A DNA stretch of 63,693 nucleotides, filler included, from Craspedostauros australis (taxonomy: Eukaryota), in the NCBI GenBank assembly GCA_030167865.1. It is 24 parts of 24 records of this genome, joined end to end, with 100 filler letters (N's around TTAATTAATTAA, not from the genome) between each part and the next. Parts side by side here need not be neighbours in the genome. Positions count along the whole stretch, not along the records: positions 55,460 to 59,976 come from JALAGF010002344.1; 23 more parts are not named here. One strand, given 5' to 3'. The position numbers and the translations under genes were made by a program. Shown here piece by piece: positions 1-63,693 of this stretch; within the stretch, counting starts at the first letter, position 1, and every line of letters begins with the position of its first letter. The notes under the pieces are model-generated. The model was not told where the DNA came from, made no database searches, and worked only from the letters and a program-made list of their open reading frames with translations.

Positions 1-966
1 ATAGAATAACGCCAGGTGATCGAATAAGTTGGATGATTGAACGTCTTTGTTTGAGTGCTGTCGATCCGAGGGATGACACATAGGGCAAGGGCCATGCATT
101 GAGGCATGTGCACATTCTCTGCGCGCCGATGATGTGGTTTTGGCGCGAACCGGCCGCTCGGGATTTCTTGTTCAGGTATGAGTCCCGTATTTTAGTCAGT
201 CGTGGATTTGAGTCCACTCACAATATCGGGATCGGTGCGCAGTTGCCTCGATGCCAACAGATCTGTGATGGCAATCGTCGACACATCAACCATGTTGTTG
301 CTGTTTCTGCTGCCGTTTCTCACACCCACTCAACACCGCTGTTGTTGTTGAAGTTGTTGTTGTAGTTGAAGTTCTCGGCGTAGAGTAAACACTTGTTCAG
401 GCGTCTGAAGGAGAGAGGATCCGTTTCTGTGAGAACAAGATACGGAGTCGTGGATGATGTGAATGAAACAGATTCTACCGTTGGAAGACGTTAAATGACG
501 TCATGTTGAACTCACTCATCCGATTTCATTGGACGTGTCTGAACCAAACACGACTCAACAGCCATGCCTTTGTTCGCCAAACTTGTTCTCTTGTCCGTTT
601 TGGTGTCGCCACATCACACATTTTGAATCGGGAGATCACAGGAAATCGCAACCAGACTTGGAACAAGAACAACAACAACGCGAACGTGGCAAACTCAACA
701 ACACCACCACAAGCATCATCGCCAAATCCAATGACAATGATGCTCACCGTGCTCGCGACGCCTTCCATCCCACTTCGCGTGCACAACAATCAGGCTTCGT
801 TTCATATCGTCATACCGTATGTACATGCTCCGAGCGTGAAGGCCACCATCACATGCTCTCACAAATCCTGAAGGAAGAAGATCCGGATTTCTTTCGATTC
901 AACCACAACGGCAACCTCATTCATCCGTAGTGACAGCTACAGCGACAGCTGCGTTCCGCTTGCGAC

Positions 967-1677
967 ATGGTCAGTTCCGCCACTGCGGCTGTCCGTGATG
1001 GTGTCCTCGATAGACACCGACCAGCAGCACTGCAGCCGTACATCACAAACGAGGAATGGCAGTATCTGCGTGATGACATTGGGGATGCGTTGAAACCAAT
1101 AAAGGCCTTCGTCAGCTTACAGCGCACCATCGCGATCTCAATCTTCGTCATCATCCTGTGCATTATAGTTGGCGGAGTCTTCGCACCGATGCTGGGACTG
1201 TATCGGAACACCGACAACTACGGCAGGTCCCCGGGGCTCAACCCCATAGCATTCCTAGCGGTATTCCTTAGCATTCCATGCTTCATGCTCTTCGTGATCC
1301 TTTCAGCATGTTACCGATCCTGCTTCCTCGAACCCCGACTCACAAACAAGCTGGATGACATCATCGACAAGCACATCGATCTGATGAGAGGAGGCGTCAC
1401 TCTGCATCTACAGCCAGACGTTAACACATACAACACCATCAACAGCAATGGCCATTCGCATCGTCATAGCAGCAGGAGCCTCACTGACTATACGCTTACG
1501 GTATCCGTCAACGAAGAAGCGGCGTACAGAGGAAGCCTCAATCATGATGGTCACGATAATGACGCCAGCGACCAAGATCGGCTGCGAAATCGTTTGGAGG
1601 AGCTGGAGGATGCGAGGAAGTACCTGACTGACGAGGAATACAGGCGGAAGCGGAGCCAGATACTAGATTTGGTATGA
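967..1677 (+). CDS. Two-TM membrane protein with C-terminal SHOCT-like domain (N-terminus loosely ERF4/Golgin-A7-like)
   Basis: 236-aa ATG ORF; two hydrophobic stretches (IAISIFVIILCIIVGGVF; IAFLAVFLSIPCFMLFVIL); C-terminus RLEELEDARKYLTDEEYRRKRSQIL fits the SHOCT pattern. Confidence 0.7.
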   Translation: MVSSATAAVRDGVLDRHRPAALQPYITNEEWQYLRDDIGDALKPIKAFVSLQRTIAISIFVIILCIIVGGVFAPMLGLYRNTDNYGRSPGLNPIAFLAVFLSIPCFMLFVILSACYRSCFLEPRLTNKLDDIIDKHIDLMRGGVTLHLQPDVNTYNTINSNGHSHRHSSRSLTDYTLTVSVNEEAAYRGSLNHDGHDNDASDQDRLRNRLEELEDARKYLTDEEYRRKRSQILDLV

Positions 1678-2216
1678 GTTGGTGCGAGTCGGTATGATGG
1701 CGGCTGGTGATCGCTGCACAGCTGCATGCTGCAAGTGCTGCGTTGAGAATCCGCACAGAGCACGGGACGTGACCGACGATTATTATCGCACGCATGATCC
1801 ATCATGATAGTTGATGACGAGGCTCTGCCTGTCGATAGAGGATGGCCGCCCACGACCGTAGGATGAAAAGCGTTGATAGTACTAGGTGTACTAAACAGCC
1901 AATGGCACATAGCAGTGCGATTCATTCAATTGTACCGAAGACGTATGGGAGAATGTGACTGCAAACGGCATTGCGATGATCATCGTTCGAATGGGATACG
2001 AAGCAGTCGCCCCACTGTCTGTTGCTGGGGAGTCATCCTTTCGGCAAGAGCACTTGCGCCTACGTGGACAATTGCAGGGGCTGCACCTTCTGCATCATTG
2101 GAGAAGCGCAAAAATCTCTCACTGAACCCGAGTGCTGGGTGCATCGCTGGCCTACCACATGGTAACTGATAATGATTGCCGATCATCCCGCCTCATTCCA
2201 TCCCACCCCATCACTG

Positions 2217-3104
2217 TCAACCGCCAGAGTCAGAATCAGAGCCAGTGTCGCCAAACAGACCACTGATCCCTTCCATGCATTCGTGTACTGAACCATCATT
2301 CGATGTTGATGTCCCCACCGCACTTCCTGTTTTCATCAATGGCATTATTAATGACGATGTGGATGACGCAGACGCATCATGCCCTCTCCACATCAGTATC
2401 CCCAATCGACTTCCCTGCGGCAAACCACAAGAGCGACCTCTCGCATCGTCGATCCGTTCCACTCCATGCAACACCGACAACGAATCCATGACAAGCGCAT
2501 CGCCGCTCTGCATCGTGATGCATTCGTCGTTGCATCGGAAGACGCAGTCCGATCCGAAGGACAGGCAGCATAACCACTCGCTGCGCTGTCCTGCCTGCGT
2601 GGGCGAGTCGTAGTGCGCATTCATGGAGGCCTTGGGACCGTACAGCAGCGCAAGACCCGTCAGCGGCGTTCCTGGCATGGAGAGCGTCGTCAGCACGTCA
2701 ATGTCTTGCTGGATCCTCGCGTTTTCGTTTGCTGTCGTCGACGCTTTCCATTGATCGCATGCGGATTGCAACGCACGCTGGATGGATGATGTGGCCAATG
2801 GCAGCCGCGATCGCAGGTCCCCTCCACAAGATATCCCCAATTCAAGCCTGCAAGATGCAGTGGATTCTGCGGAATAGTCTGAAGGGGGAGAAAGAGGGAG
2901 ATCAACTCGTTGGCTGATCGCGCATGATGATGACTGTGGAGATGGCGACAATGCAGAAGGTAGTGGTGATGAGAGGTCACTTGTTCCATCCCCCTGATTT
3001 GCGCTTGACGGTTCTGCGCATCCCAAGGCCTCTGCGCACAGTGATCGTTGCTGACCTTCGTCCAAGAATGACTTGAGGACCATGTAGCGCTTTGTCTTGA
3101 CCAT
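2217..3104 (-). CDS. AlkB-like 2OG-Fe(II) dioxygenase
   Basis: 295-aa ATG ORF with LLYGPKASMNAHYD (HxD), CLSFG, SGDALVM...VLHGV (distal His) and RLGILMWR (2OG-binding Arg residues). Confidence 0.85.
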   Translation of the reverse strand: MVKTKRYMVLKSFLDEGQQRSLCAEALGCAEPSSANQGDGTSDLSSPLPSALSPSPQSSSCAISQRVDLPLSPPSDYSAESTASCRLELGISCGGDLRSRLPLATSSIQRALQSACDQWKASTTANENARIQQDIDVLTTLSMPGTPLTGLALLYGPKASMNAHYDSPTQAGQRSEWLCCLSFGSDCVFRCNDECITMQSGDALVMDSLSVLHGVERIDDARGRSCGLPQGSRLGILMWRGHDASASSTSSLIMPLMKTGSAVGTSTSNDGSVHECMEGISGLFGDTGSDSDSGG

Positions 3105-3686
3105 GGTCCACCGTCGATCTGTGTCAGTGGGGAAGTCGGCGTTGTTCTTTCGTGGGTGATGGATTTGTGCTTTGATGGGTCATCGGTGGGTGTGTGTTTG
3201 GTTGTGGGTTGTTGTACGAAAGAACAAATGATCTTGTGTGTGTGTGGTTGCGTATCACGTCCATACCGTACAACGAACAGACGGAGGCGAATGTTGGAAG
3301 ATCCGAGTTCGCCTCACAACACACAGACGCAATCAACATGGCCAGAAGAAGGCGAAGAGACACAACACATCCTCTCTCCCAGATTCATCACAAGTTGTTG
3401 TCATTGGGGATGATGGTGATGGCCATCGTATTATATGATAACTATTATACGACTGCACGTATTCCAAGCTGCCTATTCCATCGAAATGGAGTGAAGCGAG
3501 GTAGATTGTTGGATCGCTCTCATCATTCCTACTACCATACACTACTATACGACTACCATACGACTACTACACTACACCAGACCCCAGAAGCTTCGATTTC
3601 GGTGGAATTCGTTGGTGGCCATCCCAACTCTGTGCGATCGAACGAGATCGGTCCAGCGGCGGCGACAAGGACACCACACCCGCAGG

Positions 3687-4568
3687 ATGAGAGTCTCCGC
3701 ACCGCGCTGTACCTTGACAGCGTCCCTGACGTACACCTTGGGCAAGGATCTGTACATCCCGCTGACCAGCCGGTGCAACACGAGGACGTTGCCCGAAACG
3801 CGCGGTCCCAACTTCGCGCTGCCACCTCACGTGGTTTCCAGCTTGTGCACGGTGCGCGATCTGGAGACGCAGACGCAGCAATGGAAGTACTGGTGCCTCT
3901 GGCTCGACACGCAGGATGACACGACGCGGCACAAGCTGCCGCAACGCAATGCGATGACGCAAGCTGCTCGATTGCCGACGGTGCAACAGCTGCTGGACGA
4001 TGTGGAGCAGCAGGTGGGATCATCTGGCGCGGCAGGATTTCAGTCCTTTGTGATTGCTGGAGAAGGCGAGCCGACGTTGCGGATGGGTGAGCTGTTGGAG
4101 TTGACGCAATCCTTGCGTGCGACCTACACAGATGTGCCGATACGGCTGACCACGAATGGGTTGTTGTCGCGGCAATCTGGGCCCATCAATATTGGCAGCG
4201 ACATTGGTGATGACAACAATGACGGTGACAGCAACGACGGTGACAGTGGTGACAATGACGAGGAGGATATGAATGCCACCGTTCCGCAGCAGTTGCACGA
4301 TGCCGGTGTGTCTCAAGTGAGCGTTGCGTTGATGACGTCGGATGCAGACCAATACAACGAGCTGATGGAGCCGAATTGTCAACGCGGCGCCGAAGATCCT
4401 TTGCCCCATTCCAGAGTGTGCGATTTCATCTCACAATGCTTGGTCCATGGCATCGAGGTGGAGACGACGGGTGTGGATCGCCCCGATGTCAAGAAGCCTC
4501 CTGCGGAAGAATTGGCGAAATCGCTGTCAGTGATCAAGCCATTTCGGTGGCGACCCTTCTTTCCATGA
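3687..4568 (+). CDS. Homologue of TatD-associated radical SAM proteins with degenerate Fe-S motif (start uncertain; frame is open upstream of ATG 3687)
   Basis: LTYTLGKDLYIPLTSRC, FVIAGEGEPTLR, IRLTTNGL, VSVALMTSDADQYNELMEP, VCDFI...GIEVETTGV and FRWRPF follow the order of TatD-linked rSAM motifs; CX3CX2C reads C-NTR-T-LP-E. Confidence 0.75.
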   Translation: MRVSAPRCTLTASLTYTLGKDLYIPLTSRCNTRTLPETRGPNFALPPHVVSSLCTVRDLETQTQQWKYWCLWLDTQDDTTRHKLPQRNAMTQAARLPTVQQLLDDVEQQVGSSGAAGFQSFVIAGEGEPTLRMGELLELTQSLRATYTDVPIRLTTNGLLSRQSGPINIGSDIGDDNNDGDSNDGDSGDNDEEDMNATVPQQLHDAGVSQVSVALMTSDADQYNELMEPNCQRGAEDPLPHSRVCDFISQCLVHGIEVETTGVDRPDVKKPPAEELAKSLSVIKPFRWRPFFP

Positions 4569-4888
4569 GCGTTGGTGGGCGTTGGTGGGCGTTGGGAGGG
4601 TCTGTTCATGAGAATTGGGCACGGATGTGAAAGCTACAAAGCGACTCATGTAAGAAATGGATCAAATTAGCATGAAACTCTACAACTCATTTACATGTAA
4701 CACCATCCTATGCAAATGCACTGTGGTCAGAATGTGCACTGGTGGAGATCTCTTCACTCTCGTTTCACGGTGTTGCGTTGTAGGGGCAATCGGATGACTT
4801 GATTTCACATTTGCGACTCCATCTGCATACTATGCTCTTCACCTCCGTCTCTTGCCTTGTATTGTATGCATCCCATGCGTACGTCGCA

Positions 4889-5509
4889 TCATAGCATGCC
4901 CACGATGGCGTCCAGCAACTCCGGCGAATACTCAAAGAAGTGGGACCGTCCTGGCAGCAGGTGGTATTCCGTACCATCGATCAGACCCAGCCCATCTCGA
5001 ATCCGTTCCGCCTCATGCCTTCCAATGAAGGGATCGTCATCGGAATGGAATTGTTGCCACCGCTCGCTGTTCTGCCTCATGAGATCGAACAGATACGAAT
5101 TGGTCTCACTGCTGCCATCGCTGCCTCGTTGTGGATAGTATCCGGCTGCCCGCTCATGAGGATCACCCAGGTCCGAGTACGTTGCCGAAACGAGCACGAT
5201 CCCTCTAGCCTTGTACTCTTCTGCGTACCGCAATGCCGCCTGCGCGCCAGAGCTATGGCCGATCAGGATGACGTCGTCCGCGCTTCTCGTCTCATTCGCC
5301 AACGATCGGATGAAGGGAATCCACCGATCTCTTCGCGCATGCAGCGGATCGGGAAAGTCGCGGCAGACGGCAGGAATGTTGCGTTGCGTCAGCTCGTCTT
5401 CGATTTTCCCGTACCAGTTGCACTGGCGGATGTTGGAGCATCCATTTCCTGGGCAGATGATGACGGTGGGAACTGTGGTTGACTGCAGATCGTAGACCAA
5501 TGATACCAT
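4889..5509 (-). CDS. RBBP9: RBBP9/YdeN-family alpha/beta serine hydrolase
   Basis: PGNGC...NWYG, FPDP...R..WIPF, GHSSGA nucleophile elbow, DLGDPHERAAGYY, QFHSDDDPFI, GRSHF; first ATG at 5509. Confidence 0.9.
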   Translation of the reverse strand: MVSLVYDLQSTTVPTVIICPGNGCSNIRQCNWYGKIEDELTQRNIPAVCRDFPDPLHARRDRWIPFIRSLANETRSADDVILIGHSSGAQAALRYAEEYKARGIVLVSATYSDLGDPHERAAGYYPQRGSDGSSETNSYLFDLMRQNSERWQQFHSDDDPFIGRHEAERIRDGLGLIDGTEYHLLPGRSHFFEYSPELLDAIVGML

Positions 5510-8500
5510 TTCGTTTGGAACTCTTGTGAGGCCTGAGGTGAGACACAAACAAGGACTCACTAGACGCGCTGAGACGTCGCAGTGGTAATGGGCTTGCGTC
5601 GTGATTACGTCATGATTGCGTCATCGCGTCCAGTTGAAATCACGAAAACGATTGGTCGTGGTTTTCGCAGCCGTTCAAGTCGCAGCAAGGAAAGTGTCCG
5701 TGCCGACGAATAGTGCGAAGTGAATTCGTGGCACAGATTTGGATCTGGTTTTGGTTCGATTGTTCTCCTTGGTGACATCTGAATCCACACGAAGAAATGG
5801 AGCCGCCGACCTCTCTGCGGTGTGGTACACAAGAGCCAAAGATGCGGAGCGTCCCCCCACTGCAACGAAAGTGCCCCAGTCCTCGTGCTTATTGCATACG
5901 ACTAGTCGAACAAACCAGGGGCTCCGTTGTCACCTACGGCGGATTCGAGTTGAGGATTGGCGCAGCTCCATGGGAGCAGAGTGCTTGTGCACACCTTGGA
6001 TGTCTGAATGTGACCAAGACCAACATGAAGGCCTTCGGCGTTGGCCGACTACGAAGGAAAGCTCGAGCGATGACTCTTGCAGGCACATCACAGCTCCATT
6101 TCGTTGCAGTTCAACGAAAGCTAACGAAAACTATGCCTTTCCTTGACGTTGATGCATCATTCACATCGCAAATCCAAAGATGGAAAGTCGTCGTGTGGTA
6201 TGGTACGGGCACATGCTTTGCTTGTTGTGTTGCTGAGCGGTTGTGTTGGGACACATGCCTCCATGCGTACGAGTTCAACACTGACAGGTAATAGCAGTCA
6301 TTGGTGTTCGACGGCGAACGAGTACGTTTCACCTTGATTTCCGAAACCATGAGGCAAAGCAACCGTTGTTGCTGATCTTGGGGCGTTTGCATCGGTCGTC
6401 CTCGTTCGAGGTGGAGATATAATACTCACTTGGCCTGTCTCCGTGGTGCCCCTTCAAAATGCTGAAGACAGTGATAGCGGCGACCCCGCGCAGAAGGGGG
6501 ATCGTGGATATTGGTGGTGCTGAGAGACGAAAGAGAAAGCAAAGCACGCCAAGGGAGGACAAAGAACCAATGAGTCAGCTTTGCTCTCGATCTCCGTCCA
6601 GAGTTGCCTTTTAGTGAAAGGATTCGGAATCCTTTCGCGAACAGCTGGAACGACGGGATGGATGCTTTGGATCCATTGCTGACGCAGACACCTTCACCTT
6701 CACGTTCCTGGAGATGGGCGATCCAGGATCTTGTTTCGCGAGCAGGCCCTCATTGCGATCTGAGCGACACACTGTGGCAGCGCATGAGACTGCGCAGCCC
6801 GTCCGCCGCGAATAGTCGTACGAATAGAGTTTTGAAGAACATGGGCAGTCTTGGTAGAGGATGGTAGAGGATGACACAATAGTTTGACTGTGGCACCATC
6901 GGGCGCGCTGATCGTTTGAGCCGGCCACGGCCCAATTCGACGTTCCGGTTTCTTTGTACTCGTGCTTGTTCCATGAAACGTCCTCGTCCCCTTCGCGTCA
7001 AACGTCGTATTTTGGGACCGCTTTGTCAGATGTACTGCCAAAGGACAAGTCGTAGTCGGCGTTGGCAGCGAGTTTTGTGCGTCGCGAAGGGGCCTTCGGA
7101 AAGTGGAATTGGGAGTGGAATTCGGATTCGGCCGTTTCTGTGAAGGTCATTTGTGAATGGTGATCTCTCTTATGGTCAACGCATGTGTTCGTTCTTGTGT
7201 GGTTTGGTGTTGGCGAACTGACATTGGACGATCAGAGTTTCGCTTCCCCGACTGGTTGGAGGTGTTCGTCTCTCAACAAGCAGGCATGATGGGTGTGAAA
7301 ACAGCGACAAGATGTCGCATGGACTAAGTCTTCGTTTGTGTTCTGAACAGAAGAAGCGCACATCAATTGTGTTGGCGCGGGAATGGCAGTGTTCGGGAAT
7401 AGAACATCCAGGGAGTCTAGAGAGAACATGAATCGCAATCAATGGACTACGACTCGTATGTACTCCAAACAACCACAAGACATTGGACAAATACTCTACT
7501 CTGTGTATTTGCAGGCATGCATTGCAGCAGGAGAACGCTCAGAGTAGAACGCTATGGTATGCCATGCTGTGCTATGCCTTCAAGTGTTGCAAAGGCAACA
7601 GCAGCTCGACCATTGGAGTTCCGATGAAAGTTGGAGAAGAGGGCAACAAAGCCGACAGGGCCAACAAGGCGTCCATAGCTCAGAATACACGGTAACAGCA
7701 AGAGTCGTCATCATGACGCAGCCTCTTTGTCGAGGCATGCGGAACAAGAAGAGCTCGAGATCCGATGCAACATTGGGAAGAAGGCTTCCGATTTGGAACT
7801 TGTTTCGGGATCAATGTCGTGCCTGACCTGTTTCGTTGACGAAGAAAACGGGCCAAAACCGTCGAGATGGCTTCCAATTGGTTGGCGCCGGGCTCTATAG
7901 TGGCGCGCTGCCTTTGTGTATCGTGGGGAAAGACCCCACTCTTCAGCTGCGGCTTGGGGAATAGCGATACGCTCGAGTTCGATTCGAACGTGGCCTTTTC
8001 CGTACTGCGATGCTGACGACGGTGTGAAACGATACCGCCGAAACAGCGGTATCCCTTGCCGATCCTTGTGGGCCGAAGCGAGCGCTCCAGGCGGGCAATG
8101 TCCGCATTTCCGTCGCCTCTTGCCCGCAGCATCGTTTGTGTTGTCTCCCCGCGTGCGTCTTGTTTGGATCTTGTGGGCGCTGTCTGGGCAATCTTCAGCA
8201 GAAACGACCTTCGCTTTTGCTCCTTCCACTATGCTGGCGAACCGGCTGCTCGAAAGTACTTGTGAGCTCCCTGGAGTAGAGCAGCGTCGAGTACTATACT
8301 CCAGGATAATCCAGATCTCCAGCCACAGGAGGCTCGTCGCTGGTGGCGAGAGTAGAGGTGGTGATGGCTGTGAGACCAATGAGTGGAACGTAGAGCAGAG
8401 CAGAGTAGCGTGCTTCACATGTTCGTCCTCACACCAGTGCTCCACGAGGTACGGATATCTTTCACATCATCGAATCTCCTATGTTCGCGCAAATGCTTGA

Positions 8501-10683
8501 TCGACGAACGTAGATGACTGGATTGATGGCTGGGCAGAGTATCGTTGGTATCGTCCGGTTGTGCGCAACGTCCCTCTTGTGGGTTTGTGGGCCTTGGCGA
8601 CACTTTGATCAAGGACAATTGGAGCACAATACGACCAGTGCGAGCCACCATCATATAATACTTCCCAAGTCCTCTCCAATGTGCGCTTCAGCAAGCTACT
8701 CATGCAATCACAAGTGCGAGTCGAGATGCACCAGCAAGCGAGGTGTTCGTGGAATTGTGGGGCGAAGCAAACAAGTGTTTTTGGTGTGGCTATTGCACGA
8801 AGCGGATGAAAGATCCATGGATCTTCGTCTCCATTGTTGTCGTTCCCTGTTGGGTTTGGTTGTCGCTGACTCCTTCCACGGACTAGCAGGTCCTCGTCAC
8901 CGTGAGCCCGTCGCCTTTCCTTCACTCACGCGCACTGCTGTCCCTTGCGACGAAGATGGTAGTTGAGCGCCTGCGTTGCGTTGCTTTGCGTTGTTCGCGA
9001 ACATCACCCAGACACAGCGGGAAAGCCTGGAGATTATGTGAGCTGAGGCAACCGAGAAGGCAACAGCGCATCGATGCGGTGCCTTAGCGATAGGCGAATA
9101 CGGCTTTGGTGGTGGGGGTTGTCGTGATCCAATAGACGCTGGTTTCCACGATTTGTTCTGTGTCCTCCTGACCAGCACAACAAGCGTTCCCATCTCCCAA
9201 CACTTACTTAACAAAGTGGCAGCGCAAAACGTCAAGGGGAAGATACACTTAACGTAGAAAACCATTCTACCCACACAGGCTGTGCGAGGCACAGAACGAC
9301 ATTGGTGGCGCAAAAGGATTCATTGTGCACTAGCCTGGTAGTAAGCCAACGACACCAACGGTGAGCGATGACGGCAGCTGCTCGTTGCTGTTCCTGTTTG
9401 TTTGCTTGTCTGGTGGGGCGCCTCCCGCAATCCCGATGGACATGTTAGTGGTACAGTCGATAACAACCACAACGAGGAATGATGACGCAGGGTCGGACAA
9501 AGAGTTAGAATGGCTTCACAAACGACGGTAACACCGACCAAACCGATAAAAAGAAAATGGCAATACAGGGCGAAGCCAAACCACCCGTCGACGTTCCCGC
9601 GCTGGCTTTTCGTGTGACGGGTTGGTTGTATGTTTGGTGGACCTGGTTGCGCCCAGGACTACGATGCGTTTCGTCTTGGGGCGACATGTCGAGTAGAGTG
9701 GAGCAGAACAGAATGGTGGAGCAACCGGATGTTGGCTGCAAAATAGAATGTGCTTTCTCCACCTCGCACCGAGAGTATGGAATGATGCCATCTTGTTGTC
9801 GAACCGTCGTGTGCTATGCCATGATCGCCCACTCCACTCGTCCGCTATTCCCGTTGAATTTCCCTCGCTCCCTCTCTCTCTCCAGAACTAAATGACGCTG
9901 CGCTGAATTATACTCCTCTCCAGCCTGCTCTGTTGATTTCGCGAGCGATTCAGCGTCACATTCAGCAGAGCGGCAGATGTGAGTGATGCCAAGTTCGATA
10001 GATACGGTTCTTCTTCTTCTTTGTGGATCTCGTTGTTTTGGAACCTCAAAGCCTGGTGGGGATCCCGTTGATGCGATCCAGGTCATTGCAACTGCGCCGA
10101 ACGTCACGCGCATCGCGCGAGTAGCTGTTGTGCTTGTGTCATTGTTGCCAACACTCTCTAGTCGTACAGTGGAGTAGCTCCAGAAATTCACGATAAAAAC
10201 TGTGATGATTTTGTTTGCCGCTACCTGAACGATGTTATGGCCCCTTCAACATTCTTGGCCCTGTTCGCCTGGTTCAGCCCCACTCCGCCCCTCTGACACA
10301 GCGAGACGAATCTTGTCTTGCGACTTTCTCTTTGTGTGTTTCACGTACGACACACCCAACGAGAAAGCATCCGCTCGGACACCGACATAAGATGACTCGT
10401 GACAAAACGCCGACCACCGCGGTAACGAACCCAATCCGGCAACACAACCACGACAACACCACTCCGAAAAACAACAGCCACATCAACCGAAGAGGCAACG
10501 ACGACCAGATCCTCAGAGATTGCACGAGCATTGATTGATGAGGCAAACACCTCCAAACTTGTTTCCTTCTGCTCCTTCTCCACTTCGTCTCATAAATTTT
10601 GAACACCTTCACAATCACATCAGTAACAGCACCAAACACCAATTTACCAACACTCCACAAACGCACACAGCAACAATCCAAAC

Positions 10684-11514
10684 ATGACTGTCACCGTCGC
10701 ACACCTTCACAACTGCGCAGCCACATCCGCGGTCAACCAATCCAGCACGATGAGGGTCCCTTTCCACCCATCATCCGCACAGGCATCAACACCAATGATG
10801 CATCCAGCCGAACAGACCTCCCAATCCATCATGGAGATGACGCCCACCACGGCCTCCCAGAGCGATCTGGTCCTCGCCGAAGAGACCCTGCGACAGGCAC
10901 TCAACGTGCCCGTGCAATCTGCCGCACATGCCACGCAGCGAACGGCGCTGGTGGCCAAGTCCATCCACCGCCTGGCCCAGATCCACGCGCATCAAGGCAA
11001 CCACTCCGATGCCTCGCGGCTGTACAGCCAGATCCTGGTCAACTGCGCATCCATCCACAACCTTTCGCCACTCGTCCTCGCCACAGCGTGGTACGACGTC
11101 GGCCTGCTCTGCCTGGCAAGCCAGGAACCACAGAAGGCGATCGTCGCCTTCCAGCAGGCGTTCGGCGTTCCGTCCTTGATCGGATCGGCAGGAACGACGC
11201 CAGAAGACTCGACCGCCGTCCTTCATTTCGTCTCCAACGCGATGAAGCAAGTCGAGGGGTTGCTGGATTCCCTCGAGGGCAGACAGAGCGTCCTGGCCAT
11301 GATCGTCGGAAGACGCCTGCCATGGAGCATCGAGCTGGTCGGAGGATTGGAACAAAAGCAGCAGCAACAAGAACAGGTGCCGGCAACACAGGAATCGCCA
11401 TCCATGCCAAACGCATCGGCCTGCCAGATTGCGCAGCAACAAGCACGACATGAGCCACAGCACGGCGCGTACGAGATGGACAGCATGTTCAGCTGGGCGG
11501 CAGGTGCGGCTTGA
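10684..11514 (+). CDS. TPR-containing protein
   Basis: 276-aa ATG ORF; TPR-like helices SIHRLAQIHAHQGNHSDASRLYSQIL and AWYDVGLLCLASQEPQKAIVAFQQAF; ends AAGAA. Confidence 0.75.
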   Translation: MTVTVAHLHNCAATSAVNQSSTMRVPFHPSSAQASTPMMHPAEQTSQSIMEMTPTTASQSDLVLAEETLRQALNVPVQSAAHATQRTALVAKSIHRLAQIHAHQGNHSDASRLYSQILVNCASIHNLSPLVLATAWYDVGLLCLASQEPQKAIVAFQQAFGVPSLIGSAGTTPEDSTAVLHFVSNAMKQVEGLLDSLEGRQSVLAMIVGRRLPWSIELVGGLEQKQQQQEQVPATQESPSMPNASACQIAQQQARHEPQHGAYEMDSMFSWAAGAA

Positions 11515-13067
11515 AGTGGGAAAAGAAAACGCCACATCGTAAAAACAAAACCGCATAAATGCACACAATTTTGCACAACTACAACATGCATTTCCAACAG
11601 ATAGAAACGAGAATCAACCTATGACATCATGGACATTGCGGACAGTGATTGCATTCGTACGTATGTAGTGAAGCCAAAGGTTGAGACCGTGGCTCGTCTG
11701 CGCCGTTGCATGCTCTGTGGCCACCCCTGTGGTATTCGTGGGTTTGCCATCACAAATACGAGTATTGGAACCGACGATGAGAAAATACCAAAGACGCGAT
11801 GCTCCATTCACGCACCCTCCACAACAATCGCGGTTCCTCGAGCGGATCGTGGTCTCGGCGACAATCGCAGCAGTCAAAAACTAGTTTGCAGCGACACAAG
11901 ATTTCCTGGTGATGGATCCAACAGGAGAAATGGGTGCATGTGATAATGCATTCAGCAACGCAACCACGTGGTTGTGCATGTGCTGACTATCCGAAACGAA
12001 GAGGTTTGGAGCATCACGTCGGTGATGGGAGCGCGGTACCAGGACAAGACAGCACGAGCTGCTTTGCTTCCTGCGCGTGGCACGATGGACAGCGAAAGTC
12101 GGGCAGATTAAACTTGTGCGCAAGCTCAAGGCGCGTGTGCTTCAGACCACCAATGGCCTTCCGTTTGACAGACGACTGATGGTGAAGGCACCGGATTCTC
12201 GCAGAGGAAGGGAAGCACACCGAATCATAAAACCGAAACAAAGCAGACAGAGACGCACAACCACGGTTCCAACCAGCGGGCGCGAAGGAAGAACTGAAAG
12301 ATCCGAGACTGGAAAGATCGTCCAGGGGATGGTGGGTGTCAGGATAAAGAACGATGCGGAGGAATAGATGGTCTTGACAATGAACATGGAGGTTCACCTT
12401 TGGGTCTGAATCGGCGGAATCCGAGTGAGAGCAACAGTTGATTCGAGAGCGTGCTGCACCGTACCCCTTGCCAGCAATGGCGCCAAGCTGAACTTCCACA
12501 AATTGCCGGAGCGGCGAGCGAAGGAGTGTCCTCTTTTCGCATGTTACGCGGTTCGCATCGATCTTGGTTGCCTCGCTGTCATGTGCATCTCGCATGATCG
12601 CAGCAGGGGCCGGAAATGTTGTGCATAGATCAGAGAGAGAGCGAGAGAGCGAGAGGAGGCGGAGCCTCACGTTGTATTGACATGCTCGAAAATGAAGCGT
12701 TGTTGCCTCGCCGCTTCCAACCATTCCCGCGATGTCGGAACTTTGAAAGATCCTTTGGATGATTTGGCCCATCGGCCCAAGCAACCAATGCACCCTGCGT
12801 TCGAGGAGGGCGGAACGCACATTCGTCGTCCAAAGCAGACCCCCCGCTGGCCATCGCAACGATGCAAGCATGTTGGGTGCCTCGCGAAGTTGCTCTGCCT
12901 CAGCCTTATTCACCGTTTTCCGCGACATGCCAATCTCGCCATCTCGCCCAGCGAACGACTGAGAAGCGTCGCCTTCATCGCCATCTCTCTTCCTTCTTCG
13001 ATCAAAACAACTGGATGCATGAATGCGTGCATGAATGCGTGCATGGATCGTCAGATCGTCAGATCGT

Positions 13068-13100
13068 TGGATGGGCGGATGGATGGATGGATGGATGGAT
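13068..13100. repeat. (GGAT)n microsatellite
   Basis: ggatgggcggatggatggatggatggatggat read directly. Confidence 0.85.
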
Positions 13101-13890
13101 ACAGTGTTCAGCCGCACGGAGATCTGGTTTGTGTTGCCTCCCCCCGCCTTGCCTCTTCCCTGTTTCCCCACTCGCATCACTTGATGAGCTGCTCTTCACA
13201 AGTGGTCGCGTTGTTATGTGGTCGTCATGCTTTGGCGACTGAACCATGTTTGCCGTTCGTAGATCATGGGAGAATGTCAAGGAGGACATTAATGACAAAA
13301 TCGAACGCACAGGTTCGTTTGTAACCGCATGCAGAACATCGAACTCTTGTTGCGGAAAGAATCCAAATAATTTTTGACTTTCTGTTCTTGGTTTCCGTCC
13401 ACTGTGTTCCAATCCGGTTGCTTCCCAGGCAGGAAACGACATGACAAGATCGAGATCGCGATAATACCGCTCCAGATCCGGGAATGGAGAAAGAGACTTC
13501 ACTCCAACTTCAAATCCATTGTGTTGATACCACAGTGAAAGTATTACCCAATGGGTTTTCATCGCATTCAACACCAAGTCTTCTGATCGGGAACAATCTC
13601 TCGTCAGAGTCGTATACGACATGAGTATACATAATGAAATGCTTCCACTTAATAAAAAGTGCTTTGCATCTTCTGTTGTGTTCGACAACACAAGAACAGA
13701 TCCACGAATTGCTCTAACGTACTAGACTTTCCCGCCAACCTGCCTACTCGTACAAGTGCTTCACCCTCTGTCCCAGAGTAGCCGCAGTACTCTTACTCTC
13801 TTGATTAGATATAATCAGTGTCTGCCAAAAATACAATTATGCTCGTTCTACTCATTTATGAACTTTACATCATTCCCCTGCTTGCTCCTC

Positions 13891-15285
13891 CTACCGGTTG
13901 TTACGATTGTGCAGACCGATCTGCTGACTGCATCCTTGCACCAAGCTGAACAACAGGGCCGGGTTTCGGTTCACGGGCCGACACGCAAAGACACGACTGA
14001 ACAACCCAAGGGACCGCACCTCCCAGGCACCCTTTGCCACCTCGAGGGCGCAATCGGAGTACCAGTTATACTCCAACAGAGGCAGTATGTCGGTCCTCCA
14101 GTTGTCTATGCATTGGCACAGATCGTACGATGTCTGGCCACGTCCGCACTTCACCTTGATCTGTCGAATGGTTCGGTTGTCACGTACCGATCGATACACC
14201 TCATGGAATACCATGGGATTGGCGAGATTCACCAGATTTGACGAATCGACGGTCAAGTGGAGCATCTGGATGTTGTTCCTACCGTTCAGGATGGAAATGA
14301 AAGATCCAGTCACGACGTTCTCAGCCGCTGGATGATGGCGATGAACAGCGTTGTGCCGAAGCCCCAACGCGACGGCGATGAGCGCTTGATGGGTGGAAAC
14401 CGATTCTACGAAGGCTTCGACGGGACCGTCGTCGATCTCCATCACCGCATGCAGCTCCTGCAGGTGCGGCGAGGCCTTGACGACGGCACCCAGCATGTAG
14501 ATCAGCATGGGGTTGTCGCATGAAAGCACGCCTCGTATGTCGAGGATTTGGAGGTTGGACGACGTGCACGCGAAGATGTGCGCTTGCATCATCTCGCCGC
14601 CCGGCACCGATTCGTTGAGGAGAGCGGTTGGCACGGCCAGCGTCCGCGACGTTGCGATCCAGGCGCATTCGTGGGGCGTGAGGGATCGTGGTGTGGTGCA
14701 CGGGCGCAGGTCCAGCCGGTCGGGCAGGATGCCGCGCCGTACGAAGAGGGGGAGGATTTCCAGATTCCCAACGATGAGGCTGGCGATGGGATGGCCGTGC
14801 GAGGAGTGCTGCGAGTTGAAGAACATGAGCAGCTGGTCCATGCTGATGAGGTTCTGCGCGAGCGCTTCGTCACGGTAAGAGCGTGGCACGGTGGCGTCCA
14901 TACACGCGGTGCTGACCTTGATGCCGTTGATGATGAACCAGAAGTCGAACGACGTTTCACGCGTCATGTTGAATGCAGGTGACAACTGCGCGTCCGGCAC
15001 GGCGCTGATCTTGACGGTGTTGTAGATGTACCATTGGTCCGCACCGTTGACGGATTGAAGGAGCCATTCGCGCAGCGTCGTCCACGTGAAGAGCTGCAAC
15101 AGATACTGCTGGCAATCGTTGCGCGTCGGTGTGTACAGATTGTGCAGCATGGTGGCCTCCTCCTGCGCTTGTGTGGTCTGTGTGGTCTGTGTGGTCTGCA
15201 TGGCCTGAGTGGTCTGTGGAGCACCCACGAGTGTTCGCAATGGTGATGGAAACCAGGAAGAAAACATGATGAAGGAAAACGACAA
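13891..15285 (-). CDS. RNI/LRR-like hypothetical protein
   Basis: 464-aa intronless ORF; LRR-like LQILDI, LQELHA, IQMLHL, NRTIRQI; C-terminal ILPLLEYNW...LFSRVF...NPALLFSLV cap; N-terminal QTT repeats. Confidence 0.65.
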   Translation of the reverse strand: MSFSFIMFSSWFPSPLRTLVGAPQTTQAMQTTQTTQTTQAQEEATMLHNLYTPTRNDCQQYLLQLFTWTTLREWLLQSVNGADQWYIYNTVKISAVPDAQLSPAFNMTRETSFDFWFIINGIKVSTACMDATVPRSYRDEALAQNLISMDQLLMFFNSQHSSHGHPIASLIVGNLEILPLFVRRGILPDRLDLRPCTTPRSLTPHECAWIATSRTLAVPTALLNESVPGGEMMQAHIFACTSSNLQILDIRGVLSCDNPMLIYMLGAVVKASPHLQELHAVMEIDDGPVEAFVESVSTHQALIAVALGLRHNAVHRHHPAAENVVTGSFISILNGRNNIQMLHLTVDSSNLVNLANPMVFHEVYRSVRDNRTIRQIKVKCGRGQTSYDLCQCIDNWRTDILPLLEYNWYSDCALEVAKGAWEVRSLGLFSRVFACRPVNRNPALLFSLVQGCSQQIGLHNRNNR

Positions 15286-15325
15286 TGTGGACGAAAGAAC
15301 ACAGCTCTTGGAGATTGGTATCGTT

Positions 15326-15367
15326 TGCGATTGTTATGCGATTGTTATGCGATTGTTATGCGATTGT
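15326..15367. repeat. 11-bp tandem repeat (TGCGATTGTTA, about 3.7 copies) just upstream of the LRR-like gene
   Basis: read directly. Confidence 0.85.
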
Positions 15368-16007
15368 GTGTCATGATGAACGAACGACGTGAGGCAGTTG
15401 CTGCTGCTGTTGCTGCGACCGCTGGCGCTGTCGGCAAGGAGGTGCTGCTGCCCATGGCAACTCGTTCGATCTTCCAACGCACAGACAGCTGCGACGACGC
15501 TATGCGATCAGGCTCATCGCTGCAGGAGTCGATGATCGCACCCCTGAGAAATTGCGATTCGGCAAACACGGGAACCGTGTTTCATCGAATCTTGGAAGGC
15601 GGATTGTTGTGTCTTCTTTTTCGATGGCCGTTTGATTCATCCGATTGCAGTCAGAACCGTTTTGTGTCAACGGGAGGAAACAAGACTGAAATGGTTCAAA
15701 ACGACGACACAACAACAACAACAACAACGCGAAAAGAAGAAAGCAACGATCAACCGCGCGTTTGTGCACGAGCAACTGCGCTGTTGGCTTCGTATTTTCT
15801 GGATGTTTCGTTTGAGTTCAGCCACCTTCATTTCAATTCACTTTCGTTCGTTTGTGATCATTCACTTTCCTCCCATCCCATCCCATCACATCACACTTGT
15901 CATCGCACTTGTCATCATCATCGTCGCTCTCTCAACAGCATCGGCACTCTTTCAACCTCATCATCACGCTTTGCCGTCTGCTCACAGAGGTGTCCATCTC
16001 ATAAAGC

Positions 16008-16192
16008 ATGTTTCGAAAGCTAAAAGACCGTCTATCATCTTCCATCCAATCTGCGACGCACGCATTGGCTGGGACATCACCGAACGATAGCAACAACCAA
16101 AGGAGCAACAGAGCAAGTAACACTAACGACAGTAGCAACAACGACAATAGGGACGTCAATCGACGCAGAGTTGAGTACTTCAACAGAAGTAT
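16008..16192 (+). pseudogene. Probable 5' end of a host gene interrupted by a Copia LTR
   Basis: ATG ORF MFRKLKDRLSSSIQSATHALAG...Asn/Ser-rich...VEYFNRS runs straight into the LTR end at 16193. Confidence 0.45.
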
Positions 16193-16600
16193 TGAAACGG
16201 AGACGGTGGTAGGTATAAAGTCGTATCTTAGTGTGTTGATTTGCGGATTGTGTCCGGTTTGTTTCTTTTTCCTTTTCTTTGCGTTGCACCTTCTGTGCCT
16301 TTTCTGTGGCTGTTGTCGTTTGCTGCTGCTCGTGACTCAGCCGAGTCCTCGTGACTGGTTTCGCTCCAATACGCCCCTTTTGGACGTGTCAGGGATGAAG
16401 ACCTGCGAGGTCCTAACCACCTTCACGAGTGTCTTGGTCTGCTTGCGGTTGCCATGTCCAGCCTGATCTGGTTTCGTCGTGTCGCGCTTTGCTTTGGAAA
16501 GTGGCTTTGGTAGACGGAATAGTGACATGCGGATGAGGCGGTAGAACGTGTGCTTTGCCACGGGTTTCGTCAGCAAGTCGGCTTCGTTGTCCTCTGACGC
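16193..16600 (-). mobile_element. 3' end of Ty1/Copia (CoDi-like) element: RNase H C-terminus, polypurine tract, ~176-bp 3' LTR (16193-16368)
   Basis: minus strand SEDNEADLLTKPVAKHTFYRLIRMSLFR; AAAAGGGGCGTAT followed by TGGAGCGAAAC...CCGTTTCA (imperfect TG..CA termini). Confidence 0.75.
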
Positions 16601-16700
16601 NNNNNNNNNNNNNNNNNNNNNNNNNNNNNNNNNNNNNNNNNNNNTTAATTAATTAANNNNNNNNNNNNNNNNNNNNNNNNNNNNNNNNNNNNNNNNNNNN
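16601..16700. other. Artificial contig linker N44-TTAATTAATTAA-N44 (first of 23; the others start at 18066, 19498, 20980, 23699, 25618, 28361, 31169, 32719, 34220, 35948, 37208, 39573, 40832, 42273, 43690, 45151, 49802, 51602, 53203, 55360, 59977, 62209)
   Basis: identical 100-nt spacer with stop codons in all six frames. Confidence 0.98.
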
Positions 16701-18065
16701 ATAGAATTGGAGAGGCAGCCAGGTCCAAGATGTCATCTTGATATGGCTCCTTCCACCATCGCCACGAGCTGTCGTCGCAGTGCCGCTTGCCCAATGATCA
16801 GTGTAGCGTTATTCCTTGGTACCATATCAATCTGCACCACTGTTGCCACTCCTTCCACCAACCACTTGGTAATCTCTGTGGTTGCTTTGCCCATCATCTT
16901 GGTATGATGGACGCCCGTATTCCGTCNTGNGCCTCCGACAAGATCCTGGTACCTTCGACTGACACGATGTCTGACAATCGCAACACCCCTAGTTTTTGAT
17001 GCACATGCTCAGGTGGTAGAGCTGCGCCCCCTTCACCTGCTGCCGGATCCAGATATCCATCAGAAAGGAGTCACTTTCACGCTGCGTTTCGCTGGACGTC
17101 GTTGTTTCGCACACCTCAGTGCTGGTACCCTGTAGTTGACCCCACAGACCAACAATCCAGAATTTGGTTGTGCAATGTCCAAGCCAAGCATACGAGTATT
17201 GGAATAGGGAACTCCCTACCCCTAGCTCCTCCTTGAGCGCTTGCACCGAGCACTTGATCATCTTGCCGGTCTGGGCCCCCGATGAACCTCATCGAAAGCC
17301 AGCTGAATCTAAGTCATCAGCTGGGAATTGGCAGGGTTTACAATGCCCAACTCTCCAAGGGATTTCGTGCCGTTCACCAGATCTCTTGGCAGGGTTTGCG
17401 AGCAGCCCATCTTTGGCAGGGACACTAGTAGTGCCGGCGCCATGATGTATTGCCACTGCGTCTGGGTGAGCTGGACTAGCAGCAAGGCGTACTCAATCAT
17501 CTTCATGAATCTCAGTGTAAGCGCCGATCTTGCGTCCTCTGGGGAGATATGCGCAGTACGCATCCTTCCTCTGAAGTCTTTGGCTTTCTTTCACAACTGC
17601 CTCACTTGCTCCCCGTTGTCTCCGTCGAACTTGATGAGCACGCCCAGGGTGAACAGCAGCTGATCCATCGTCTTGTTGGGGATCTCCGCTCTTGTACCTT
17701 TTCCTTCGTCGATGCGAATACTGGTGGTGGCCTCGGCATCGCACTGTTCCCATTTATCGGTGTTGAACTCGGGTTGGATGACCCACCATGCTGACTTCTC
17801 TGGTACCAGCACTCCTCCTGTGACTTGCAGCAGTTGGCTCTAATCCTGGACTGTCTGTTTCAAGGCTTTGGTATCGGCACCGTCGTGCTCCCGTTGCTCG
17901 AGTCGGATCAGGTTGGTATCATCAACAAACGCCAAGCCTAGCACTGGTATGAACTCTCCCGGCAGACTGGCCAAGGCCAACGTGTGGCCCAGTCTTGTCA
18001 TGGCCTTAAACATGACAGAGCTGATACCAGCCCAGATTGCAGGGCCTGCCCCATTGTCTTGTCCA
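16701..18065 (-). mobile_element. Degenerate non-LTR retrotransposon RT fragment (Ambal-like)
   Basis: minus strand GQDNGAGPAIWAGISSVML...GLAFVDDTNL...LLQVTGGVLVPEKSAWW...TLGV...LPKMGCSQTLPRDLVNG...LGELG; several in-frame stops and frameshifts. Confidence 0.75.
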
Positions 18066-18165
18066 NNNNNNNNNNNNNNNNNNNNNNNNNNNNNNNNNNN
18101 NNNNNNNNNTTAATTAATTAANNNNNNNNNNNNNNNNNNNNNNNNNNNNNNNNNNNNNNNNNNNN

Positions 18166-19497
18166 CCTCGTCATCTTCCATGATAGGAAGCACGTCGAAT
18201 GTCATCAATGCATCCCTCATCTCCAGGTTGATGATCTTGTTTTCATCAGGCATTAGACACTGTCGNNNNNNNNNNNNNNNNNNNNNNNNNNNNNNNNNNN
18301 NNNNNNNNNNNNNNNNNNNNNNNNNNNNNNNNNNNNNNNNNNNNNNNNNNNNNNNNNNNNNNNNNNNNNNNNNNNNNNNNNNNNNNNNNNNNNCCAGGAT
18401 GGGTCGCCATTTCGCCAGCTTGGCTGATGCGGATGGGGTTTCACCGTGGTTGGGTTCCTGATGGCGAGAGTACCCAGGTACGTGTTGCCCATGGCAAGTA
18501 CTGGGTGCCTCAATGTGCGGTCCTGGTCCTCCATGGTGGGTTCCGTGGTTGGTTGCCTGGTGTCTGTATCCAGTTGGTCTTGGAGGGAACCCTAGTTGGA
18601 GGTTTCCAATTGGTGCGAAAGCACCTGGAGCTGTCCGGTTGTCTCCACTTCCATTCAGCACGTATTCCATGTGAACAGGGACTCCAATAGGTGGGAATCC
18701 TCCTGGGTGGGGTTGCACGTATGCCATGTGTGGTTGGCCATATGTGTGATGAGGCCCCATGTTAGGTGGGTACCCATGGCACCCTGCGTTGTCATATCCG
18801 TAGGTGCCATAGGGATTGGGAAAATGGCGGTGTGTGTGTCCCATTCCATGATTCATGCCTGCACTCGCAGTTGGGTGTTGGTTCGTTGGTTCGTGTCCGC
18901 CGTTTCCATGGTTGCTGGCCATCTCATGGGGTGGTGGGTTACCCATGGTACCATGATGGTTCCATGAGTTCCGGTTGTCCGAGGGGTGGTTCCCACTGTT
19001 CTCTGAGTTGGTCGCTCGGGGTTTGGCAGGATCTCCTGGGTCCCTGGTGGTTGTCTTGGAGGCGAAGGTTACCGCCTTGGTGTCGGGTGGCCCGCGATCG
19101 TTTTCGCCAATAGTCGCAAAGTTCACGTTGGGGAACGGTCTGCTCCTTCCGTCGGGTTCGCGTGCGTTGGTTGGTCCAGCAGCTTTGTTGGTGATGCTGT
19201 GCTGGTTGTGGTCGTCGTTGGGACCGGTGCTCGTGGCGTTTGGGTTGGGGCGCCGCTTCGTCAGCTTGGCGGGAGGATTTGGAGTATCACCATCAGTGCC
19301 TCCCTGATGGGGTGCGCGCACGGATGCGTGGTGCCCGCGGTGGGTGTCAGGATCTAAGACGTGTGGATCCGGTCCCCCTTTGTTCGCGCCGTGACCTGTT
19401 GCTTGGTTCCTGTGTCCTGGTGGTTTCGGGGGGTACCCAGGTTGGGGAATTCCGACAGGCATGAAAGCTCTCGGGGCTGGTGGGTAGCCTCCATTTC
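18166..19497 (-). mobile_element. CoDi-like Copia gag/protease-region fragment (Pro/Gly/His-rich low-complexity segment)
   Basis: open minus frame ending RQCLMPDENKIINLEMRDALMTFDVLPIMEDDE, similar to the post-protease QC..PDG..IPL...GL segment of diatom Copia; internally duplicated PPxPxGxRxQATxHGxxxGGP segment. Confidence 0.5.
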
Positions 19498-19597
19498 NNN
19501 NNNNNNNNNNNNNNNNNNNNNNNNNNNNNNNNNNNNNNNNNTTAATTAATTAANNNNNNNNNNNNNNNNNNNNNNNNNNNNNNNNNNNNNNNNNNNN

Positions 19598-20979
19598 CTG
19601 TCCATGAACGTCCACCAGGACCACAACTTCTGCTCAACCTTGGGTTTCAACTGTCTCACAATGGCAATGGCATACATGGTTCAGGTGCTGAGAAAGCCAA
19701 GACGGATGGTTGTATGCCTTCCTATCAAGTGCGCCAACTACAGTACACATGACAATGACATGCTCCATGCAGCTGCAGCAGCATGCTCTGTTGACCGTGT
19801 TGACAGTGCCTACATCATGCGCATGACTGTGGATCCCTACCAAAGGGTATTCCATGAGCACATCCACCTCTCTGACAGCATTCCAACTGCAGGGTTGGAA
19901 TTTGTGCCTGANNNNNNNNNNNNNNNTCTGCATCCCACACAATGCAAGCCAAGCTCGACTGCAGCGCGCATTCTGCGGTGGAGATCCTGGCTCAAGAGCG
20001 CCTACTTGCTGGCCATCGGCGACCATGATATCTGCTCGCTGCCGGATCTCACCCAGGCTGTACTGGATGCGAGCGACGCAGTCTCTGCATTCGACAATGT
20101 TCGAAACTCCCTCACACAGCACGGTGTTCCACAAATGTACTTTGACCAAGTTGGGCATATTGGCTCCATCCTCGATCACATCTCACCAACTGCATGTCAA
20201 GTGGAGGCTGCTCCAAAGCTCACCTGGCGCAAACTGCTCCAGCGCNNNNNNNNNNNNNNNNNNNNNNNNNNNNNNNNNNNNNNNNNNNNNNNNNNNNNNN
20301 NNNNNNNNNNNNNNNNNNNNNNNNNNNNNNNNNNNNNNNNNNNNNNGGTCTTCAACTGGGTTTGGTTCTACGTCGTATAGACGCAAGAGAGCAACTGTAA
20401 AAAGCTTGTGCCATTTGTGATGGGTCCACCTGGGGTGGCAATGTGCACATCTTTGGTCACACATATGCTGCTACTCCTGACCTCATGGAGTTCCGCATCT
20501 TGGTGGCCATCGTTAAAGTGCAAGGACTGCTCATGTACAGAGCTGACATCGCAAATGCAGTCGCCAAAGCACCTGCCAGTGCACAACATCACTACATGCA
20601 AATCGATGATCAGTGCTGCAGCTAGTGGAAGCACAATCATGACGTTGCTCTGGGTCAACACATGGTTGTGCTTTTCTCAAGAATCTACAGAGCATCCTGA
20701 AGCACCGCTACAGCAGAGTCCACATACCAATNNGCTACTCAAGGACATGGGGTTCACACAACAACTCAAGCACCATGTTTGCACATTGGAAACCTTCACG
20801 CCCACAATGCATACATGCCCTGGCAGGTGGAAAACTTTGCGGTGGCAACCAAGGATGAGACCTTTTACGAGGAGTTCTGTGACATGCTTGATGCTCGGCT
20901 GAACCATCCCATCACTTGGTACGGTCTGTTTGCACACTACAACGGACTGGATCTCACTCAGGCCTGACGACATGTGAAT
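19598..20979 (+). mobile_element. Degenerate Copia pol fragment (pre-RT linker and RT N-terminal half)
   Basis: CKPSSTAARILRWRSWLKSAYLL, VFNWVWFY, TYAATPDLMEFRIL, ADIANA; stops and frameshifts; CA/TG-rich. Confidence 0.7.
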
Positions 20980-21424
20980 NNNNNNNNNNNNNNNNNNNNN
21001 NNNNNNNNNNNNNNNNNNNNNNNTTAATTAATTAANNNNNNNNNNNNNNNNNNNNNNNNNNNNNNNNNNNNNNNNNNNNGATGGCACAAGTCCCATGAAA
21101 TGGCTGACTTGTGGGGGAGGAGGGGGAAGTCAACACCATCAACTGTGATACTCACACATGCACGTGCTCACACACACACACACACTGCCACATGGTACAC
21201 CCACCCACAACACACAGCAACACATGAGACCGTGATGCAACAGTCAACACACAAAGAACCAACAATATCACATGAAACAGCGTACATACCACCAATGGAG
21301 AAACACAGGAGTGCAATAACGATGCTTCAACATGGTTTCCACACAGATAAGTCTACGGTGGTGGAATCTAGATGTTCCGCTATAGGGGATAGCTTCCAGT
21401 TTTGTTAAACCCTAACCCTAACCG

Positions 21425-23698
21425 CGAATCGACTTCCGGGACATCCCCTACCGAGCGCCCATCACCCATGCATCCGAGTTCAGCACCACCCCAACCGCGG
21501 ATATGCTCCGGCTACACTACAAGCTGGGACACGTCTCATTCAACAAGATGCGGACCATGGCTTCCAAGGGAGAGATCCCAGCGAAGTTCAGGGACTGTCA
21601 GATTCCGGTCTGCGCATCGTGTGAGTATGGGAAAGCGACCCGGCGGCCGTGGCGGACCAAGGGAGGCAACCAGCAGGTGAGCAAGCTCATCCCCATCAAC
21701 AGGCCAGGAGACTGTGTGTCGGTGGACCAAATGGAGTCGCCTACCCAAGGCTTCATCGGTCAGATCAAAGGTAAGCTCACCATCCAGAGATACCGAGCTG
21801 CAACCATCTTCACGGATCATCACAGCCGCTTCAGCTATGTGCACTTGCAGAAGAGCACCAACGCTGAGGAGACGCTGAATGCCAAACGAGCATTCGAAGC
21901 GTATGCCAGAACCTACGGAGTCAACATCCGGCACTACCATGCCGACAATGGTCGCTTTGCGGAGAACAAGTTCCTCTCTCATGTCGATCGCTCCGGCCAG
22001 ACAATCACTTTATGTGCGGCGTATGCTCACTTCCAAAACGGGGTGGCAGAGAAACGCATCAGAGACCTGCAGGAGGCAGCCCAAACAATGCTACTGCACA
22101 TGCATGTCTGATGGAAGGAAGCTGCATCGATCTCACTGTGGCCCTATGCTTTGCGGATGGCCAACGAAGTGATGAATGCAACTCCCAACCCAGTGATAAA
22201 CCACATCACACCAATTGAGAGATTCTCTGGATCAGCAATCAAGCCCCATCTGAAACACTTCCACTCCTTCGGATGCCCCACGTACGTGCTCAACCCTTGT
22301 CTCGCGAACGGCCAATCACAGCCGAAGTGGATGTCCAAGGCGCGGATCGGTATCTACCTCGGACTGTCACCCAGACACGCAAGGTCAGTGGCACTCATCC
22401 TGAATCCAAGGACCGGACTCGTGTCACCGCAGTTCCATATCAAGTGCGACGACATGTTCGAGACCGTGGCAGGAACATCGGGAACGAACCATGGCAGATG
22501 GAAGGAGCTGGCGGGCATAAAGAAAGCAGAAGTCATCAAGCGCTCCAAGGGAGCGACCGCAACCAAAGGGTTACGCTGGTCCCCCGAACACCGATCGCCA
22601 CCACAGACCAAGGAGGCACCGGCGGAGCAAGATGAACCGACCGAAGAGTTCGACGCGCCCGAGACGGAGGCAGCAGACAGCATCGACATTGGAGAAGCAC
22701 CCAGCGACACAGCAAGCTCAGAGACGCCAGGCGACTCCCAGTCGACACCGCCATCCATCCTACGGCGCTCCAGCAGACAACGGACACCGTCAAGAAAGGT
22801 ACGAGAGAACGGGGACAACGAAGTGGTTGCCCTGTCCGGAGCATTGGAAGTCGCCAACACCTTCTCCAATGGAAAGAGCTTCGACACCAATGAGACGTCG
22901 GACCCAATCGCATTCGCAGCCTCGGCCGATCCAGACACCATGTACTATCATCAAGCCACGAAGCAACCGGATCGCCTCAAGTTCAAACAAGCAATGCAGG
23001 CGGAGATCAACGCTCACCATGAGAATGGTCACTGGGAGGTCGTAAAGAGATCCAAAGTGCCTGAAGGGACCAAGGTGGTCGCATCAGTGTGGTCAATGAA
23101 GCGAAAGCGACGCATCAAGACCAGAGAGATCTACAAATGGAAGGCAAGACTGAATGTCCATGGCGGCCAACAAGTGAAAGGCATCAACCTCTGGGAGACC
23201 TACGCCCCAGTCGTCACGTGGATGTCCATCAGACTGGTGCTCATCCTGTCCATCCTCAACAACTGGCACACTCGACAGATCGATTTCGTGCTCGCTTATC
23301 CACAGGCTTAAGTGGAGACCACCATCTACATGGAGGTTCCAGTCGGGGTAAGTATCGGAGAGAGCGACAACAAGGACCATGTCCTCAAGCTGGTGAAGAA
23401 CTTGTACGGCCAAAAGCAAGCCGGACGAGTCTGGAATCAGCACATGCATCGGGGATTGCTGGACGTCGGATTCGCCAGAAGCAAGGTGGATGAGTGCGTC
23501 TACTATCATGGCAAGACCATATTCCTGGTGTACGTGGACGACGGAATCCTGGCCGGCCCCAGCTCGGAAGAGATCGACAGACTGCTCGCTCAACTCAAGC
23601 AGCGGTTCAACATCACAGACGAAGGGGACCTGTCGGACTACCTGGGTGTGCACGTCACTCACCTGGAAGACGGACGCATCAAGCTCTCGCAGCCACAC
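21425..23698 (+). mobile_element. Ty1/Copia pol: GAG-pre-integrase, integrase core and RT, with two in-frame stops (TGA 22109, TAA 23309)
   Basis: LHYKLGH...CASCEYGK, VSVDQ, YHADNG, QNGVAEKRI, FGCPTY, WKARLNVHG, QIDFVLAYPQA, NLYGQKQAGRVW, LVYVDDG. Confidence 0.95.
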
Positions 23699-23798
23699 NN
23701 NNNNNNNNNNNNNNNNNNNNNNNNNNNNNNNNNNNNNNNNNNTTAATTAATTAANNNNNNNNNNNNNNNNNNNNNNNNNNNNNNNNNNNNNNNNNNNN

Positions 23799-24795
23799 TC
23801 AAGGTGAGCTTGCCGAAGGACATGTCGGAAAATTGCTGGATGAAGTTTGGCGACTTGCCCAGGCAGTTGTCGATGATATCCTGCCGCGGGACGCTCGTCG
23901 CGCCGCTGTTGGTCAGAACGCGGATGATGAGGAAGGTCTTGTCGCCCATCGCAAGTTGCGAGGGCAGGTCTTCGAGCTGACGAGAGGTGTCGGAATCTCT
24001 GAGCCTGCGGTTGCTGGTCTCAACGCCGTTGATGTCGATGGCCATGTCCTCGATGGTCTTGCCTTCCGGCAGTCGGAGGGTGTAGTCATCGTTGTTCATG
24101 ACGGCACCCTCGATGAAGAGGGTGTGCATGGCCAGGGGGGATGGGACGACGTCATTCTCGTCGATCCATTCTGGCGTCAATCCCTCGATGTTGAGGTGGA
24201 CTCCTCCGAACTTTGCGGCGTCGACTCCGTGCAGCTTGCACTTGGCCACACGGGATGGTGCGCGGTCCCTGTACGAAACATGCCTTTGCGTGATGACACA
24301 TGGCGCTAGCAGCGTGTACTCCTGCCGGTGAAGTGATGGTTTAGCAGTGAGAGTGTGGCAATGCGAGAGAGAGTGAGAGAGACATGTTTTAGATCGTAGG
24401 GACAGAGAAGAGGAGAGAGTGAGAATGGCCATCGACGTCGAGCGCATCGGAATTCTCCATCAAATGACATGGCATGGCATGAAGCATTGGTGATGTATTT
24501 GATGTGTTTGATGGGTGGATCTGCTGATGTGCGAGCTTCATTTGTTGTCATCTGTCCGTCGATTGATGGATCATCGCAGCGCATCATGGACATCCTTTTG
24601 CATGTGGCCCATGTTGACTCCATGTTGATTCCATGGCGGTGCCATGTTGATTCCAGCATTGGAACCACCATCGTCCTCCACATGGTTCGCAGTTTCGGCA
24701 TGCATCACATGGTGGTGGCTTACCTCGGCTGCAACAAAGGCAGCACTCCAGGCGGAGCTCATGGCGAGCAAAGATGATGCGGCGAACAGCTTCAT
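23799..24795 (-). CDS. 5' part of a secreted M11 (gametolysin-like) metallopeptidase; exon 1 24795-24724, intron 24723-24322, exon 2 24321-23799 (cut by linker)
   Basis: signal peptide MKLFAASSLLAMSSAWSAAFVAAE|GTAAGC; CAG|GAGTAC acceptor in phase 0; prodomain with RRLR; sequence matches the start of the two following contigs. Confidence 0.8.
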
Positions 24796-25717
24796 AGTGG
24801 GATTTTGATGTGGAGCAGAGTGGAGTCGAGTGAAGTTGCGGTCGCGACTTGCGGTCTCAAGATTTTATGACGACTTCTGAGCGAGTTGGAGGACGATGCA
24901 ACAACAGAAGATGATGTCTGCACCTCACCAGCCAGAGCACACAAAACCAGTGAGTGTGGACGTCCTTTGGTGCTTGTTGCAGATGACCGTGTGTCGGTTG
25001 GTTTGCGTCAGATGTCACGCATCTGCGAAGGATCCAGGCTCGTGTGTCGCACAAATCTCCGGAGGTGCCGACCGCAGAAGATCACCAGCATCAGTGCGGT
25101 GGCGGCTCCGGTTGGCATCCACCAGTTTCCGTTGTTGTTCCACGCCAAACCTTCAGACTTTGGGTTAGCTCTCCTCGCGTCCGTCATCACCGAATTCTCT
25201 TCTCGCGTGTGGCGTCCAAAAAGCGTGAGCAAGAGAAACCACAGGGAGTTGTCGGAAAAAGAGAAAATCACGTTTTTTGTGTCGGAGTCTGTTCGCAAAT
25301 GACAAGAAACTGCCAGTTGCCAGTTCGCCACACGTGATGGAGCGCACTCGATTCGAGATGTTCGACTCATACGACTACTACAAGAATGCCGAGTTGGTTC
25401 ACGAGAGCAAACGATCATTTCTGAGTCCCGCATTGTTGCGGGTGTGGAGATGGGATTTCCTCGCTGCGGCATTGTTTTGGTGTTGCTCATTCTCGTCACA
25501 CTTTGCTGCGGTGGTCCGGAAAAAGCACCGTCTTCTTGGTTGGCAGAACAAGTCCTTGTCTTCTGGTTTGTTGGCTTGTACTACTGTTATATTGAACTCA
25601 TCAAAAGCCCACCAGGGNNNNNNNNNNNNNNNNNNNNNNNNNNNNNNNNNNNNNNNNNNNNTTAATTAATTAANNNNNNNNNNNNNNNNNNNNNNNNNNN
25701 NNNNNNNNNNNNNNNNN

Positions 25718-28360
25718 ACCTCAACATCGAGGGATTGACGCCAGAATGGATCGACGAGAATGACGTCGTCCCATCCCCCCTGGCCATGCACACCCTCTTC
25801 ATCGAGGGTGCCGTCATGAACAACGATGACTACACCCTCCGACTGCCGGAAGGCAAGACCATCGAGGACATGGCCATCGACATCAACGGCGTTGAGACCA
25901 GCAACCGCAGGCTCAGAGATTCCGACACCTCTCGTCAGCTCGAAGACCTGCCCTCGCAACTTGCGATGGGCGACAAGACCTTCCTCATCATCCGCGTTCT
26001 GACCAACAGCGGCGCGACGAGCGTCCCGCGGCAGGATATCATCGACAACTGCCTGGGCAAGTCGCCAAACTTCATCCAGCAATTTTCCGACATGTCCTTC
26101 GGCAAGCTCACCTTGACGGCGGAAAACACCAACGGATCTTCCGATGGCATTCTGGACATCACCATCGCGCGTGCAATCAACGGTGCAAACGGGGACAACA
26201 TCGAAGCGGATGTCACCACAGCCCTCGCCAACATTGGCATTGACGAAGACACCTTCGATCATCTCCTTTACACCTTCCCGTACGGTTCCATGAGCGGCGG
26301 CGATGTGGACTGGCTTGGTAAGCCCACCGAGTTTGTCTGTATGCTGTCGTGACGTAGTGTTTGTTTGTTTCGCTTGGCTTCACTTCACCATTGGTGGCTC
26401 GCCTGCGCCATGTGCATTTGACAACACCACGCACACCTTCTCACCCTCGTCACACACCATGCTACTATATGCCAACATGTGCGCGCTTTGGTATTGCGCG
26501 AATATTCCACTCTCACTGTTCCAATCTCTGCTCCCTTCGACAATATAAATGGGCTTGCTCCTGTCGCAGCCTACGCAGATACACCGGGTTCCACCGCTGT
26601 CTACAACGGCATCAACGACCCCCCTGGCGAGCACTACCTTTACGACATATCCACTGTCGTCCACGAAACCGGACACAACTACAACCTCGACCACAGTAAT
26701 GAGGGAGCAGAGGAATATGGTGACACCTCGTAAGTGCTCTGCCTTCCTGCGTCGGCTTCGTCTTGAACATGGTTGGGTGTGCAATTCATTCACACGTGAG
26801 CTCGCCGTGCAATTTTGACATCGGATGGGCGCAACCAAGTCCAGGGATGGATACTCTCTGCCATTCTGCCTCCCCTATGTGTATGTGCGCACAACCCACA
26901 AACCCCATCATGCCACCTCCTCACCGCGCGCTTTGCTCTTCGTCTCGCTCCCCTTCGTCCTATTCCGTCATGTACTCCTCGAATAACCATCGCGATCAAC
27001 CATTTTGGGGCATCTTCTTCGCTTTCCAGTGGCGCAATGGGTTTCGGTATCGGCGTACAGGACAGTTTGGACGAGATCAAAGGCTACAACGGTACGTCGC
27101 CTGCCAGAACAAAATGAACAAATGCACGGGTGCTGCTGCCTCCTATAATGTCTGGGAACAACTACGTGTCTGGTCTGCTCGCAGGCAACTGTCTTCCTCC
27201 CACTTCGCTGATCACTCCTCTCACCCATTCGCAATGCCGTCACCGCGTTGCCCCGAACATTCGTTCCTCGTCACTCGTTTCGTGGCAACGGAACCGCCGT
27301 GTCTTTTCCATGCTCACACTATTTGAACATCGACGGTCATGCCGACGATCATCACATCATTATATCTGCACTGTCGCGTTTTCATCGTGCACTGCAACCA
27401 AACAGGAGCCAAGAGCTTCGAGATTGGCTGGTATTCTGACCGAATGCTCGACCTGACTTCGGCGGGCGATAGCTACGAAGGCGTGATGTGCGGCGTGGTC
27501 GACTACAACCCATCCGACACCAGCTACATCGTGGGCCTCAGAATCAGAGATACGGGCAACTCGCAGGACTACTACGTCGCTTTCAACAGGGCCTCTGGCT
27601 TCAACAAAGACAGCACCGAAGGCAGGAACCAGGTTCTCGTGACGACAGCCCCGGCCTTCACTGGCACCACTACACAGTCCGTGTTGCTGTCGAGGCTCGA
27701 CGCAGGAGGTTCGTTCAGAAACGCCGACCCATCGTCGCTCGGTGGCATCAGCGTGTACGTGGACAGCATCGACCGTCTCTTCGTCAACGACAGGGTTTGC
27801 GCGACCGTCAAGGTCCAGTATGGCGAATTCTCTCCAGCGGCAACATCCGCGCCGAGTGCCTCCCCAGCGCTAACCAACGCTGCGCAAGCGTGGTATAGCA
27901 CAACCGTGACAGACACATTCACCAATGTCATCGAATCGTTCCGATTCGACCTGACCATCACTGCTGATGTGAGAATCACGGGCATGCGGTTGATCTTGGC
28001 CAACCGCTCGCAACAGGCATACTCCATCTATTTCCGGTCCAGCACCTGGAATGCCGATGGAACCTGGATGCAGATTGCCTCTGGTAACATCATGCCCGAA
28101 GGCCTCGGTCGGTTCACTGACGAGATCACATTCAACGCCCCGATTGAATTGTCCGCCGCTGACGGTACTGTTGCGTTCCGCATCGACTCGCCAACCAAAC
28201 TTCTGACTGAGTTTCAAAATACCTTCGCGGCTCATCCAGCCAACGGTTTCAGCTGTCCAAACTGCCCATTCAATGTCTTCTACGGACAAGCTGGCGTAGT
28301 TGCATCCGATAGCCAGAACAACTCTTTTGATTTTGCCGGATATCCTTTCGTCGGAGCCAT
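25718..28360 (+). CDS. M11 gametolysin-like metzincin, copy A (partial); exons 25718-26317, 26570-26729, 27030-27091, 27406-28360
   Basis: spliced product WLAYADTPG...HETGHNYNLDH...EYGDTSGAMG (Met-turn)...YNGAKSFEIGWY; all three introns GT-AG and phase-compatible; S/P/A linker then a beta-rich C-terminal domain. Confidence 0.85.
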
Positions 28361-28460
28361 NNNNNNNNNNNNNNNNNNNNNNNNNNNNNNNNNNNNNNNN
28401 NNNNTTAATTAATTAANNNNNNNNNNNNNNNNNNNNNNNNNNNNNNNNNNNNNNNNNNNN

Positions 28461-31168
28461 ACCTCAACATCGAGGGATTGACGCCAGAATGGATCGACGA
28501 GAATGACGTCGTCCCATCCCCCCTGGCCATGCACACCCTCTTCATCGAGGGTGCCGTCATGAACAACGATGACTACACCCTCCGACTGCCGGAAGGCAAG
28601 ACCATCGAGGACATGGCCATCGACATCAACGGCGTTGAGACCAGCAACCGCAGGCTCAGAGATTCCGACACCTCTCGTCAGCTCGAAGACCTGCCCTCGC
28701 AACTTGCGATGGGCGACAAGACCTTCCTCATCATCCGCGTTCTGACCAACAGCGGCGCGACGAGCGTCCCGCGGCAGGATATCATCGACAACTGCCTGGG
28801 CAAGTCGCCAAACTTCATCCAGCAATTTTCCGACATGTCCTTCGGCAAGCTCACCTTGATGGCGGAAAACACCAACGGATCTTCCGATGGCATTCTGGAC
28901 ATCACCATCGCGCGTGCAATCAACGGTGCAAACGGGGACAGCATCGAAGCGGATGTCACCACAGCCCTCGCCAACATTGGCATTGACGAAGACACCTACG
29001 ATCATCTCCTTTACACCTTCCCGTATGGTTCCATCAGCGGCGGCGATGTGGACTGGCTTGGTAAGCCCACCGAGTTTGTCTGTATGCTGTCGTGACGTAG
29101 TGTTTGTTTGTTTGTTTGTTTGTTTGTTTGTTTGTTTCGCTTGGCTTGGTTTCACTTCACCGTTGGTGGCTCGCCTGCGCCATGTGCATTTGCCAACACC
29201 AAGGGAGGCCCGCTTTGTTCTTCACGATGCAAACACCACGCACACCTTCTCACCCTCCTCACAAACCATGCTACTACATGCCAACATGTGCGCGCTTTGG
29301 TATTGCGCGAATATTCCACTCTCACTGTTCCAATCTCTGCTCCCTTCGATAATAAATGGGCTTGCTCCTGTCGCAGCCTACGCAGATACACCGGGTTCCA
29401 TCACTGTCTACAACGGCATCAACGACCCCCCTGGCGAGCACCACCTTTACGACATATCCACCATCACCCACGAAATCGGACACAACTACAACCTTGATCA
29501 CAGTAGTCAAGGAGGAGAGGAATATGGTGACACCTCGTAAGTGCTCTGCCTTCCTGCGTCGGCTTCGTCTTGAATGTGGTTGGGTGTGCAATTCATTCAC
29601 ACGTGAGCTCGCCATGCAATTTTTGCATCGGATGGGCGCGAGCCAGTCCAACTCCAGGAATGGATGCTCTCTACCATTCTGCCTCCCCTATGCGTATGTG
29701 CGCACAAACCACAAACCCCATCATGCCACCTCCTCACCGTGTGCTTTTCTCTTCGTCTTGCTCCCCTTCGTCCTATTCCTTCATGTACTCCTCGAATAAC
29801 CATCGCGATCAACCATTTTGGGGCATCTTCTTCGCTTTCCAGTGGCATAATGGGTGGCGCTATCGGCGTACAGGACAGTTTGGACGAGATCAAAGGCTAC
29901 AACGGTACGTCGCCTGCCAGAACAAAATGAACAAATGCACGGGTGCTCCTGCCTCCAAAAATGCCTGCGAATAACTACGTGTCTGGTCTGCTCGCAGGCA
30001 ACTGTCTTCCTCCCACTTCGCTGATCACTCCTCTCACCCATTCGCAATGTCGTCACCGCTTTGCCCCGAACATTCGTTCCTCGCCACTCGTTTCGTGGCA
30101 ACGGAACCGCCGTGGCTGTTCCATGCTCACACTATTTGAACATCAACGGTCACGCCGACGATCATCACATCATATCTGCTGTCGCGTTTTCATCGTGCAC
30201 TGCAACCAAACAGGAGCCAAGAGCTTCGAGATTGGCTGGTATTCTGACCGAATGCTCGACCTGACTTCGGCGGGCGATAGCTACGAAGGCGTGATGTGCG
30301 GCGTGGTCGACTACAACCCATCCGACACCAGCTACATCGTGGGCCTCAGAATCAGAGATACGGGCAACTCGCAGGACTACTACGTCGCTTTCAACAGGGC
30401 CTCTGGCTTCAACAAAGACAGCACCGAAGGCAGGAACCAGGTTCTCGTGACGACAGCCCCGGCCTTCACTGGCACCACTACACAGTCCGTGTTGCTGTCG
30501 AGGCTCGACGCAGGAGGTTCGTTCAGAAACGCCGACCCATCGTCGCTCGGTGGCATCAGCGTGTACGTGGACAGCATCGACCGTCTCTTCGTCAACGACA
30601 GGGTTTGCGCGACCGTCAAGGTCCAGTATGGCGAATTCTCTCCAGCGGCAACATCCGCGCCGAGTGCCTCCCCAGCGCTAACCAACGCTGCGCAAGCGTG
30701 GTATAGCACAACCGTGACAGACACATTCACCAATGTCATCGAATCGTTCCGATTCGACCTGACCATCACTGCTGATGTGAGAATCACGGGCATGCGGTTG
30801 ATCTTGGCCAACCGCTCGCAACAGGCATACTCCATCTATTTCCGGTCCAGCACCTGGAATGCCGATGGAACCTGGATGCAGATTGCCTCTGGTAACATCA
30901 TGCCCGAAGGCCTCGGTCGGTTCACTGACGAGATCACATTCAACGCCCCGATTGAATTGTCCGCCGCTGACGGTACTGTTGCGTTCCGCATCGACTCGCC
31001 AACCAAACTTCTGACTGAGTTTCAAAATACCTTCGCGGCTCATCCAGCCAACGGTTTCAGCTGTCCAAACTGCCCATTCAATGTCTTCTACGGACAAGCT
31101 GGCGTAGTTGCATCCGATAGCCAGAACAACTCTTTTGATTTTGCCGGATATCCTTTCGTCGGAGCCAT
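28461..31168 (+). CDS. M11 gametolysin-like metzincin, copy B (partial); exons 28461-29060, 29377-29536, 29843-29904, 30214-31168
   Basis: HEIGHNYNLDH...EYGDTSGIMG; same exon structure as copy A; longer (TTTG)n in intron 1 at about 29101-29137. Confidence 0.85.
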
Positions 31169-31953
31169 NNNNNNNNNNNNNNNNNNNNNNNNNNNNNNNN
31201 NNNNNNNNNNNNTTAATTAATTAANNNNNNNNNNNNNNNNNNNNNNNNNNNNNNNNNNNNNNNNNNNNTCACTCACTCCTCTCACATGCTCACCGACAAT
31301 CACACTTGCTCAGAACATGGAGTTCTGGCACGATCAGTCCAGTCCTTCGATGTTGTTCCAGTCCGCTCTTTGTTCTCCTTCGCTGGATCTCTATCGGTCA
31401 CGTAATCATGTTCTGGGTTCCGAGCGATTCAGTCCGTGATTGCGTCCTTGCATAGATGTTTCAAGTTAACCGGTCAACCCTCATGCTTGGAACACTTCGG
31501 TGTTCCAGTCTCCTTTTTACATCCATCGTTCGCCATACCAGTTCGTCAATCCACTCAAACCATGTCTCACGATTAGTCCGTCCGTCGTCCGTCATACTCT
31601 TGACACACAGAGGAGGAGGTCCACAATAGACTTGGGAGCGTGTCCGACTTTGATAGATCGGTGAGTCTAATTTTGGTATTATGGGAGGTGCGGCAATCTA
31701 GGATAACACGACATAGTCGCACCCTCGATTCCTGACAATTATAGTGATTATCTCTGACTGTGCAAAGGCTGTGAACATGGGAGTGTGCTGCTGCACCGTC
31801 CGTCTTGGGACCGTATACCAACAGTTTTGATTAACAAAAGCAGAACACACAGCAACATCGAGTGCCTCGACGGACGCGGCCGAGGGCACGTGAGTCTCAA
31901 GAGAAATCGTTTGAAATGAGCTTAATCGAAGTAGTCGTTATTTTCTCAAATAC

Positions 31954-32053
31954 TGGACTGGTGAATCCACTTACGGTAAGTGGATTCACGAGTCCACTTA
32001 TTTTTCTATTTCGTGCACAGGGGTCGTAAGTGGACTCACCAGTCCACTTACGA
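31954..32053. repeat. Nested palindromes built from a TAAGTGGA(C/T)T motif
   Basis: TGGACTGGTGAATCCACTTAC-G-GTAAGTGGATTCACGAGTCCA and TCGTAAGTGGACT-CACC-AGTCCACTTACGA. Confidence 0.85.
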
Positions 32054-32116
32054 AAACGCCCACACAAAAAATTCCTTACGGATATGATGCTGATGTTATG
32101 TTTCTCGTTCGTCAGG

Positions 32117-32718
32117 TTACGGCTTCTTGAACGGATCATCACGGAATGGTTCGAACTCCTCGCGATTGCGGATAAAGATGGCCGCGTCGCGGATGTAGCT
32201 CATCATGATGGGCAAAATGATGAAGGAGGAGTACGTCGGGGCAAACAGACCGTCGCATTGTCCCAGGAGGATCATGTCCGCCATCGCTTCGGCCATCTTG
32301 TCGTTTTTCTCGTCCGGCGTGAGGATAGCACTCGTGTTGCTCTTGGAATCTCCGAACCAAACGCCCGATTCTGGCAACCGCTTCGCCGTCTCCGATGTAT
32401 CCACCTCGGGCATGATGACCTTCCATCCCGTTGGCACGTTGTTCTGGAACCAGCCTTGGATGTTGGGATCGTCACCAGCAACGAAAAGGCTGACGCCGCC
32501 CTCCGTCTTCTCGCTGTTCGCCTTGTCCTTTGAGAACTTGATCATCTCCTCCAACACCATTCCCATCATGGCATCTTTATTGTTGACGTGGCGCCATTTT
32601 CTGCCTTCCCAGTTGCCTGTCTCGCCGTTCCCCAGACGAAAGTGCGCGCACATGTGCAGCGGTTGCACCTGCTTCTGCACAGGCACGAGCTTGTCGGTGA
32701 CGATCGGTTTGAGGTTGT
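32117..32718 (-). CDS. NodZ/GT23-like fucosyltransferase, C-terminal part
   Basis: HFRLGNGE (motif I, NodZ-type HxRxGNGE), LFVAGDD (motif II), AMADMILLGQCDGLFAPTYSSF (motif III); 5' end cut by linker. Confidence 0.7.
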
Positions 32719-32819
32719 NNNNNNNNNNNNNNNNNNNNNNNNNNNNNNNNNNNNNNNNNNNNTTAATTAATTAANNNNNNNNNNNNNNNNNNNNNNNNNN
32801 NNNNNNNNNNNNNNNNNNC

Positions 32820-33257
32820 GTGGAAATTTTCTTCAACCTGCCACTCATCCACGTTGCAGAAGGTAGCAGTGAGTTCGCAGATGCCTACGTCACCTTCCTT
32901 ACAGAGGAGACGGACGCCACGACACGTAAGAAGATCTACAAATTGCGAACAATCTGTATCCAAGCCAAAGATCATGGCGAGGATACAAGCTCAGACATGA
33001 AGGACTACAAGAAAAATGCCTCCGCAGTGGCGAACCCCGGACTGCATACTCTCTTTGGCGGAGACCTGATATACACCGTTGCAGGTACGCAAAGCACAGT
33101 TGCTTGGGGTTTCGGCGGAGACTTTCCATACGTTCCTTTCGTGGTGGACAAGTCCATCATCCTGAAGAATCAGATGGACGGAATGGCCAAGCGCCGTAAT
33201 CAAACCGCAAAACATGGCGCGCACGCTGAACTCTTCTTCGTACCCTACCCACGATAG
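32820..33257 (+). CDS. Hypothetical protein, C-terminal fragment
   Basis: open from the contig edge, coding-like composition; no family recognised. Confidence 0.4.
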   Translation: MEIFFNLPLIHVAEGSSEFADAYVTFLTEETDATTRKKIYKLRTICIQAKDHGEDTSSDMKDYKKNASAVANPGLHTLFGGDLIYTVAGTQSTVAWGFGGDFPYVPFVVDKSIILKNQMDGMAKRRNQTAKHGAHAELFFVPYPR

Positions 33258-34319
33258 AAGACAGCCAAGGAACTCACGTACAACGACCGCCTCGACGAAG
33301 AGGACCAAGAGGAAGCCTGAACGATCTCGATAGATGACATCAACGACGAGGGAATTGCGGGTATCGTGCCGTGAAGCAACAACCAGGCAGCCGTACCAAC
33401 GCGGCAAATGCCGCACGCCTCACGAAGGTCTCGTTCATTCCCGACGCCAACCAAAGGGCACACTGAAAAGGGGTTCGGTGTTTCCAATCTATGCATCAAT
33501 CCATCCGTGCATACATGCATCCTTCAGGACATCTGGTGGTTCTGATGAGTTCCGCGACGATACTCATGTCAGTACCAATGCATGGCCCTTCCGAAAGAAA
33601 GGCTGCGTTGCAGTCTTGCCAATATTACACGTAAAGAAAATCACTAGTACCAAATACACTAATACATGCATCACTCCGAGTACAAGTGTGGCTGCGAATG
33701 CTGCGTTGGCATTTTGCCACGCTGCGCATGCCATGCTACCTGCGGAGAACGGAAAATGCAGCAAGCCAGTAAGCGATAACGCTGGTTGTGGAGTTTTGTG
33801 CGTGATGAGTCGTCTTAAAGTAGACTACAATAGAGCACAACCAAACCCATCCAAATAACTGCTTATCATGTTATATCTCAACAACACATCATTTACAACT
33901 AGAAATAAATAGTGCATTCGGACACCTGTCTATCATTGATTCTGAATATCTAAGTTAAATTTATATGAGCTTTATTTTTAACATCATTTTGGCTTGCTGT
34001 CCGTCAGGTGGTGGATGGCAACAAAAACTCTGGATGCCGCCATGCTGCCCTCCTTTCAGCACCCATGATCATCATTATCATCCCTGGCATTTTCACAATC
34101 TGCGCACCACATTAGCTCCGCATACCCCCATCTATCCACTCCATGAAGCACTCCAAGTTCGATGTGCATTGCACACCCCAAAGCCTCCCTGCACTGAAAC
34201 GCAGCAATTTCGAAAAAAANNNNNNNNNNNNNNNNNNNNNNNNNNNNNNNNNNNNNNNNNNNNTTAATTAATTAANNNNNNNNNNNNNNNNNNNNNNNNN
34301 NNNNNNNNNNNNNNNNNNN

Positions 34320-35947
34320 CTCCAGAGTCCGTTTCCGTTGAGCCTGTCGATAGCCATGGCGTGTTTCAGGCTGTTGGGTACCAGGGTGCCGAACTTGTAC
34401 TTGCTTCCTGGGCGGTGGTTTGCCAGTTTGGTGGCTAGCATTGATCGCATGTGCTGGTTCCTTGCTCTGTGGAGTTCCACCCATTCGAACCCTTTCTGGT
34501 CCTGTAGGNNNNNNNNNNNNNNNNNNNNNNNNNNNNNNNNNGGCTGTTGGGCCCTTAGGTCTCCCATCCTGCACCATGATCGCATTCCGTTCATCCATAG
34601 GATCTCTAGGATTGCTTCGGTGGTTCCGTCCTCTCTTGTCTCGTGGTGGTGACGAGTGATTCCCTTTGCCTTCCAGTTGAGGTTCCTTCCATCGAGGATG
34701 AAGTTGTCTCTTTCGGTGTACTGGTCACATTGTGCCAGGTATGCGAGTTGGTTGACTTCTGTTGCCGTGAGGTTGCAGGCAAAAGAGATGGACGTCGTGT
34801 CCCATGGGATGTTCGTGTTGCACCCTGGTGGGTTCTGCCTCGGGTTCCCTGGGTGGTTTGTTAGGGTGGGTACCCTTTGCGGTGGCACGGTGTTCACGCC
34901 TGTCGTGACTGGATCCGCTGCGATGGTCTGGATTATGGATCTGATTGTTCCATGGACGATGTTTTTCCATGGGATGCCTTTCCTGGTACCTGTTGACAAA
35001 ACAGATCGTTTGTTTTGTTTGGTCCTCTTATTCCCTCCCCTTTCTTCGGGGCCGTCATCCATGCGTTGGTATGATGGTGGTCCCGACGAACACGGAAGAT
35101 ACGAAGACCCTGGGTCAGAGTCTCCCCTGTCTGGCGCATCGGGGCTCGTTCGTGGATTGTCCTTCTCGGTGGCACGCGTCGTGTGTGCCTTCGCTGCCCG
35201 TTTGGTTAGTGTTTGGGATCGGGTGACGGGTCCTGTGTTCCGTGCCTCCCCTGAATCAGGGATCCCGGTGGGTCGCGTCAGCTTGTCGGTCTTGTTCTCC
35301 CATGCCCGCGGGTGTGTCGTCTTGGCCGTCGCTGCATACCCTCTTTTAGGTGGGGTCTTGGTCTTCCATCCTTGTGGGGTACCGGACAGTTCCAGCGGGG
35401 TCCGTGTGCTAGGGTTATCCGCCTCGGGGTCCATGTCTTGGTCGAAGGTGACACGCCTGTTGTTGTTTATGCCCTTCCTGAAAGGGCGGACCACGCTCCG
35501 TACCAGCACGCGTCGAGATTCGTCATCCAGCACGTGGTAGGTGAGGAAGTCCCCATGGGACTCTGCCACGCCGAGCCAGTATCCTGACTTCTCCTTCGAA
35601 TTCGGGAAGGTGGCGTTGGGGTCATGGTACAAGACCTTCTCGTAGAATTGGAAAGTCAAGAGCGCAGAGATGTCGACGGTTTCCCCGTGTCGTACGGTGT
35701 ATGGGATTGCGTACCGTAGGGACGGGTCTGATGTATGGTTGTGCACGTAGCACATGTATCGGAAAGCGTGGAACCATGCTTTTGGCGGTGCCCCTGTCCG
35801 GTCAATGAGTGTCGTGACACATCGCTTCATGTACAGGATGGCGTTGTGCTCGGCCGGGTTCTGCTGCTGGTTGTGCGGTTCTGTCAGCCTTGATTTGATG
35901 TGGAGGTCCCTAAGAAGCTTGAGGACCTTCTCTCCGGTCTGTTCCTT
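34320..35947 (-). mobile_element. CoDi-type Copia pol fragment: integrase C-terminus, long linker, chromodomain-like segment, RT start
   Basis: TEPHNQQQNPAE, FQFYEKVLY, GYWLGVAESHGDFLTY, RSVVRP, ILEILWMNGMRSW, KYKFGTLVPNSLKHAMAIDRLNGNGLW. Confidence 0.9.
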
Positions 35948-37307
35948 NNNNNNNNNNNNNNNNNNNNNNNNNNNNNNNNNNNNNNNNNNNNTTAATTAAT
36001 TAANNNNNNNNNNNNNNNNNNNNNNNNNNNNNNNNNNNNNNNNNNNNTGGCAGTCTGGATAGTCACAGAGCAAGCAACAGCCAGCGCCAACCATGAATGG
36101 CACTGGCGGTTGATGATTGGTGAACGCTGTTGCACAGGCGGATGCGATATGCTGTCTCCCCCAGCGGTTGTTGGATGAGTGATAGACGAGAAGCTGGTGG
36201 TGATCATCTGTACGGAAAGCGTCGGGGCAGATAGATGGGATGTTCTGAGCAATGAAACAATAGTGCCATACTAACGGATGAGGTAGTGTGGATGAGGCTG
36301 AGAGCTTGTTCCGATTTCCTCGCAAGCACAAACATTTCCTAATTGATGGTGTGTGCTCGTCGTCTCTCCGCGATTGACTTGTGTTCGCGTGAGAGCAAAA
36401 TGTGAGCCACTGCTCTGCGCTGAGAACTGGTGTCCATTTGCAAGAGAACTGCGCATCCCGATTCACAAGTCGAGCGACAAATCGCGCACACTCCAGAATA
36501 CATTCGTGACTTTCCGATACGACACGACACGACATGCCATGCTACTGATACCAGCACCATACGTATTGGATAGATTGACGAATGGATGGATGGAGCGAGC
36601 TGTGATCATTCCAAGGATACCGTATCGACACACTTGGCGACGAACCAAAGTCGCCGTATTGGTACCATCGCAGGACATGGTGCAGATACGCGGAGCAAAC
36701 GCTGGTACGTGCAGCCACAAATTGCTACACGCAACTGTGTATTAGCGCACGCTAAATCTCTAACAATAGCGACACCCGTCGACCAATCAGAAATATCCAC
36801 TTTTCTTACCTTTTCCGTTCCGAACGGAAATTTTGGTCGAAAATCCGTTGTGTCAGATTTGTGTCGCATTTCGCGTCGCAAGAATCGTTTTCCCACTCGT
36901 GTCTCAACTAAGGAGGTAAGACTGCGCTCGGCCACGAGAGGCATCAGACTCACAGGACCGGATGGAGTCAAGCACAGGTGGACTCAAGCGATCCATCCAA
37001 ATCACGAGTTGAACACACCATGAAGATCATGAACAAGTCTTGATGCGTGGTCTACGATCCAGAGGTGAGGATGAGGATTTATGTCCAAATCAACAGCCTG
37101 CTCCTCTCACAACAACAATCATCATCACATCCAGACACCAAACAAGCACGAGGATTCAGGATTGATCACTGAAAACTCGCCCTTCTTTGTTGTCAACTTT
37201 TTCCTTTNNNNNNNNNNNNNNNNNNNNNNNNNNNNNNNNNNNNNNNNNNNNTTAATTAATTAANNNNNNNNNNNNNNNNNNNNNNNNNNNNNNNNNNNNN
37301 NNNNNNN

Positions 37308-39400
37308 CAATTGACCCCACATGACAGGGTATGTGAGCAGTCATCTCTCCTCTTCCAATATCTTCTCCTCACTTCTTTCCATTGTCAGGCGCACCCTGAC
37401 ACGAAGCTGGCATACATCTCAAGCCTAGTATATACCATCTGGGATATGTGCGCATGGCCAGAGTAGGAAGGCATAATATGGCCAAGGCCCAAGCTCCAAC
37501 TACGTGGCAACCAACTTGTGTACATTGCTGCTGCATATTCTGGTGTATGCAGAGCCTGACAGGACTGTTTCCACGACTGTACTGAATGCTGATTGCTGGA
37601 TGCACTAAAACACTGCCATCGGCGTGTGTGTAGAGGCAGAATCTTTGCCCAGTCGCCAACAGCCAAGCTCTCGCAACCTGGGCACATTCCATGCAGACAT
37701 ATAGATGCGGCGCATCGCTAGTCCCATGCATTGTTTCCTCCTCCTCATGCTCGTAGCCTGCGTTGCAACACATCTCACTTATTCTAGTCATTCAACGCTG
37801 CCAACACGGATACCCTGGGCGGCCAAAGCGCTCTCGTGGTATGATCGTTGCTCGTTGCATGTGACCGTCGCCGAGTTTCTGCCAAGTATTTGAACAGATT
37901 GACTGATGACAATCATGAGCCAAAAGAATCGATTCTGATGGTGCAGAGGCCATCAGCAATGGACCGCGACCGTGCTCATGACATACCATTTCACTGTTGC
38001 CATAGCCCTCATCATGGTGCATTCAACGTGTTCCATTCTCCAATGATGCAGGTTGGGCATGAAGCCCGACGCGCAGATTCGCATCAGCAATCTAGCCACC
38101 ACACATATGCGAATGAGCTTGGTTGTGATGTGTTTTCCTCAACTCTCGTGTTGGTTGTACTGCATCTTCTTTCAGCTGTCTATCACTGTGGCGAACTCCT
38201 CGCGCAATGGACACCACAGCTGGTGCTTGAGCTTTGTTCTCCTGATGAGGTGGGGCCAGAGTTTAATAGAGATGGAGGGATTCACAATGACTGATGGGAG
38301 GATAGACTTGAACAGCAGTTGCAAATCTCGCTGTATTCGCTTGTAGGATGGCTAGTCAATCATGAGAGCCTTCATTTCCGTTGGGTGCGCTTACACCAAC
38401 TACCTTGGCTCCATGTGTTCATCCGCATCCTTGGGGGCATTGCCTGTGCTTTCTTCGTGGGCTACTGCCTGTACTTTTCTTGTCCCCACTTCCTCTTCCA
38501 TGTTCTTCATGATCGTTGCTTTCAGCTTATTAGCACACTGCTTTATTCACCTGATACATTTTCTGATTAGTCCGTCCTGGTATGTGCTGAAACGTCTTTT
38601 CCTCCAGACACATGTTTATTGGCATAAGGGACACACGAGAGAACATCAGAGATTTGGTCTGGCCACCACCCAGCAATCATGTGACGCCAAGTTTAACTTG
38701 ATCTACTTCCCAACTAAACCTGAAGTGACACCACCTTCAACGACCTCAAGATTCATCATGGAATGTGGAATTGACAGAGCCATGGAATGGTGATGAGTGA
38801 CGTTGATACAGGAGACGTCATTGCCACATCATGGGTCATCTCCACATCAGAACAAGATGGCAACGATGCATGACCGAGAGCTGTCCTTGAACGCAGCAAC
38901 ATGAGATACAACTCAATGAAGATAACATAGATTCAGAAGTCACTCTACCCAATCAGTGCCTTTGTTACACCAGCTCATCACCACCTTCCTGAAAGACTTG
39001 ATCTCTCTTGACAGATTTGTGTGATTTCGCTGTGTACAATAATGGGATAACACAGCTCCTCCACAGGCTGTTCTGACTCTTGAAGGTGGACAGAGGTGTT
39101 CGGATGCTCTCGCACATGTGTGTGGATGGTCTTGCTGGACTCGTGAACACAACCACAGATGACCCGTCCGGATCCTTCAAGATGGTACATAACGTTTTTG
39201 GGAATTCGCTCTGTGTTGATTGTTGTTGCTGAGCCGAGGCTGCTTCATCTGGAAGGAGAATAAGTTCAAAGAGGATAGGCTTGTTAGGCTTGGTGCTTTG
39301 AAGATGGTGCTGGACAAGGGGCAAAGGAGGGAGGATTCGAATTCATCTTCCATGCTGCAACCATTGAGGTTGTATCAACATCTAGATCGAAATTAAGGTA
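37308..39400 (-). pseudogene. Decayed, CpG-poor coding remnant of unknown origin (probably TE-derived)
   Basis: successive short minus-strand ORFs broken by stops; visible CA/TG excess; no family recognised. Confidence 0.3.
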
Positions 39401-39672
39401 CCCATCTCCCATGACTAGAACGTGATTCAATATTTTCTGATTCGACTCGATTTGAGAGTATAGTCGGATGAGTCTTGATACACGATTAAGATTCAGTCAC
39501 TACTGTCATCGAATCTGACGTAGGCACTGACATCATCGATGACATCAGAGGATCGGTCATTGTGATCCTCGGNNNNNNNNNNNNNNNNNNNNNNNNNNNN
39601 NNNNNNNNNNNNNNNNTTAATTAATTAANNNNNNNNNNNNNNNNNNNNNNNNNNNNNNNNNNNNNNNNNNNN

Positions 39673-40831
39673 GCCGCTCTGCATGTTGGTGTCCGACGAC
39701 TACATCGAAGACTCCTTCTTCGATAACTTCGAGTACGTCGGAAGTGACGACGAAGTGCAGGACGATGAGATCGTCCCGGAGTGGCTCAGTGAGGAGCCAA
39801 TCATCCACGAGGTGGATCCAAGACGCGAAGTGAGCTACGAATGCTGCTTCAACGCGCACGACCTGATCGGTNCATACGGCGACGGAGCCGAGATGGGCAA
39901 CGAGGCTATCGATAGCGACATCGAAGAGGCCATGAGTGAAGAGGCCGACGACGAGATCAACGACAATGATAGAGGCCAAGACGAAACGAACGGCGGCGCA
40001 GCACCGCCTCCTCCAGTGGCGGGGAACAACAGATCGGGCATCTTCAACAAAGATGACAGCGACGAATCCGAGGACCATCCGGACGACAGCTTCAATCCAA
40101 ACGAGCGTGTCGTCTATCCAAGAGACATCGACTTCCCACCGATTGGGAATCCCAACGAATCAAACTACCTCCATCGTCATGACACGATTCCGTACGGAAC
40201 GGAAACAGCATTGGTAATCCAGAAGCAACTCATCTTCGATGCAGTAATGGAAGCAGGAGTGAAACTGTTCCCAGGGGTCGCACAAGGAGTGCTCAGACCA
40301 ATATGGGTGAACATGATGGGATCCATCCTATCCAATAACTTCAGATCAATCGAAGAGATTCTTGCCAACTCAGTTGTGATGAATCGCATACTGGAAGCGG
40401 CTGAGACAGAGACGATCCCAGAGACGGATCTTCATTACATCCTTGGAGGATGTATGCGCGTACTCTTACGCGAACGACCACGCGTCCACCCATACGATCC
40501 AGTCACCAGAACTCATCAAAACAGCACAGTTCCATCGGACTATGCACAACTACCCGACGACATGGACGACGAAGATCATCACAATCCGTACAATGAAGAC
40601 GGAGTCCACGAAGACGACGACGACGGCAGCTTTGACGACGAGATAGCTGCAGCAGCCGTGGAACAGCTCCAGGAGCTGAGCACCAAGCACAAGGACAAGG
40701 TCAACAAGGACACCTGGCTCGCCGACAGCGGAGCTTCGTGTCATATTGTCAATTCAGACGCCGCTCTCTTCAACGTGCGGCACATCAAATCCTTCGTCCA
40801 AGTGGGAGACAGCACGAAGCTGGACTCTCCC
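39673..40831 (+). mobile_element. Copia polyprotein fragment: acidic spacer, extra helical domain, aspartic protease
   Basis: TWLADSGASCHIVN...VQVGD protease motif at about 40712, preceded by about 340 aa not assignable to Gag. Confidence 0.85.
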
Positions 40832-40931
40832 NNNNNNNNNNNNNNNNNNNNNNNNNNNNNNNNNNNNNNNNNNNNTTAATTAATTAANNNNNNNNNNNNN
40901 NNNNNNNNNNNNNNNNNNNNNNNNNNNNNNN

Positions 40932-42223
40932 GATTTTGTCGACCTTTACGCTGATGGCGCGCTGACATCCGATATGGCCTTGGCCATGGCATCGGCTGTG
41001 ATCGTCGCCATCGCCATCATGGTCCACACCCGCAGTCCCTTCATCACATTGATTGGCCTGGTGCAGATCATGTTCAGCTTCCCACTGTCCTTCTTCGTCT
41101 ACAGCCTGATCCTTGGGCTGGAGTTCTTCCCATTCTTGAATTTCCTCGGCATGTTCGTCATCTTCGGACTTGGTGCTGACGACGTAAGTACTACATGGCC
41201 TCATACTCGTGTCATGGACGCACGATGAAGGANCCAAGANATTGCATATNCNCTGANAGCTCACNCAATCTTGTATCTAACCAATCGCATATGCTGTTCT
41301 GTTCATTCCATGTCACCGCTCTACCGCCATTGNATCTANCCACACCATCNCCATACCGCCATGCCGTCGTGCCATATTTGCATGCCACGCAACAATACTC
41401 TCAACGCGTATAAATGGAACACACGCACGCACACGCATGCACACGCATGCACACGCACGCACACAGGTCTTCGTTGCCATGGACAAGTGGAAGAATTCCC
41501 GCCTGGATCACCCCAACGTATCCACCGAAGACATTGCGGCTATGGCGCTGCCAGATGCTGCGTCTGCGATGTTCCTCACCACGGTCACCACCGCAGTCGC
41601 CTTCTTCGCCACCGCCATCTGCCCCGTCGCGCCAGTCAAGATGTTCGCGATCTTCTGCGGTCTCCTCGTCCTCCTCGATTACTTCCTCAACGTGCTACTG
41701 GTTTTCCCAGCCCTCTGCATGTATGACATCGCTATCCAAGAGAAGGGCGATCAGGTCCATTGCTGCATTCACTCCAATCATTGCTGCAACCTGTGCTGCC
41801 GCAAGAACGGTGGGGACAACGACAACGAAGCGGACCCAGAGACCTCCTCGCAACGTGAGGACAAGGCAGAGCGCAACGGCGACAGCCTTCACGATTCCAA
41901 CAACGATGCTGTTGACCATGGCGAACATGAACATGAAGATTCATCCCTCATTCGACGAGCCCTGCTGGGGCTGTTCCACATCCTGAAGCGTGGAAAGTGG
42001 CCGATCTTCGCGCTCTCCATGATTGCGCTTGTGGTGACCGCCATCTTCGCAGCACAGCTGGACCTCCCAACCTCTTCGGATGTCCGCGTTCTGGGAGATG
42101 ACGTCGAGTTTGAGCAGGCGTACTCCTGGCGACAGGAGCTTCTATACGATCAGCTCGATAGGGCAGAAGGCAGCGTCGCTTACATCATTTGGGGCGTCAA
42201 GCCCGCAGACACCGGCAACCACA
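40932..42223 (+). CDS. Dispatched/Patched-like RND sterol-sensing-domain protein, internal exons 40932-41183 and 41467-42223 (copy 1)
   Basis: FPFLNFLGMFVIFGLGADD|VFVAMDKWK (GxxxDD), AMFLTTVTTAVAF, FAIFCGLLV...VFPAL; GT-AG intron. Confidence 0.9.
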
Positions 42224-42372
42224 GTAAGTGAACCTCGTGACTTCGTGCGAAGAGATCCTGGCCAGCGTTTCTNNNNNNNNNNNNNNNNNNNNNNNNNNNN
42301 NNNNNNNNNNNNNNNNTTAATTAATTAANNNNNNNNNNNNNNNNNNNNNNNNNNNNNNNNNNNNNNNNNNNN

Positions 42373-43640
42373 GATTTTGTCGACCTTTACGCTGATGGCG
42401 CGCTGACATCCGATATGGCCTTGGCCATGGCATCGGCTGTGATCGTCGCCATCGCCATCATGGTCCACACCCGCAGTCCCTTCATCACATTGATTGGCCT
42501 GGTGCAGATCATGTTCAGCTTCCCACTGTCCTTCTTCGTCTACAGCCTGATCCTTGGGCTGGAGTTCTTCCCATTCTTGAATTTCCTCGGCATGTTCGTC
42601 ATCTTCGGACTTGGTGCTGACGACGTAAGTACTACATGGCCTCATACTCGTGTCATGGACGCACGATGAAGGANCCAAGANATTGCATATNCNCTGANAG
42701 CTCACNCAATCTTGTATCTAACCAATCGCATATGCTGTTCTGTTCATTCCATGTCACCGCTCTACCGCCATTGNATCTANCCACACCATCNCCATACCGC
42801 CATGCCGTCGTGCCATATTTGCATGCCACGCAACAATACTCTCAACGCGTATAAATGGAACACACGCACGCACACGCACACAGGTCTTCGTTGCCATGGA
42901 CAAGTGGAAGAATGCCCGCCTGGATCACCCCAACGTATCCACCGAAGACATTGCGGCTATGGCGCTACCAGATGCTGCGTCTGCGATGTTCCTCACCACG
43001 GTCACCACCGCAGTCGCCTTCTTCGCCACCGCCATCTGCCCCGTCGCGCCAGTCAAGATGTTCGCGATCTTCTGCGGTCTCCTCGTCCTCCTCGATTACT
43101 TCCTCAACGTGCTACTGGTTTTCCCAGCCCTCTGCATGTATGACATCGCTATCCAAGAGAAGGGCGATCAGGTCCATTGCTGCATTCACTCCAATCATTG
43201 CTGCAACCTGTGCTGCCGCAAGAACGGTGGGGACAACGACAACGAAGCGGACCCAGAGACCTCCTCGCAACGTGAGGACAAGGCAGAGCGCAACGGCGAC
43301 AGCCTTCACGATTCCAACAACGATGCTGTTGACCATGGCGAACATGAACATGAAGATTCATCCCTCATTCGACGAGCCCTGCTGGGGCTGTTCCACATCC
43401 TGAAGCGTGGAAAGTGGCCGATCTTCGCGCTCTCCATGATTGCGCTTGTGGTGACCGCCATCTTCGCAGCACAGCTGGACCTCCCAACCTCTTCGGATGT
43501 CCGCGTTCTGGGAGATGACGTCGAGTTTGAGCAGGCGTACTCCTGGCGACAGGAGCTTCTATACGATCAGCTCGATAGGGCAGAAGGCAGCGTCGCTTAC
43601 ATCATTTGGGGCGTCAAGCCCGCAGACACCGGCAACCACA
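42373..43640 (+). CDS. Dispatched/Patched-like protein, near-identical copy 2 (probable allele); exons 42373-42624 and 42884-43640
   Basis: same contig ends as copy 1; differs by a shorter CACG/CA intron repeat, one S/A change (KNS vs KNA) and a silent CTG/CTA. Confidence 0.9.
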
Positions 43641-43789
43641 GTAAGTGAACCTCGTGACTTCGTGCGAAGAGATCCTGGCCAGCGTTTCTNNNNNNNNNNN
43701 NNNNNNNNNNNNNNNNNNNNNNNNNNNNNNNNNTTAATTAATTAANNNNNNNNNNNNNNNNNNNNNNNNNNNNNNNNNNNNNNNNNNNN

Positions 43790-45150
43790 CACTTCGCGGA
43801 CACCCTCCGAACCATGGGATTCCTACCCTCCAAGGCCGACAATGACATCTACACCCGAGAAGCCGACGACCACCACGAGATGATCACCACATACGTGGAT
43901 GACGTACTGGTCTTCAGTAAGGACCCCATCCCAATCATCGACGACCTCAAGAAACGGTACACCATGAAACAATGCGGTGACCCGGAGTATTACCTTGGCG
44001 GAAACATTGTCGACCTTCCCAAGAACTGGAAGGACAGGGGAGTCAACATCGGACTCTCGGCCCAGACATACATCGGAAACGTCATCAAACGAGTGGAACA
44101 ACTAGTAGGGAAGATCATCCCGAAGGCATCCACCCCCATGGTAGAGGCCTGCCATCCAGAAAGCGACACCTTGGACTTTACAAGCGCTGAAGACGCCAGG
44201 ACCTACCGATCAATACTGGGTTGCCTCAATTGGGTCGTGACCCTCGGGAGGCTGGACATCCAATACGCCACGACGACGATGGCACGGTTCGCTATGGCAC
44301 CAAGGGAAGGACATCTCCTGACCATCCAACGTATCATNGGGTACCTCAAAGGTCGAGAAAGGGGAGCCATCCTCTGCGACCCCAACCCAGTGGACCACAC
44401 GAACATCGACACTACCCTCTCAAGCCATTGGAGAGAATTCTACCCTACCAAAGCAGAAGCCACCCCTGTACCAGTACCAACACCAAAAGGGAAGCCGGTT
44501 CAAATCACGTGTTACGTGGACGCCGACCATGGCCATGACCAGGTCACACGGAAATCCATGACGGGTGTGGTACTATTGATCAACAACACCATCGTTAAGA
44601 CCATCTGCAAATGGCAGAACACAGTGGAGACATCAACCTACGGATCCGAATTGGTAGCCGCCAGGATAGCTACCGAGGCGGTCACAGGCTTGCGCTACAT
44701 GCTGAGAGACCTCGGAGTCCCCATCGACGGACCCGCAATCATGCTCGGAGACAACAAAGCGGTGGTACTCAATACTACNNNNNNNNNNNNNNNNNNNNNN
44801 NNNNNNNNNNNNNNNNNNNNNNNNNNNNNNNNNNNNNNNNNNNNNNNNNNNNNNNNNNNNNNNNNNNNNNNNNNNNNNNNNNNNNNNNNNNNNNNNNNNN
44901 NNNNNACCAAGCCTCTTTCCAAAACACCATTCCACCACATCACATCGAGAACGATATTCCGGAACTCAATCCATGAGTCCGGATACCACAGCGAAACCGT
45001 ATCACAAGCCATAACAAAGAGCAGGACGACCAGAGCAGACGATGATCCCGACATAATGGCCACGGGAACGCAAGAACCATCACCACCGAAGGAAGAACAC
45101 ACTATGAGCGTGAACATGGCAAGGTACCAACAGACCTCCATGAAGTACAG
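43790..45150 (+). mobile_element. CoDi-type Copia RT C-terminus and RNase H
   Basis: TYVDDVL, YRSILGCLNW, YVDADHGHDQVTRKSMTG, ETSTYGSELVA, GDNKAVV, TKPL. Confidence 0.95.
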
Positions 45151-45460
45151 NNNNNNNNNNNNNNNNNNNNNNNNNNNNNNNNNNNNNNNNNNNNTTAATT
45201 AATTAANNNNNNNNNNNNNNNNNNNNNNNNNNNNNNNNNNNNNNNNNNNNCGTATGCGTGTCATCGTATGCGTGTCATCGTCTGCACTTCAGAATGCGCA
45301 CATACGCATGTCAGCTGTTGCATGTCAACCTTTGCTTCGCATGTCGGCTTCATCAACTGGACCGGCACATGCACATTTCAGCGACTGCACATCAGCGTTC
45401 TTACGCATGCGCTTCCCAGGTTTCGCAACTCCACAGATTTGCACATTTTCGTGTTGGCAA

Positions 45461-45539
45461 TTTCCCATCCGCGGATTTGCATGTCAGTATTTTCCCATCC
45501 GCTGATTTGCATGTCAGCATTTTCCCATCCGCTGATTTC
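45461..45539. repeat. 30-bp tandem repeat, about 2.6 copies (TTTCCCATCCGCKGATTTGCATGTCAGYAT)
   Basis: read directly. Confidence 0.85.
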
Positions 45540-45869
45540 CCCAGACATACAACGGACATGGCTACGACAACCCGGTGACATTTCTCCACACCATTGCAAC
45601 GCTAATCATCCGTGGCTGACTTGCACCTTGGTCAACGAAGCGATGGCGACTGTAGAGCCTGCATGGGCACACCGATTCCACGCACAGTTGTGCGCCTCTT
45701 CTGCCTTGTAGGCTTTGCCATTTGTTGCTATTGCTCAGTGGTAAACCGTGCAAACCAAGTATAACAGAGAAATGCTATTTTTGCTAAATGTCGTCTGCGA
45801 TATCGCTTGGACATGACTGCGACATGCTCACGACATACGCTAATCTGGCATCCCACGTATTGATGAGCT

Positions 45870-46345
45870 GCAGGGAAAATGCATGCGCAGGGAAGTGCAT
45901 GCGCAGGGAAGTGCATGCGCAGGGAAGTGCATGTGCAGGGAAGTGCATGTGCAGGGAAGTGCATGTGCAGGGAAGTGCATGTGCAGGGAAGTGCATGTGC
46001 ATGAAAAGTGCGTGTGCATGAAAAGTGCGTGTGCATCTGCATGTGAAGTGCATGTGCGCGGAAAGTGCATGTGCATGTGAAGTGAAGTGCATGTGCGCGG
46101 AAAGTGCATGTGCAGTGCAGTACAGTACAGTACAGTGCAGTGCATGTGAAGTGCATGTGCAGCACAGTGCAGTGCAGTGCAGTGCATGTGCACGAAAAGT
46201 GCGGTACAGTGCAGTGCAGTGCAGTGCATGTGAAGTGCATGTGCAGCACAGTGCAGTGCAGTGCAGTGCATGTGCACAAAAAGTGCGGTACAGTGCAGTG
46301 CAGTGCATGTGCACGAAAAGTGCGTGAAGTGCAGTGCATGCGCAT
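45870..46345. repeat. TGCA-rich compound minisatellite: about 8 x GCAGGGAAGTGCATGY, then (GTGCA)n blocks within a ~84-bp higher-order repeat
   Basis: read directly. Confidence 0.9.
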
Positions 46346-48242
46346 GCGACGTCGATCTGTGTACACGGACAGTGTATGGAAAGTGCACATGGTTTCACAG
46401 TACATGTTGCTACGCGAATACAGTGCACTCTTCGTGCGTTTGCAGCCCATGCATGGTTCATCTGCAGTGCAAGCATCCGCACGCGCATGCATTTGCGCAT
46501 GGGGGGATGCGTTCGACGTTTTTGATGTTGTGCACGACGTGCCTCTGCGCAGGTGGAATAATGCAAGACGACGTCATCGTGGAGAATGGTGCGTCGCGAA
46601 GGCAATCGTGGAAGGCGAGAGTGCGTGTCCCCCGCACCCACCAACACGCGTCCGGCATCAAGTGTGAGCCAGAGACAGACAGCACCCTCGATGGAGAACT
46701 TTGTGCATCGTCATCCTGAATCGCGGGGTGGTTGGTGCGTTTGCGATAGCACTGGAAGGAGAAATGACCTTGTTCCGCCAATGGCATGGAATGCAATAAC
46801 GCGTCGTCGTTGGGATGTACAGGTGCATGCAAGACACGACCACAGCAGGTGTTTAATGTGCATGCATCAGTACTACTGCACCTTTCTGTTCCCCGCGAAT
46901 AATCCATCTTGGAATGCTTGGATACAGCACGCGTCATCACAAATTTGGCAATGCTACGCAAGGTGCTGTGCCCTACCGCATGACCCGCGTCAGATCATGT
47001 CAATGAGATCCGTGAGGATGGAGTGGCACGCCCGTGGACGTAGTTGTTTGACATCATGGAACATTGCAGATGTCAGAGAGCGTCGGTGTCAATCGTGACG
47101 TGAGTTTCCCCGCCCCTCGCTGCGATGACACCAACATCGGTGCAGTCCCTCACCATGCAGGGAACTCCGTCGACAAGGTAGAGCTTTTTCCGCGTATCAC
47201 CCAAAAGTAACAGCATATTGTCCGCCGTGCAACTTCAAGTGATATCTTTGCTGGATAGGAACAACAACACGAAGTACCACGGAATGACAGCTGCGTCCAG
47301 TGTCAAGTGCCATCATTGGCATCGTAGTTGCATGAGCGAACGCAATGTGACGCCATGGCAGGGAAACACGAGTGAGATTGGGGAGAAACGACCGAGACTG
47401 TACATCTTTCGTCGCCAAGGAGGGACATGTTGTGTATACGTGTCATCACAGAGCTGGGCAATCCATGTCGTACAGAACAAACATGGTGATTAAGTGCCGC
47501 TGCCGATGGTCTGTTTTGTGACATCAACCCTGTCGCGCGGAGAGCCATCATGCCACACCACAAATGCTGGTGACGAAAGCAAATTGGCCTGTCTCCGTCA
47601 TGAATGACGTTTCCCTGGCTCGCCATGTCAAAGCAGAGGATTCCAAAGGATAAGACAATTGGTAGTGTGAAGCAGCGATGGAGTCTTGCATTTGTGGCAC
47701 TGTTCGTAACAACGCAGTTTTGCTTTCGATCCCGCAAAGACAAGGCACATTGCGGGAACAACTAGCTCTATCAGCAAATTACAATCACAAGTGCACTACT
47801 ACATGTATGTGCTCTGAATCCAATATGTTGTACGCCTGCGAGAGACAGGAAGCTGTGTAAGGAGCATCCACCATGTCCAATGTTGTGGCTTCATGATAAA
47901 ATGATAGTGTGAATAGGCACTACATGATGGCTCCCTCTCATTATTGTTTCACGTTTGATTGCGATGTGGAGGTCGTTGTGTTCGTCATGCAGCGCAAGAT
48001 GGCGACGGGTGCACACGCTTCATGTGTTGACACGAAGAACAGCAAATGATTCACGTTTGTAGGAACAAACGGCACCCACCGCGGAGGTGGCGGCTGTCTG
48101 GTATTGGTGTCAGCACGACAGCGCGCAGTGGCTTGTCGACGCTGACACCGACACAAGATAAAAAGTAAATCATCTCAAACCAGGCTCGAGTTGGGTTGGG
48201 ATTATGCAACTGTCACAAAACCGAAAAAGCGCCTGCCGAAAC

Positions 48243-49309
48243 ATGTCGGACGGATTACCCCTGTACGCGCTCACCCCCGGGACCTTCGACTGGCTGGGTT
48301 GGTCCATCATTGACGTTTCCCTCAGCATGGAAGAGATCAAGCGACTCGGTAACACAGCAGATAATCAACGAATTTTTCTTTCCTTTTTTGGCACAACAGG
48401 AACGGTTCTACACACGTTGTGGAATGAAATCGGACAAGCTGGGCTATGTCGGCATGACATGCAGGCGAAGCACATTCTTTGGACAGCGGCGTTTCTGAAG
48501 CAGTACTCCACAGAGGCCATTCTGTCTGTGTGGTTGGGCACAAATCGCACCACACTCCGCAAATGGGTCTGGATCATGCTGGACTTAGTGAGCCGAGTAA
48601 AGCAGGACGTGGTAAGTCCGCAAATTGATCAACATTGGTTCTTTCGTGTTCCATTCACTTCTCCAACAAAGCACTAACATGTCACGCATAAATACTGCAG
48701 ATTCACTGGCCCAATCGTTTTCGTGGAGTGTCCGAAGACGACAAAGCGCTTGTCACTGTTGACGGAGTCGACATTCGCATCGAAGAACCGCAACCGTTCA
48801 CAGAGGGATGGTTTTCACAGAAGTTCAAGGGTCCAGGTGTCCGGTATGAGGTCGCCCTCTCGATTGTTGGTGGAGAGATCGTCTGGACCAATGGACCCTT
48901 TCCTTGTGGCATGTGGAACGATCTCAGCATCTTCCGTTTCGGTTTAAAAAACAAGCTGATGGACGGCGAAGTTGTTGTCGCCGACAAAGGATACATTGGG
49001 GATGAACGCGTTTTGCCTCCCAAGTACGTCACTGACAAGATTCTGCGTGCAAGACATGAGACTGTTAACCGACGGCTGAAGCACTGGGCATGTATGAGAA
49101 ATGCGTGGCGACATGACACCGACAAACACATTCTTGCCTTTAATGCGGTTGCCACCATTACGCAAATTGAGCTTGTGGGTGGTTCTCCACTGTTCGATCC
49201 CTTTCCGGTGGTGGAACGAAAGCTGGCTCGGATGAGATTGCGCGAGGCACTCGGCGAGCACCTGGATCGCGTAATGGAGGCCGACCCAAACGACAGTAGG
49301 ACTACCTAA
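48243..49309 (+). mobile_element. PIF/Harbinger-IS5-like (DDE_Tnp_4) transposase; exons 48243-48611 and 48701-49309
   Basis: HTH region KHILWTAAFLKQY...TLRKWVW; GTG|GTAAGT...CTGCAG|ATT intron; catalytic VDGVD, WNDLSIF, ADKGY, RARHETVNRRLK; no stops after splicing. Confidence 0.88.
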
Positions 49310-49901
49310 CTAGCGATAACTGATGTAGAACACTGACTAACACACCGAACTACTCTCTGATCTAGTACATCGCTCTGCGATGCGGTCAACATGACTGTGC
49401 AGTCGTGCATTGTGTTCATGTGCATGAACGTGGAGTTGTTGTCAGCATCAACAATGTCCGGAATGGAACGCGAAACCGCATGAGATCCACACCCACATCG
49501 AAGCTAAAACGAAGGCAACATACAGACTGGCAAGAGGAGAGAGCCAACCACACAGGCACCATGCAACCCCAGGTCCAAACGAGTTCAATCTAAAGGAGAT
49601 TGGATGGACAAGCAAGCGATGTGATAACAACACCATGCAAGCAAGGCAAGGCAGGCACACACATGTGCCGAAGTTGGTCGGTCAGAAAACAGAGGGGGCA
49701 GGTGCCAACTCCGTTCATGAACAATACGTCGACAGTGCAAACGTGCTGTGTCGACGTGTAACAGCGCGCGGTGTTGTGTGATGCTGTGATGCTGAGTGAT
49801 GNNNNNNNNNNNNNNNNNNNNNNNNNNNNNNNNNNNNNNNNNNNNTTAATTAATTAANNNNNNNNNNNNNNNNNNNNNNNNNNNNNNNNNNNNNNNNNNN
49901 N

Positions 49902-51601
49902 CAATCCACACAAGCGTTCAGCTTCCCTGTGACATTCCATCCGTATCGTCCCGCAGTGCGAGAGATGGTGTAAGTGTCAACATGGTCTAACATTTTATGG
50001 ATTTTGTTGATGTCGATCGGTTTCTTCGTCGACACCCCGACGTTGGCTTGATCGTCGTGTGCTGGAGCGGCTATCATGTTCACGCCNNNNNNNNNNNNNN
50101 NNNNNNNNNNNNNNNNNNNNNNNNNNNNNNNNNNNNNNNNNNNNNNNNNNNNNNNNNNNNNNNNNNNNNNNNNNNNNATATCGAAACCGTTTTCGAGAGC
50201 CTTGTTGATGCTCAAGAGGTTGACCCATAGCTCAGGCACGTACTTCACCGACTTGAGGAGGATGATTGCAGTATCGCCATTCTTCTGCATGACCTTCATC
50301 CGCTTGTTCCCCACCTTGGTTGCCCTGAGGTATCGACCGCTGCCTACCTTGATGGAATGATTCGCTGTGCGCACGTTGGTCATGCCCTCGTCGTTGTTCG
50401 TGAGGTGACAGGAGGCGCCGGAATCTCCCAACCAGGTGTTGGCCTCGTGGCGGTCGGGTGCGATGGTCGACTTGCGCGTATNNNNNNNNNNNNNNNNNNN
50501 GATCACCATTGCCATTTCGTGGCCGTTGGCATCGCTGTATAGTGTTAACTCGCAGTGGGTACGATAATCACGGACGCCGTTGATGCTCGGATGGTGCATC
50601 CACATCAGCTGCTCCGATGCGATGCTGCTCATTTCTCCGATTAGCGCTTGTTGGATTGGTTGACAGCGAACGCTCTCTAGCATTCCGTTCATCCGGTATG
50701 CGTTGACACAGATGTCGAGTGCGCCTCGCACTCCGATTTGGTGCATAAAGTAGTACAGGGAGCGTGGCTCCACCCCTGTCAGTCTGAGGGTTGCGATGTC
50801 ATGCACTGCGTCGAAGCAGATGAGGGAGAGTTCGGACCGGACGTCGTTTGGTGAAAGGACGTTGCTCAGCGAGCATCGGGCGGTCTCGAACAACATTCCA
50901 CTCGTCTCATCTAGCACCTCTCTGCGTACCATCCTTTTGCCTTCGTTTCTAGGCACGGCACCTCTTGGCTCGTTGGCGAGTTGGATGAAGAAAGGAATGT
51001 TTGGGCAGTCTACGCACCATGCGTAGAGAGGCCCGCGCTTGAGGCACAATGGACACCATCCGTTGTTCATGTCGCGACGTGCTGACTCCTCGATCATGCC
51101 GTCGAGTGCGCTTGGACGGGTTGAGAGAGTATAAACCGGTTCGTTGATGGCGCGGTCGATGTTGTCGTTGTCGACTCCTGTCATCGCCATCTCCGTTACG
51201 TCTGCGTCTTCCTCATCTGTAGTTCCCTCGTGGTACTCTACGACCACATCATCGGGGTCCTCTGTTTCTACGTCAGATGAAAAGAGCTCGTCTTTGATCA
51301 TCTCCCCATCGTTGATAGGGGGCCCGTAGTATCCGTACTCTCGTGGAGAGTGCTTGGCCATATCCTNGGAAGTCCACGCTCTCTCCGCGTTGGATGTTCC
51401 GCTCTCGAAGCTGGCGGTTCCGTCGACGTCGATCGTGATGAACGCCATGTCGTCCATCATCACGTCATCATCGTGTGAAATCACACGGTCCTGTGTGGTC
51501 ACATTTCTGTCTTGGTTCGCGAATTCGGTGATTTTGTTGAGTTTTTCGCTGATCACACTTTCGTCTTCGGTCGCGTCTTCGTTGATGAACACACACATCA
51601 T
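49902..51601 (-). mobile_element. Copia polyprotein fragment: acidic spacer, Zn ribbon, extra helical domain, protease, GAG-pre-integrase start
   Basis: TWLGDSGASCHLTN, VKYVPELWVNLLSI, IHKMLDH; upstream GWCPLCLKRGPLYAWCVDC. Confidence 0.9.
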
Positions 51602-51701
51602 NNNNNNNNNNNNNNNNNNNNNNNNNNNNNNNNNNNNNNNNNNNNTTAATTAATTAANNNNNNNNNNNNNNNNNNNNNNNNNNNNNNNNNNNNNNNNNNN
51701 N

Positions 51702-53202
51702 GGCTCTCGAGCGCATCTACGAGCAACGCACTGCGCCAATGAAGGCAAAGTTGTTGGCTCAACTCAACGGGATGCGATTGAAGAAGGGCGAACACCCGGA
51801 TACCTTCCTTACCGAAATGGAGGTGATCCGTAACCGCCTCAAGCACGCGGGAGTTAACATGGACATGGAGCTGTACCACATGCTCGTGCTCAACGCTCTN
51901 NNNNNNNNNNNNNNNNNNNNNNNNNNNNNNNNNNNNNNNNNNNNNNNNNNNNNNNNNNNNNNNNNNNNNNNNNNNNNNNNNNNNNNNNNNNNNNNNNNNN
52001 NNNNNGACGCACGTCACATCAAGCAAGGAGGTAGTAAGCGCGAGAACAATAGCAAGGAAGAAATGGCACTCGCCGCCACTGGTGGCTTCAAGGGCCACTG
52101 TCGCAACTGTGGGGCCTACGGGCACAAGAAGGCTGACTGCCGCTCTGCGCCTAAGAACAAAGGTGGCAAGCCCCCAAAGAAGAACAAGAGAAGTGATACT
52201 GAGGACAAGGCTAAGTTCAACGGAAACTGCAAGTACTGCGGTAAGAAGGGACACAAGATCCTCGAGTGCTTCAAGTTGAAGGCAGCGATGAGAGCAGCCG
52301 ACGCCGCCAACGTGGCCACCGACGGTATGGACGGAACAGACGACGTCGCCCTCGTGATGGTCGAGGAACCAATGTGGCTACCCGAAGACGCCGCGGCAGA
52401 CAACGCCGCGTTCGTCGTGGTAGACGAACCCATGTGGATGCCCGCCAGCGACGAAGAAGACGATATCGATCTCGTGATGACCGATGAATCCATGTGGTTG
52501 CCCGACGAAGACAAGTTGGCCAACAACGAAGAATTGGTGTGTTTCCCCATCGACGAGCTCGAAAACGACCCCGTTGAGGTCAAAAATGTGACCAACCCAA
52601 GAATCGTGACAATCGACGAAATCACGAACATCAAGAAAAACCAAACAACCAACACCACCGACATGGCGCACTACGAGTCGTTCATCGACGACATGGCCCT
52701 CGCAACCACCGACGAAGACATGACCGGACTCGACCTCGAAGAAGAGATCGAGTACTCCGAAGAGGAACGAGAGGCTCACACCCCGAGTGTGTACGGATAC
52801 TACGGACCCCCAGTTGCTGCAGTTGAGACCATCAACCGCGAGCACTTTCCATCAAGCGACGAAGACGATTACACCGACGAAGACAACCTCTTCGACGGGA
52901 TCGTCTACGAGGATGAACCCCTCAACGTCGGAGACATCATGGAGAATGAAGTNGCGATGCCTGGAGTCGACCATCGNGTCACCTCCACCATCTACTCTCG
53001 AACCGAACCAAGGACTCTNGTCGATCGAATGATCGAAGAGTCGTCCCGCAATGGAGGGAGCACCGCAGGATGGTGCCCGCTGTGTTTTCAGCGCGGCCCT
53101 CTCTACGCCATGTGCAAAACCTGCCGTAACTCGCCGTTCCTCATTCAACTGGCAAACCCCCCTGCAAGGGCGGCGCCAACAACGATCCAAGACATCATGA
53201 CG
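51702..53202 (+). mobile_element. Copia Gag with two CCHC zinc knuckles, followed by an acidic repeat region and Zn ribbon
   Basis: GEHPDTFLTEMEVIRNRL (Copia gag), CRNCGAYGHKKADC, CKYCGKKGHKILEC, GWCPLCFQRGPLYAMCKTC. Confidence 0.9.
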
Positions 53203-53303
53203 NNNNNNNNNNNNNNNNNNNNNNNNNNNNNNNNNNNNNNNNNNNNTTAATTAATTAANNNNNNNNNNNNNNNNNNNNNNNNNNNNNNNNNNNNNNNNNN
53301 NNA

Positions 53304-55359
53304 TTCTACCAAGATGACTACCTCTACATCTGCGGCCGCAAGAAGGACATCATCATCGTCAACGGTGTCAACTACTACCCGCAAGACATCGAGCAGGCCG
53401 TCGAGGAGGCATCATCCGCTGTCCGTCCAGGCTGCGTCGCTGCCTTCTCGTCCGACGATTCGGGAAATGACGGACAGCTCGAGATCGTCTTTGAGATTCG
53501 AGCGAGCCGTGCGGAGGATGCAGGATCGGTGAGTCGGGAGGTCAGAAAGGCCGTGATCGAACACATCGGGTTGACACCAGCAACAATCGCAGCCGTCAAA
53601 GAACGCACCATCTCCAAAACAACAAGCGGGAAGATCCAGAGACGCCAAAATCGACAACGCCTGCATGATGGAGCGCAGAAGGTGGTGCTTGACGTGATCG
53701 AAAAGTCACACTTCTTCAGTACGCACGATACCAACCTCGCAAGCCAATCCAAGCGCCTGTCGTCGAGGAAATCCATCATCGAAGACTTCGATATCAGAGA
53801 CATGGACTTCTACGAGCTTGTGAAGAGGTGCATCGGTTCTGATGTGAAGGCCGAAGACACGTGGAAGGATGTTGGACTGTCATCCTTGATGGAGCTGGAG
53901 CTGCGACAGTCTTTTTCAACACGGTACAGCGCCACCCTCTCTCCAAACTGCTTCGAGCTCTTTCCAATGGTCGGTGACCTGAAGACGGTCCTTGAGGCAA
54001 CAGCGGGGAAGCCTCTGCCAAGGAACCTCTCAACCCTCAGGAGGCTCGCCACCGTCCCACACGAGAGGCCACTGTCCCAAGCAACCGTCGCTGTCATCCA
54101 GGCCATCGGTGCGCTCGCCATACTCTTCATCTTCGCACTCCCCATTATCCCAGCATACGAAGTTGGAAATGCGATCGCCGATTCCACGGTCCTCTCCGAC
54201 CATGAGTGGGTGCTTTTCCCTCTGATCGTCCCAGTCTGGGCCACCGCGTTCACCTTCGTGATCATTGTCTCGAAGTGGATCGCCATTGGCCGATACAGAG
54301 AGGGGTATACCAATCAAACAAACATCTACTTTATCAGATGGTGGTTCGTGGACAGGCTCGTGCATCTTTGGGAAAACTTCGTCGGACGCTTCATCGTGGG
54401 CACGCCTTTGATGACGTTGTTCTGCTACTTGATGGGCGCTGATGTTCATCGGTCTTGCAACATTTCCTCCTTCATTCGGGAGTTCGATCTGGCGAAGGTC
54501 GATGCCAATGCCTTGGTGTGCAAGCCAATCCGCTGTCGAATGTTCGGACCATGGAAAGATGAAGAAGGTCCCAGCTTGCGGTTCCGCAAGATCCAGGTGG
54601 GACCGAATGCCATGATCATGGGAATTCTCAGCCCAGGCGTCAAGGTCGGTTCCAATTGCCATGTGCAGCACATTTCTGTGCTGGCTGAGGGCGCCCAAGC
54701 ACCATCCAGCACTGTCATCAGAGGCAATCCTGGATATATCAAAAGCACAACATTTGCAACAGCAAAAGCGACATCGTCACAAAACAGCAACAGCGTCAGT
54801 GTTGACCGCGGTGATAGCGACAGCTACCGTAACGGCGACGATCCGCAACAAGCAGTTGCAAGTACAGAGATCGACATAGACGAAAGCGCAATGTCAAGAA
54901 ACGATGCCAGATGGATCATCCTGGGTGGTATGAAGATGACATGGCTGCTTGTCGAGATATACATAACCTTCTGCTGCTTCCTGATTTCTAATATCTTGGT
55001 CCGAGATCATCTTCCAGACTGGAGATATTCCAAACTGCAATATTGGATTATATCCATCGGTCTAACATCAGTACTGCTGATGATATCCAGCATCATGCTC
55101 AAGTGGGTGATGATCGGCAAGAAAAGGCCAGGCAAAGCGAGGGCGGGCATCTTGAGTGAATTCACTGATTGGGCATGCGACTACCACTTCAACCTGGCAT
55201 GTCTGATGCTCGACGGACCGACGCACAATTCGATCATCTGGACTCTGGTCCAAATGGCTCATGGACTGGACATCGATCTGCGATCAAAAGTCTTCTGCGA
55301 CAGCTTCCACCCATCGAAAGTCGACCTCATCACCATTCGACGATCCTTCGTTTCCAAGG
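53304..55359 (+). CDS. FAAL(C-terminal subdomain)-ACP-Pls-type membrane NRPS-like protein, version 1 (both ends cut by linkers)
   Basis: frame from 53304: LYICGRKKDIIIVNGVNYYPQDIE...RPGCVAAF...KTTSGKIQR; carrier-domain GLSSL at 53874; KWIAIGRYREG...RWW...GTPL...LMGA...EFDL; KWVMIGKKRPG. Confidence 0.85.
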
Positions 55360-55460
55360 NNNNNNNNNNNNNNNNNNNNNNNNNNNNNNNNNNNNNNNNN
55401 NNNTTAATTAATTAANNNNNNNNNNNNNNNNNNNNNNNNNNNNNNNNNNNNNNNNNNNNA

Positions 55461-58397
55461 TTCTACCAAGATGACTACCTCTACATCTGCGGCCGCAAGA
55501 AGGACATCATCATCGTCAACGGTGTCAACTACTACCCGCAAGACATCGAGCAGGCCGTCGAGGAGGCATCATCCGCTGTCCGTCCAGGCTGCGTCGCTGC
55601 CTTCTCGTCCGACGATTCGGGAAATGACGGACAGCTCGAGATCGTCTTTGAGATTCGAGCGAGCCGTGCGGAGGATGCAGGATCGGTGAGTCGGGAGGTC
55701 AGAAAGGCCGTGATCGAACACATCGGGTTGACACCAGCAACAATCGCAGCCGTCAAAGAACGCACCATCTCCAAAACAACAAGCGGGAAGATCCAGAGAC
55801 GCCAAAATCGACAACGCCTGCATGATGGAGCGCAGAAGGTGGTGCTTGACGTGATCGAAAAGTCACACTTCTTCAGTACGCACGATACCAACCTCGCAAG
55901 CCAATCCAAGCGCCTGTCGTCGAGGAAATCCATCATCGAAGACTTCGATATCAGAGACATGGACTTCTACGAGCTTGTGAAGAGGTGCATCGGTTCTGAT
56001 GTGAAGGCCGAAGACACGTGGAAGGATGTTGGACTGTCATCCTTGATGGAGCTGGAGCTGCGACAGTCTCTTTCAACACGGTACAGCGCCACCCTCCCTC
56101 CAAACTGCTTCGATCTCTTTCCAATGGTCGGTGACCTGAAGACGGTTCTTGAGGCAACAGCGGGGAAGCCTCTGCCAAGGAACCTCTCAACTCTCAGGAG
56201 GCTCGCCACCATCCCAAATGAGAAGCCATTGTCTCGGTTGGCAACCACACTCATCCAACTTGTTGGCGTGCTCGCCATCCTCTTCATCTTCGCACTTCCC
56301 GTCGTGCCTGCCTACGAGATTGGGAAGTTTTTGGCCAACAACGATCACACGCGCGTCGTCTTCTTCATCGATCTCACTCCATACGTCTGGGTCTTCTATC
56401 CGTTGATTATCCCAGTGTGGGTCGCTTCCTTCACACTGGAAATCATACTCGTAAAGTGGATCGTCATTGGGCGGTACAGGGAAGGGCACACCAACCAGGC
56501 CAGCCTTTACTTCCTTCGATGGTGGTTCGTCGATCGATTGCTACATCTTTGGGAACATTTCGTCAGCCGTTTCATCGTGGGCACGCCTTTGATGACGTTG
56601 TTCTGCTACTTGATGGGCGCTAATGTTCATCGGTCATCCAACATCGACGCGACCGTTCGTGAGTTTGATCTGGTGAAGATTGGTTCTCATGCAACTGTGA
56701 GTGAACCCATTCGATGCCGAATGTTCGGTCCTTTGAGAGATGATAGCCAAGGTCCCAGCTTGAGGTTTCGGAAGATCCAAGTCGGTTCGGACACAACCAT
56801 CAAGGGCATGCTCTGCCCTGGTGTCAAGGTTGGTTCCAATTGCCAAGTGCAACGCATCTCGGTTCTTGCTGAAGGTGCACAAGCACCATCAAACATCACA
56901 ATCAGCGGCAACCCAGGTTTCATCGACGCCACCGGAGCAGCCAACATACTGGACGGTGAAGGGTCGGGCAGGGAGCCGCCAGATGCATCTGCAAAGCATA
57001 GGATCAGCAGGAGCAGATGGATCTTGTTGGGAACGCTGAAGCTGGCATGGTTGGTTTTCGAGCTTCACTTCGCATTTGCCTGTTTTCTTGTGATCGACAT
57101 ACAGGTCGGTAGCGAGCTGCCGAGCTGGAGGTACGCCAAGTTGCTATACCGGCTGCTTATGATTGGATTGGTGTCCAGCTTCTTTGTCGTCTCCACGATC
57201 ATCCTGAAATGGGCGATGATTGGCAAGAAACGACCGGGTCCAGCACGGATGGGAGTGCTGTCGGAGTTTGCCGACTGGGCATGTGACTTTCACTACAGCT
57301 TGGGAGGAGCGACGCTGTATGGACTGACTTTCAATTCACCAGTGTGGAACCTCATCCTCATGGCTTCCGGGATGGATATCGACATGCGATCAAAGATAGC
57401 AGCAGACAGCTTCTGCCCTTCCAAGCTGGACCTCGTCGCCGTCAACGGATCCTTCGTGTCGAAAGCTTCCTTTGATATTGAACAGAATGGAGAATACAAG
57501 CCAATCAGGATCGAAGACAGCAGCATTGGCGCGATGGTGGCATATCGTCCTGGCGTGATCATCCGCAGAACATTGGTCTCCCCGGCCACAACTATCACCA
57601 ACGACCTAATTCACGATCACGACGACCCACGAAACAAGCGCCCCACAAGTTGGGAGTTCCTCCAGACTACATTCATCACCACATTGCTGTACGCCATCAT
57701 GTTCCTCGTGGTGGCCGCCAGCTTCATCCCGGCGTTCGAGCTGTGGATGTATGCCATCAAGCCACAGACTCCATTGGCCGCAGTCCCTACTTTGGTGATA
57801 GGCATCATCGTCCAGACCATCATTTGGCTCATAATCTTGCGGATTGTTGAGTTCATCACCTTGGCCGGAGGGAGGCAGCGCTCTGAACCATGGTGCGTCC
57901 CGCTCTACATGGTATACCAATCCTTGTGTTACTCCATTCATATCTGGTCGTTTGTGTCCACCCTTTGGGGCACACCGATGATGAATGCAGTACTCCGATT
58001 CCAAGGTGCGGATATCCAGGGAAGGCTGCTGTATTTTGGATTCCGAGTCTACGAACCCTCGCTTGTGACATTTGCAGGTGGAACTGTCATCGACGAGGCA
58101 AACATTTCGGGGCATTACGGCGTATTCTCGACACTGACATTGGGAGAGTGCTTTGCGGACGGCGTCATGCACCAACAAGCATTTGTTCTGGCGAGGAGGG
58201 AACCAACGCAACCAGGCGGAAGCCTGATTGAGCATCGTCCAGGGAAGATGGTTGGTGACGATCAAGCACCGTGCACGGAACAACTGCAATCACCGTCCAT
58301 CTTGGTGCTGGTCGAAGAAGGCCGCAGGTCAACTGACCCAGGAGCTGCGCTCGATCGTTGTACTATGCAAGATCTGGACACCACTGCACGATCATGA
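55461..58397 (+). CDS. FAAL(C-terminal subdomain)-ACP-Pls-type membrane NRPS-like protein, version 2 (5' cut, 3' complete)
   Basis: same adenylation and ACP motifs, then three TM-pair/beta-rich repeats (KWIVIGRYREG; KWAMIGKKRPG; GTPMMNAVLRFQGADIQG...EPSLV) as in epsilon-poly-L-lysine synthetase C1-C3; no intron in this part. Confidence 0.88.
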   Translation, partial: FYQDDYLYICGRKKDIIIVNGVNYYPQDIEQAVEEASSAVRPGCVAAFSSDDSGNDGQLEIVFEIRASRAEDAGSVSREVRKAVIEHIGLTPATIAAVKERTISKTTSGKIQRRQNRQRLHDGAQKVVLDVIEKSHFFSTHDTNLASQSKRLSSRKSIIEDFDIRDMDFYELVKRCIGSDVKAEDTWKDVGLSSLMELELRQSLSTRYSATLPPNCFDLFPMVGDLKTVLEATAGKPLPRNLSTLRRLATIPNEKPLSRLATTLIQLVGVLAILFIFALPVVPAYEIGKFLANNDHTRVVFFIDLTPYVWVFYPLIIPVWVASFTLEIILVKWIVIGRYREGHTNQASLYFLRWWFVDRLLHLWEHFVSRFIVGTPLMTLFCYLMGANVHRSSNIDATVREFDLVKIGSHATVSEPIRCRMFGPLRDDSQGPSLRFRKIQVGSDTTIKGMLCPGVKVGSNCQVQRISVLAEGAQAPSNITISGNPGFIDATGAANILDGEGSGREPPDASAKHRISRSRWILLGTLKLAWLVFELHFAFACFLVIDIQVGSELPSWRYAKLLYRLLMIGLVSSFFVVSTIILKWAMIGKKRPGPARMGVLSEFADWACDFHYSLGGATLYGLTFNSPVWNLILMASGMDIDMRSKIAADSFCPSKLDLVAVNGSFVSKASFDIEQNGEYKPIRIEDSSIGAMVAYRPGVIIRRTLVSPATTITNDLIHDHDDPRNKRPTSWEFLQTTFITTLLYAIMFLVVAASFIPAFELWMYAIKPQTPLAAVPTLVIGIIVQTIIWLIILRIVEFITLAGGRQRSEPWCVPLYMVYQSLCYSIHIWSFVSTLWGTPMMNAVLRFQGADIQGRLLYFGFRVYEPSLVTFAGGTVIDEANISGHYGVFSTLTLGECFADGVMHQQAFVLARREPTQPGGSLIEHRPGKMVGDDQAPCTEQLQSPSILVLVEEGRRSTDPGAALDRCTMQDLDTTARS

Positions 58398-58600
58398 ACG
58401 ATTCGATCAGATTCAGGCGGTCATTAATACTACTCAAAAGAGTAGGTTTTAATGCCTCTCTACTTCTCCAACTCTCTTCAATCAATACTTTCAGTTTCGA
58501 ACATTTAAACCGCTCTGCTACCAACAGCAACTCTTGCAAATCGTCTCCGTCGACCATCTCACCAGCCTTGATGAATGACATATCGCCGAAGTACGATAGA
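58363..58600 (-). pseudogene. BTB/POZ-like fragment
   Basis: YLSYFGD...LQELLLVAERFKCSKLKVLIE resembles the C-terminal helices of BTB; no upstream part seen. Confidence 0.4.
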
Positions 58601-58825
58601 TATCAGTAAGGAAATTTTCGGGACTTAGGACCCACTCGAGTGAACGAAGGTGCAGTCGTGCCTGATCGTGACTTAAACTGTAACAAAATAAGTACATATT
58701 CGGAATCTACGCAAAATTCTGTCGAGGGATATTTAATTTAAAAATCGGCAGAGTTTGTTGGAAATCCGGGGTTATTGTTAGTACTGTAGTCTAATCCGCT
58801 GTTAGAAACTGTACCGTTTTAGAAC

Positions 58826-59424
58826 TGTGAGCACAATCTCACTTTCTCTTCCGATTTCATTCTTCATGATAGGCATCTGTCGCGGTGGCGACACAGGGCG
58901 TCCTGTTGTTCCTAGGTGCTTCTCTCCCCATTCATCATGCTCTGTTCTTGCTTCCTTGTCTTGGCATTGTTGTTGCTTGCCTCTGCATCGTCGTAGATGT
59001 CTACGCTCGCATGGTAGGGGTCTGCAGTCCTGAGCACTTGCCTATCACATGTCTCCGTTGTTGATCTCATGACACCATCGTTCCACGATCGATGTCAACC
59101 TTGGTGATGTTCCAAACCTGCGGATGTTCTGATCCTTTCTGATGTTCCAAACCTGCGGATGTTCTTGTCCGCAGGAGGGGCGCGTGCTGTCCTCTGAAGG
59201 GGGTGCGTCACTTACCCATTGGCCTGCTGTTCTGGTCGACGTCGTCGTCTGGATGGTTGCCATGGTTGGTTTGGTATTGGGACCTCCTGATCCGCCAAAG
59301 GTGTCGTCCTTGCGTTACTGGAGGACAGGCTATCTTCCTCACGGTAGTACAGGTATCAATCGCGTCCGTACCCTTAGTCATAGTCACAATGACATGGCAT
59401 ATAAAGGCGTGACAAATAGTCTCA
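58826..59424. mobile_element. Possible solo LTR (~600 bp)
   Basis: TG...CA ends flanked by GAAC on both sides (candidate 4-bp TSD); internal duplication of TGATGTTCCAAACCTGCGGATGTTCT at about 59105-59165. Confidence 0.35.
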
Positions 59425-60076
59425 GAACATGTGACGAATAATATTCAAAGCTGTGATGAATAATGTTGGAAGGTGCGGCAATCACGGGTATTCCAACAAA
59501 GTCGTACCCTCGTTTCCTAACAGTTCGCCACCATCAGATCGCCTACGCAATTTGTGCTGCGGAAGGAGGTGACGAATTTGTGACGGAGCGCAAGGGACTG
59601 AACATGAACGTGCGGAAACAAACGTTCACCGAAACTGACAAGGACGGCAATGAGATCGGTGTGACTGTGTCTCACACGGACTTCACGTTGGAGGAGGAGG
59701 AGGATGTCGAAATGTGTGACATCAGTAATTCCCGATTGTACGGGACTGAACCAAAATAGAGTACAGAAACAACAAATACCCCCCTACCGTTAACGTGGCA
59801 AGCGCATGATCGATCACTCCTGAGCGTTACAGGAGCACGTTACTTTTGGGACTACGGGGAATTTCGACAGGAGGAGGATGAGGCAACCAACGATGCTTCC
59901 AAGAAACCAACTGCAACAGGCAAGAAAGGCAAACCAGCTGGCTTCAAATACGCCAAGCCCGACATCAAAGGTATGTNNNNNNNNNNNNNNNNNNNNNNNN
60001 NNNNNNNNNNNNNNNNNNNNTTAATTAATTAANNNNNNNNNNNNNNNNNNNNNNNNNNNNNNNNNNNNNNNNNNNN

Positions 60077-60521
60077 CGAGGGCTGACTTGCCGCTTCCGG
60101 ACTGGCCAGAAATCAGCACCAATGATCGGATCTGATTTTGAGCGGCAGATGCTATGGTTGTATTTGGCACCGGCGGCGAGGGTGTTGGCGAGTCCTTCGT
60201 CTGCGTATTGTTGCTGTTGCTGCTGGCGGCGTCTTCGGTGCTGCTGCTTGCGGTGGCGAGAATGGCGGCACGAACATTGTCTTGAATTTGGTTGATGATT
60301 TGGGTTGGATCCTTCGGGAGGCTGGCCAAGGGTCCATGGTGTGAGGATGAATTCGATTGTTTCTTTGGCTGGCTTCGGATTGCGTTGAGCAACACACGGA
60401 CTTCTTTGTCACGTCCAACCAGACCAACCTTGTCGAATGCGAGGCGTGGTGGGAGCTTATTTGCGGGTGTTGGTGCTGTGCTCGTGGGTGTCATCGTTTC
60501 CATCGCTGTGGTTGCCATCAT
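60077..60521 (-). CDS. AAA_16/STAND-like P-loop ATPase, N-terminal fragment
   Basis: LVGRDKEVRVL and LVLISGQSGSGKSAL (Walker A); 3' end cut by linker. Confidence 0.8.
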
Positions 60522-60894
60522 GGTGATCTCTTGGAATCGGATCGCTTTTTTATGACTGAAGAGAAGGGAGCATGAGCAAAAATGGGATGGGCATGTGTTG
60601 TTGTGCTCATCTTGTCAGACGAAGATCCACCTGGCGTGATGCAGACGTCGTGCAGAAGGGAGATCCTTGGCGTAGGTACCAGCAATGGCCCGTCCGGGCC
60701 GGCCTCTTTGCCGAAACCAAAGAGGAGGATTCAACCATGCGGTCCCCGTTTTCTGATGTTGCTCGGCCCTTGTCCCGTCTAAGTTTTTCGTGATTGTTCC
60801 TCTTTTGATGCGAAATAGCTTCAATAGCTTGTGCAACAAGTGTCTTTCACGATCATGCTCACCCATGGGCGACTGAATCATTTCGAAGCTATCA

Positions 60895-61271
60895 TGTCAA
60901 AGACACAATCAGAGGAGGCTTTTGAACCCGTAAAGACATCTTCCTCCACGTACAGGTTGGTGCGCCGCACCTTTCTCAGATTTCCAAATGGAGGATGACC
61001 GCATGAAGCTGTGATGGTTTGGAGGCAGAATAGAAAAGTCTGCTCACTGGGGCGTCTGCATCCATGATTTTCGGGGACAAGCGAAGCCCACTCACAAAGG
61101 CGATACCTGCGGCTGTGCGCATCCACGAGCCAAAAGCGAAGAGAGCGAAACGGGAACAGGGATGGAAACTGCACAGGTACAGATACAACATGAGGCCATG
61201 GACATCCGAAAGCAGGACACTCTTCAGAGTTTCCTTGTAATCGTATTAGTCCAATTTGACATTTCCCCCCC
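60895..61271 (-). mobile_element. 367-bp 3' LTR (60895-61261) with adjacent polypurine tract
   Basis: perfect 7-bp terminal inverted repeat TGTCAAA...TTTGACA; minus-strand GGGGGGGAAA immediately precedes it. Confidence 0.75.
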
Positions 61272-61949
61272 AAAAATATTTGGTCTTGGTTTTCTCACGA
61301 CTGTCCGCCAACACGTTGCGTGTACCCCTCGGTACGAACCAAGACCAAATGGGAACTGCAGAGAAACAAGGGATTGGAGACTACCAATCACTGATGTTTA
61401 TCAAGAGGTTCATTGCAGATTACATTTGAATCACAAAAGTGATTGGATTGAACTGCAAAGACTTCTTGTATGTATGACCTCAGCCCTTGACACAAACAGA
61501 ATGATAGAAGTAGGAGTCATGCCTCTGCTGCTCCAAGACGAACCAAGATCAGCAGGAGAACATGAGATGCTTGAAGGATCGATACATTGCAAGAAAGGAG
61601 TGAAACAAGGCACACAGCCAAGTGTCTTGCTCTGCAGAGAGTACAATGATGTCTGCAGGAAATCTCCTGCAAACAACACTGCCAAGAAACATGTCCTGCA
61701 TGATTGTTGTCTCTTCATTGTCTTCATCATCATCTTCATTATCTTCATCATCAACTTAATCATAAAATGCAAAAGTTCACAAGTCAAAACACTCTTCAAA
61801 CACAGTACAAATCAATTGCATTCACTCTCGTCTTCCCATCGTAACTCTGACACCAAACGACTTCATCAGTCGGTCCGAGTTGCGACATTGAACGCTTGCT
61901 CAAGGCAACACAACAAACAATTTTCTCACAGCAACAAAACACAAGTCCG

Positions 61950-62208
61950 TGTCGAGATGTACATGTGAGTATATGTCAAGATGTACGTGTATATGTGCAT
62001 CGTTCACCCGTTATTCTCTCATACGTACTTGGACGGTATAACTACATTCGTGTCGATAGTATACTGTGATTCGTCAGAATTACAGGGGAAACGGAACACA
62101 CGAAAAGGGGCAAGATTTCTGGAGGAAATTTGCAAATGACGATTTCTGAGAGAATTGGAATATCGTCCGTCCATCCATCAATGGTACCAAGAGAATCTTG
62201 AGGTACTT
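61950..62208 (+). mobile_element. Start of an LTR of a second family (cut by linker)
   Basis: begins TGTCGAGATG; about 255 bp closely match the reverse complement of 63352-63608. Confidence 0.65.
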
Positions 62209-62859
62209 NNNNNNNNNNNNNNNNNNNNNNNNNNNNNNNNNNNNNNNNNNNNTTAATTAATTAANNNNNNNNNNNNNNNNNNNNNNNNNNNNNNNNNNNN
62301 NNNNNNNNACACGCCGCGGATGTTGTATCGGGTGAAATAGGAAATGAGCAAAGATTCCTCAGCTGGATCATGAAGGTGGCCTTTGATACTTGAGCGCAGA
62401 TATCATATGTGAAGCTTACAGGCATATTCGACATCTTAATCGCTCTCTATCGCTCCATGCACCTCTCATTCGGAATGCTAGTTTCATCATCACTAGCATC
62501 TCAAAAAANTATCATNNTNACGACAAGGACGACTCAACATTTCTGCAAATGAAGAGAAATGATTGGCCATTNGTTTCGTTCCAACACGTGGAAGGTTGGN
62601 TTGCCGGGACTGCAATGTGAAACTCAATTGTGTTTTTGGCTCCTAAAACGCAATCGAGTTTCACTTTCCGAGGGGGAAGTTCGCATGTTGCCCCTCTAAA
62701 AATGTCAATATCAGGTTATTTTGTACCGTGGGACTCCCAATGTGAAATGCGGTAGGCCTCTATTGTCAACTTGTTTGGTGACCCCGGATTTCCAACATAG
62801 AAGACACAATCGAATGTTGGCAAGTTCCGCTCACGGTAACCTACGATCGTGGAAGATGG

Positions 62860-63620
62860 TGTTGGTTGATAGTCGTTCGTTTGCTATTTCATTAGTTGGC
62901 TACTCCGATCCTCTCGGTGTACGCCCGTTCTCTTGCCCGATGCTCTCGGTGCTTCAATCTGTTTCGTAGATTCGGTCTCCGACTATGAGTCGGTGCGCGA
63001 GATGCTCTCTCGTTCCTCTCTGTATTCTCTCTCTGTCTCAGCATCGCATGCTTCGTGCTACGCGATACTACATGTTTGATGCATACTCAGCATTCGACAC
63101 TCCGTTCGTTCAGTACTGGTTCCTACTCCATGAGTACTTGCCATTTGAAGTTCATCTCCTGTATCCATGATGCTGATGCCCTTCGGTCATTGGATCTTCG
63201 CCTCCTGCTCTGACTTGGAGACAGATGTCGACATGGTGACACGATGACATCCTGTCGACGTCAGTAGACGTCCTTCTGCTCTCCAGATGTCATGTTCCAT
63301 TGGTGATGCAGCGGTCTGTCAGATGATATCGTCATCTGAGGTTTAGTTGGGAAGTACCTCGAGATTCTCTTGGTACCATTGATGGATGGACGGACGATAT
63401 TCTGATTCTCTCAGAAATCATTATTTGCAAATTTCCTCCAGAAATCTTGCCCCTTTCCATGTGTTCCATTTCCACTGTAATTCTGACGAATCACAGTATA
63501 CTATCGACATGAGTGTAGTTATACCGTCCAAGTACGAATGAGAGAATAATGGGTGAACGATGCACATATACACGTACATCTCGACATATACTCACATGTA
63601 CATCTCGAAACCCTTCCTGT
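62860..63620 (-). mobile_element. Probable 3' LTR of the same family with polypurine tract (left boundary tentative)
   Basis: minus strand AGGAAGGG followed by TTTCGAGATGTACATG; homology to 61950-62208; candidate end TCAACCAACA at 62860. Confidence 0.55.
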
Positions 63621-63693
63621 GTGCATTCGGTCATTCGAATGTTCTCGATGTGTCAAGGTATGACTTCTCATGTTCACGTTGTAAGTCGGCCTT

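Follow-up and report, generated by a model that had tools for sequence, protein, structure and literature searches.

The region between the nucleocapsid and the protease of the Copia polyproteins studied here may be a lineage-specific, greatly expanded acidic spacer of a single-ORF Ty1/Copia Gag-Pol that acts in cis, a reading to which we give roughly an even chance. The window (the whole stretch of DNA analysed, 63,693 nucleotides) consists of 24 separate small contigs held together by N44-TTAATTAATTAA-N44 joiners, and three Copia fragments lie on different contigs within it: e1 at 49902-51601 on the minus strand, e2 at 51702-53202 on the plus strand and e3 at 39673-40831 on the plus strand. 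Each of these contigs is open from end to end in one frame, with no stop in 566 (e1), 500 (e2) or 386 (e3) codons, and Rfam returned no match at the gathering score across the whole stretch. Gag, spacer and protease never occur together on one contig; their order is a composite in which e2 supplies Gag up to the ribbon, and e1 supplies the acidic region, the ribbon, the protease and the integrase.

The spacer is in frame with its flanking domains, is conserved at the protein level in two divergent elements, and is built of three parts. The first comprises ~260 strongly acidic residues, low in K/R, with the short conserved islands FIDDMA, YGYYGPP and AMxGVD. The second is a well-conserved block of ~50 residues containing MIEES, CxxC-x9-CxxC and PFxIQLAN, and the third a run of ~170 less charged residues, including a helix-prone island, that leads into the protease.

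In e2, the C-terminal part of Gag (51703..52278, plus strand) carries two CCHC knuckles (52099-52140 and 52228-52269) and aligns by BLASTP with residues 110-292 of P0004, a 1375-residue Ty1/Copia polyprotein from ENA (E 1e-12). The Pfam matches of this part lie under threshold, Retrotran_gag_2 at 19.9 bits against a cut-off of 27 and zf-CCHC, which covers residues 132-147 only, at 18 bits against 20.8. The nucleocapsid region (residues 101-192) has a net charge of +15. Beyond it lies the acidic spacer (residues 193-455; 52279..53067), with 69 D+E, 14 K+R, a net charge of -55 and no alignment to P0004. YGYYGPP stands within this spacer at 52792-52812, and residues 215-270 (52345..52512) contain, in translation, three protein-level copies of a unit made up of a hydrophobic run and then [DE]E[PS]MW[LM]P. 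TRF found no DNA tandem repeat at these positions, its only report over e1 and e2 being a single 28-base array with a score of 31. The CxxC-x9-CxxC knuckle of e2, GWCPLCFQRGPLYAMCKTC, occupies 53068..53124 and is followed by PFLIQLAN (53134-53157) and by the end of the contig at 53202.

The e1 contig, read on the minus strand, starts within the acidic part of the spacer (residues 1-165; 51107..51601), which has 42 D+E, 10 K+R and a net charge of -32, aligns with e2 residues 278-440, and contains a YGYYGPP island (51317..51337) identical to that of e2. The conserved block (residues 169-217; 50951..51097) extends from MIEES through the CxxC-x9-CxxC knuckle, GWCPLCLKRGPLYAWCVDC (51005..51061), and PFFIQLAN (50972-50995) to AVP. 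A hydrophobic island (residues 258-331; 50609..50830), running from LICFDAV (50804-50824) to MNGMLESV, contains three helices predicted by DSSP on a low-confidence model and has no match in Pfam or the PDB. The aspartic protease (50183..50434) matches Pfam Pol_BBD (57.8 bits; cut-off 27) and has its DSGAS at residue 393 (50411-50425), and the start of the integrase, comprising its N-terminal zinc-binding region (49904..50083), aligns with P0004 450-510. The domain order in e1 is PR followed by the integrase N-terminus, and the contigs of e1, e2 and e3 all end short of RT and RNase H. Of the features expected in a Ty1/Copia (Pseudoviridae-type) Gag-Pol, e2 shows the Gag with CCHC knuckles and e1 the D[ST]G protease. 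The motifs quoted in the earlier note all occur in e1, e2 and e3 at the positions it gave, and its placing of them ahead of a DSG protease agrees with what we find, namely that they lie upstream of DSGAS wherever the contig extends to one.

P0004 is the nearest full-length relative found (one match among 89 candidates) and the sole comparator; its Pfam domains are Retrotran_gag_2, Pol_BBD, SH3_retrovirus and RVT_2. As in e2, its Gag carries a pair of CCHC knuckles, arranged alike in the two (FKGxCRNCG..GHK), and the alignment extends through the second knuckle. Its residues 331-510, covering the protease and the integrase N-terminus, are 39% identical to e1 from residue 388 onward (E 4e-34). 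From the second CCHC knuckle to the protease, P0004 has 38 residues, whereas the composite has ~470, a length obtained by adding e2 193-455 to e1 181-387 from two elements that are only 36% identical. The acidic stretch, the C4 motif and the helical island are all absent from P0004. An insert of several hundred residues, as proposed earlier, is present as an in-frame stretch between knuckle and protease. Its description as a module finds no support for the ~260 acidic residues, which are low in K/R and, to judge from this composition, probably disordered and not folded.

The homology between e1 and e2 extends across 225 aligned residues at 36% identity (E 2e-30), and the observation that the two elements share YGYYGPP, CxxC-x9-CxxC and PFxIQLAN is upheld, the first two falling inside this alignment. 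All four cysteines of the C4 knuckle are conserved between the two, and shuffling produced a C..C-x(5-20)-C..C pattern 25 times in 20000 for the e1 pre-protease region and twice in 20000 for the e2 spacer. Conservation is concentrated in islands: 7 to 11 of 15 residues are identical per sliding window in the conserved block, and 9 to 11 of 15 in the ribbon block proper. Codon positions 1 and 2 are identical at 255 of 416 sites, compared with 96 of 208 at position 3 (Fisher p 4e-4; fractions of 0.60, 0.625 and 0.46 for positions 1, 2 and 3). The earlier note had suggested dN/dS as a check on the insert. By the Nei-Gojobori method the ratio is ~0.36 over the entire region, falling to ~0.13 in the ribbon block and rising to ~0.49 in the acidic part. 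The dS values approach saturation and the codon alignment was protein-guided, both of which make constraint look stronger than it is. The substitution pattern fits purifying selection.

If the region is an expanded cis-acting spacer, the four cysteines would together coordinate a single zinc ion in a small knuckle or ribbon, which could provide the polyprotein with a third point for binding nucleic acid or protein. The acidic stretch may act in cis by balancing the charge of the basic nucleocapsid, and such a counterweight might tune particle assembly and condensation as well as the moment at which the protease is activated. The helical island would then extend the protease at its N-terminus or form a cleavage-site region, and would not be an enzyme in its own right. 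A cis-acting role in assembly is suggested by analogy with Ty1 and Ty3 only.

Two known classes of zinc motif were considered for the knuckle and set aside. It is not of the retroviral CCHC type (C-x2-C-x4-H-x4-C), its pattern being C-x2-C-x9-C-x2-C without His. RanBP2/NZF fingers follow the consensus W-x-C-x2-C-x3-N-x6-C-x2-C; in the knuckle, W immediately precedes the first Cys, the inner spacer has 9 residues and not 10, and G occupies the place of Asn. No Pfam match to zf-RanBP appeared up to E 10.

A different possibility, which we rate as rather unlikely, is that one or more accessory proteins are encoded here and released by the protease, either acting on the host (anti-silencing or integration targeting) or serving as a dedicated assembly factor, in the way that accessory or p6-like late-domain proteins of retroviruses recruit machinery of the host. 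Constraint is stronger in the conserved islands and the ribbon block than in the sequence around them, short motifs conserved within a disordered acidic stretch would resemble host-recruiting linear motifs, and the want of a match to any known family makes a new function possible. Against this, the region gives no sign of cleavage sites or of a separate product, no host homologue was found, and e3 is without the conserved block. SUMO-interaction-like motifs, defined as a hydrophobic run and then acidic residues and counted in the acidic parts, are not enriched in any of the three elements: e2 has 4 against 1.35 expected, a count reached in 52 of 1000 shuffles and not significant, and e1 and e3 have one each, at expectation (557 and 437 of 1000 shuffles, respectively).

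Searches for relatives also speak against this reading, with no credible relative among 1.84 billion representatives in an exhaustive profile search using e1 and e2. The sole match of that search, P0003 (E 9.8e-6), is a protein with tandem repeats that was hit in 5 stretches, and for that reason it was rejected as a spurious repeat artefact. Word-indexed searches with the e1 insert (367 aa) gave no match among 2388 candidates for longer proteins or among 1562 of near length. Pfam searches of four sub-segments up to E 10 returned nothing credible, the best being an ANCHR-like B-box at E 0.39 on the knuckle, and PDB sequence searches gave no match (best E 1.1, none and 0.36). In prokaryotic genome contigs, a protein-pattern scan produced 111 pattern matches, none of them confirmed, and a degenerate DNA pattern for the ribbon produced none; since that collection holds no eukaryotes, its null result says little. 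Top ESM Atlas scores were 0.85 to 0.86 for e1 160-367 (a Euglenozoa cluster, an RVT_1 cluster and a Bacillariophyta cluster) and 0.89 for e3 160-345, where recognition was 1897, below the mark of 2300. The two queries point to different families and, because all scores are below 0.9, these matches are leads only. An open-access keyword search of the literature found no description of a Gag-protease insert in CoDi elements, which is no proof of absence, and the accessible portions of PMC2806351, PMC2774666 and 10.1101/2025.10.24.684338 describe none.

The third fragment bears on how far the region extends among elements. Read on the plus strand, the e3 contig starts within an acidic stretch (residues 1-165; 39674..40168; net charge -41), followed by an island (residues 177-264; 40202..40465) in which AF2 predicts four helices from the single sequence, with LIFDAV at 40229-40246 and MNRILEAA at 40379-40402. 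A second acidic stretch (residues 276-335; 40499..40678), with 19 D+E, 1 K+R and a net charge of -18, lies directly before the start of the protease (40679..40831), which has DSGAS at 40724-40738 and stops at the contig end. Cut off in this way, the protease gives a partial Pol_BBD match of 18.2 bits; by BLASTP it matches e1 at E 2e-9 and P0004 at E 7e-9. The C4 motif and YGYYGPP are absent from the stretch of e3 that the contig covers, its acidic stretch has no significant similarity to e1 or e2, and in BLASTP of e1 against e3 the protease alone aligns. The proposal of one module in three elements is not sustained, e3 sharing only the layout of acidic stretch, helical island and protease. The contigs of e1 and e3 each open two codons ahead of a Cys-hydrophobic-acidic motif; as the DNA of the two starts has no obvious similarity, this shared start is taken as coincidence.

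The islands of e1 and e3 raise the further alternative, in our judgement quite doubtful, that the helical island of e1, and perhaps that of e3, folds into a helical domain at the N-terminus of the protease, the remainder being plain linker. In position it would be comparable to the helical domain that comes before the retropepsin fold in Ddi1-type proteases. In e1 and e3 alike, an island that is not acidic and is predicted to be helical lies 130 to 165 residues before DSG. Smith-Waterman and hhalign both select this co-linear pair, first matched by eye, as the best local alignment, but the similarity that had been claimed for the two segments is not significant. The Smith-Waterman score of 36 was equalled in 78 of 1000 shuffles, and the profile check with hhalign gave P 0.058 against 0.15 for a reversed control. 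The structure models of the islands are of low confidence: that of e1 160-367 has a pLDDT of 31.8, which is very low, and the AF2 single-sequence model of e3 160-285 has a mean pLDDT of 57.2, with helices at 18-39, 49-61, 67-86 and 91-105 in model numbering. When this low-confidence e3 model was compared with the PDB by Foldseek, none of the 57 listed matches reached E<=0.001; they were generic helical bundles only, and no Ddi1 chain was among the matches listed. A 60-residue acidic stretch, moreover, separates the e3 island from the protease.

We also think it quite improbable that the spacer is functionless, a tolerated and fast-drifting expansion, for example by slippage or duplication of acidic repeats, whose frame stays open solely through its place inside an essential ORF. 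Such drift would suit the acidic part, which is of low complexity and the least constrained of all and which in e2 contains the three protein-level repeats, as well as the ability of P0004, the nearest relative, to manage without a spacer and the presence in e3, at the corresponding place, of a sequence that is similar in composition but unrelated. However, the ribbon block and YGYYGPP are kept, with all four Cys, between elements of 36% overall identity, even the acidic part has a dN/dS below 1, and the requirement to stay in frame cannot by itself account for conservation at the level of residues. Very unlikely, finally, is the proposal that the conserved block of ~50 residues and the helical island constitute a new zinc-binding family that is released and recruits a host factor; were it true, the family would so far be limited to these Copia elements, could affect integration-site choice or escape from silencing, and its released block would be a genuine accessory gene within a Copia polyprotein.

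Copia elements are generally regarded as compact, their nucleocapsid and protease being joined by a short linker. An expanded acidic spacer, the reading we prefer, that is about tenfold longer, under selection and equipped with its own zinc motif would show that the Gag-protease junction can grow, as in retroviruses. It would also offer a handle on how an element controls particle assembly and protease timing in its host and, if that host is a diatom, its conserved block would be a simple marker for classifying these families. With two fragments and a single comparator behind it, the finding is a modest one, specific to its lineage, and does not amount to a new kind of system. Retroviral p6 and the transframe p6* lie between NC and PR, are disordered, carry short motifs and influence protease activation; they have about 50 to 70 residues and no zinc knuckle. 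The spacer occupies the same place in the polyprotein, with no sequence relation to them.

Within Copia, parallels concern the zinc motifs and the charge. Among the CoDi lineages, which are diatom Copia elements (Maumus 2009), tandem CCHC fingers are reported for CoDi6.2-6.5 in the available text of PMC2806351; the two CCHC knuckles of e2 are the sole link to these elements, the contigs of e1, e2 and e3 carrying no RT by which they could be placed in the CoDi clades. Sireviruses, a plant Copia lineage, are described in the accessible part of PMC2774666 as having a Gag whose C-terminus is large and whose CCHC arrays are duplicated or triplicated. Compared by description, they resemble the present elements in an enlarged C-terminal region of Copia Gag with additional zinc motifs, and differ in that these motifs are CCHC arrays, whereas the motif here is C4 with a 9-residue spacer.

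In charge and position the spacer resembles Ty1 p4, the likeness being one of description and not of sequence comparison. According to the portion of PMC4974528 available, PR cleaves Ty1 Gag-p49 into p45 and the 40-aa acidic p4, which, like the spacer, is acidic, belongs to the Copia superfamily and is placed after the RNA-binding part of Gag and ahead of the protease. Of the traits of a p4-type peptide, acidity and a position between Gag and PR are found here, but not the short length of about 40 residues, the spacer having ~260 acidic and ~210 further residues. Ty1 also has no zinc motif. The same portion of PMC4974528 describes the acidic SP of Ty3 as a proposed 'spring' that interacts with basic NC and limits premature multimerisation. 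Ty3 is Gypsy-type, and its SP is short and lies between CA and NC, not after NC; like the spacer, the SP of Ty3 Gag3 is acidic and adjoins a basic CCHC nucleocapsid, and it provides a model for charge-controlled assembly.

Two Copia Gag-Pol fragments in the window, e1 (49902-51601, minus strand) and e2 (51702-53202, plus strand), share a homologous region ahead of the protease, with 225 aligned residues at 36% identity (E 2e-30). In e1, an acidic region is followed by YGYYGPP (residue 89), MIEES, a CxxC-x9-CxxC ribbon (GWCPLCLKRGPLYAWCVDC, residues 181-199), PFFIQLAN (residue 203), LICFDAV...MNGMLESV (residues 260-311), DSGAS (residue 393) and the integrase N-terminus, the protease being recognised as Pfam Pol_BBD (57.8 bits). 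e2 runs from Gag through two CCHC knuckles (residues 133-146 and 176-189) into a long acidic region with YGYYGPP (residue 364), the ribbon (residues 456-474) and PFLIQLAN (residue 478), where its contig ends. All motif strings quoted in the earlier note are present at their positions. The shared region and its four-cysteine motif are real; shuffling the e1 pre-protease sequence 20000 times produced a motif of this type in 25 cases, and 20000 shuffles of the e2 spacer produced one in 2. Opposite the e2 coding region (51703-52851, minus strand) run antisense open frames of 157 to 225 codons; acidic, GAN-rich coding sequence is expected to have such frames on its other strand, and nothing independent supports them.

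Both fragments, like the third, e3 (39673-40831, plus strand), are separate contig fragments, each open from end to end (stops in 0 of 566, 0 of 500 and 0 of 386 codons for e1, e2 and e3). The 24 pieces of the window, 1.1 to 16.6 kb each, do not form a continuous genome stretch; they are joined by identical artificial spacers of 44 N, TTAATTAATTAA and 44 N (for example 51602-51701), whose linker carries stop codons in every frame. Pieces side by side here are thus not neighbours in the genome and provide no genomic context. With several near-duplicate pieces, the window seems to be a bin of unplaced small contigs. Near-identical contig pairs, probably alleles or collapsed duplicates, encode a sterol-sensing/Patched-like membrane protein differing in a short His/Ala/Arg/Thr-rich repeat (40932-42272 and 42373-43689) and a DIP2-like AMP-binding domain with a long membrane region after it (53303-55359 and 55460-59976); a further pair occupies 25718-28360 and 28461-31168. 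Other Copia-type fragments, none overlapping the spacer region, span integrase to RT (21080-23698, plus strand; gag_pre-integrs, SH3_retrovirus, RVT_2), RT (43790-45150, plus strand; RVT_2 at 31.4 bits, just under the Pfam cut-off of 31.6) and an integrase-like ORF without Pfam match (34320-35947, minus strand). A DDE_Tnp_4 (PIF/Harbinger-type) transposase fragment lies at 48692-49306 (plus strand; 29.1 bits, cut-off 24.8), and 45728-46720, where repeated CTALH/HMHF-like units form long open frames that overlap on both strands, is probably no gene but a tandem DNA repeat.

The premise that Copia elements normally have a short Gag-protease linker is true of P0004, a 1375-residue Copia polyprotein and the only relative of the e1 protease/integrase part in a word-indexed search (1 of 89 candidates, E 9.1e-32). 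e2 aligns with P0004 110-292 across both CCHC knuckles (E 1e-12), and e1, from residue 388, with 331-510 (E 4e-34); longer N runs within e1 and e2 are base-for-base replacements, which these alignments cross ungapped. The anchor-to-anchor gap is 38 residues in P0004 versus ~470, an extra ~430, in a composite of e2 193-455 and e1 181-387, two elements 36% identical, with no single contig covering the entire region.

The spacer has three parts. The first is acidic and K/R-poor (e2 193-455: D+E 69, K+R 14, net charge -55; e1 1-165: -32), and in e2 it is directly preceded by the basic nucleocapsid region (101-192, +15). It contains a few conserved islands (FIDDMA, YGYYGPP, AMxGVD) and, in e2, three repeats seen at the protein level, in each of which a hydrophobic run precedes [DE]E[PS]MW[LM]P. 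The second is a ~50-residue block from MIEES to ...AxP enclosing the ribbon and its conserved cysteines, with 9 to 11 of 15 residues identical between e1 and e2 per sliding window. The third comprises ~170 residues of ordinary charge, including a helix-prone island, and runs into the protease. The e1 contig end (51601) and the e3 contig start (39673) both break two codons ahead of a Cys-hydrophobic-[DNS][DE] motif (MMCVFINE, PLCMLVSD), and in e2 the corresponding position reads LVCFPIDE, immediately downstream of the three MW[LM]P repeats. Nothing obvious is shared by the DNA around the e1 and e3 breaks; the common break point may be coincidental or reflect a repeat at which the assembly broke off. 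A whole-contig ORF (18166-19497, minus strand), P/G/H/N-rich and without Pfam match, ends in ...QCLMPDENKIINLE..IMEDDE, which loosely resembles this Cys-hydrophobic-acidic beginning of the acidic regions in e1, e2 and e3, and may be the post-Gag region of another element.

The earlier note had proposed a conserved module of several hundred residues, encoding extra protein(s), in three elements. This is unsupported for e3, which shows no significant similarity and, in the 350 residues upstream of its DSG, neither the four-cysteine motif nor YGYYGPP; the likeness is one of layout alone. BLASTP of e1 against e3 aligned only the protease (E 2e-9). The top local alignment by both Smith-Waterman and hhalign is the one drawn by eye in the earlier note and pairs e1 260-315 with e3 186-248, at a score of 36 that was matched in 78 of 1000 shuffles and an hhalign P of 0.058 (probability 0.9%; reversed control P 0.15). 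e3 carries at least 335 residues ahead of its protease anchor, without a knuckle: an acidic stretch (-41), a non-acidic island and a second acidic stretch (-18).

A released accessory protein, the idea of the earlier note, is a less likely reading, although the ribbon block is well conserved; any cleavage freeing it would be putative. No known relative of the spacer by sequence or fold emerged from the searches made. Word-indexed protein searches with the insert gave 0 matches, Pfam, PDB sequences and Atlas gave no credible match, and the sole match of an exhaustive profile search (1.84 billion representatives) was a tandem-repeat artefact. The cysteine motif agrees with neither the CCHC pattern of retroviruses nor the RanBP2/NZF zinc-finger consensus: its inner spacer is 9 residues long, the Asn is lacking, and Pfam gives no match. 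Keyword searches of the open-access literature and passages of the CoDi papers (PMC2806351, PMC2774666 and 10.1101/2025.10.24.684338) yielded no description of such an insert. Only two hints point to a diatom CoDi identity, namely a weak Atlas row and the tandem CCHC fingers of e2, as reported for CoDi6.2-6.5 in PMC2806351.

Somewhat less probable still is a folded domain of helices at the N-terminus of the protease, to which the third part could correspond. Four helices are predicted in the e3 island (pLDDT 57.2), and comparison of this model with PDB folds gave generic helical bundles only, none of the 57 listed matches reaching E<=0.001. At pLDDT 31.8, the e1 model cannot be used. Tolerated expansion without function is similarly unlikely, as rough dN/dS values and intact frames argue against neutral drift. 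Between e1 and e2, the 208 aligned codons show nucleotide identities of 0.60, 0.625 and 0.46 at positions 1, 2 and 3 (identical sites 255/416 at positions 1+2 versus 96/208 at position 3, Fisher p 4e-4). Nei-Gojobori estimates, rough because dS is close to saturation and the codon alignment was guided by the protein alignment, give dN/dS ~0.36 for the entire aligned region (pN 0.37, pS 0.64), ~0.49 for the acidic part (pN 0.41, pS 0.60) and ~0.13 for the ribbon block (pN 0.29, pS 0.73).

In position and composition, the region's nearest analogues are the spacer peptides of other LTR elements, and from this likeness to Ty1 and Ty3 we read the region, at about an even chance, as a Gag-protease spacer that has expanded greatly and acts in cis. 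In such a spacer, the acidic part would be a disordered counter-charge to the nucleocapsid, the added knuckle, if it binds zinc, a further binding point, and the helical lead-in to the protease a third element. According to excerpts of PMC4974528, Ty1 Gag-p49 loses a 40-residue acidic C-terminal peptide (p4) adjoining the protease, and the acidic spacer of Ty3 is proposed to act as a 'spring' that pairs with the basic nucleocapsid, restraining premature multimerisation and later aiding uncoating. In sireviruses, according to PMC2774666, the C-terminus of Gag is enlarged and bears additional CCHC arrays.

Follow-up and report, generated by a model that had tools for sequence, protein, structure and literature searches.

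The Pls/PosA proteins are membrane-bound non-ribosomal peptide synthetases (epsilon-poly-L-lysine synthetase), and the accessible part of a published description gives Pls a carrier domain with six transmembrane (TM) helices and three tandem soluble domains after it (PMC7179176). Fatty acyl-AMP ligases (FAALs) that load a carrier protein, such as FadD32 and FadD21, offer a second comparison; FAAL-PKS is the fusion named for diatoms in the portion of a FAAL survey available to us, in which no mention of a FAAL fused to a Pls-like membrane module was found (PMC12820801). As far as the accessible texts go, mosaics formed by interlocus gene conversion are documented for tandem HMA4 copies of Arabidopsis halleri (bioRxiv 10.1101/2025.10.29.685298) and for GOT1 paralogues of Tigriopus (PMC3728101).

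The window, that is, the whole stretch of DNA analysed (63,693 nt), consists of 24 scaffolds with spacers of the form N...TTAATTAATTAA...N between them. Two of these scaffolds, S21 (53303-55359; 2057 nt, open at both ends) and S22 (55460-59976; 4517 nt), carry partial genes belonging to a family of ~1400-residue proteins that combine a FAAL-type adenylation domain, a carrier domain, and a Pls/PosA-like membrane module. Judging by what the accessible texts report, S21/S22 resembles the HMA4 and GOT1 mosaics in that identity adjoins strong divergence within a probable paralogue pair and short, apparently converted patches occur in addition, but differs in that the edge falls in a domain linker of a multi-domain synthetase and in that the pair is known from scaffolds alone.

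Architecture of the two gene copies

Copy A occupies the whole of S21 (53303-55359, plus strand; frame from 53304, 685 codons) and contains the FAAL C-terminal subdomain, the carrier domain, the first of the soluble domains, and the TM helices TM1-TM4; the scaffold end then cuts the gene. The coding part of copy B on S22 (55460-58397, plus strand; frame from 55461, 978 codons) is an ORF that runs up to a TGA at 58395-58397, and the 5' end of this gene is absent from the scaffold. In tblastn searches, copy A aligned with residues 553-1203 (41.6% identity) and copy B with residues 553-1507 (42.5% identity) of the relative P0001. To judge by the P0001 alignment, which begins at residue 553, ~550 upstream residues are missing; of the adenylation domain, the window includes only ~125 C-terminal residues, together with the carrier domain. 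The loading module that the sequence-only reading took to be shared by the two copies was therefore confirmed for about a third of its length, the rest of the module lying outside the window.

Residues 1-125 best matched the NCBIfam models NF005850 (long-chain-fatty-acid--CoA ligase), NF040633 (FadD32-like), NF006624, and NF009124 (fatty acyl-AMP ligase) with E values of 1e-23 to 1e-25, all scores being under the curated full-length cut-offs, which a 125-residue piece cannot reach. The C-terminal subdomain also matched PF23024 with 32-33 bits (cut-off 27). The C-terminal subdomain and hinge motif of the window proteins are of the FAAL type, as in FadD32 and FadD21, and as in these systems a putative carrier domain follows directly. 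In full-length relatives, FAAL models matched best (E 1e-71 to 1e-93), and P0001 and P0031 scored 130 and 119 bits, respectively, on TIGR01733 (cut-off 317.4). A FAAL-specific insertion in the N-terminal domain blocks CoA use; the place of this insertion lies outside the window in both copies. The core of the carrier (PP-binding) domain was located at 53838-53981 (plus strand) in copy A, corresponding to 55995-56138 in copy B. Matches to PF00550 were weak (E 0.033 in copy A and 0.0044 in copy B, both below the 20.8-bit cut-off), and the Gly and Ser of the GLSS motif are nearly invariant among 45 aligned family members. The putative phosphopantetheine serine is encoded by codon 194 (53883-53885 and 56040-56042), within the tract that is identical between the copies.

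The membrane module of copy B (56211-58394, plus strand) comprises three units. In the AlphaFold2 model (mean pLDDT 87.4, pTM 0.88), each unit is predicted to hold four helices, two of them TM, along with a left-handed beta-helix domain, with the beta-helix parts at residues ~405-488, 659-717, and 856-899 and a disordered tail from ~935; hydropathy likewise gave three TM pairs, at residues 264-331, 517-587, and 730-800. The internal repeat U1-U2 was detected with E 8.7e-5. A Foldseek search of the model against the PDB returned 29 matches with E <= 0.001, and among the matches listed (E values from 1.7e-4, probabilities of 0.77-1.0, TM-scores of up to 0.56 by target length) nearly all were hexapeptide-repeat proteins, chiefly maltose, galactoside, and serine acetyltransferases. 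By sequence alone, the beta-helix match was weak (4n27, E 0.13; Pfam LbH, E 0.028).

As in Pls/PosA, a putative carrier domain precedes a region with six TM helices and a tandem series of three soluble domains, and in the modelled S22 protein the helices form three pairs alternating with the soluble domains, which appear likewise to adopt a hexapeptide acyltransferase fold. The S22 protein is collinear with residues 409-1257 of P0112 (23% identity, E 2e-23), itself a true member of TIGR02353 (678 bits; P0112, P0114, and P0108 range over 678-721 bits). In contrast, the S22 and S21 proteins scored 77.5 (E 7.1e-22) and 62.6 bits, respectively, on this model, below its cut-off of 423.1. Pls/PosA further differs in adenylating an amino acid, whereas the window proteins and their full-length relatives are of the fatty acyl-AMP ligase type, and the host of S21/S22 is eukaryotic and diatom-like. 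By analogy with these systems, the FAAL domain would adenylate a fatty or other carboxylic acid and load it onto the carrier phosphopantetheine, and the carrier would pass the thioester to the three acyltransferase-like beta-helix domains, which lie in tandem and which the six helices would keep at the membrane; these domains would transfer the acyl group to an acceptor. The specificity for this acceptor may, as an analogy with Pls suggests, reside in the membrane module. Since a fatty acid lacks an amine, Pls-like polymerisation would be expected only with an amino or hydroxy acid as substrate.

A step in synonymous divergence

The two copies are identical over exactly 610 nt (53303-53912 in copy A and 55460-56069 in copy B, plus strand), in agreement with the ~610 bp reported in the sequence-only reading. 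This tract takes in the FAAL C-terminal subdomain, passes through a linker, and extends into the carrier domain; the codon alignment showed 0 differences at 137.7 synonymous sites in 203 codons. In the near-identical zone that follows (53913-54053 in copy A, plus strand; 56070-56210 in copy B), which completes the carrier domain and enters the linker to TM1, the few SNPs noticed earlier proved to be five differences in 141 nt (53913, 53940, 53957, 53990, and 54035; two synonymous and three non-synonymous), with a dS of 0.055 over 47 codons. The divergent membrane module begins at 54054/56211 (54054-55359 in copy A, plus strand, aligned with 56211-57465 of copy B) and exhibited 65.6% identity over 1227 aligned nt and 59% residue identity, with pS 0.67, dS ~1.67, and dN 0.30 over 444 alignment columns. 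From column 701 onward, S21/S22 had 14-51 mismatches per 100 columns. The offset between the copies shifts by +24, +27, and then -51 nt, every shift being a multiple of 3, so that the sharp in-frame divergence with indels described in the sequence-only reading holds.

The dN/dS analysis put forward with that reading was carried out, together with a breakpoint analysis. The maximum chi-square method placed the main breakpoint at 54059/56216 (chi2 312.9), a value reached by 0 of 1000 shuffles, in which the maximum was 19; a second break, at 53912/56069, was reached by 5 of 1000 shuffles. An abrupt and significant change in synonymous divergence, as expected of gene conversion or chimeric paralogues, was found along the pair. 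Neither frame contains a stop codon, and dN/dS between the copies is ~0.18: the frames have stayed intact, and purifying selection acts on both. Among 69 family-conserved columns, 58 are kept by both copies, three by S22 only, three by S21 only, and five by neither, and from their coding sequences both copies look functional.

The divergent part is interrupted by an identical island of 51 nt (54390-54440 in copy A and 56571-56621 in copy B, plus strand), the ~50-bp island noticed previously, which extends to 65 nt with one mismatch. Elsewhere in the divergent part, identical runs reach at most 17 nt, and a 51-nt run was reached by 0 of 20000 codon-column shuffles (maximum 40). At the entry of the first soluble domain, the island encodes the most conserved motif, FIVGTPLMTLFCYLMGA. 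Leaving aside M and W, the copies have the same residue at 226 codons of the divergent part and use the same codon at 112 of these; in the island, 18 of 18 such codons are identical (15 in the 51-nt run and the next three past a single D/N change).

Mosaic relationships among diatom relatives

The membrane modules of S21 and S22 are sisters (SH-aLRT 100, path 0.61), the next relative being P0001 at 1.3, and the best match outside the pair is 39-43% identical. Diatom paralogues from Seminavis robusta and Chaetoceros tenuissimus share the three-part architecture (1300-1560 residues) and, among the matches listed, are 29-36% identical at a query coverage of at least 93%; they are not close, with a best match of 43% overall and ~36% for a named protein among the matches listed. 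Their database names ('Putative fatty-acid--CoA ligase FadD21', 'D-alanine--D-alanyl carrier protein ligase', and hypothetical protein) cover only the adenylation part. The FAAL-carrier-Pls-like family is expanded in diatoms: at least 29 of 120 clusters among the matches listed bear the Seminavis robusta name, and the accessible part of the FAAL survey reports 16 FAALs in the genome of this species (PMC12820801). Among the matches listed, several Seminavis robusta paralogues have a longest-contig value in common, such as 31739 in P0067, P0068, and P0074, which suggests that their genes may be clustered.

Mosaic relationships between the parts were found in the diatom paralogues too. In the tree of the FAAL N-part, the Seminavis robusta paralogues P0031 and P0039 grouped together, as did P0029 and P0059 (support 100 each), whereas in the membrane-part tree P0031 grouped with P0059 (96) and P0029 with P0047 (95). 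Three of four AU tests in these paralogues rejected the clades of the other part (p 9e-51, 2e-5, and 0.002; fourth 0.095), the clades having been picked after the trees had been seen. A similar conflict involves P0002, P0010, P0007, and P0009: P0010 grouped with P0002 in the FAAL N-part (99), but the membrane part placed it in the other major clade, with P0009, and the membrane data rejected (P0002,P0010), a clade likewise picked once the trees were known, with p 2e-6. Such conflict between the FAAL and membrane parts, as read from these trees, supports recombination in the relatives and is in line with the divergence step in S21/S22. P0002 and P0010 stem from short metagenome contigs and could be chimeric themselves.

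Over 1519 pairs, conservation averages 8 identity points (+0.08) higher in the FAAL part than in the membrane part, and some pairs that are more similar in their 5' part thus reflect constraint, not exchange. Furthermore, the mosaics among the relatives go in both directions, some pairs having a common membrane module and different FAAL parts, so the design envisaged in the sequence-only reading, a constant donor paired with alternative acceptor modules, was not demonstrated.

Origin of the shared 5' part

Considering the divergence step along the pair, we propose, with a probability of roughly 0.6, that S21 and S22 are paralogues at separate loci of one eukaryotic, diatom-like genome, and that interlocus gene conversion or unequal crossover has recently homogenised their 5' part. 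The membrane modules would be old lineage-specific duplicates that diverged under purifying selection, and the region reaching from the adenylation hinge through the carrier domain would recently have been made identical via non-allelic homologous exchange, either as interlocus gene conversion or as an unequal crossover that left one copy chimeric. On its 3' side, the exchange would end in the linker, ~13 codons ahead of TM1. The raggedness of this edge (no differences over 610 nt, then five in 141 nt) and the separate 51-65-nt patch on the most conserved motif would fit repeated conversions of differing age and length. With ~550 upstream codons outside the window, the exchanged tract could be only 610-750 nt. 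A search for a third sequence from the same organism, by which the exchange could be polarised, found none.

The behaviour of the assembly bears on this proposal. The draft is highly fragmented, with gaps and single Ns, and the scaffold pairs S7/S8 and S15/S16 of the window also have a common start, from which it follows that the common start of S21/S22 is an assembler convention for a fork, the stretch preceding the fork being written onto both scaffolds. The 610-nt identical tract is exactly one such stretch, ending at the first difference, and since the stretch is written once per branch, the assembly is compatible with one physical copy of the tract as well as with two. This counts against the paralogue reading, as does the fact that S7/S8 and S15/S16 re-join as closed bubbles, as haplotypes would give (0-11 mismatches per 100 columns); in its favour, near-identity runs past the shared stretch into each branch, through the five-SNP zone. 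The branches of S7/S8 were held separate across identical runs of up to 87 nt, and the 44- and 51-nt identical runs in S21/S22 are therefore not graph joints.

Some of these features would also be expected if S21 and S22 were two haplotypes of one locus in a diploid heterozygote, that is, alternative continuations of a single 5' part, either as very old balanced alleles or as a heterozygous fusion or deletion haplotype derived from unequal crossover in a tandem array. Both scaffolds start at the same base in the pattern of S7/S8 and S15/S16, the shared stretch ends exactly at the first difference, and the 3.5% divergence of the five-SNP zone is within the range of S7/S8. From column 701, however, the mismatches far exceed those of the other pairs, several indels occur, and the scaffolds do not re-join across the available 1.3 kb; moreover, the family is multi-copy in diatoms, going by the Seminavis robusta counts given above. 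We thus consider a single locus unlikely. Of the two origins offered in the sequence-only reading, recombination or gene conversion best explains the synonymous step, and deeply divergent alleles are less likely at a pS of 0.67 and 59% residue identity.

An artefact, in which the assembler threaded the shared tract onto a second gene or the scaffolds came from different organisms in a mixed culture, seems improbable, although the draft is very fragmented and the assembler demonstrably repeats stretches on several scaffolds (399 nt on S6, S7, and S8). Graph joins need exact overlap, and each branch has its own variant of the 141-nt zone; the last SNP is separated from the divergent part by 18 identical nt, far under the 87 nt across which S7/S8 stayed apart; and the continuations are homologous, run collinearly, and share one frame. 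Even with two organisms, a dS of 0 adjoining a dS of 1.7 would still need recombination. The higher average conservation of the FAAL part would fit old paralogues that underwent no exchange and differ in constraint, the 5' part being held much more strongly, but protein constraint leaves synonymous change in place and so cannot explain the absence of synonymous differences next to a pS of 0.67; this explanation deserves hardly any weight.

Beyond the exchange between these two paralogues, a more speculative and, in our view, doubtful extension is that the diatom FAAL-carrier-Pls-like genes form a combinatorial family, in which paralogue exchange repeatedly re-pairs loading parts and membrane modules. 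The breaks may fall between the adenylation hinge and TM1, and selection may hold the membrane modules distinct. If true, this would represent a natural module-swapping system in a so far uncharacterised class of membrane-embedded synthetases, whose products could be lipid conjugates, or polymers given an amino or hydroxy acid substrate, and S21/S22 would be the most recent module-swap event, caught in the act.

The 3' flank of copy B on S22 (58398-59976) has a GC content of 0.478. It contains two ORFs of 98-99 aa, for which no Pfam matches were found, and a tandem repeat with a 17-nt unit at 59106-59164.

Stepwise divergence between the two gene copies

In a codon alignment, the gene copies on scaffolds S21 (53303-55359, 2057 nt) and S22 (55460-59976, 4517 nt; coding part 55460-58397) were identical over nt 1-610, with 0 differences at 137.7 synonymous sites, and carried five differences in the following 141 nt (two synonymous and three non-synonymous; dS 0.055). 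From 54054/56211 (S21/S22 positions) onwards, identity was 65.6% over 1227 aligned nt (pS 0.67, dS approximately 1.67, dN 0.30). Offset shifts of +24, +27 and then −51 nt between the copies left both in frame, and neither frame contained a stop codon. The alignment thus bore out the description in the sequence-only reading of some 610 bp of identity between the contigs, a few SNPs up to 54053/56210, a sharp in-frame divergence with indels and an identical island of about 50 bp, the last being a 51-nt identical run (54390-54440 = 56571-56621; 65 nt if one mismatch is allowed). A maximum chi-square scan placed the main breakpoint at 54059/56216 (chi2 312.9), a value reached by 0 of 1000 shuffles (shuffled maximum 19), and a second breakpoint at 53912/56069, reached by 5 of 1000. 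The mosaic of S21 and S22 is real and statistically unambiguous.

The next-longest identical run in the divergent part was 17 nt, and none of 20000 codon-column shuffles matched the 51-nt run. The island is not explained by protein conservation alone: its 18 codons for identical residues (M and W excluded; 15 in the 51-nt run and the next three past a single D/N change) all matched between the copies, whereas over the rest of the divergent part the copies shared the codon at just 112 of 226 such positions. GC3 was 0.685 in the shared tract compared with 0.632 and 0.644 in the divergent parts, a small difference from which we draw no inference on biased conversion.

In the membrane-part tree (41 rows), the S21 and S22 modules were sisters (SH-aLRT 100) at a path of 0.61 changes per column, and their next relative, the protein P0001, lay at a path of 1.3; a search with the S21 module for a closer relative to date the split gave a best match of 39% identity. 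The family alignment has 69 columns with conservation of 80% or more; of these, 58 were kept by both copies, three were lost in S21 only, three in S22 only and five in both. Together with an overall dN/dS of approximately 0.18, the tree and these columns thus indicate two functional-looking, long-separated, lineage-specific copies. With this dN/dS, positive selection on the membrane module is unsupported; pN was near or above pS only in windows of the linker, which is rich in gaps and unreliably aligned. Despite the old split of the modules, the 5′ 750 nt of the two copies are identical or nearly so, and protein-level constraint cannot erase synonymous change, suggesting that sequence was exchanged between them.

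Assembly forks and the origin of the mosaic

The window, 63,693 bases of a fragmented draft assembly, comprises 24 scaffolds with spacers (N...TTAATTAATTAA...N) between them, and its content is eukaryotic nuclear DNA. One 16.6-kb scaffold has ORFs on both strands, and Pfam matches in the window included copia-type reverse transcriptase and gag pieces, a DDE_Tnp_4 transposase, Patched/sterol-sensing domains and an M11 gametolysin-like piece. Given the ORFs on both strands, the retroelement and transposase pieces and the scaffolding gaps, the window is genomic and not a transcript, and alternative splicing was therefore rejected as the source of the two versions. The copia-type pieces (gag_pre-integrs, SH3_retrovirus and RVT_2) and the DDE_Tnp_4 ORF are located at 21422-23308, 43790-44335 and 48692-49306. 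A 260-nt stretch is present with 94% identity, in opposite orientation, at the end of scaffold S23 (61949-62208) and in the interior of scaffold S24 (63352-63611).

Besides S21 and S22, two scaffold pairs in the window have the same start. S7 and S8 (within 23799-31168, spanning S6-S8) share exactly their first 399 nt, which recur reverse-complemented at the start of S6, then differ at 0-11 positions per 100 columns and by indels across approximately 1.3 kb, and finally share 990 identical nt to a common end; they form a closed bubble, probably of two haplotypes. S15 and S16 (40932-43689) are identical over 500 nt, differ by a 24-nt indel and two SNPs, and are again identical over 722 nt to their end. 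Single Ns occupy the same nine columns in both S15 and S16, indicating that one consensus stretch was written twice. The patterns of these two pairs thus show that the assembler copies the shared stretch before a fork onto every scaffold leaving it; same-start scaffold pairs in this assembly represent forks, not proof of duplicated sequence. S8 also holds an M11 gametolysin-like ORF (28860-29537), and S15 and S16 both hold a Patched/sterol-sensing-domain ORF.

The 610 nt shared by S21 and S22, ending at the first difference, are such a pre-fork stretch, and the assembly therefore fits either one copy of it (two haplotypes of one locus) or two copies (two loci). S7 and S8 stay separate even where they are identical for as many as 87 nt, and the 44- and 51-nt identical runs between S21 and S22 are thus not graph crossover sites. 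The S21 and S22 branches are sound in the assembly. Exact searches with the first 40 nt of the shared tract gave 0 matches among metagenome contigs and 0 among genome contigs.

Considering these results, we favour, with a probability of roughly 0.6, two paralogous loci that underwent a recent non-allelic homologous exchange reaching from the adenylation hinge, or further upstream, to where the carrier domain ends. This may have been a gene conversion, or an unequal crossover leaving one chimeric copy. Conversion appears to have happened several times, in events differing in age and length, because the edge is graded (0 differences in 610 nt, five in 141 nt, then 34% mismatch) and a separate short identical patch sits on the most conserved motif, FIVGTPLMTLFCYLMGA. 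The recombination or gene conversion proposed in the sequence-only reading gained support from the synonymous step of 0 to 0.055 to approximately 1.67, though its allelic alternative keeps a minor share of the probability. As alleles, S21 and S22 would be two haplotypes of one locus, in line with the way the assembly handles them like its haplotype bubbles; however, they diverge about an order of magnitude more than the sequences in those bubbles, and we consider this explanation unlikely. An assembly artefact or a mixed sample appears more doubtful still. Copying of a foreign 5′ part onto one contig by the assembler, in particular, is unlikely because beyond the shared stretch each branch continues at once into the 141-nt near-identical zone with variants of its own. 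Constraint alone, acting on the two copies without any exchange, is contradicted at synonymous sites and retains almost no probability.

Loading part and membrane module

Both frames begin within the adenylation domain. Residues 1-125 match PF23024 and, with E values of 1e-23 to 1e-25, the NCBIfam long-chain fatty-acid ligase and fatty acyl-AMP ligase (FAAL) models. The carrier domain that follows gave weak, sub-threshold PF00550 matches (E 0.0044 and 0.033), and the Gly and Ser of its GLSS motif are nearly invariant in the 45-row family alignment, with codon 194 as the putative phosphopantetheine serine. Family matches inside the window are confined to S21 and S22, and the upstream FAAL N-domain is not among them; the alignment to P0001 begins at residue 553 of that protein. 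The loading module that had been described as shared is thus shared for the approximately one-third of it inside the window, the rest lying outside. The left end of the shared stretch (53303/55460) lies eight codons upstream of the GRKKD hinge motif, between the adenylation N- and C-subdomains. Identity between the related proteins P0002 and P0010 breaks at the same hinge place. This left end may have arisen by accident, through coverage or the assembly graph, or may mark a second breakpoint or fork between the copies; the identical tract may thus be as short as 610-750 nt.

The part after the carrier domain matches the Pls/PosA terminal-domain model TIGR02353 (E 7.1e-22 and 2.3e-17) with scores of 77.5 and 62.6 bits, far under the cut-off of 423.1. 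The S22 membrane module is complete, hydropathy indicating six TM helices in three pairs, and S21 ends with its scaffold after TM4, upstream of the third beta-helix unit (SGHYG region). The 1.58-kb 3′ flank of S22 has no recognisable gene; it contains a 17-nt unit repeated 3.4 times (59106-59164), also visible as a 35-nt direct repeat (59099-59168). The internal units of S22 are weakly alike (U1-U2, E 8.7e-5; U1-U3, 0.018; U2-U3, 0.095), and a confident AlphaFold2 model built on the family alignment (mean pLDDT 87.4, pTM 0.88) has three repeats of a unit of two TM helices, two further helices and a beta-helix. Foldseek returned 29 matches to the model at E ≤ 0.001; among the matches listed, nearly all were hexapeptide-repeat acetyltransferases, and none was a solved Pls-like membrane protein. 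A PDB sequence search with the membrane module gave no significant match (best E 0.13).

Hexapeptide acyltransferases work as trimers whose active sites lie at the subunit interfaces. By analogy, a pseudo-trimer could arise within a single chain from the three tandem beta-helix copies. His 885 of S22 (58113-58115), in the motif SGHYG of the third beta-helix domain, is kept in 90% or more of the 45 family members aligned and is a candidate catalytic base. The FAAL domain would adenylate a carboxylic acid and load the carrier phosphopantetheine, the carrier would offer the thioester to the membrane-held beta-helix domains, and these may pass the acyl group to an acceptor.

The related protein P0112 is collinear with the S22 protein from the carrier domain as far as the third unit (E 2e-23 at 23% identity); it has a true amino-acid adenylation domain and scores above the TIGR02353 cut-off (678 bits). 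Epsilon-poly-L-lysine synthetase is described as having A and T domains, six TM helices and three tandem domains (PMC7179176); on that description the architecture is the same, with a FAAL-type loader here instead of the amino-acid loader. The family combines the Pls architecture with a fatty-acid-type loader. The mosaic is of an ordinary kind, arising by gene conversion or unequal crossover between paralogues, and its location is informative: the break at a domain linker parts the carrier-loading section from the membrane module, in a family large in diatoms. If real, the exchange would be a natural domain-swap experiment in which loader and membrane module are interchangeable units, and a useful guide to the products of these enzymes.

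The family in diatoms and its other mosaics

Among 8000 candidates, 795 proteins matched at E ≤ 0.001, the best with 43% identity. Seminavis robusta was named in 29 of the 120 clusters listed, Chaetoceros tenuissimus in two, and one MMETSP transcript was present. Among the matches listed, the named relatives were diatom proteins of 1300-1560 residues, and the more distant ones came from Ectocarpus, Chrysophaeum and a chytrid; matches in the ESM Atlas likewise included uncharacterised Bacillariophyta clusters. A recent FAAL survey (PMC12820801) puts diatoms highest among eukaryotes in FAAL number, with 16 in S. robusta; its available part gives FAAL-PKS for diatoms and contains no mention of a Pls-like fusion. 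'Fatty-acid', 'FadD', 'AMP-binding', 'gene conversion' and 'hexapeptide' are all absent from the main text of the genome paper on Seminavis (PMC7335047), where 'acyl' occurs once, in an unrelated context. Our literature searches, including those for diatom poly-L-lysine synthetase and TIGR02353, found no description of a family combining FAAL with the Pls architecture. The enzyme family is uncharacterised, unusual and large in diatoms.

Over 1519 pairs of relatives, identity was on average 8 points higher in the FAAL N-part than in the membrane part. Among 74 close pairs, the FAAL N-part was more similar by at least 15 points in 20, ten of which include the protein P0078, and the membrane part by at least 10 points in five. 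Trees of eight closely related paralogues from Seminavis disagreed between the parts: the FAAL N-part grouped P0031 with P0039 and P0029 with P0059 (both at support 100), and the membrane part P0031 with P0059 (96) and P0029 with P0047 (95). In AU tests at the protein level, on clades picked post hoc from trees already seen, three of four cross-constraints were rejected (p 9e-51, 2e-5 and 0.002; the fourth, p 0.095).

The FAAL N-domain of P0010 is 83-85% identical to that of P0002 and of the P0002/P0007 type, and its C-subdomain, carrier and membrane module are like those of P0009, which belongs to the other major clade, with the break at the adenylation hinge; for both P0002 and P0010 the source is a short contig from a metagenome. 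The membrane data rejected a grouping of P0002 with P0010 (p 2e-6). P0010 represents a deep module swap that occurred naturally or, alternatively, a chimeric contig of the metagenome. A search of metagenome contigs with P0002 for the DNA of this second mosaic pair gave 39 pattern matches, 0 of them confirmed. These protein comparisons suggest that exchange is typical of the family and runs in both directions. Of the proposal that a constant donor is paired with alternative acceptor modules, the exchange is therefore supported, and the constant donor is not, the mosaics of the relatives being insufficiently one-directional; alternative acceptor specificity of the membrane modules is an analogy with Pls. 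Breaks lie at the adenylation hinge in P0002/P0010, after the C-subdomain in P0031/P0039, and near the carrier/TM1 junction in P0074/P0078 and in S21/S22.

Follow-up and report, generated by a model that had tools for sequence, protein, structure and literature searches.

We have found that a gene of Craspedostauros australis encodes the C-terminal subdomain of a fatty acyl-AMP ligase (FAAL)-type adenylation domain, a carrier domain and a membrane domain that, on sequence comparison, is homologous to the terminal domain of the poly(amino acid) synthetases Pls and PosA. The encoded protein (P0001) constitutes the C-terminal ~980 residues of what is probably a membrane-anchored acyl-transfer enzyme of ~1400-1500 residues, which would make a single, non-polymerizing transfer to an amine or hydroxyl acceptor. 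An acyl transfer to such an acceptor had also been put forward in the original prediction on this DNA, and the chemistry is worded here as an inference.

The window, i.e., the whole stretch of 63,693 nucleotides that was analyzed, is composed of 24 assembly pieces joined end to end, with the spacer N44-TTAATTAATTAA-N44 between them as located in a map of the N runs. The gene lies on a 4.5-kb piece (piece B), and its reading frame is open at the 5′ side because the piece begins there; the missing 5′ end is thus the edge of the piece. The translation yields 978 residues without an internal stop and ends at a natural stop codon (58395-58397), and the motifs quoted in the original prediction were all located in this single frame. 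Residues 553-1507 of a full-length relative (P0002, 1534 aa) align to the frame by tblastn. The portion in the window makes up the 3′ two-thirds of a gene of diatom type. The adenylation core was absent across the whole window in tblastn searches with full-length relatives. From the N-terminus, P0001 consists of the FAAL-type subdomain, the carrier domain and six membrane helices, arranged in three pairs that alternate with three soluble domains (Table 1). An AlphaFold2 model built from 66 sequences has a mean pLDDT of 87 and a pTM of 0.80.

Table 1. Positions, counted along the window, of the gene-bearing piece, the two gene copies and the domains of P0001
Feature	Position	Strand	Basis or remark
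Piece B, gene-bearing	55460..59976	.	artificial spacer at either side (N-run map, piece list)
Copy A, 684 codons, both ends open	53304..55355	+	tblastn; on piece 53303-55359, which precedes piece B; 3′-truncated
Copy B (P0001), 5′-open frame, 978 codons and stop	55461..58397	+	translation; natural 3′ end
FAAL-type adenylation C-terminal subdomain, aa 1-130	55461..55850	+	NCBIfam, Pfam, fold
Carrier domain (ACP/PCP-like), aa 166-235	55956..56165	+	fold, profile, conservation
Membrane helix pair 1, aa 259-336, ends KWIVIG	56235..56468	+	hydropathy; model helices 259-293, 313-336
Soluble domain C1, aa 337-500, two helices then left-handed beta-helix	56469..56960	+	fold, profile, TIGR02353
Membrane helix pair 2, aa 517-587, ends KWAMIG	57009..57221	+	hydropathy, model
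Soluble domain C2, aa 588-725	57222..57635	+	repeat match, hhalign, model strands 659-702 (short)
Membrane helix pair 3, aa 730-800	57648..57860	+	hydropathy, model
Soluble domain C3, aa 801-935, GTPMM and His885	57861..58265	+	conservation, model strands 856-899
Low-confidence C-terminal tail and stop codon	58266..58397	+	pLDDT < 50, aa 935-978

The adenylation fragment is FAAL-like, as its motifs had suggested. The fragment carries GRKKD (aa 11-15), YPQDIE (aa 25-30) and TSGKIQR (aa 107-113); the catalytic lysine, in TSGK, is Lys110 (nt 55788-55790), and both G109 and K110 are invariant across the 66 aligned sequences. The top NCBIfam matches are all FAAL/FadD32-type, FAAL models reaching E 1e-23 to 1e-25 over residues 1-125; the sole Pfam match above cut-off on P0001 is PF23024 (AMP-dom_DIP2-like; 32.4 bits vs. 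a cut-off of 27). In a structure search with the model, the top solved match is 7r7e (Z 20.6, rmsd 2.2, 120 residues aligned, 40% identity), and the other FAALs FadD32 (Z 17.4) and FadD23 (Z 16.1) score higher than acyl-CoA synthetases (Z ~12-14) and amino-acid adenylation domains (Z ~9-11). FAAL-type chains also rank first when the fragment is compared with the PDB by phmmer. FAALs are thus closer than amino-acid-activating or CoA-ligase enzymes in the profile, PDB and fold comparisons alike. However, FAAL-like domains activate non-fatty acids too, and the matches include the loading domain of McyG (4r0m) and a keto-acid module (6ulw).

The FAAL assignment of P0001 rests on the C-terminal subdomain together with full-length relatives, the core lying outside the window. 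Three such relatives (P0002, P0026 and P0086) have FAAL-type cores, with FAALs as their best NCBIfam and PDB matches. The segment from YGxAE to GEL, where the FAAL insertion is located, has a median length of 60 residues in FAAL-type relatives vs. 47 in amino-acid-type sequences, a difference of only ~13 residues; the segment could be measured in 44 of the 54 and in 9 of the 11 sequences, respectively. The region is 16 residues shorter in the relatives than in the FAAL 7r7f.

The carrier domain is recognized by its GLSSL motif (aa 191-195), in which Ser194 (nt 56040-56042) is the predicted site of phosphopantetheine attachment and is invariant in 66 of the 66 aligned sequences. A profile of 21 diverse sequences (alignment A2) matches solved carrier proteins at E 1e-9, and the modeled domain resembles ACPs over aa 166-234 (Z 9.6-9.9). 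The carrier assignment made earlier at this motif is therefore borne out by profile, ACP fold and the invariant serine, though without a Pfam PP-binding match on P0001 at E 0.1.

Hydropathy analysis of P0001 reveals six membrane segments in three pairs, and the three repeats of helix pair and soluble domain are weakly alike (blastp E 2e-5, 8e-4 and 4e-3), the lowest value being that of C2 to C1. Around C1 the motifs are KWIVIG (aa 332-337), RWWFVD (aa 353-358) and GTPLM (aa 374-378), and later repeats contain KWAMIG (aa 583-588) and GTPMM (aa 837-841). Left-handed beta-helix (LbH) proteins are matched by the C1 region in profile searches, and its modeled fold (aa 339-496) resembles maltose O-acetyltransferase 3srt (Z 11.5, rmsd 3.1, 141 residues), as well as 3ect (Z 11.3), 4n69 (Z 10.0) and, by Foldseek, 1ocx (E 6e-5). 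C2 and C3 are inferred to be left-handed beta-helices too from repeat homology and strand pattern, the beta-helix matches listed in the whole-model structure search falling on C1 only. Pfam Hexapep gave no match on P0001 at E 0.1. Taken together, hydropathy, internal blastp, the model and the C1 fold confirm the three repeats of membrane-helix pair and beta-rich domain that had been noticed in the sequence. A conserved histidine, His885 (nt 58113-58115), is confined to the third repeat; it lies within SGHYG and is kept in all 11 bacterial sequences and in 96% of the 55 eukaryotic ones.

When these 55 eukaryotic sequences were compared with the 11 bacterial Pls/PosA sequences by hhalign, the two families aligned over 613 columns covering all three repeats (probability 100, E 6.9e-55). 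The C-terminal ~700 residues are, by this sequence criterion, homologous to the terminal domain of Pls/PosA across all three repeats. TIGR02353 matches P0001 in two stretches, the best at aa 329-690, with 77.5 bits (E 7.1e-22), far under the curated cut-off of 423.1 bits, whereas genuine members (P0113, L001 and L002) score 550-678 bits. The resemblance to Pls that had been proposed thus holds as homology over three repeats, but not as membership of TIGR02353 at its cut-off. Residues common to P0001 and bacterial Pls/PosA are K332/W333, W354/W355, T375, G386 and D403/L404 in the first repeat and K583/W584, G588, W606, D609, G637, D657, G837, G849 and H885 in the later ones. In contrast, D358, R359, W364, E365, R400, E401, R420 and D878 are conserved among eukaryotes and differ from the bacterial sequences, and these differences suggest that the chemistry of the acceptor site may differ. 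A sequence search with the bacterial protein P0113 as query found no solved Pls-type end domain and returned only a Pls adenylation domain (7wew). An AlphaFold/RoseTTAFold model of PosA, as described in the available text of PMC10522769, has six bent helices and three packed beta-helices, as in P0001, and the same text states that amide-bond formation by Pls requires its end domain.

The low TIGR02353 score and the many eukaryote-specific positions could also be explained if the end domain were a structural element, a channel or a hydrolase, and the protein served membrane-anchored activation and trafficking of fatty acids by vectorial acylation or hand-over to a separate synthase, with the Pls-like part as a mere anchor or as the part that frees the acid. 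FAAL-ACP didomains do commonly load other enzymes (PMC8460268, in the text available). We consider this explanation improbable, given that conserved residues are found in all three beta-helix repeats, that His885 is kept from bacteria to diatoms, that the membrane-domain part is under purifying selection (see below), and that the same domain stands last in PKS-type proteins, the position of a release catalyst.

The distribution of architectures among relatives bears on the substrate. Among the 138 relatives of at least 900 aa, 112 have a FAAL-type and 19 an amino-acid-type adenylation domain, and 7 have no detected adenylation domain; the members of the diatom clade among them are all FAAL-type, none having an amino-acid-type domain. 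The same end domain closes proteins with FAAL-ACP-KS and full PKS modules (P0204 and P0216), and it follows FAAL, FAD amine-oxidase and ACP in P0131, P0123 and P0232. These positions are consistent with the domain removing an acyl chain from the carrier. The protist family is large: one benthic diatom has dozens of copies, and further members come from pelagophytes, brown and green algae, a choanoflagellate, a chytrid, a jakobid and Picozoa. The original prediction mentioned a related architecture in plants; no land plant was found among the named relatives, and the only named green relative is the alga Ostreobium. Proteins of the family are annotated as “FadD21”, “DltA” or hypothetical, because their end domain falls under the TIGR02353 cut-off.

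These architectures also need to be weighed with regard to polymerization. An iterative polymerase like Pls/PosA could use an amino- or hydroxy-fatty acid, or another omega-functionalized and hence bifunctional acid, add it again and again to a free chain, and extrude the resulting polyamide or polyester through the membrane. The whole end domain is homologous to the only characterized members, all of them polymerases (PMC10522769, available part), His885 is among the residues in common with Pls/PosA, and the FAD amine-oxidase between FAAL and carrier in three relatives suggests modified substrates. Nevertheless, the adenylation domains of the relatives match FAALs of plain fatty acids, such as 7r7f with stearoyl or palmitoyl adenylate, the diatom clade is without amino-acid-type adenylation domains, and there is no sign of a second nucleophile on the substrate; polymerization is thus unlikely in our view.

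A second copy of the gene (copy A) lies on the preceding piece of the window. It starts at the same codon as copy B, and the first ~630 nt of the two are 100% identical; beyond this point the copies have diverged (dS 1.24, dN 0.27, 280 of 448 residues identical). The dN/dS ratio of ~0.22 outside the identical part shows that both copies are under purifying selection there, membrane-domain part included. With this 5′ stretch identical in both copies, the joint of carrier and membrane domain on piece B could be an assembly artifact. PF23024 also matches copy A, and in the phylogenetic tree the two copies are sisters with 100% support, inside a clade of 46 rows (SH-aLRT 100%) in which every named member is a diatom. 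Beyond this clade, the relatives with names are other protists, some with polyketide-synthase modules before the same end domain. Eukaryotic retroelement genes and Patched-type genes are found on other pieces of the window. By phylogeny, the gene is thus placed among diatoms and is not a bacterial contaminant.

It would still be conceivable that P0001 is no working host gene and stems instead from bacterial contamination, from a pseudogene fragment or from a chimeric assembly, as the piece is short with an edge-cut frame, two pieces have the same starting base and 630 nt in common, and identical ends are also common to other neighboring pieces of the window. We regard this as very improbable. 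The frame stays open for 978 codons and its natural end agrees with full-length relatives, its dN/dS is low, and it nests among diatom genes on contigs of up to 4.4 Mb. Moreover, the prokaryotic relatives found are only amino-acid-type Pls/PosA. A scan of prokaryotes with a single pattern from alignment A3, [YF][LVA][RC]WW[FW]VDR, returned 11 stretches and two relatives, both of this type, and among 401 genomes from the phylum of one of them TIGR02353 matched in 15, with all six full-length proteins of the amino-acid type. No prokaryotic FAAL-Pls fusion was found with this one pattern and in this one-phylum sample.

For the single-transfer reading that we favor, the following mechanism may be proposed. 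The missing N-terminal core would adenylate a fatty or other non-amino carboxylic acid, which would be loaded as a thioester onto the phosphopantetheine of Ser194. The arm would present the acyl group to the beta-helix pseudo-trimer, which would have one active site, at the same membrane face. Judged by its conservation, His885 in the third repeat would probably be the general base there. A freely bound acceptor would then be acylated once, at its amine (or hydroxyl), to give an N- or O-acylated amphiphile, which the helix bundle might let into or through the membrane. A plain fatty acid is without a second nucleophile, and a single transfer would therefore be expected instead of Pls-like polymerization. 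Diatom genomes each have many paralogues, as would suit diversified specialized metabolism better than a housekeeping lipid step.

To our knowledge, the makers of cationic homopoly(amino acids) in bacteria and fungi are the only enzymes from which end domains of the Pls/PosA type are known. Here such a domain is wired to a fatty-acid loader and, in relatives, to polyketide modules. More broadly, we tentatively suggest, as an idea that is still doubtful, that diatoms and many other protists employ the Pls-type membrane domain generally, to off-load and export fatty and polyketide chains bound to carriers. Diatom paralogues might then make so-far unseen secreted or membrane lipo-amines, lipo-amino acids and acylated polyamines or, with omega-functionalized acids, extruded polyesters or polyamides of the cell surface or of adhesives. 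If true, this would be a third ending of eukaryotic assembly lines besides condensation and thioesterase domains. If the proposed chemistry is correct, it would imply an unrecognized class of algal acylated metabolites and offer enzymologists a naturally “single-turnover” Pls reaction. Diatoms are the richest in FAALs among eukaryotes, with 16 in Seminavis, according to the available text of PMC12820801; this text does not mention a Pls-type end domain, and the supplementary tables of the paper may still list these proteins. In a full-text literature search, a connection between FAAL and a Pls-type end domain was not found in any paper, the available portions of PMC12820801, PMC8460268 and PMC7335047 included.

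The protein can be compared with several known systems. Like Pls of Streptomyces albulus and PosA of Acinetobacter baumannii, it combines adenylation domain, carrier and a ~700-residue end domain in one polypeptide, with six helices in three pairs, three tandem beta-helix domains, the KW..IG, WW, D-L, G and His885 positions in common, and neither condensation nor thioesterase domains. However, the bacterial enzymes have an amino-acid-type (TIGR01733) adenylation domain, whereas that of the present protein is FAAL-type, and its hosts are eukaryotes; identity in the end domain is ~17-18%, and a plain acyl donor would not be polymerizable here. DIP2/CPS1 of fungi and animals is similar in its PF23024 match and as a eukaryotic FAAL-like protein outside classical PKS/NRPS (PMC8460268, available text). 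DIP2 differs in its DMAP1-binding domain and its tandem pair of FAAL-like domains, and it lacks a carrier and a membrane beta-helix domain. The best sequence and fold matches are to FAAL-ACP loaders (the FAAL of Synechococcus olefin synthase, 7r7e/7r7f, and mycobacterial FadD32 and FadD23), and in the loaders of polyketide, lipopeptide and olefin pathways the carrier likewise follows directly after the adenylation domain. Those loaders pass the chain from the acyl-carrier to a ketosynthase or a condensation domain, whereas here a Pls-like membrane domain comes next and last. The fold and profile of C1 match soluble LbH (hexapeptide) acyltransferases. These enzymes, such as maltose or galactoside O-acetyltransferase, serine acetyltransferase and sugar-nucleotide N-acyltransferases, use a thioester as acyl donor and acylate O or N. 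They are homotrimers that use acyl-CoA at three equal sites, whereas in P0001 a single chain holds three unlike repeats, with helix hairpins as anchors and a tethered carrier to supply them.

The 978-codon frame P0001 lies on assembly piece 55460-59976 and extends from the first base after a spacer (55461) to a stop codon at 58395-58397, and all the motifs named in the original prediction are present in its translation. Its 5′ end is cut by the edge of the assembly piece just upstream of the GRKKD hinge motif of the adenylation domain; its 3′ end is complete, as judged by alignment of the full-length metagenomic relative P0002 (1534 aa) over its residues 553-1507. A translated search with full-length relatives found no adenylation core encoded elsewhere in the window. 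The finding is of interest mainly as a lead on the whole family; the window copy itself is a truncated fragment.

Domains of P0001 (residue numbers) and features of other pieces (window positions)
Feature	Position	Strand	Remark
Adenylation C-subdomain	residues 1-130	+	FAAL-type by NCBIfam, Pfam, PDB and fold comparison
Four-helix carrier domain	residues 166-235	+	Ser194 is the second serine of GLSSL
Terminal domain	residues 259-935	+	Three membrane helix hairpins, a soluble domain after each
Membrane helix hairpins	residues 259-336, 517-587, 730-800	+	Hydropathy and model helices
Copia-type retroelement fragments	22151-23311, 43814-45202, 49850-51601, 51739-53250		RVT_2 and retroviral SH3-like, RVT_2, Pol beta-barrel domain
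Weak 2OG-Fe(II) oxygenase match	2217-3104	-	E = 3.5e-5, under the Pfam cut-off; first piece, 16.6 kb

The adenylation motifs had been assigned to fatty acyl-AMP ligases (FAALs), and the database and fold comparisons agree. In NCBIfam, models of FAAL/FadD32 type match this subdomain best (E = 1e-23 to 1e-25), and AMP-dom_DIP2-like is the sole Pfam model above its cut-off (32.4 vs 27 bits). FAAL-type chains come first in a phmmer search of PDB (7r7f, 1e-17, then FadD32 and others). In structure comparison, the olefin-synthase FAAL 7r7e ranks highest (Z 20.6, rmsd 2.2, 120 residues, 40% identity), followed by FadD32 (Z 17.4) and FadD23 (Z 16.1), with acyl-CoA synthetases and amino-acid adenylation domains lower. 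The carrier domain, expected from GLSSL, was also recovered, with Ser194 invariant across 66 aligned sequences, though the Pfam PP-binding model does not reach E 0.1 on P0001.

A word-indexed search identified 795 relatives of P0001 among 8000 scored candidates, the top one being P0002 (43% identity, 98% of the query covered). Named relatives belong to Chaetoceros tenuissimus and Seminavis robusta, the latter with about 30 entries automatically annotated as 'FadD21' or 'D-alanine--D-alanyl carrier protein ligase'. The terminal (end) domain alone, searched exhaustively, matches 1000 proteins at E ≤1e-3, 463 at 1e-10 and 101 at 1e-30. Among the 138 relatives of at least 900 aa from both searches, adenylation is FAAL-type in 112, of amino-acid type in 19, confined to distant matches, and undetectable in 7. 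FAAL models are the top NCBIfam match of the full-length P0002, P0026 and P0086; P0026, the one of the three searched against solved structures, also has FAAL chains on top (7r7f, 2e-82). The FAAL-specific insertion region is ambiguous: the median YGxAE-to-GEL spacing is 60 residues in relatives vs 47 in amino-acid-type Pls/PosA (bacterial epsilon-poly-L-lysine and delta-poly-L-ornithine synthetases), and the region in P0026 is 16 residues shorter than in 7r7f. The end domain is preceded by FAAL-ACP-ketosynthase in P0204, by complete polyketide modules in P0216 (jakobid Stygiella, 4380 aa), and by FAAL, FAD amine-oxidase and ACP in P0131, P0123 and P0232; one of these has an extra terminal alpha/beta-hydrolase.

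P0001 is modelled confidently by AlphaFold2 from 66 sequences (mean pLDDT 87, pTM 0.80), the exceptions being the linker 134-162, the tail 935-978 and one loop close to residue 500. The predicted three TM-pair/beta-rich repeats are borne out as hairpin-soluble units, between which similarity is weak (E = 2e-5 to 4e-3). The first soluble domain resembles left-handed beta-helix (LbH) acetyltransferases (3srt, Z 11.5; 3ect, Z 11.3; 4n69, Z 10.0; Foldseek match 1ocx, 6e-5), and the family profile matches LbH proteins in PDB. The likeness to TIGR02353, the NCBIfam model of the Pls/PosA terminal domain, is borne out as homology. When the profile of 55 eukaryotic relatives was compared with that of 11 bacterial Pls/PosA proteins, 613 columns covering all three repeats aligned with probability 100 (E = 6.9e-55), and the positions common to both groups include His885 in the third repeat; further positions are fixed in the eukaryotic group only. 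TIGR02353 itself, however, scores 77.5 bits on P0001 (E = 7e-22) against a cut-off of 423.1, whereas genuine bacterial members score 550-678 bits. Thus the end domain of P0001 is homologous to that of Pls/PosA, yet by the curated cut-off it falls outside the family.

A second partial copy (copy A) lies on the preceding piece, 53303-55359, which begins at the same codon as P0001 (copy B); over the first ~630 nt, a stretch that takes in the carrier domain, the two are 100% identical. Past this point the copies diverge sharply (dS 1.24, dN 0.27, 280 of 448 residues identical). Both membrane-domain versions are under purifying selection, whichever the origin of the shared stretch. This stretch may be a fork overlap left by the assembler, since elsewhere in the window neighbouring pieces have ends in common without a mismatch (399 nt) or duplicate each other at 97-99%, or equally gene conversion between two old paralogues. 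Contiguity at the joint, about residue 205, needs confirmation on each piece.

Because the window consists of 24 separate pieces chained by N44-TTAATTAATTAA-N44 spacers (e.g., 55360-55459) and is not one chromosome stretch, gene neighbourhood across spacers is meaningless. Piece 25718-28360 matches piece 28461-31168 at 97-99% identity, and piece 23799-25617 shares with both, in reverse orientation, a 100% identical 399-nt end; the three look like assembly-graph forks written as separate pieces. The neighbouring pieces 40932-42272 and 42373-43689, 98% identical over full length with single Ns at matching offsets, each carry a Patched/sterol-sensing-domain frame (41437-42231 in the first) and probably represent two alleles or one contig in duplicate. 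No Pfam model matches the frame at 51739-53250, in which two CCHC-like zinc-knuckle motifs can be read by eye.

That P0001 is an artefact or contaminant seems very improbable. When the carrier and end domain were analysed by maximum likelihood (a quick tree search over 67 rows and 765 columns), copies A and B came out as sisters (SH-aLRT 100%), P0002 branches next to them (support 100), and all three fall inside a 46-row clade (support 100) whose named members are diatoms only (Seminavis, Chaetoceros, MMETSP 'Thal...' transcript). The closest Atlas clusters are also diatom, and other window pieces carry Copia-type retroelement and Patched/sterol-sensing domains. Beyond this clade, every named FAAL-type relative in the tree is eukaryotic (Chrysophaeum, Ectocarpus, Ostreobium, Salpingoeca kvevrii and Gorgonomyces), and bacterial Pls/PosA proteins lie across a long branch. 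Further named relatives are from Aureoumbra, Picozoa and Stygiella. No prokaryotic FAAL-Pls fusion was found by scanning 185,579 species genomes with one pattern, a scan whose two relatives are both canonical amino-acid-type Pls/PosA genes, or in 401 genomes of one phylum, where 6 of 6 full-length matches are of amino-acid type.

What is observed is the order of the domains, the conservation of a lysine, a serine and a histidine, and homology to Pls/PosA; on this basis we consider the following mechanism reasonably probable. The missing core would adenylate a fatty or similar acid and load Ser194; the beta-helix pseudo-trimer, on the carrier's side of the membrane, would carry out a single transfer of the acyl group, onto a free acceptor that offers an amine or hydroxyl, and the product would exit into or through the membrane. 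Homology to polymer-forming synthetases could also be read as an iterative polymerase acting on a bifunctional acid, which we regard as unlikely. A loader or anchor whose end domain is hydrolytic or structural is a similarly doubtful reading. In the text portions reached by a full-text literature search, no FAAL linked to an end domain of Pls type was found described; the accessible part of a survey from 2026 reports diatoms to have many FAALs and does not note such an end domain (PMC12820801). Sequence search found no solved structure of a Pls-type end domain, and the accessible part of the PosA study states that no experimental one exists (PMC10522769). The PosA model published there has six bent helices beneath three packed beta-helices, the same arrangement as in the P0001 terminal domain (PMC10522769). 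The single acyl transfer proposed for P0001 would parallel Pls, in which lysyl is moved from the carrier to a free epsilon-amine.
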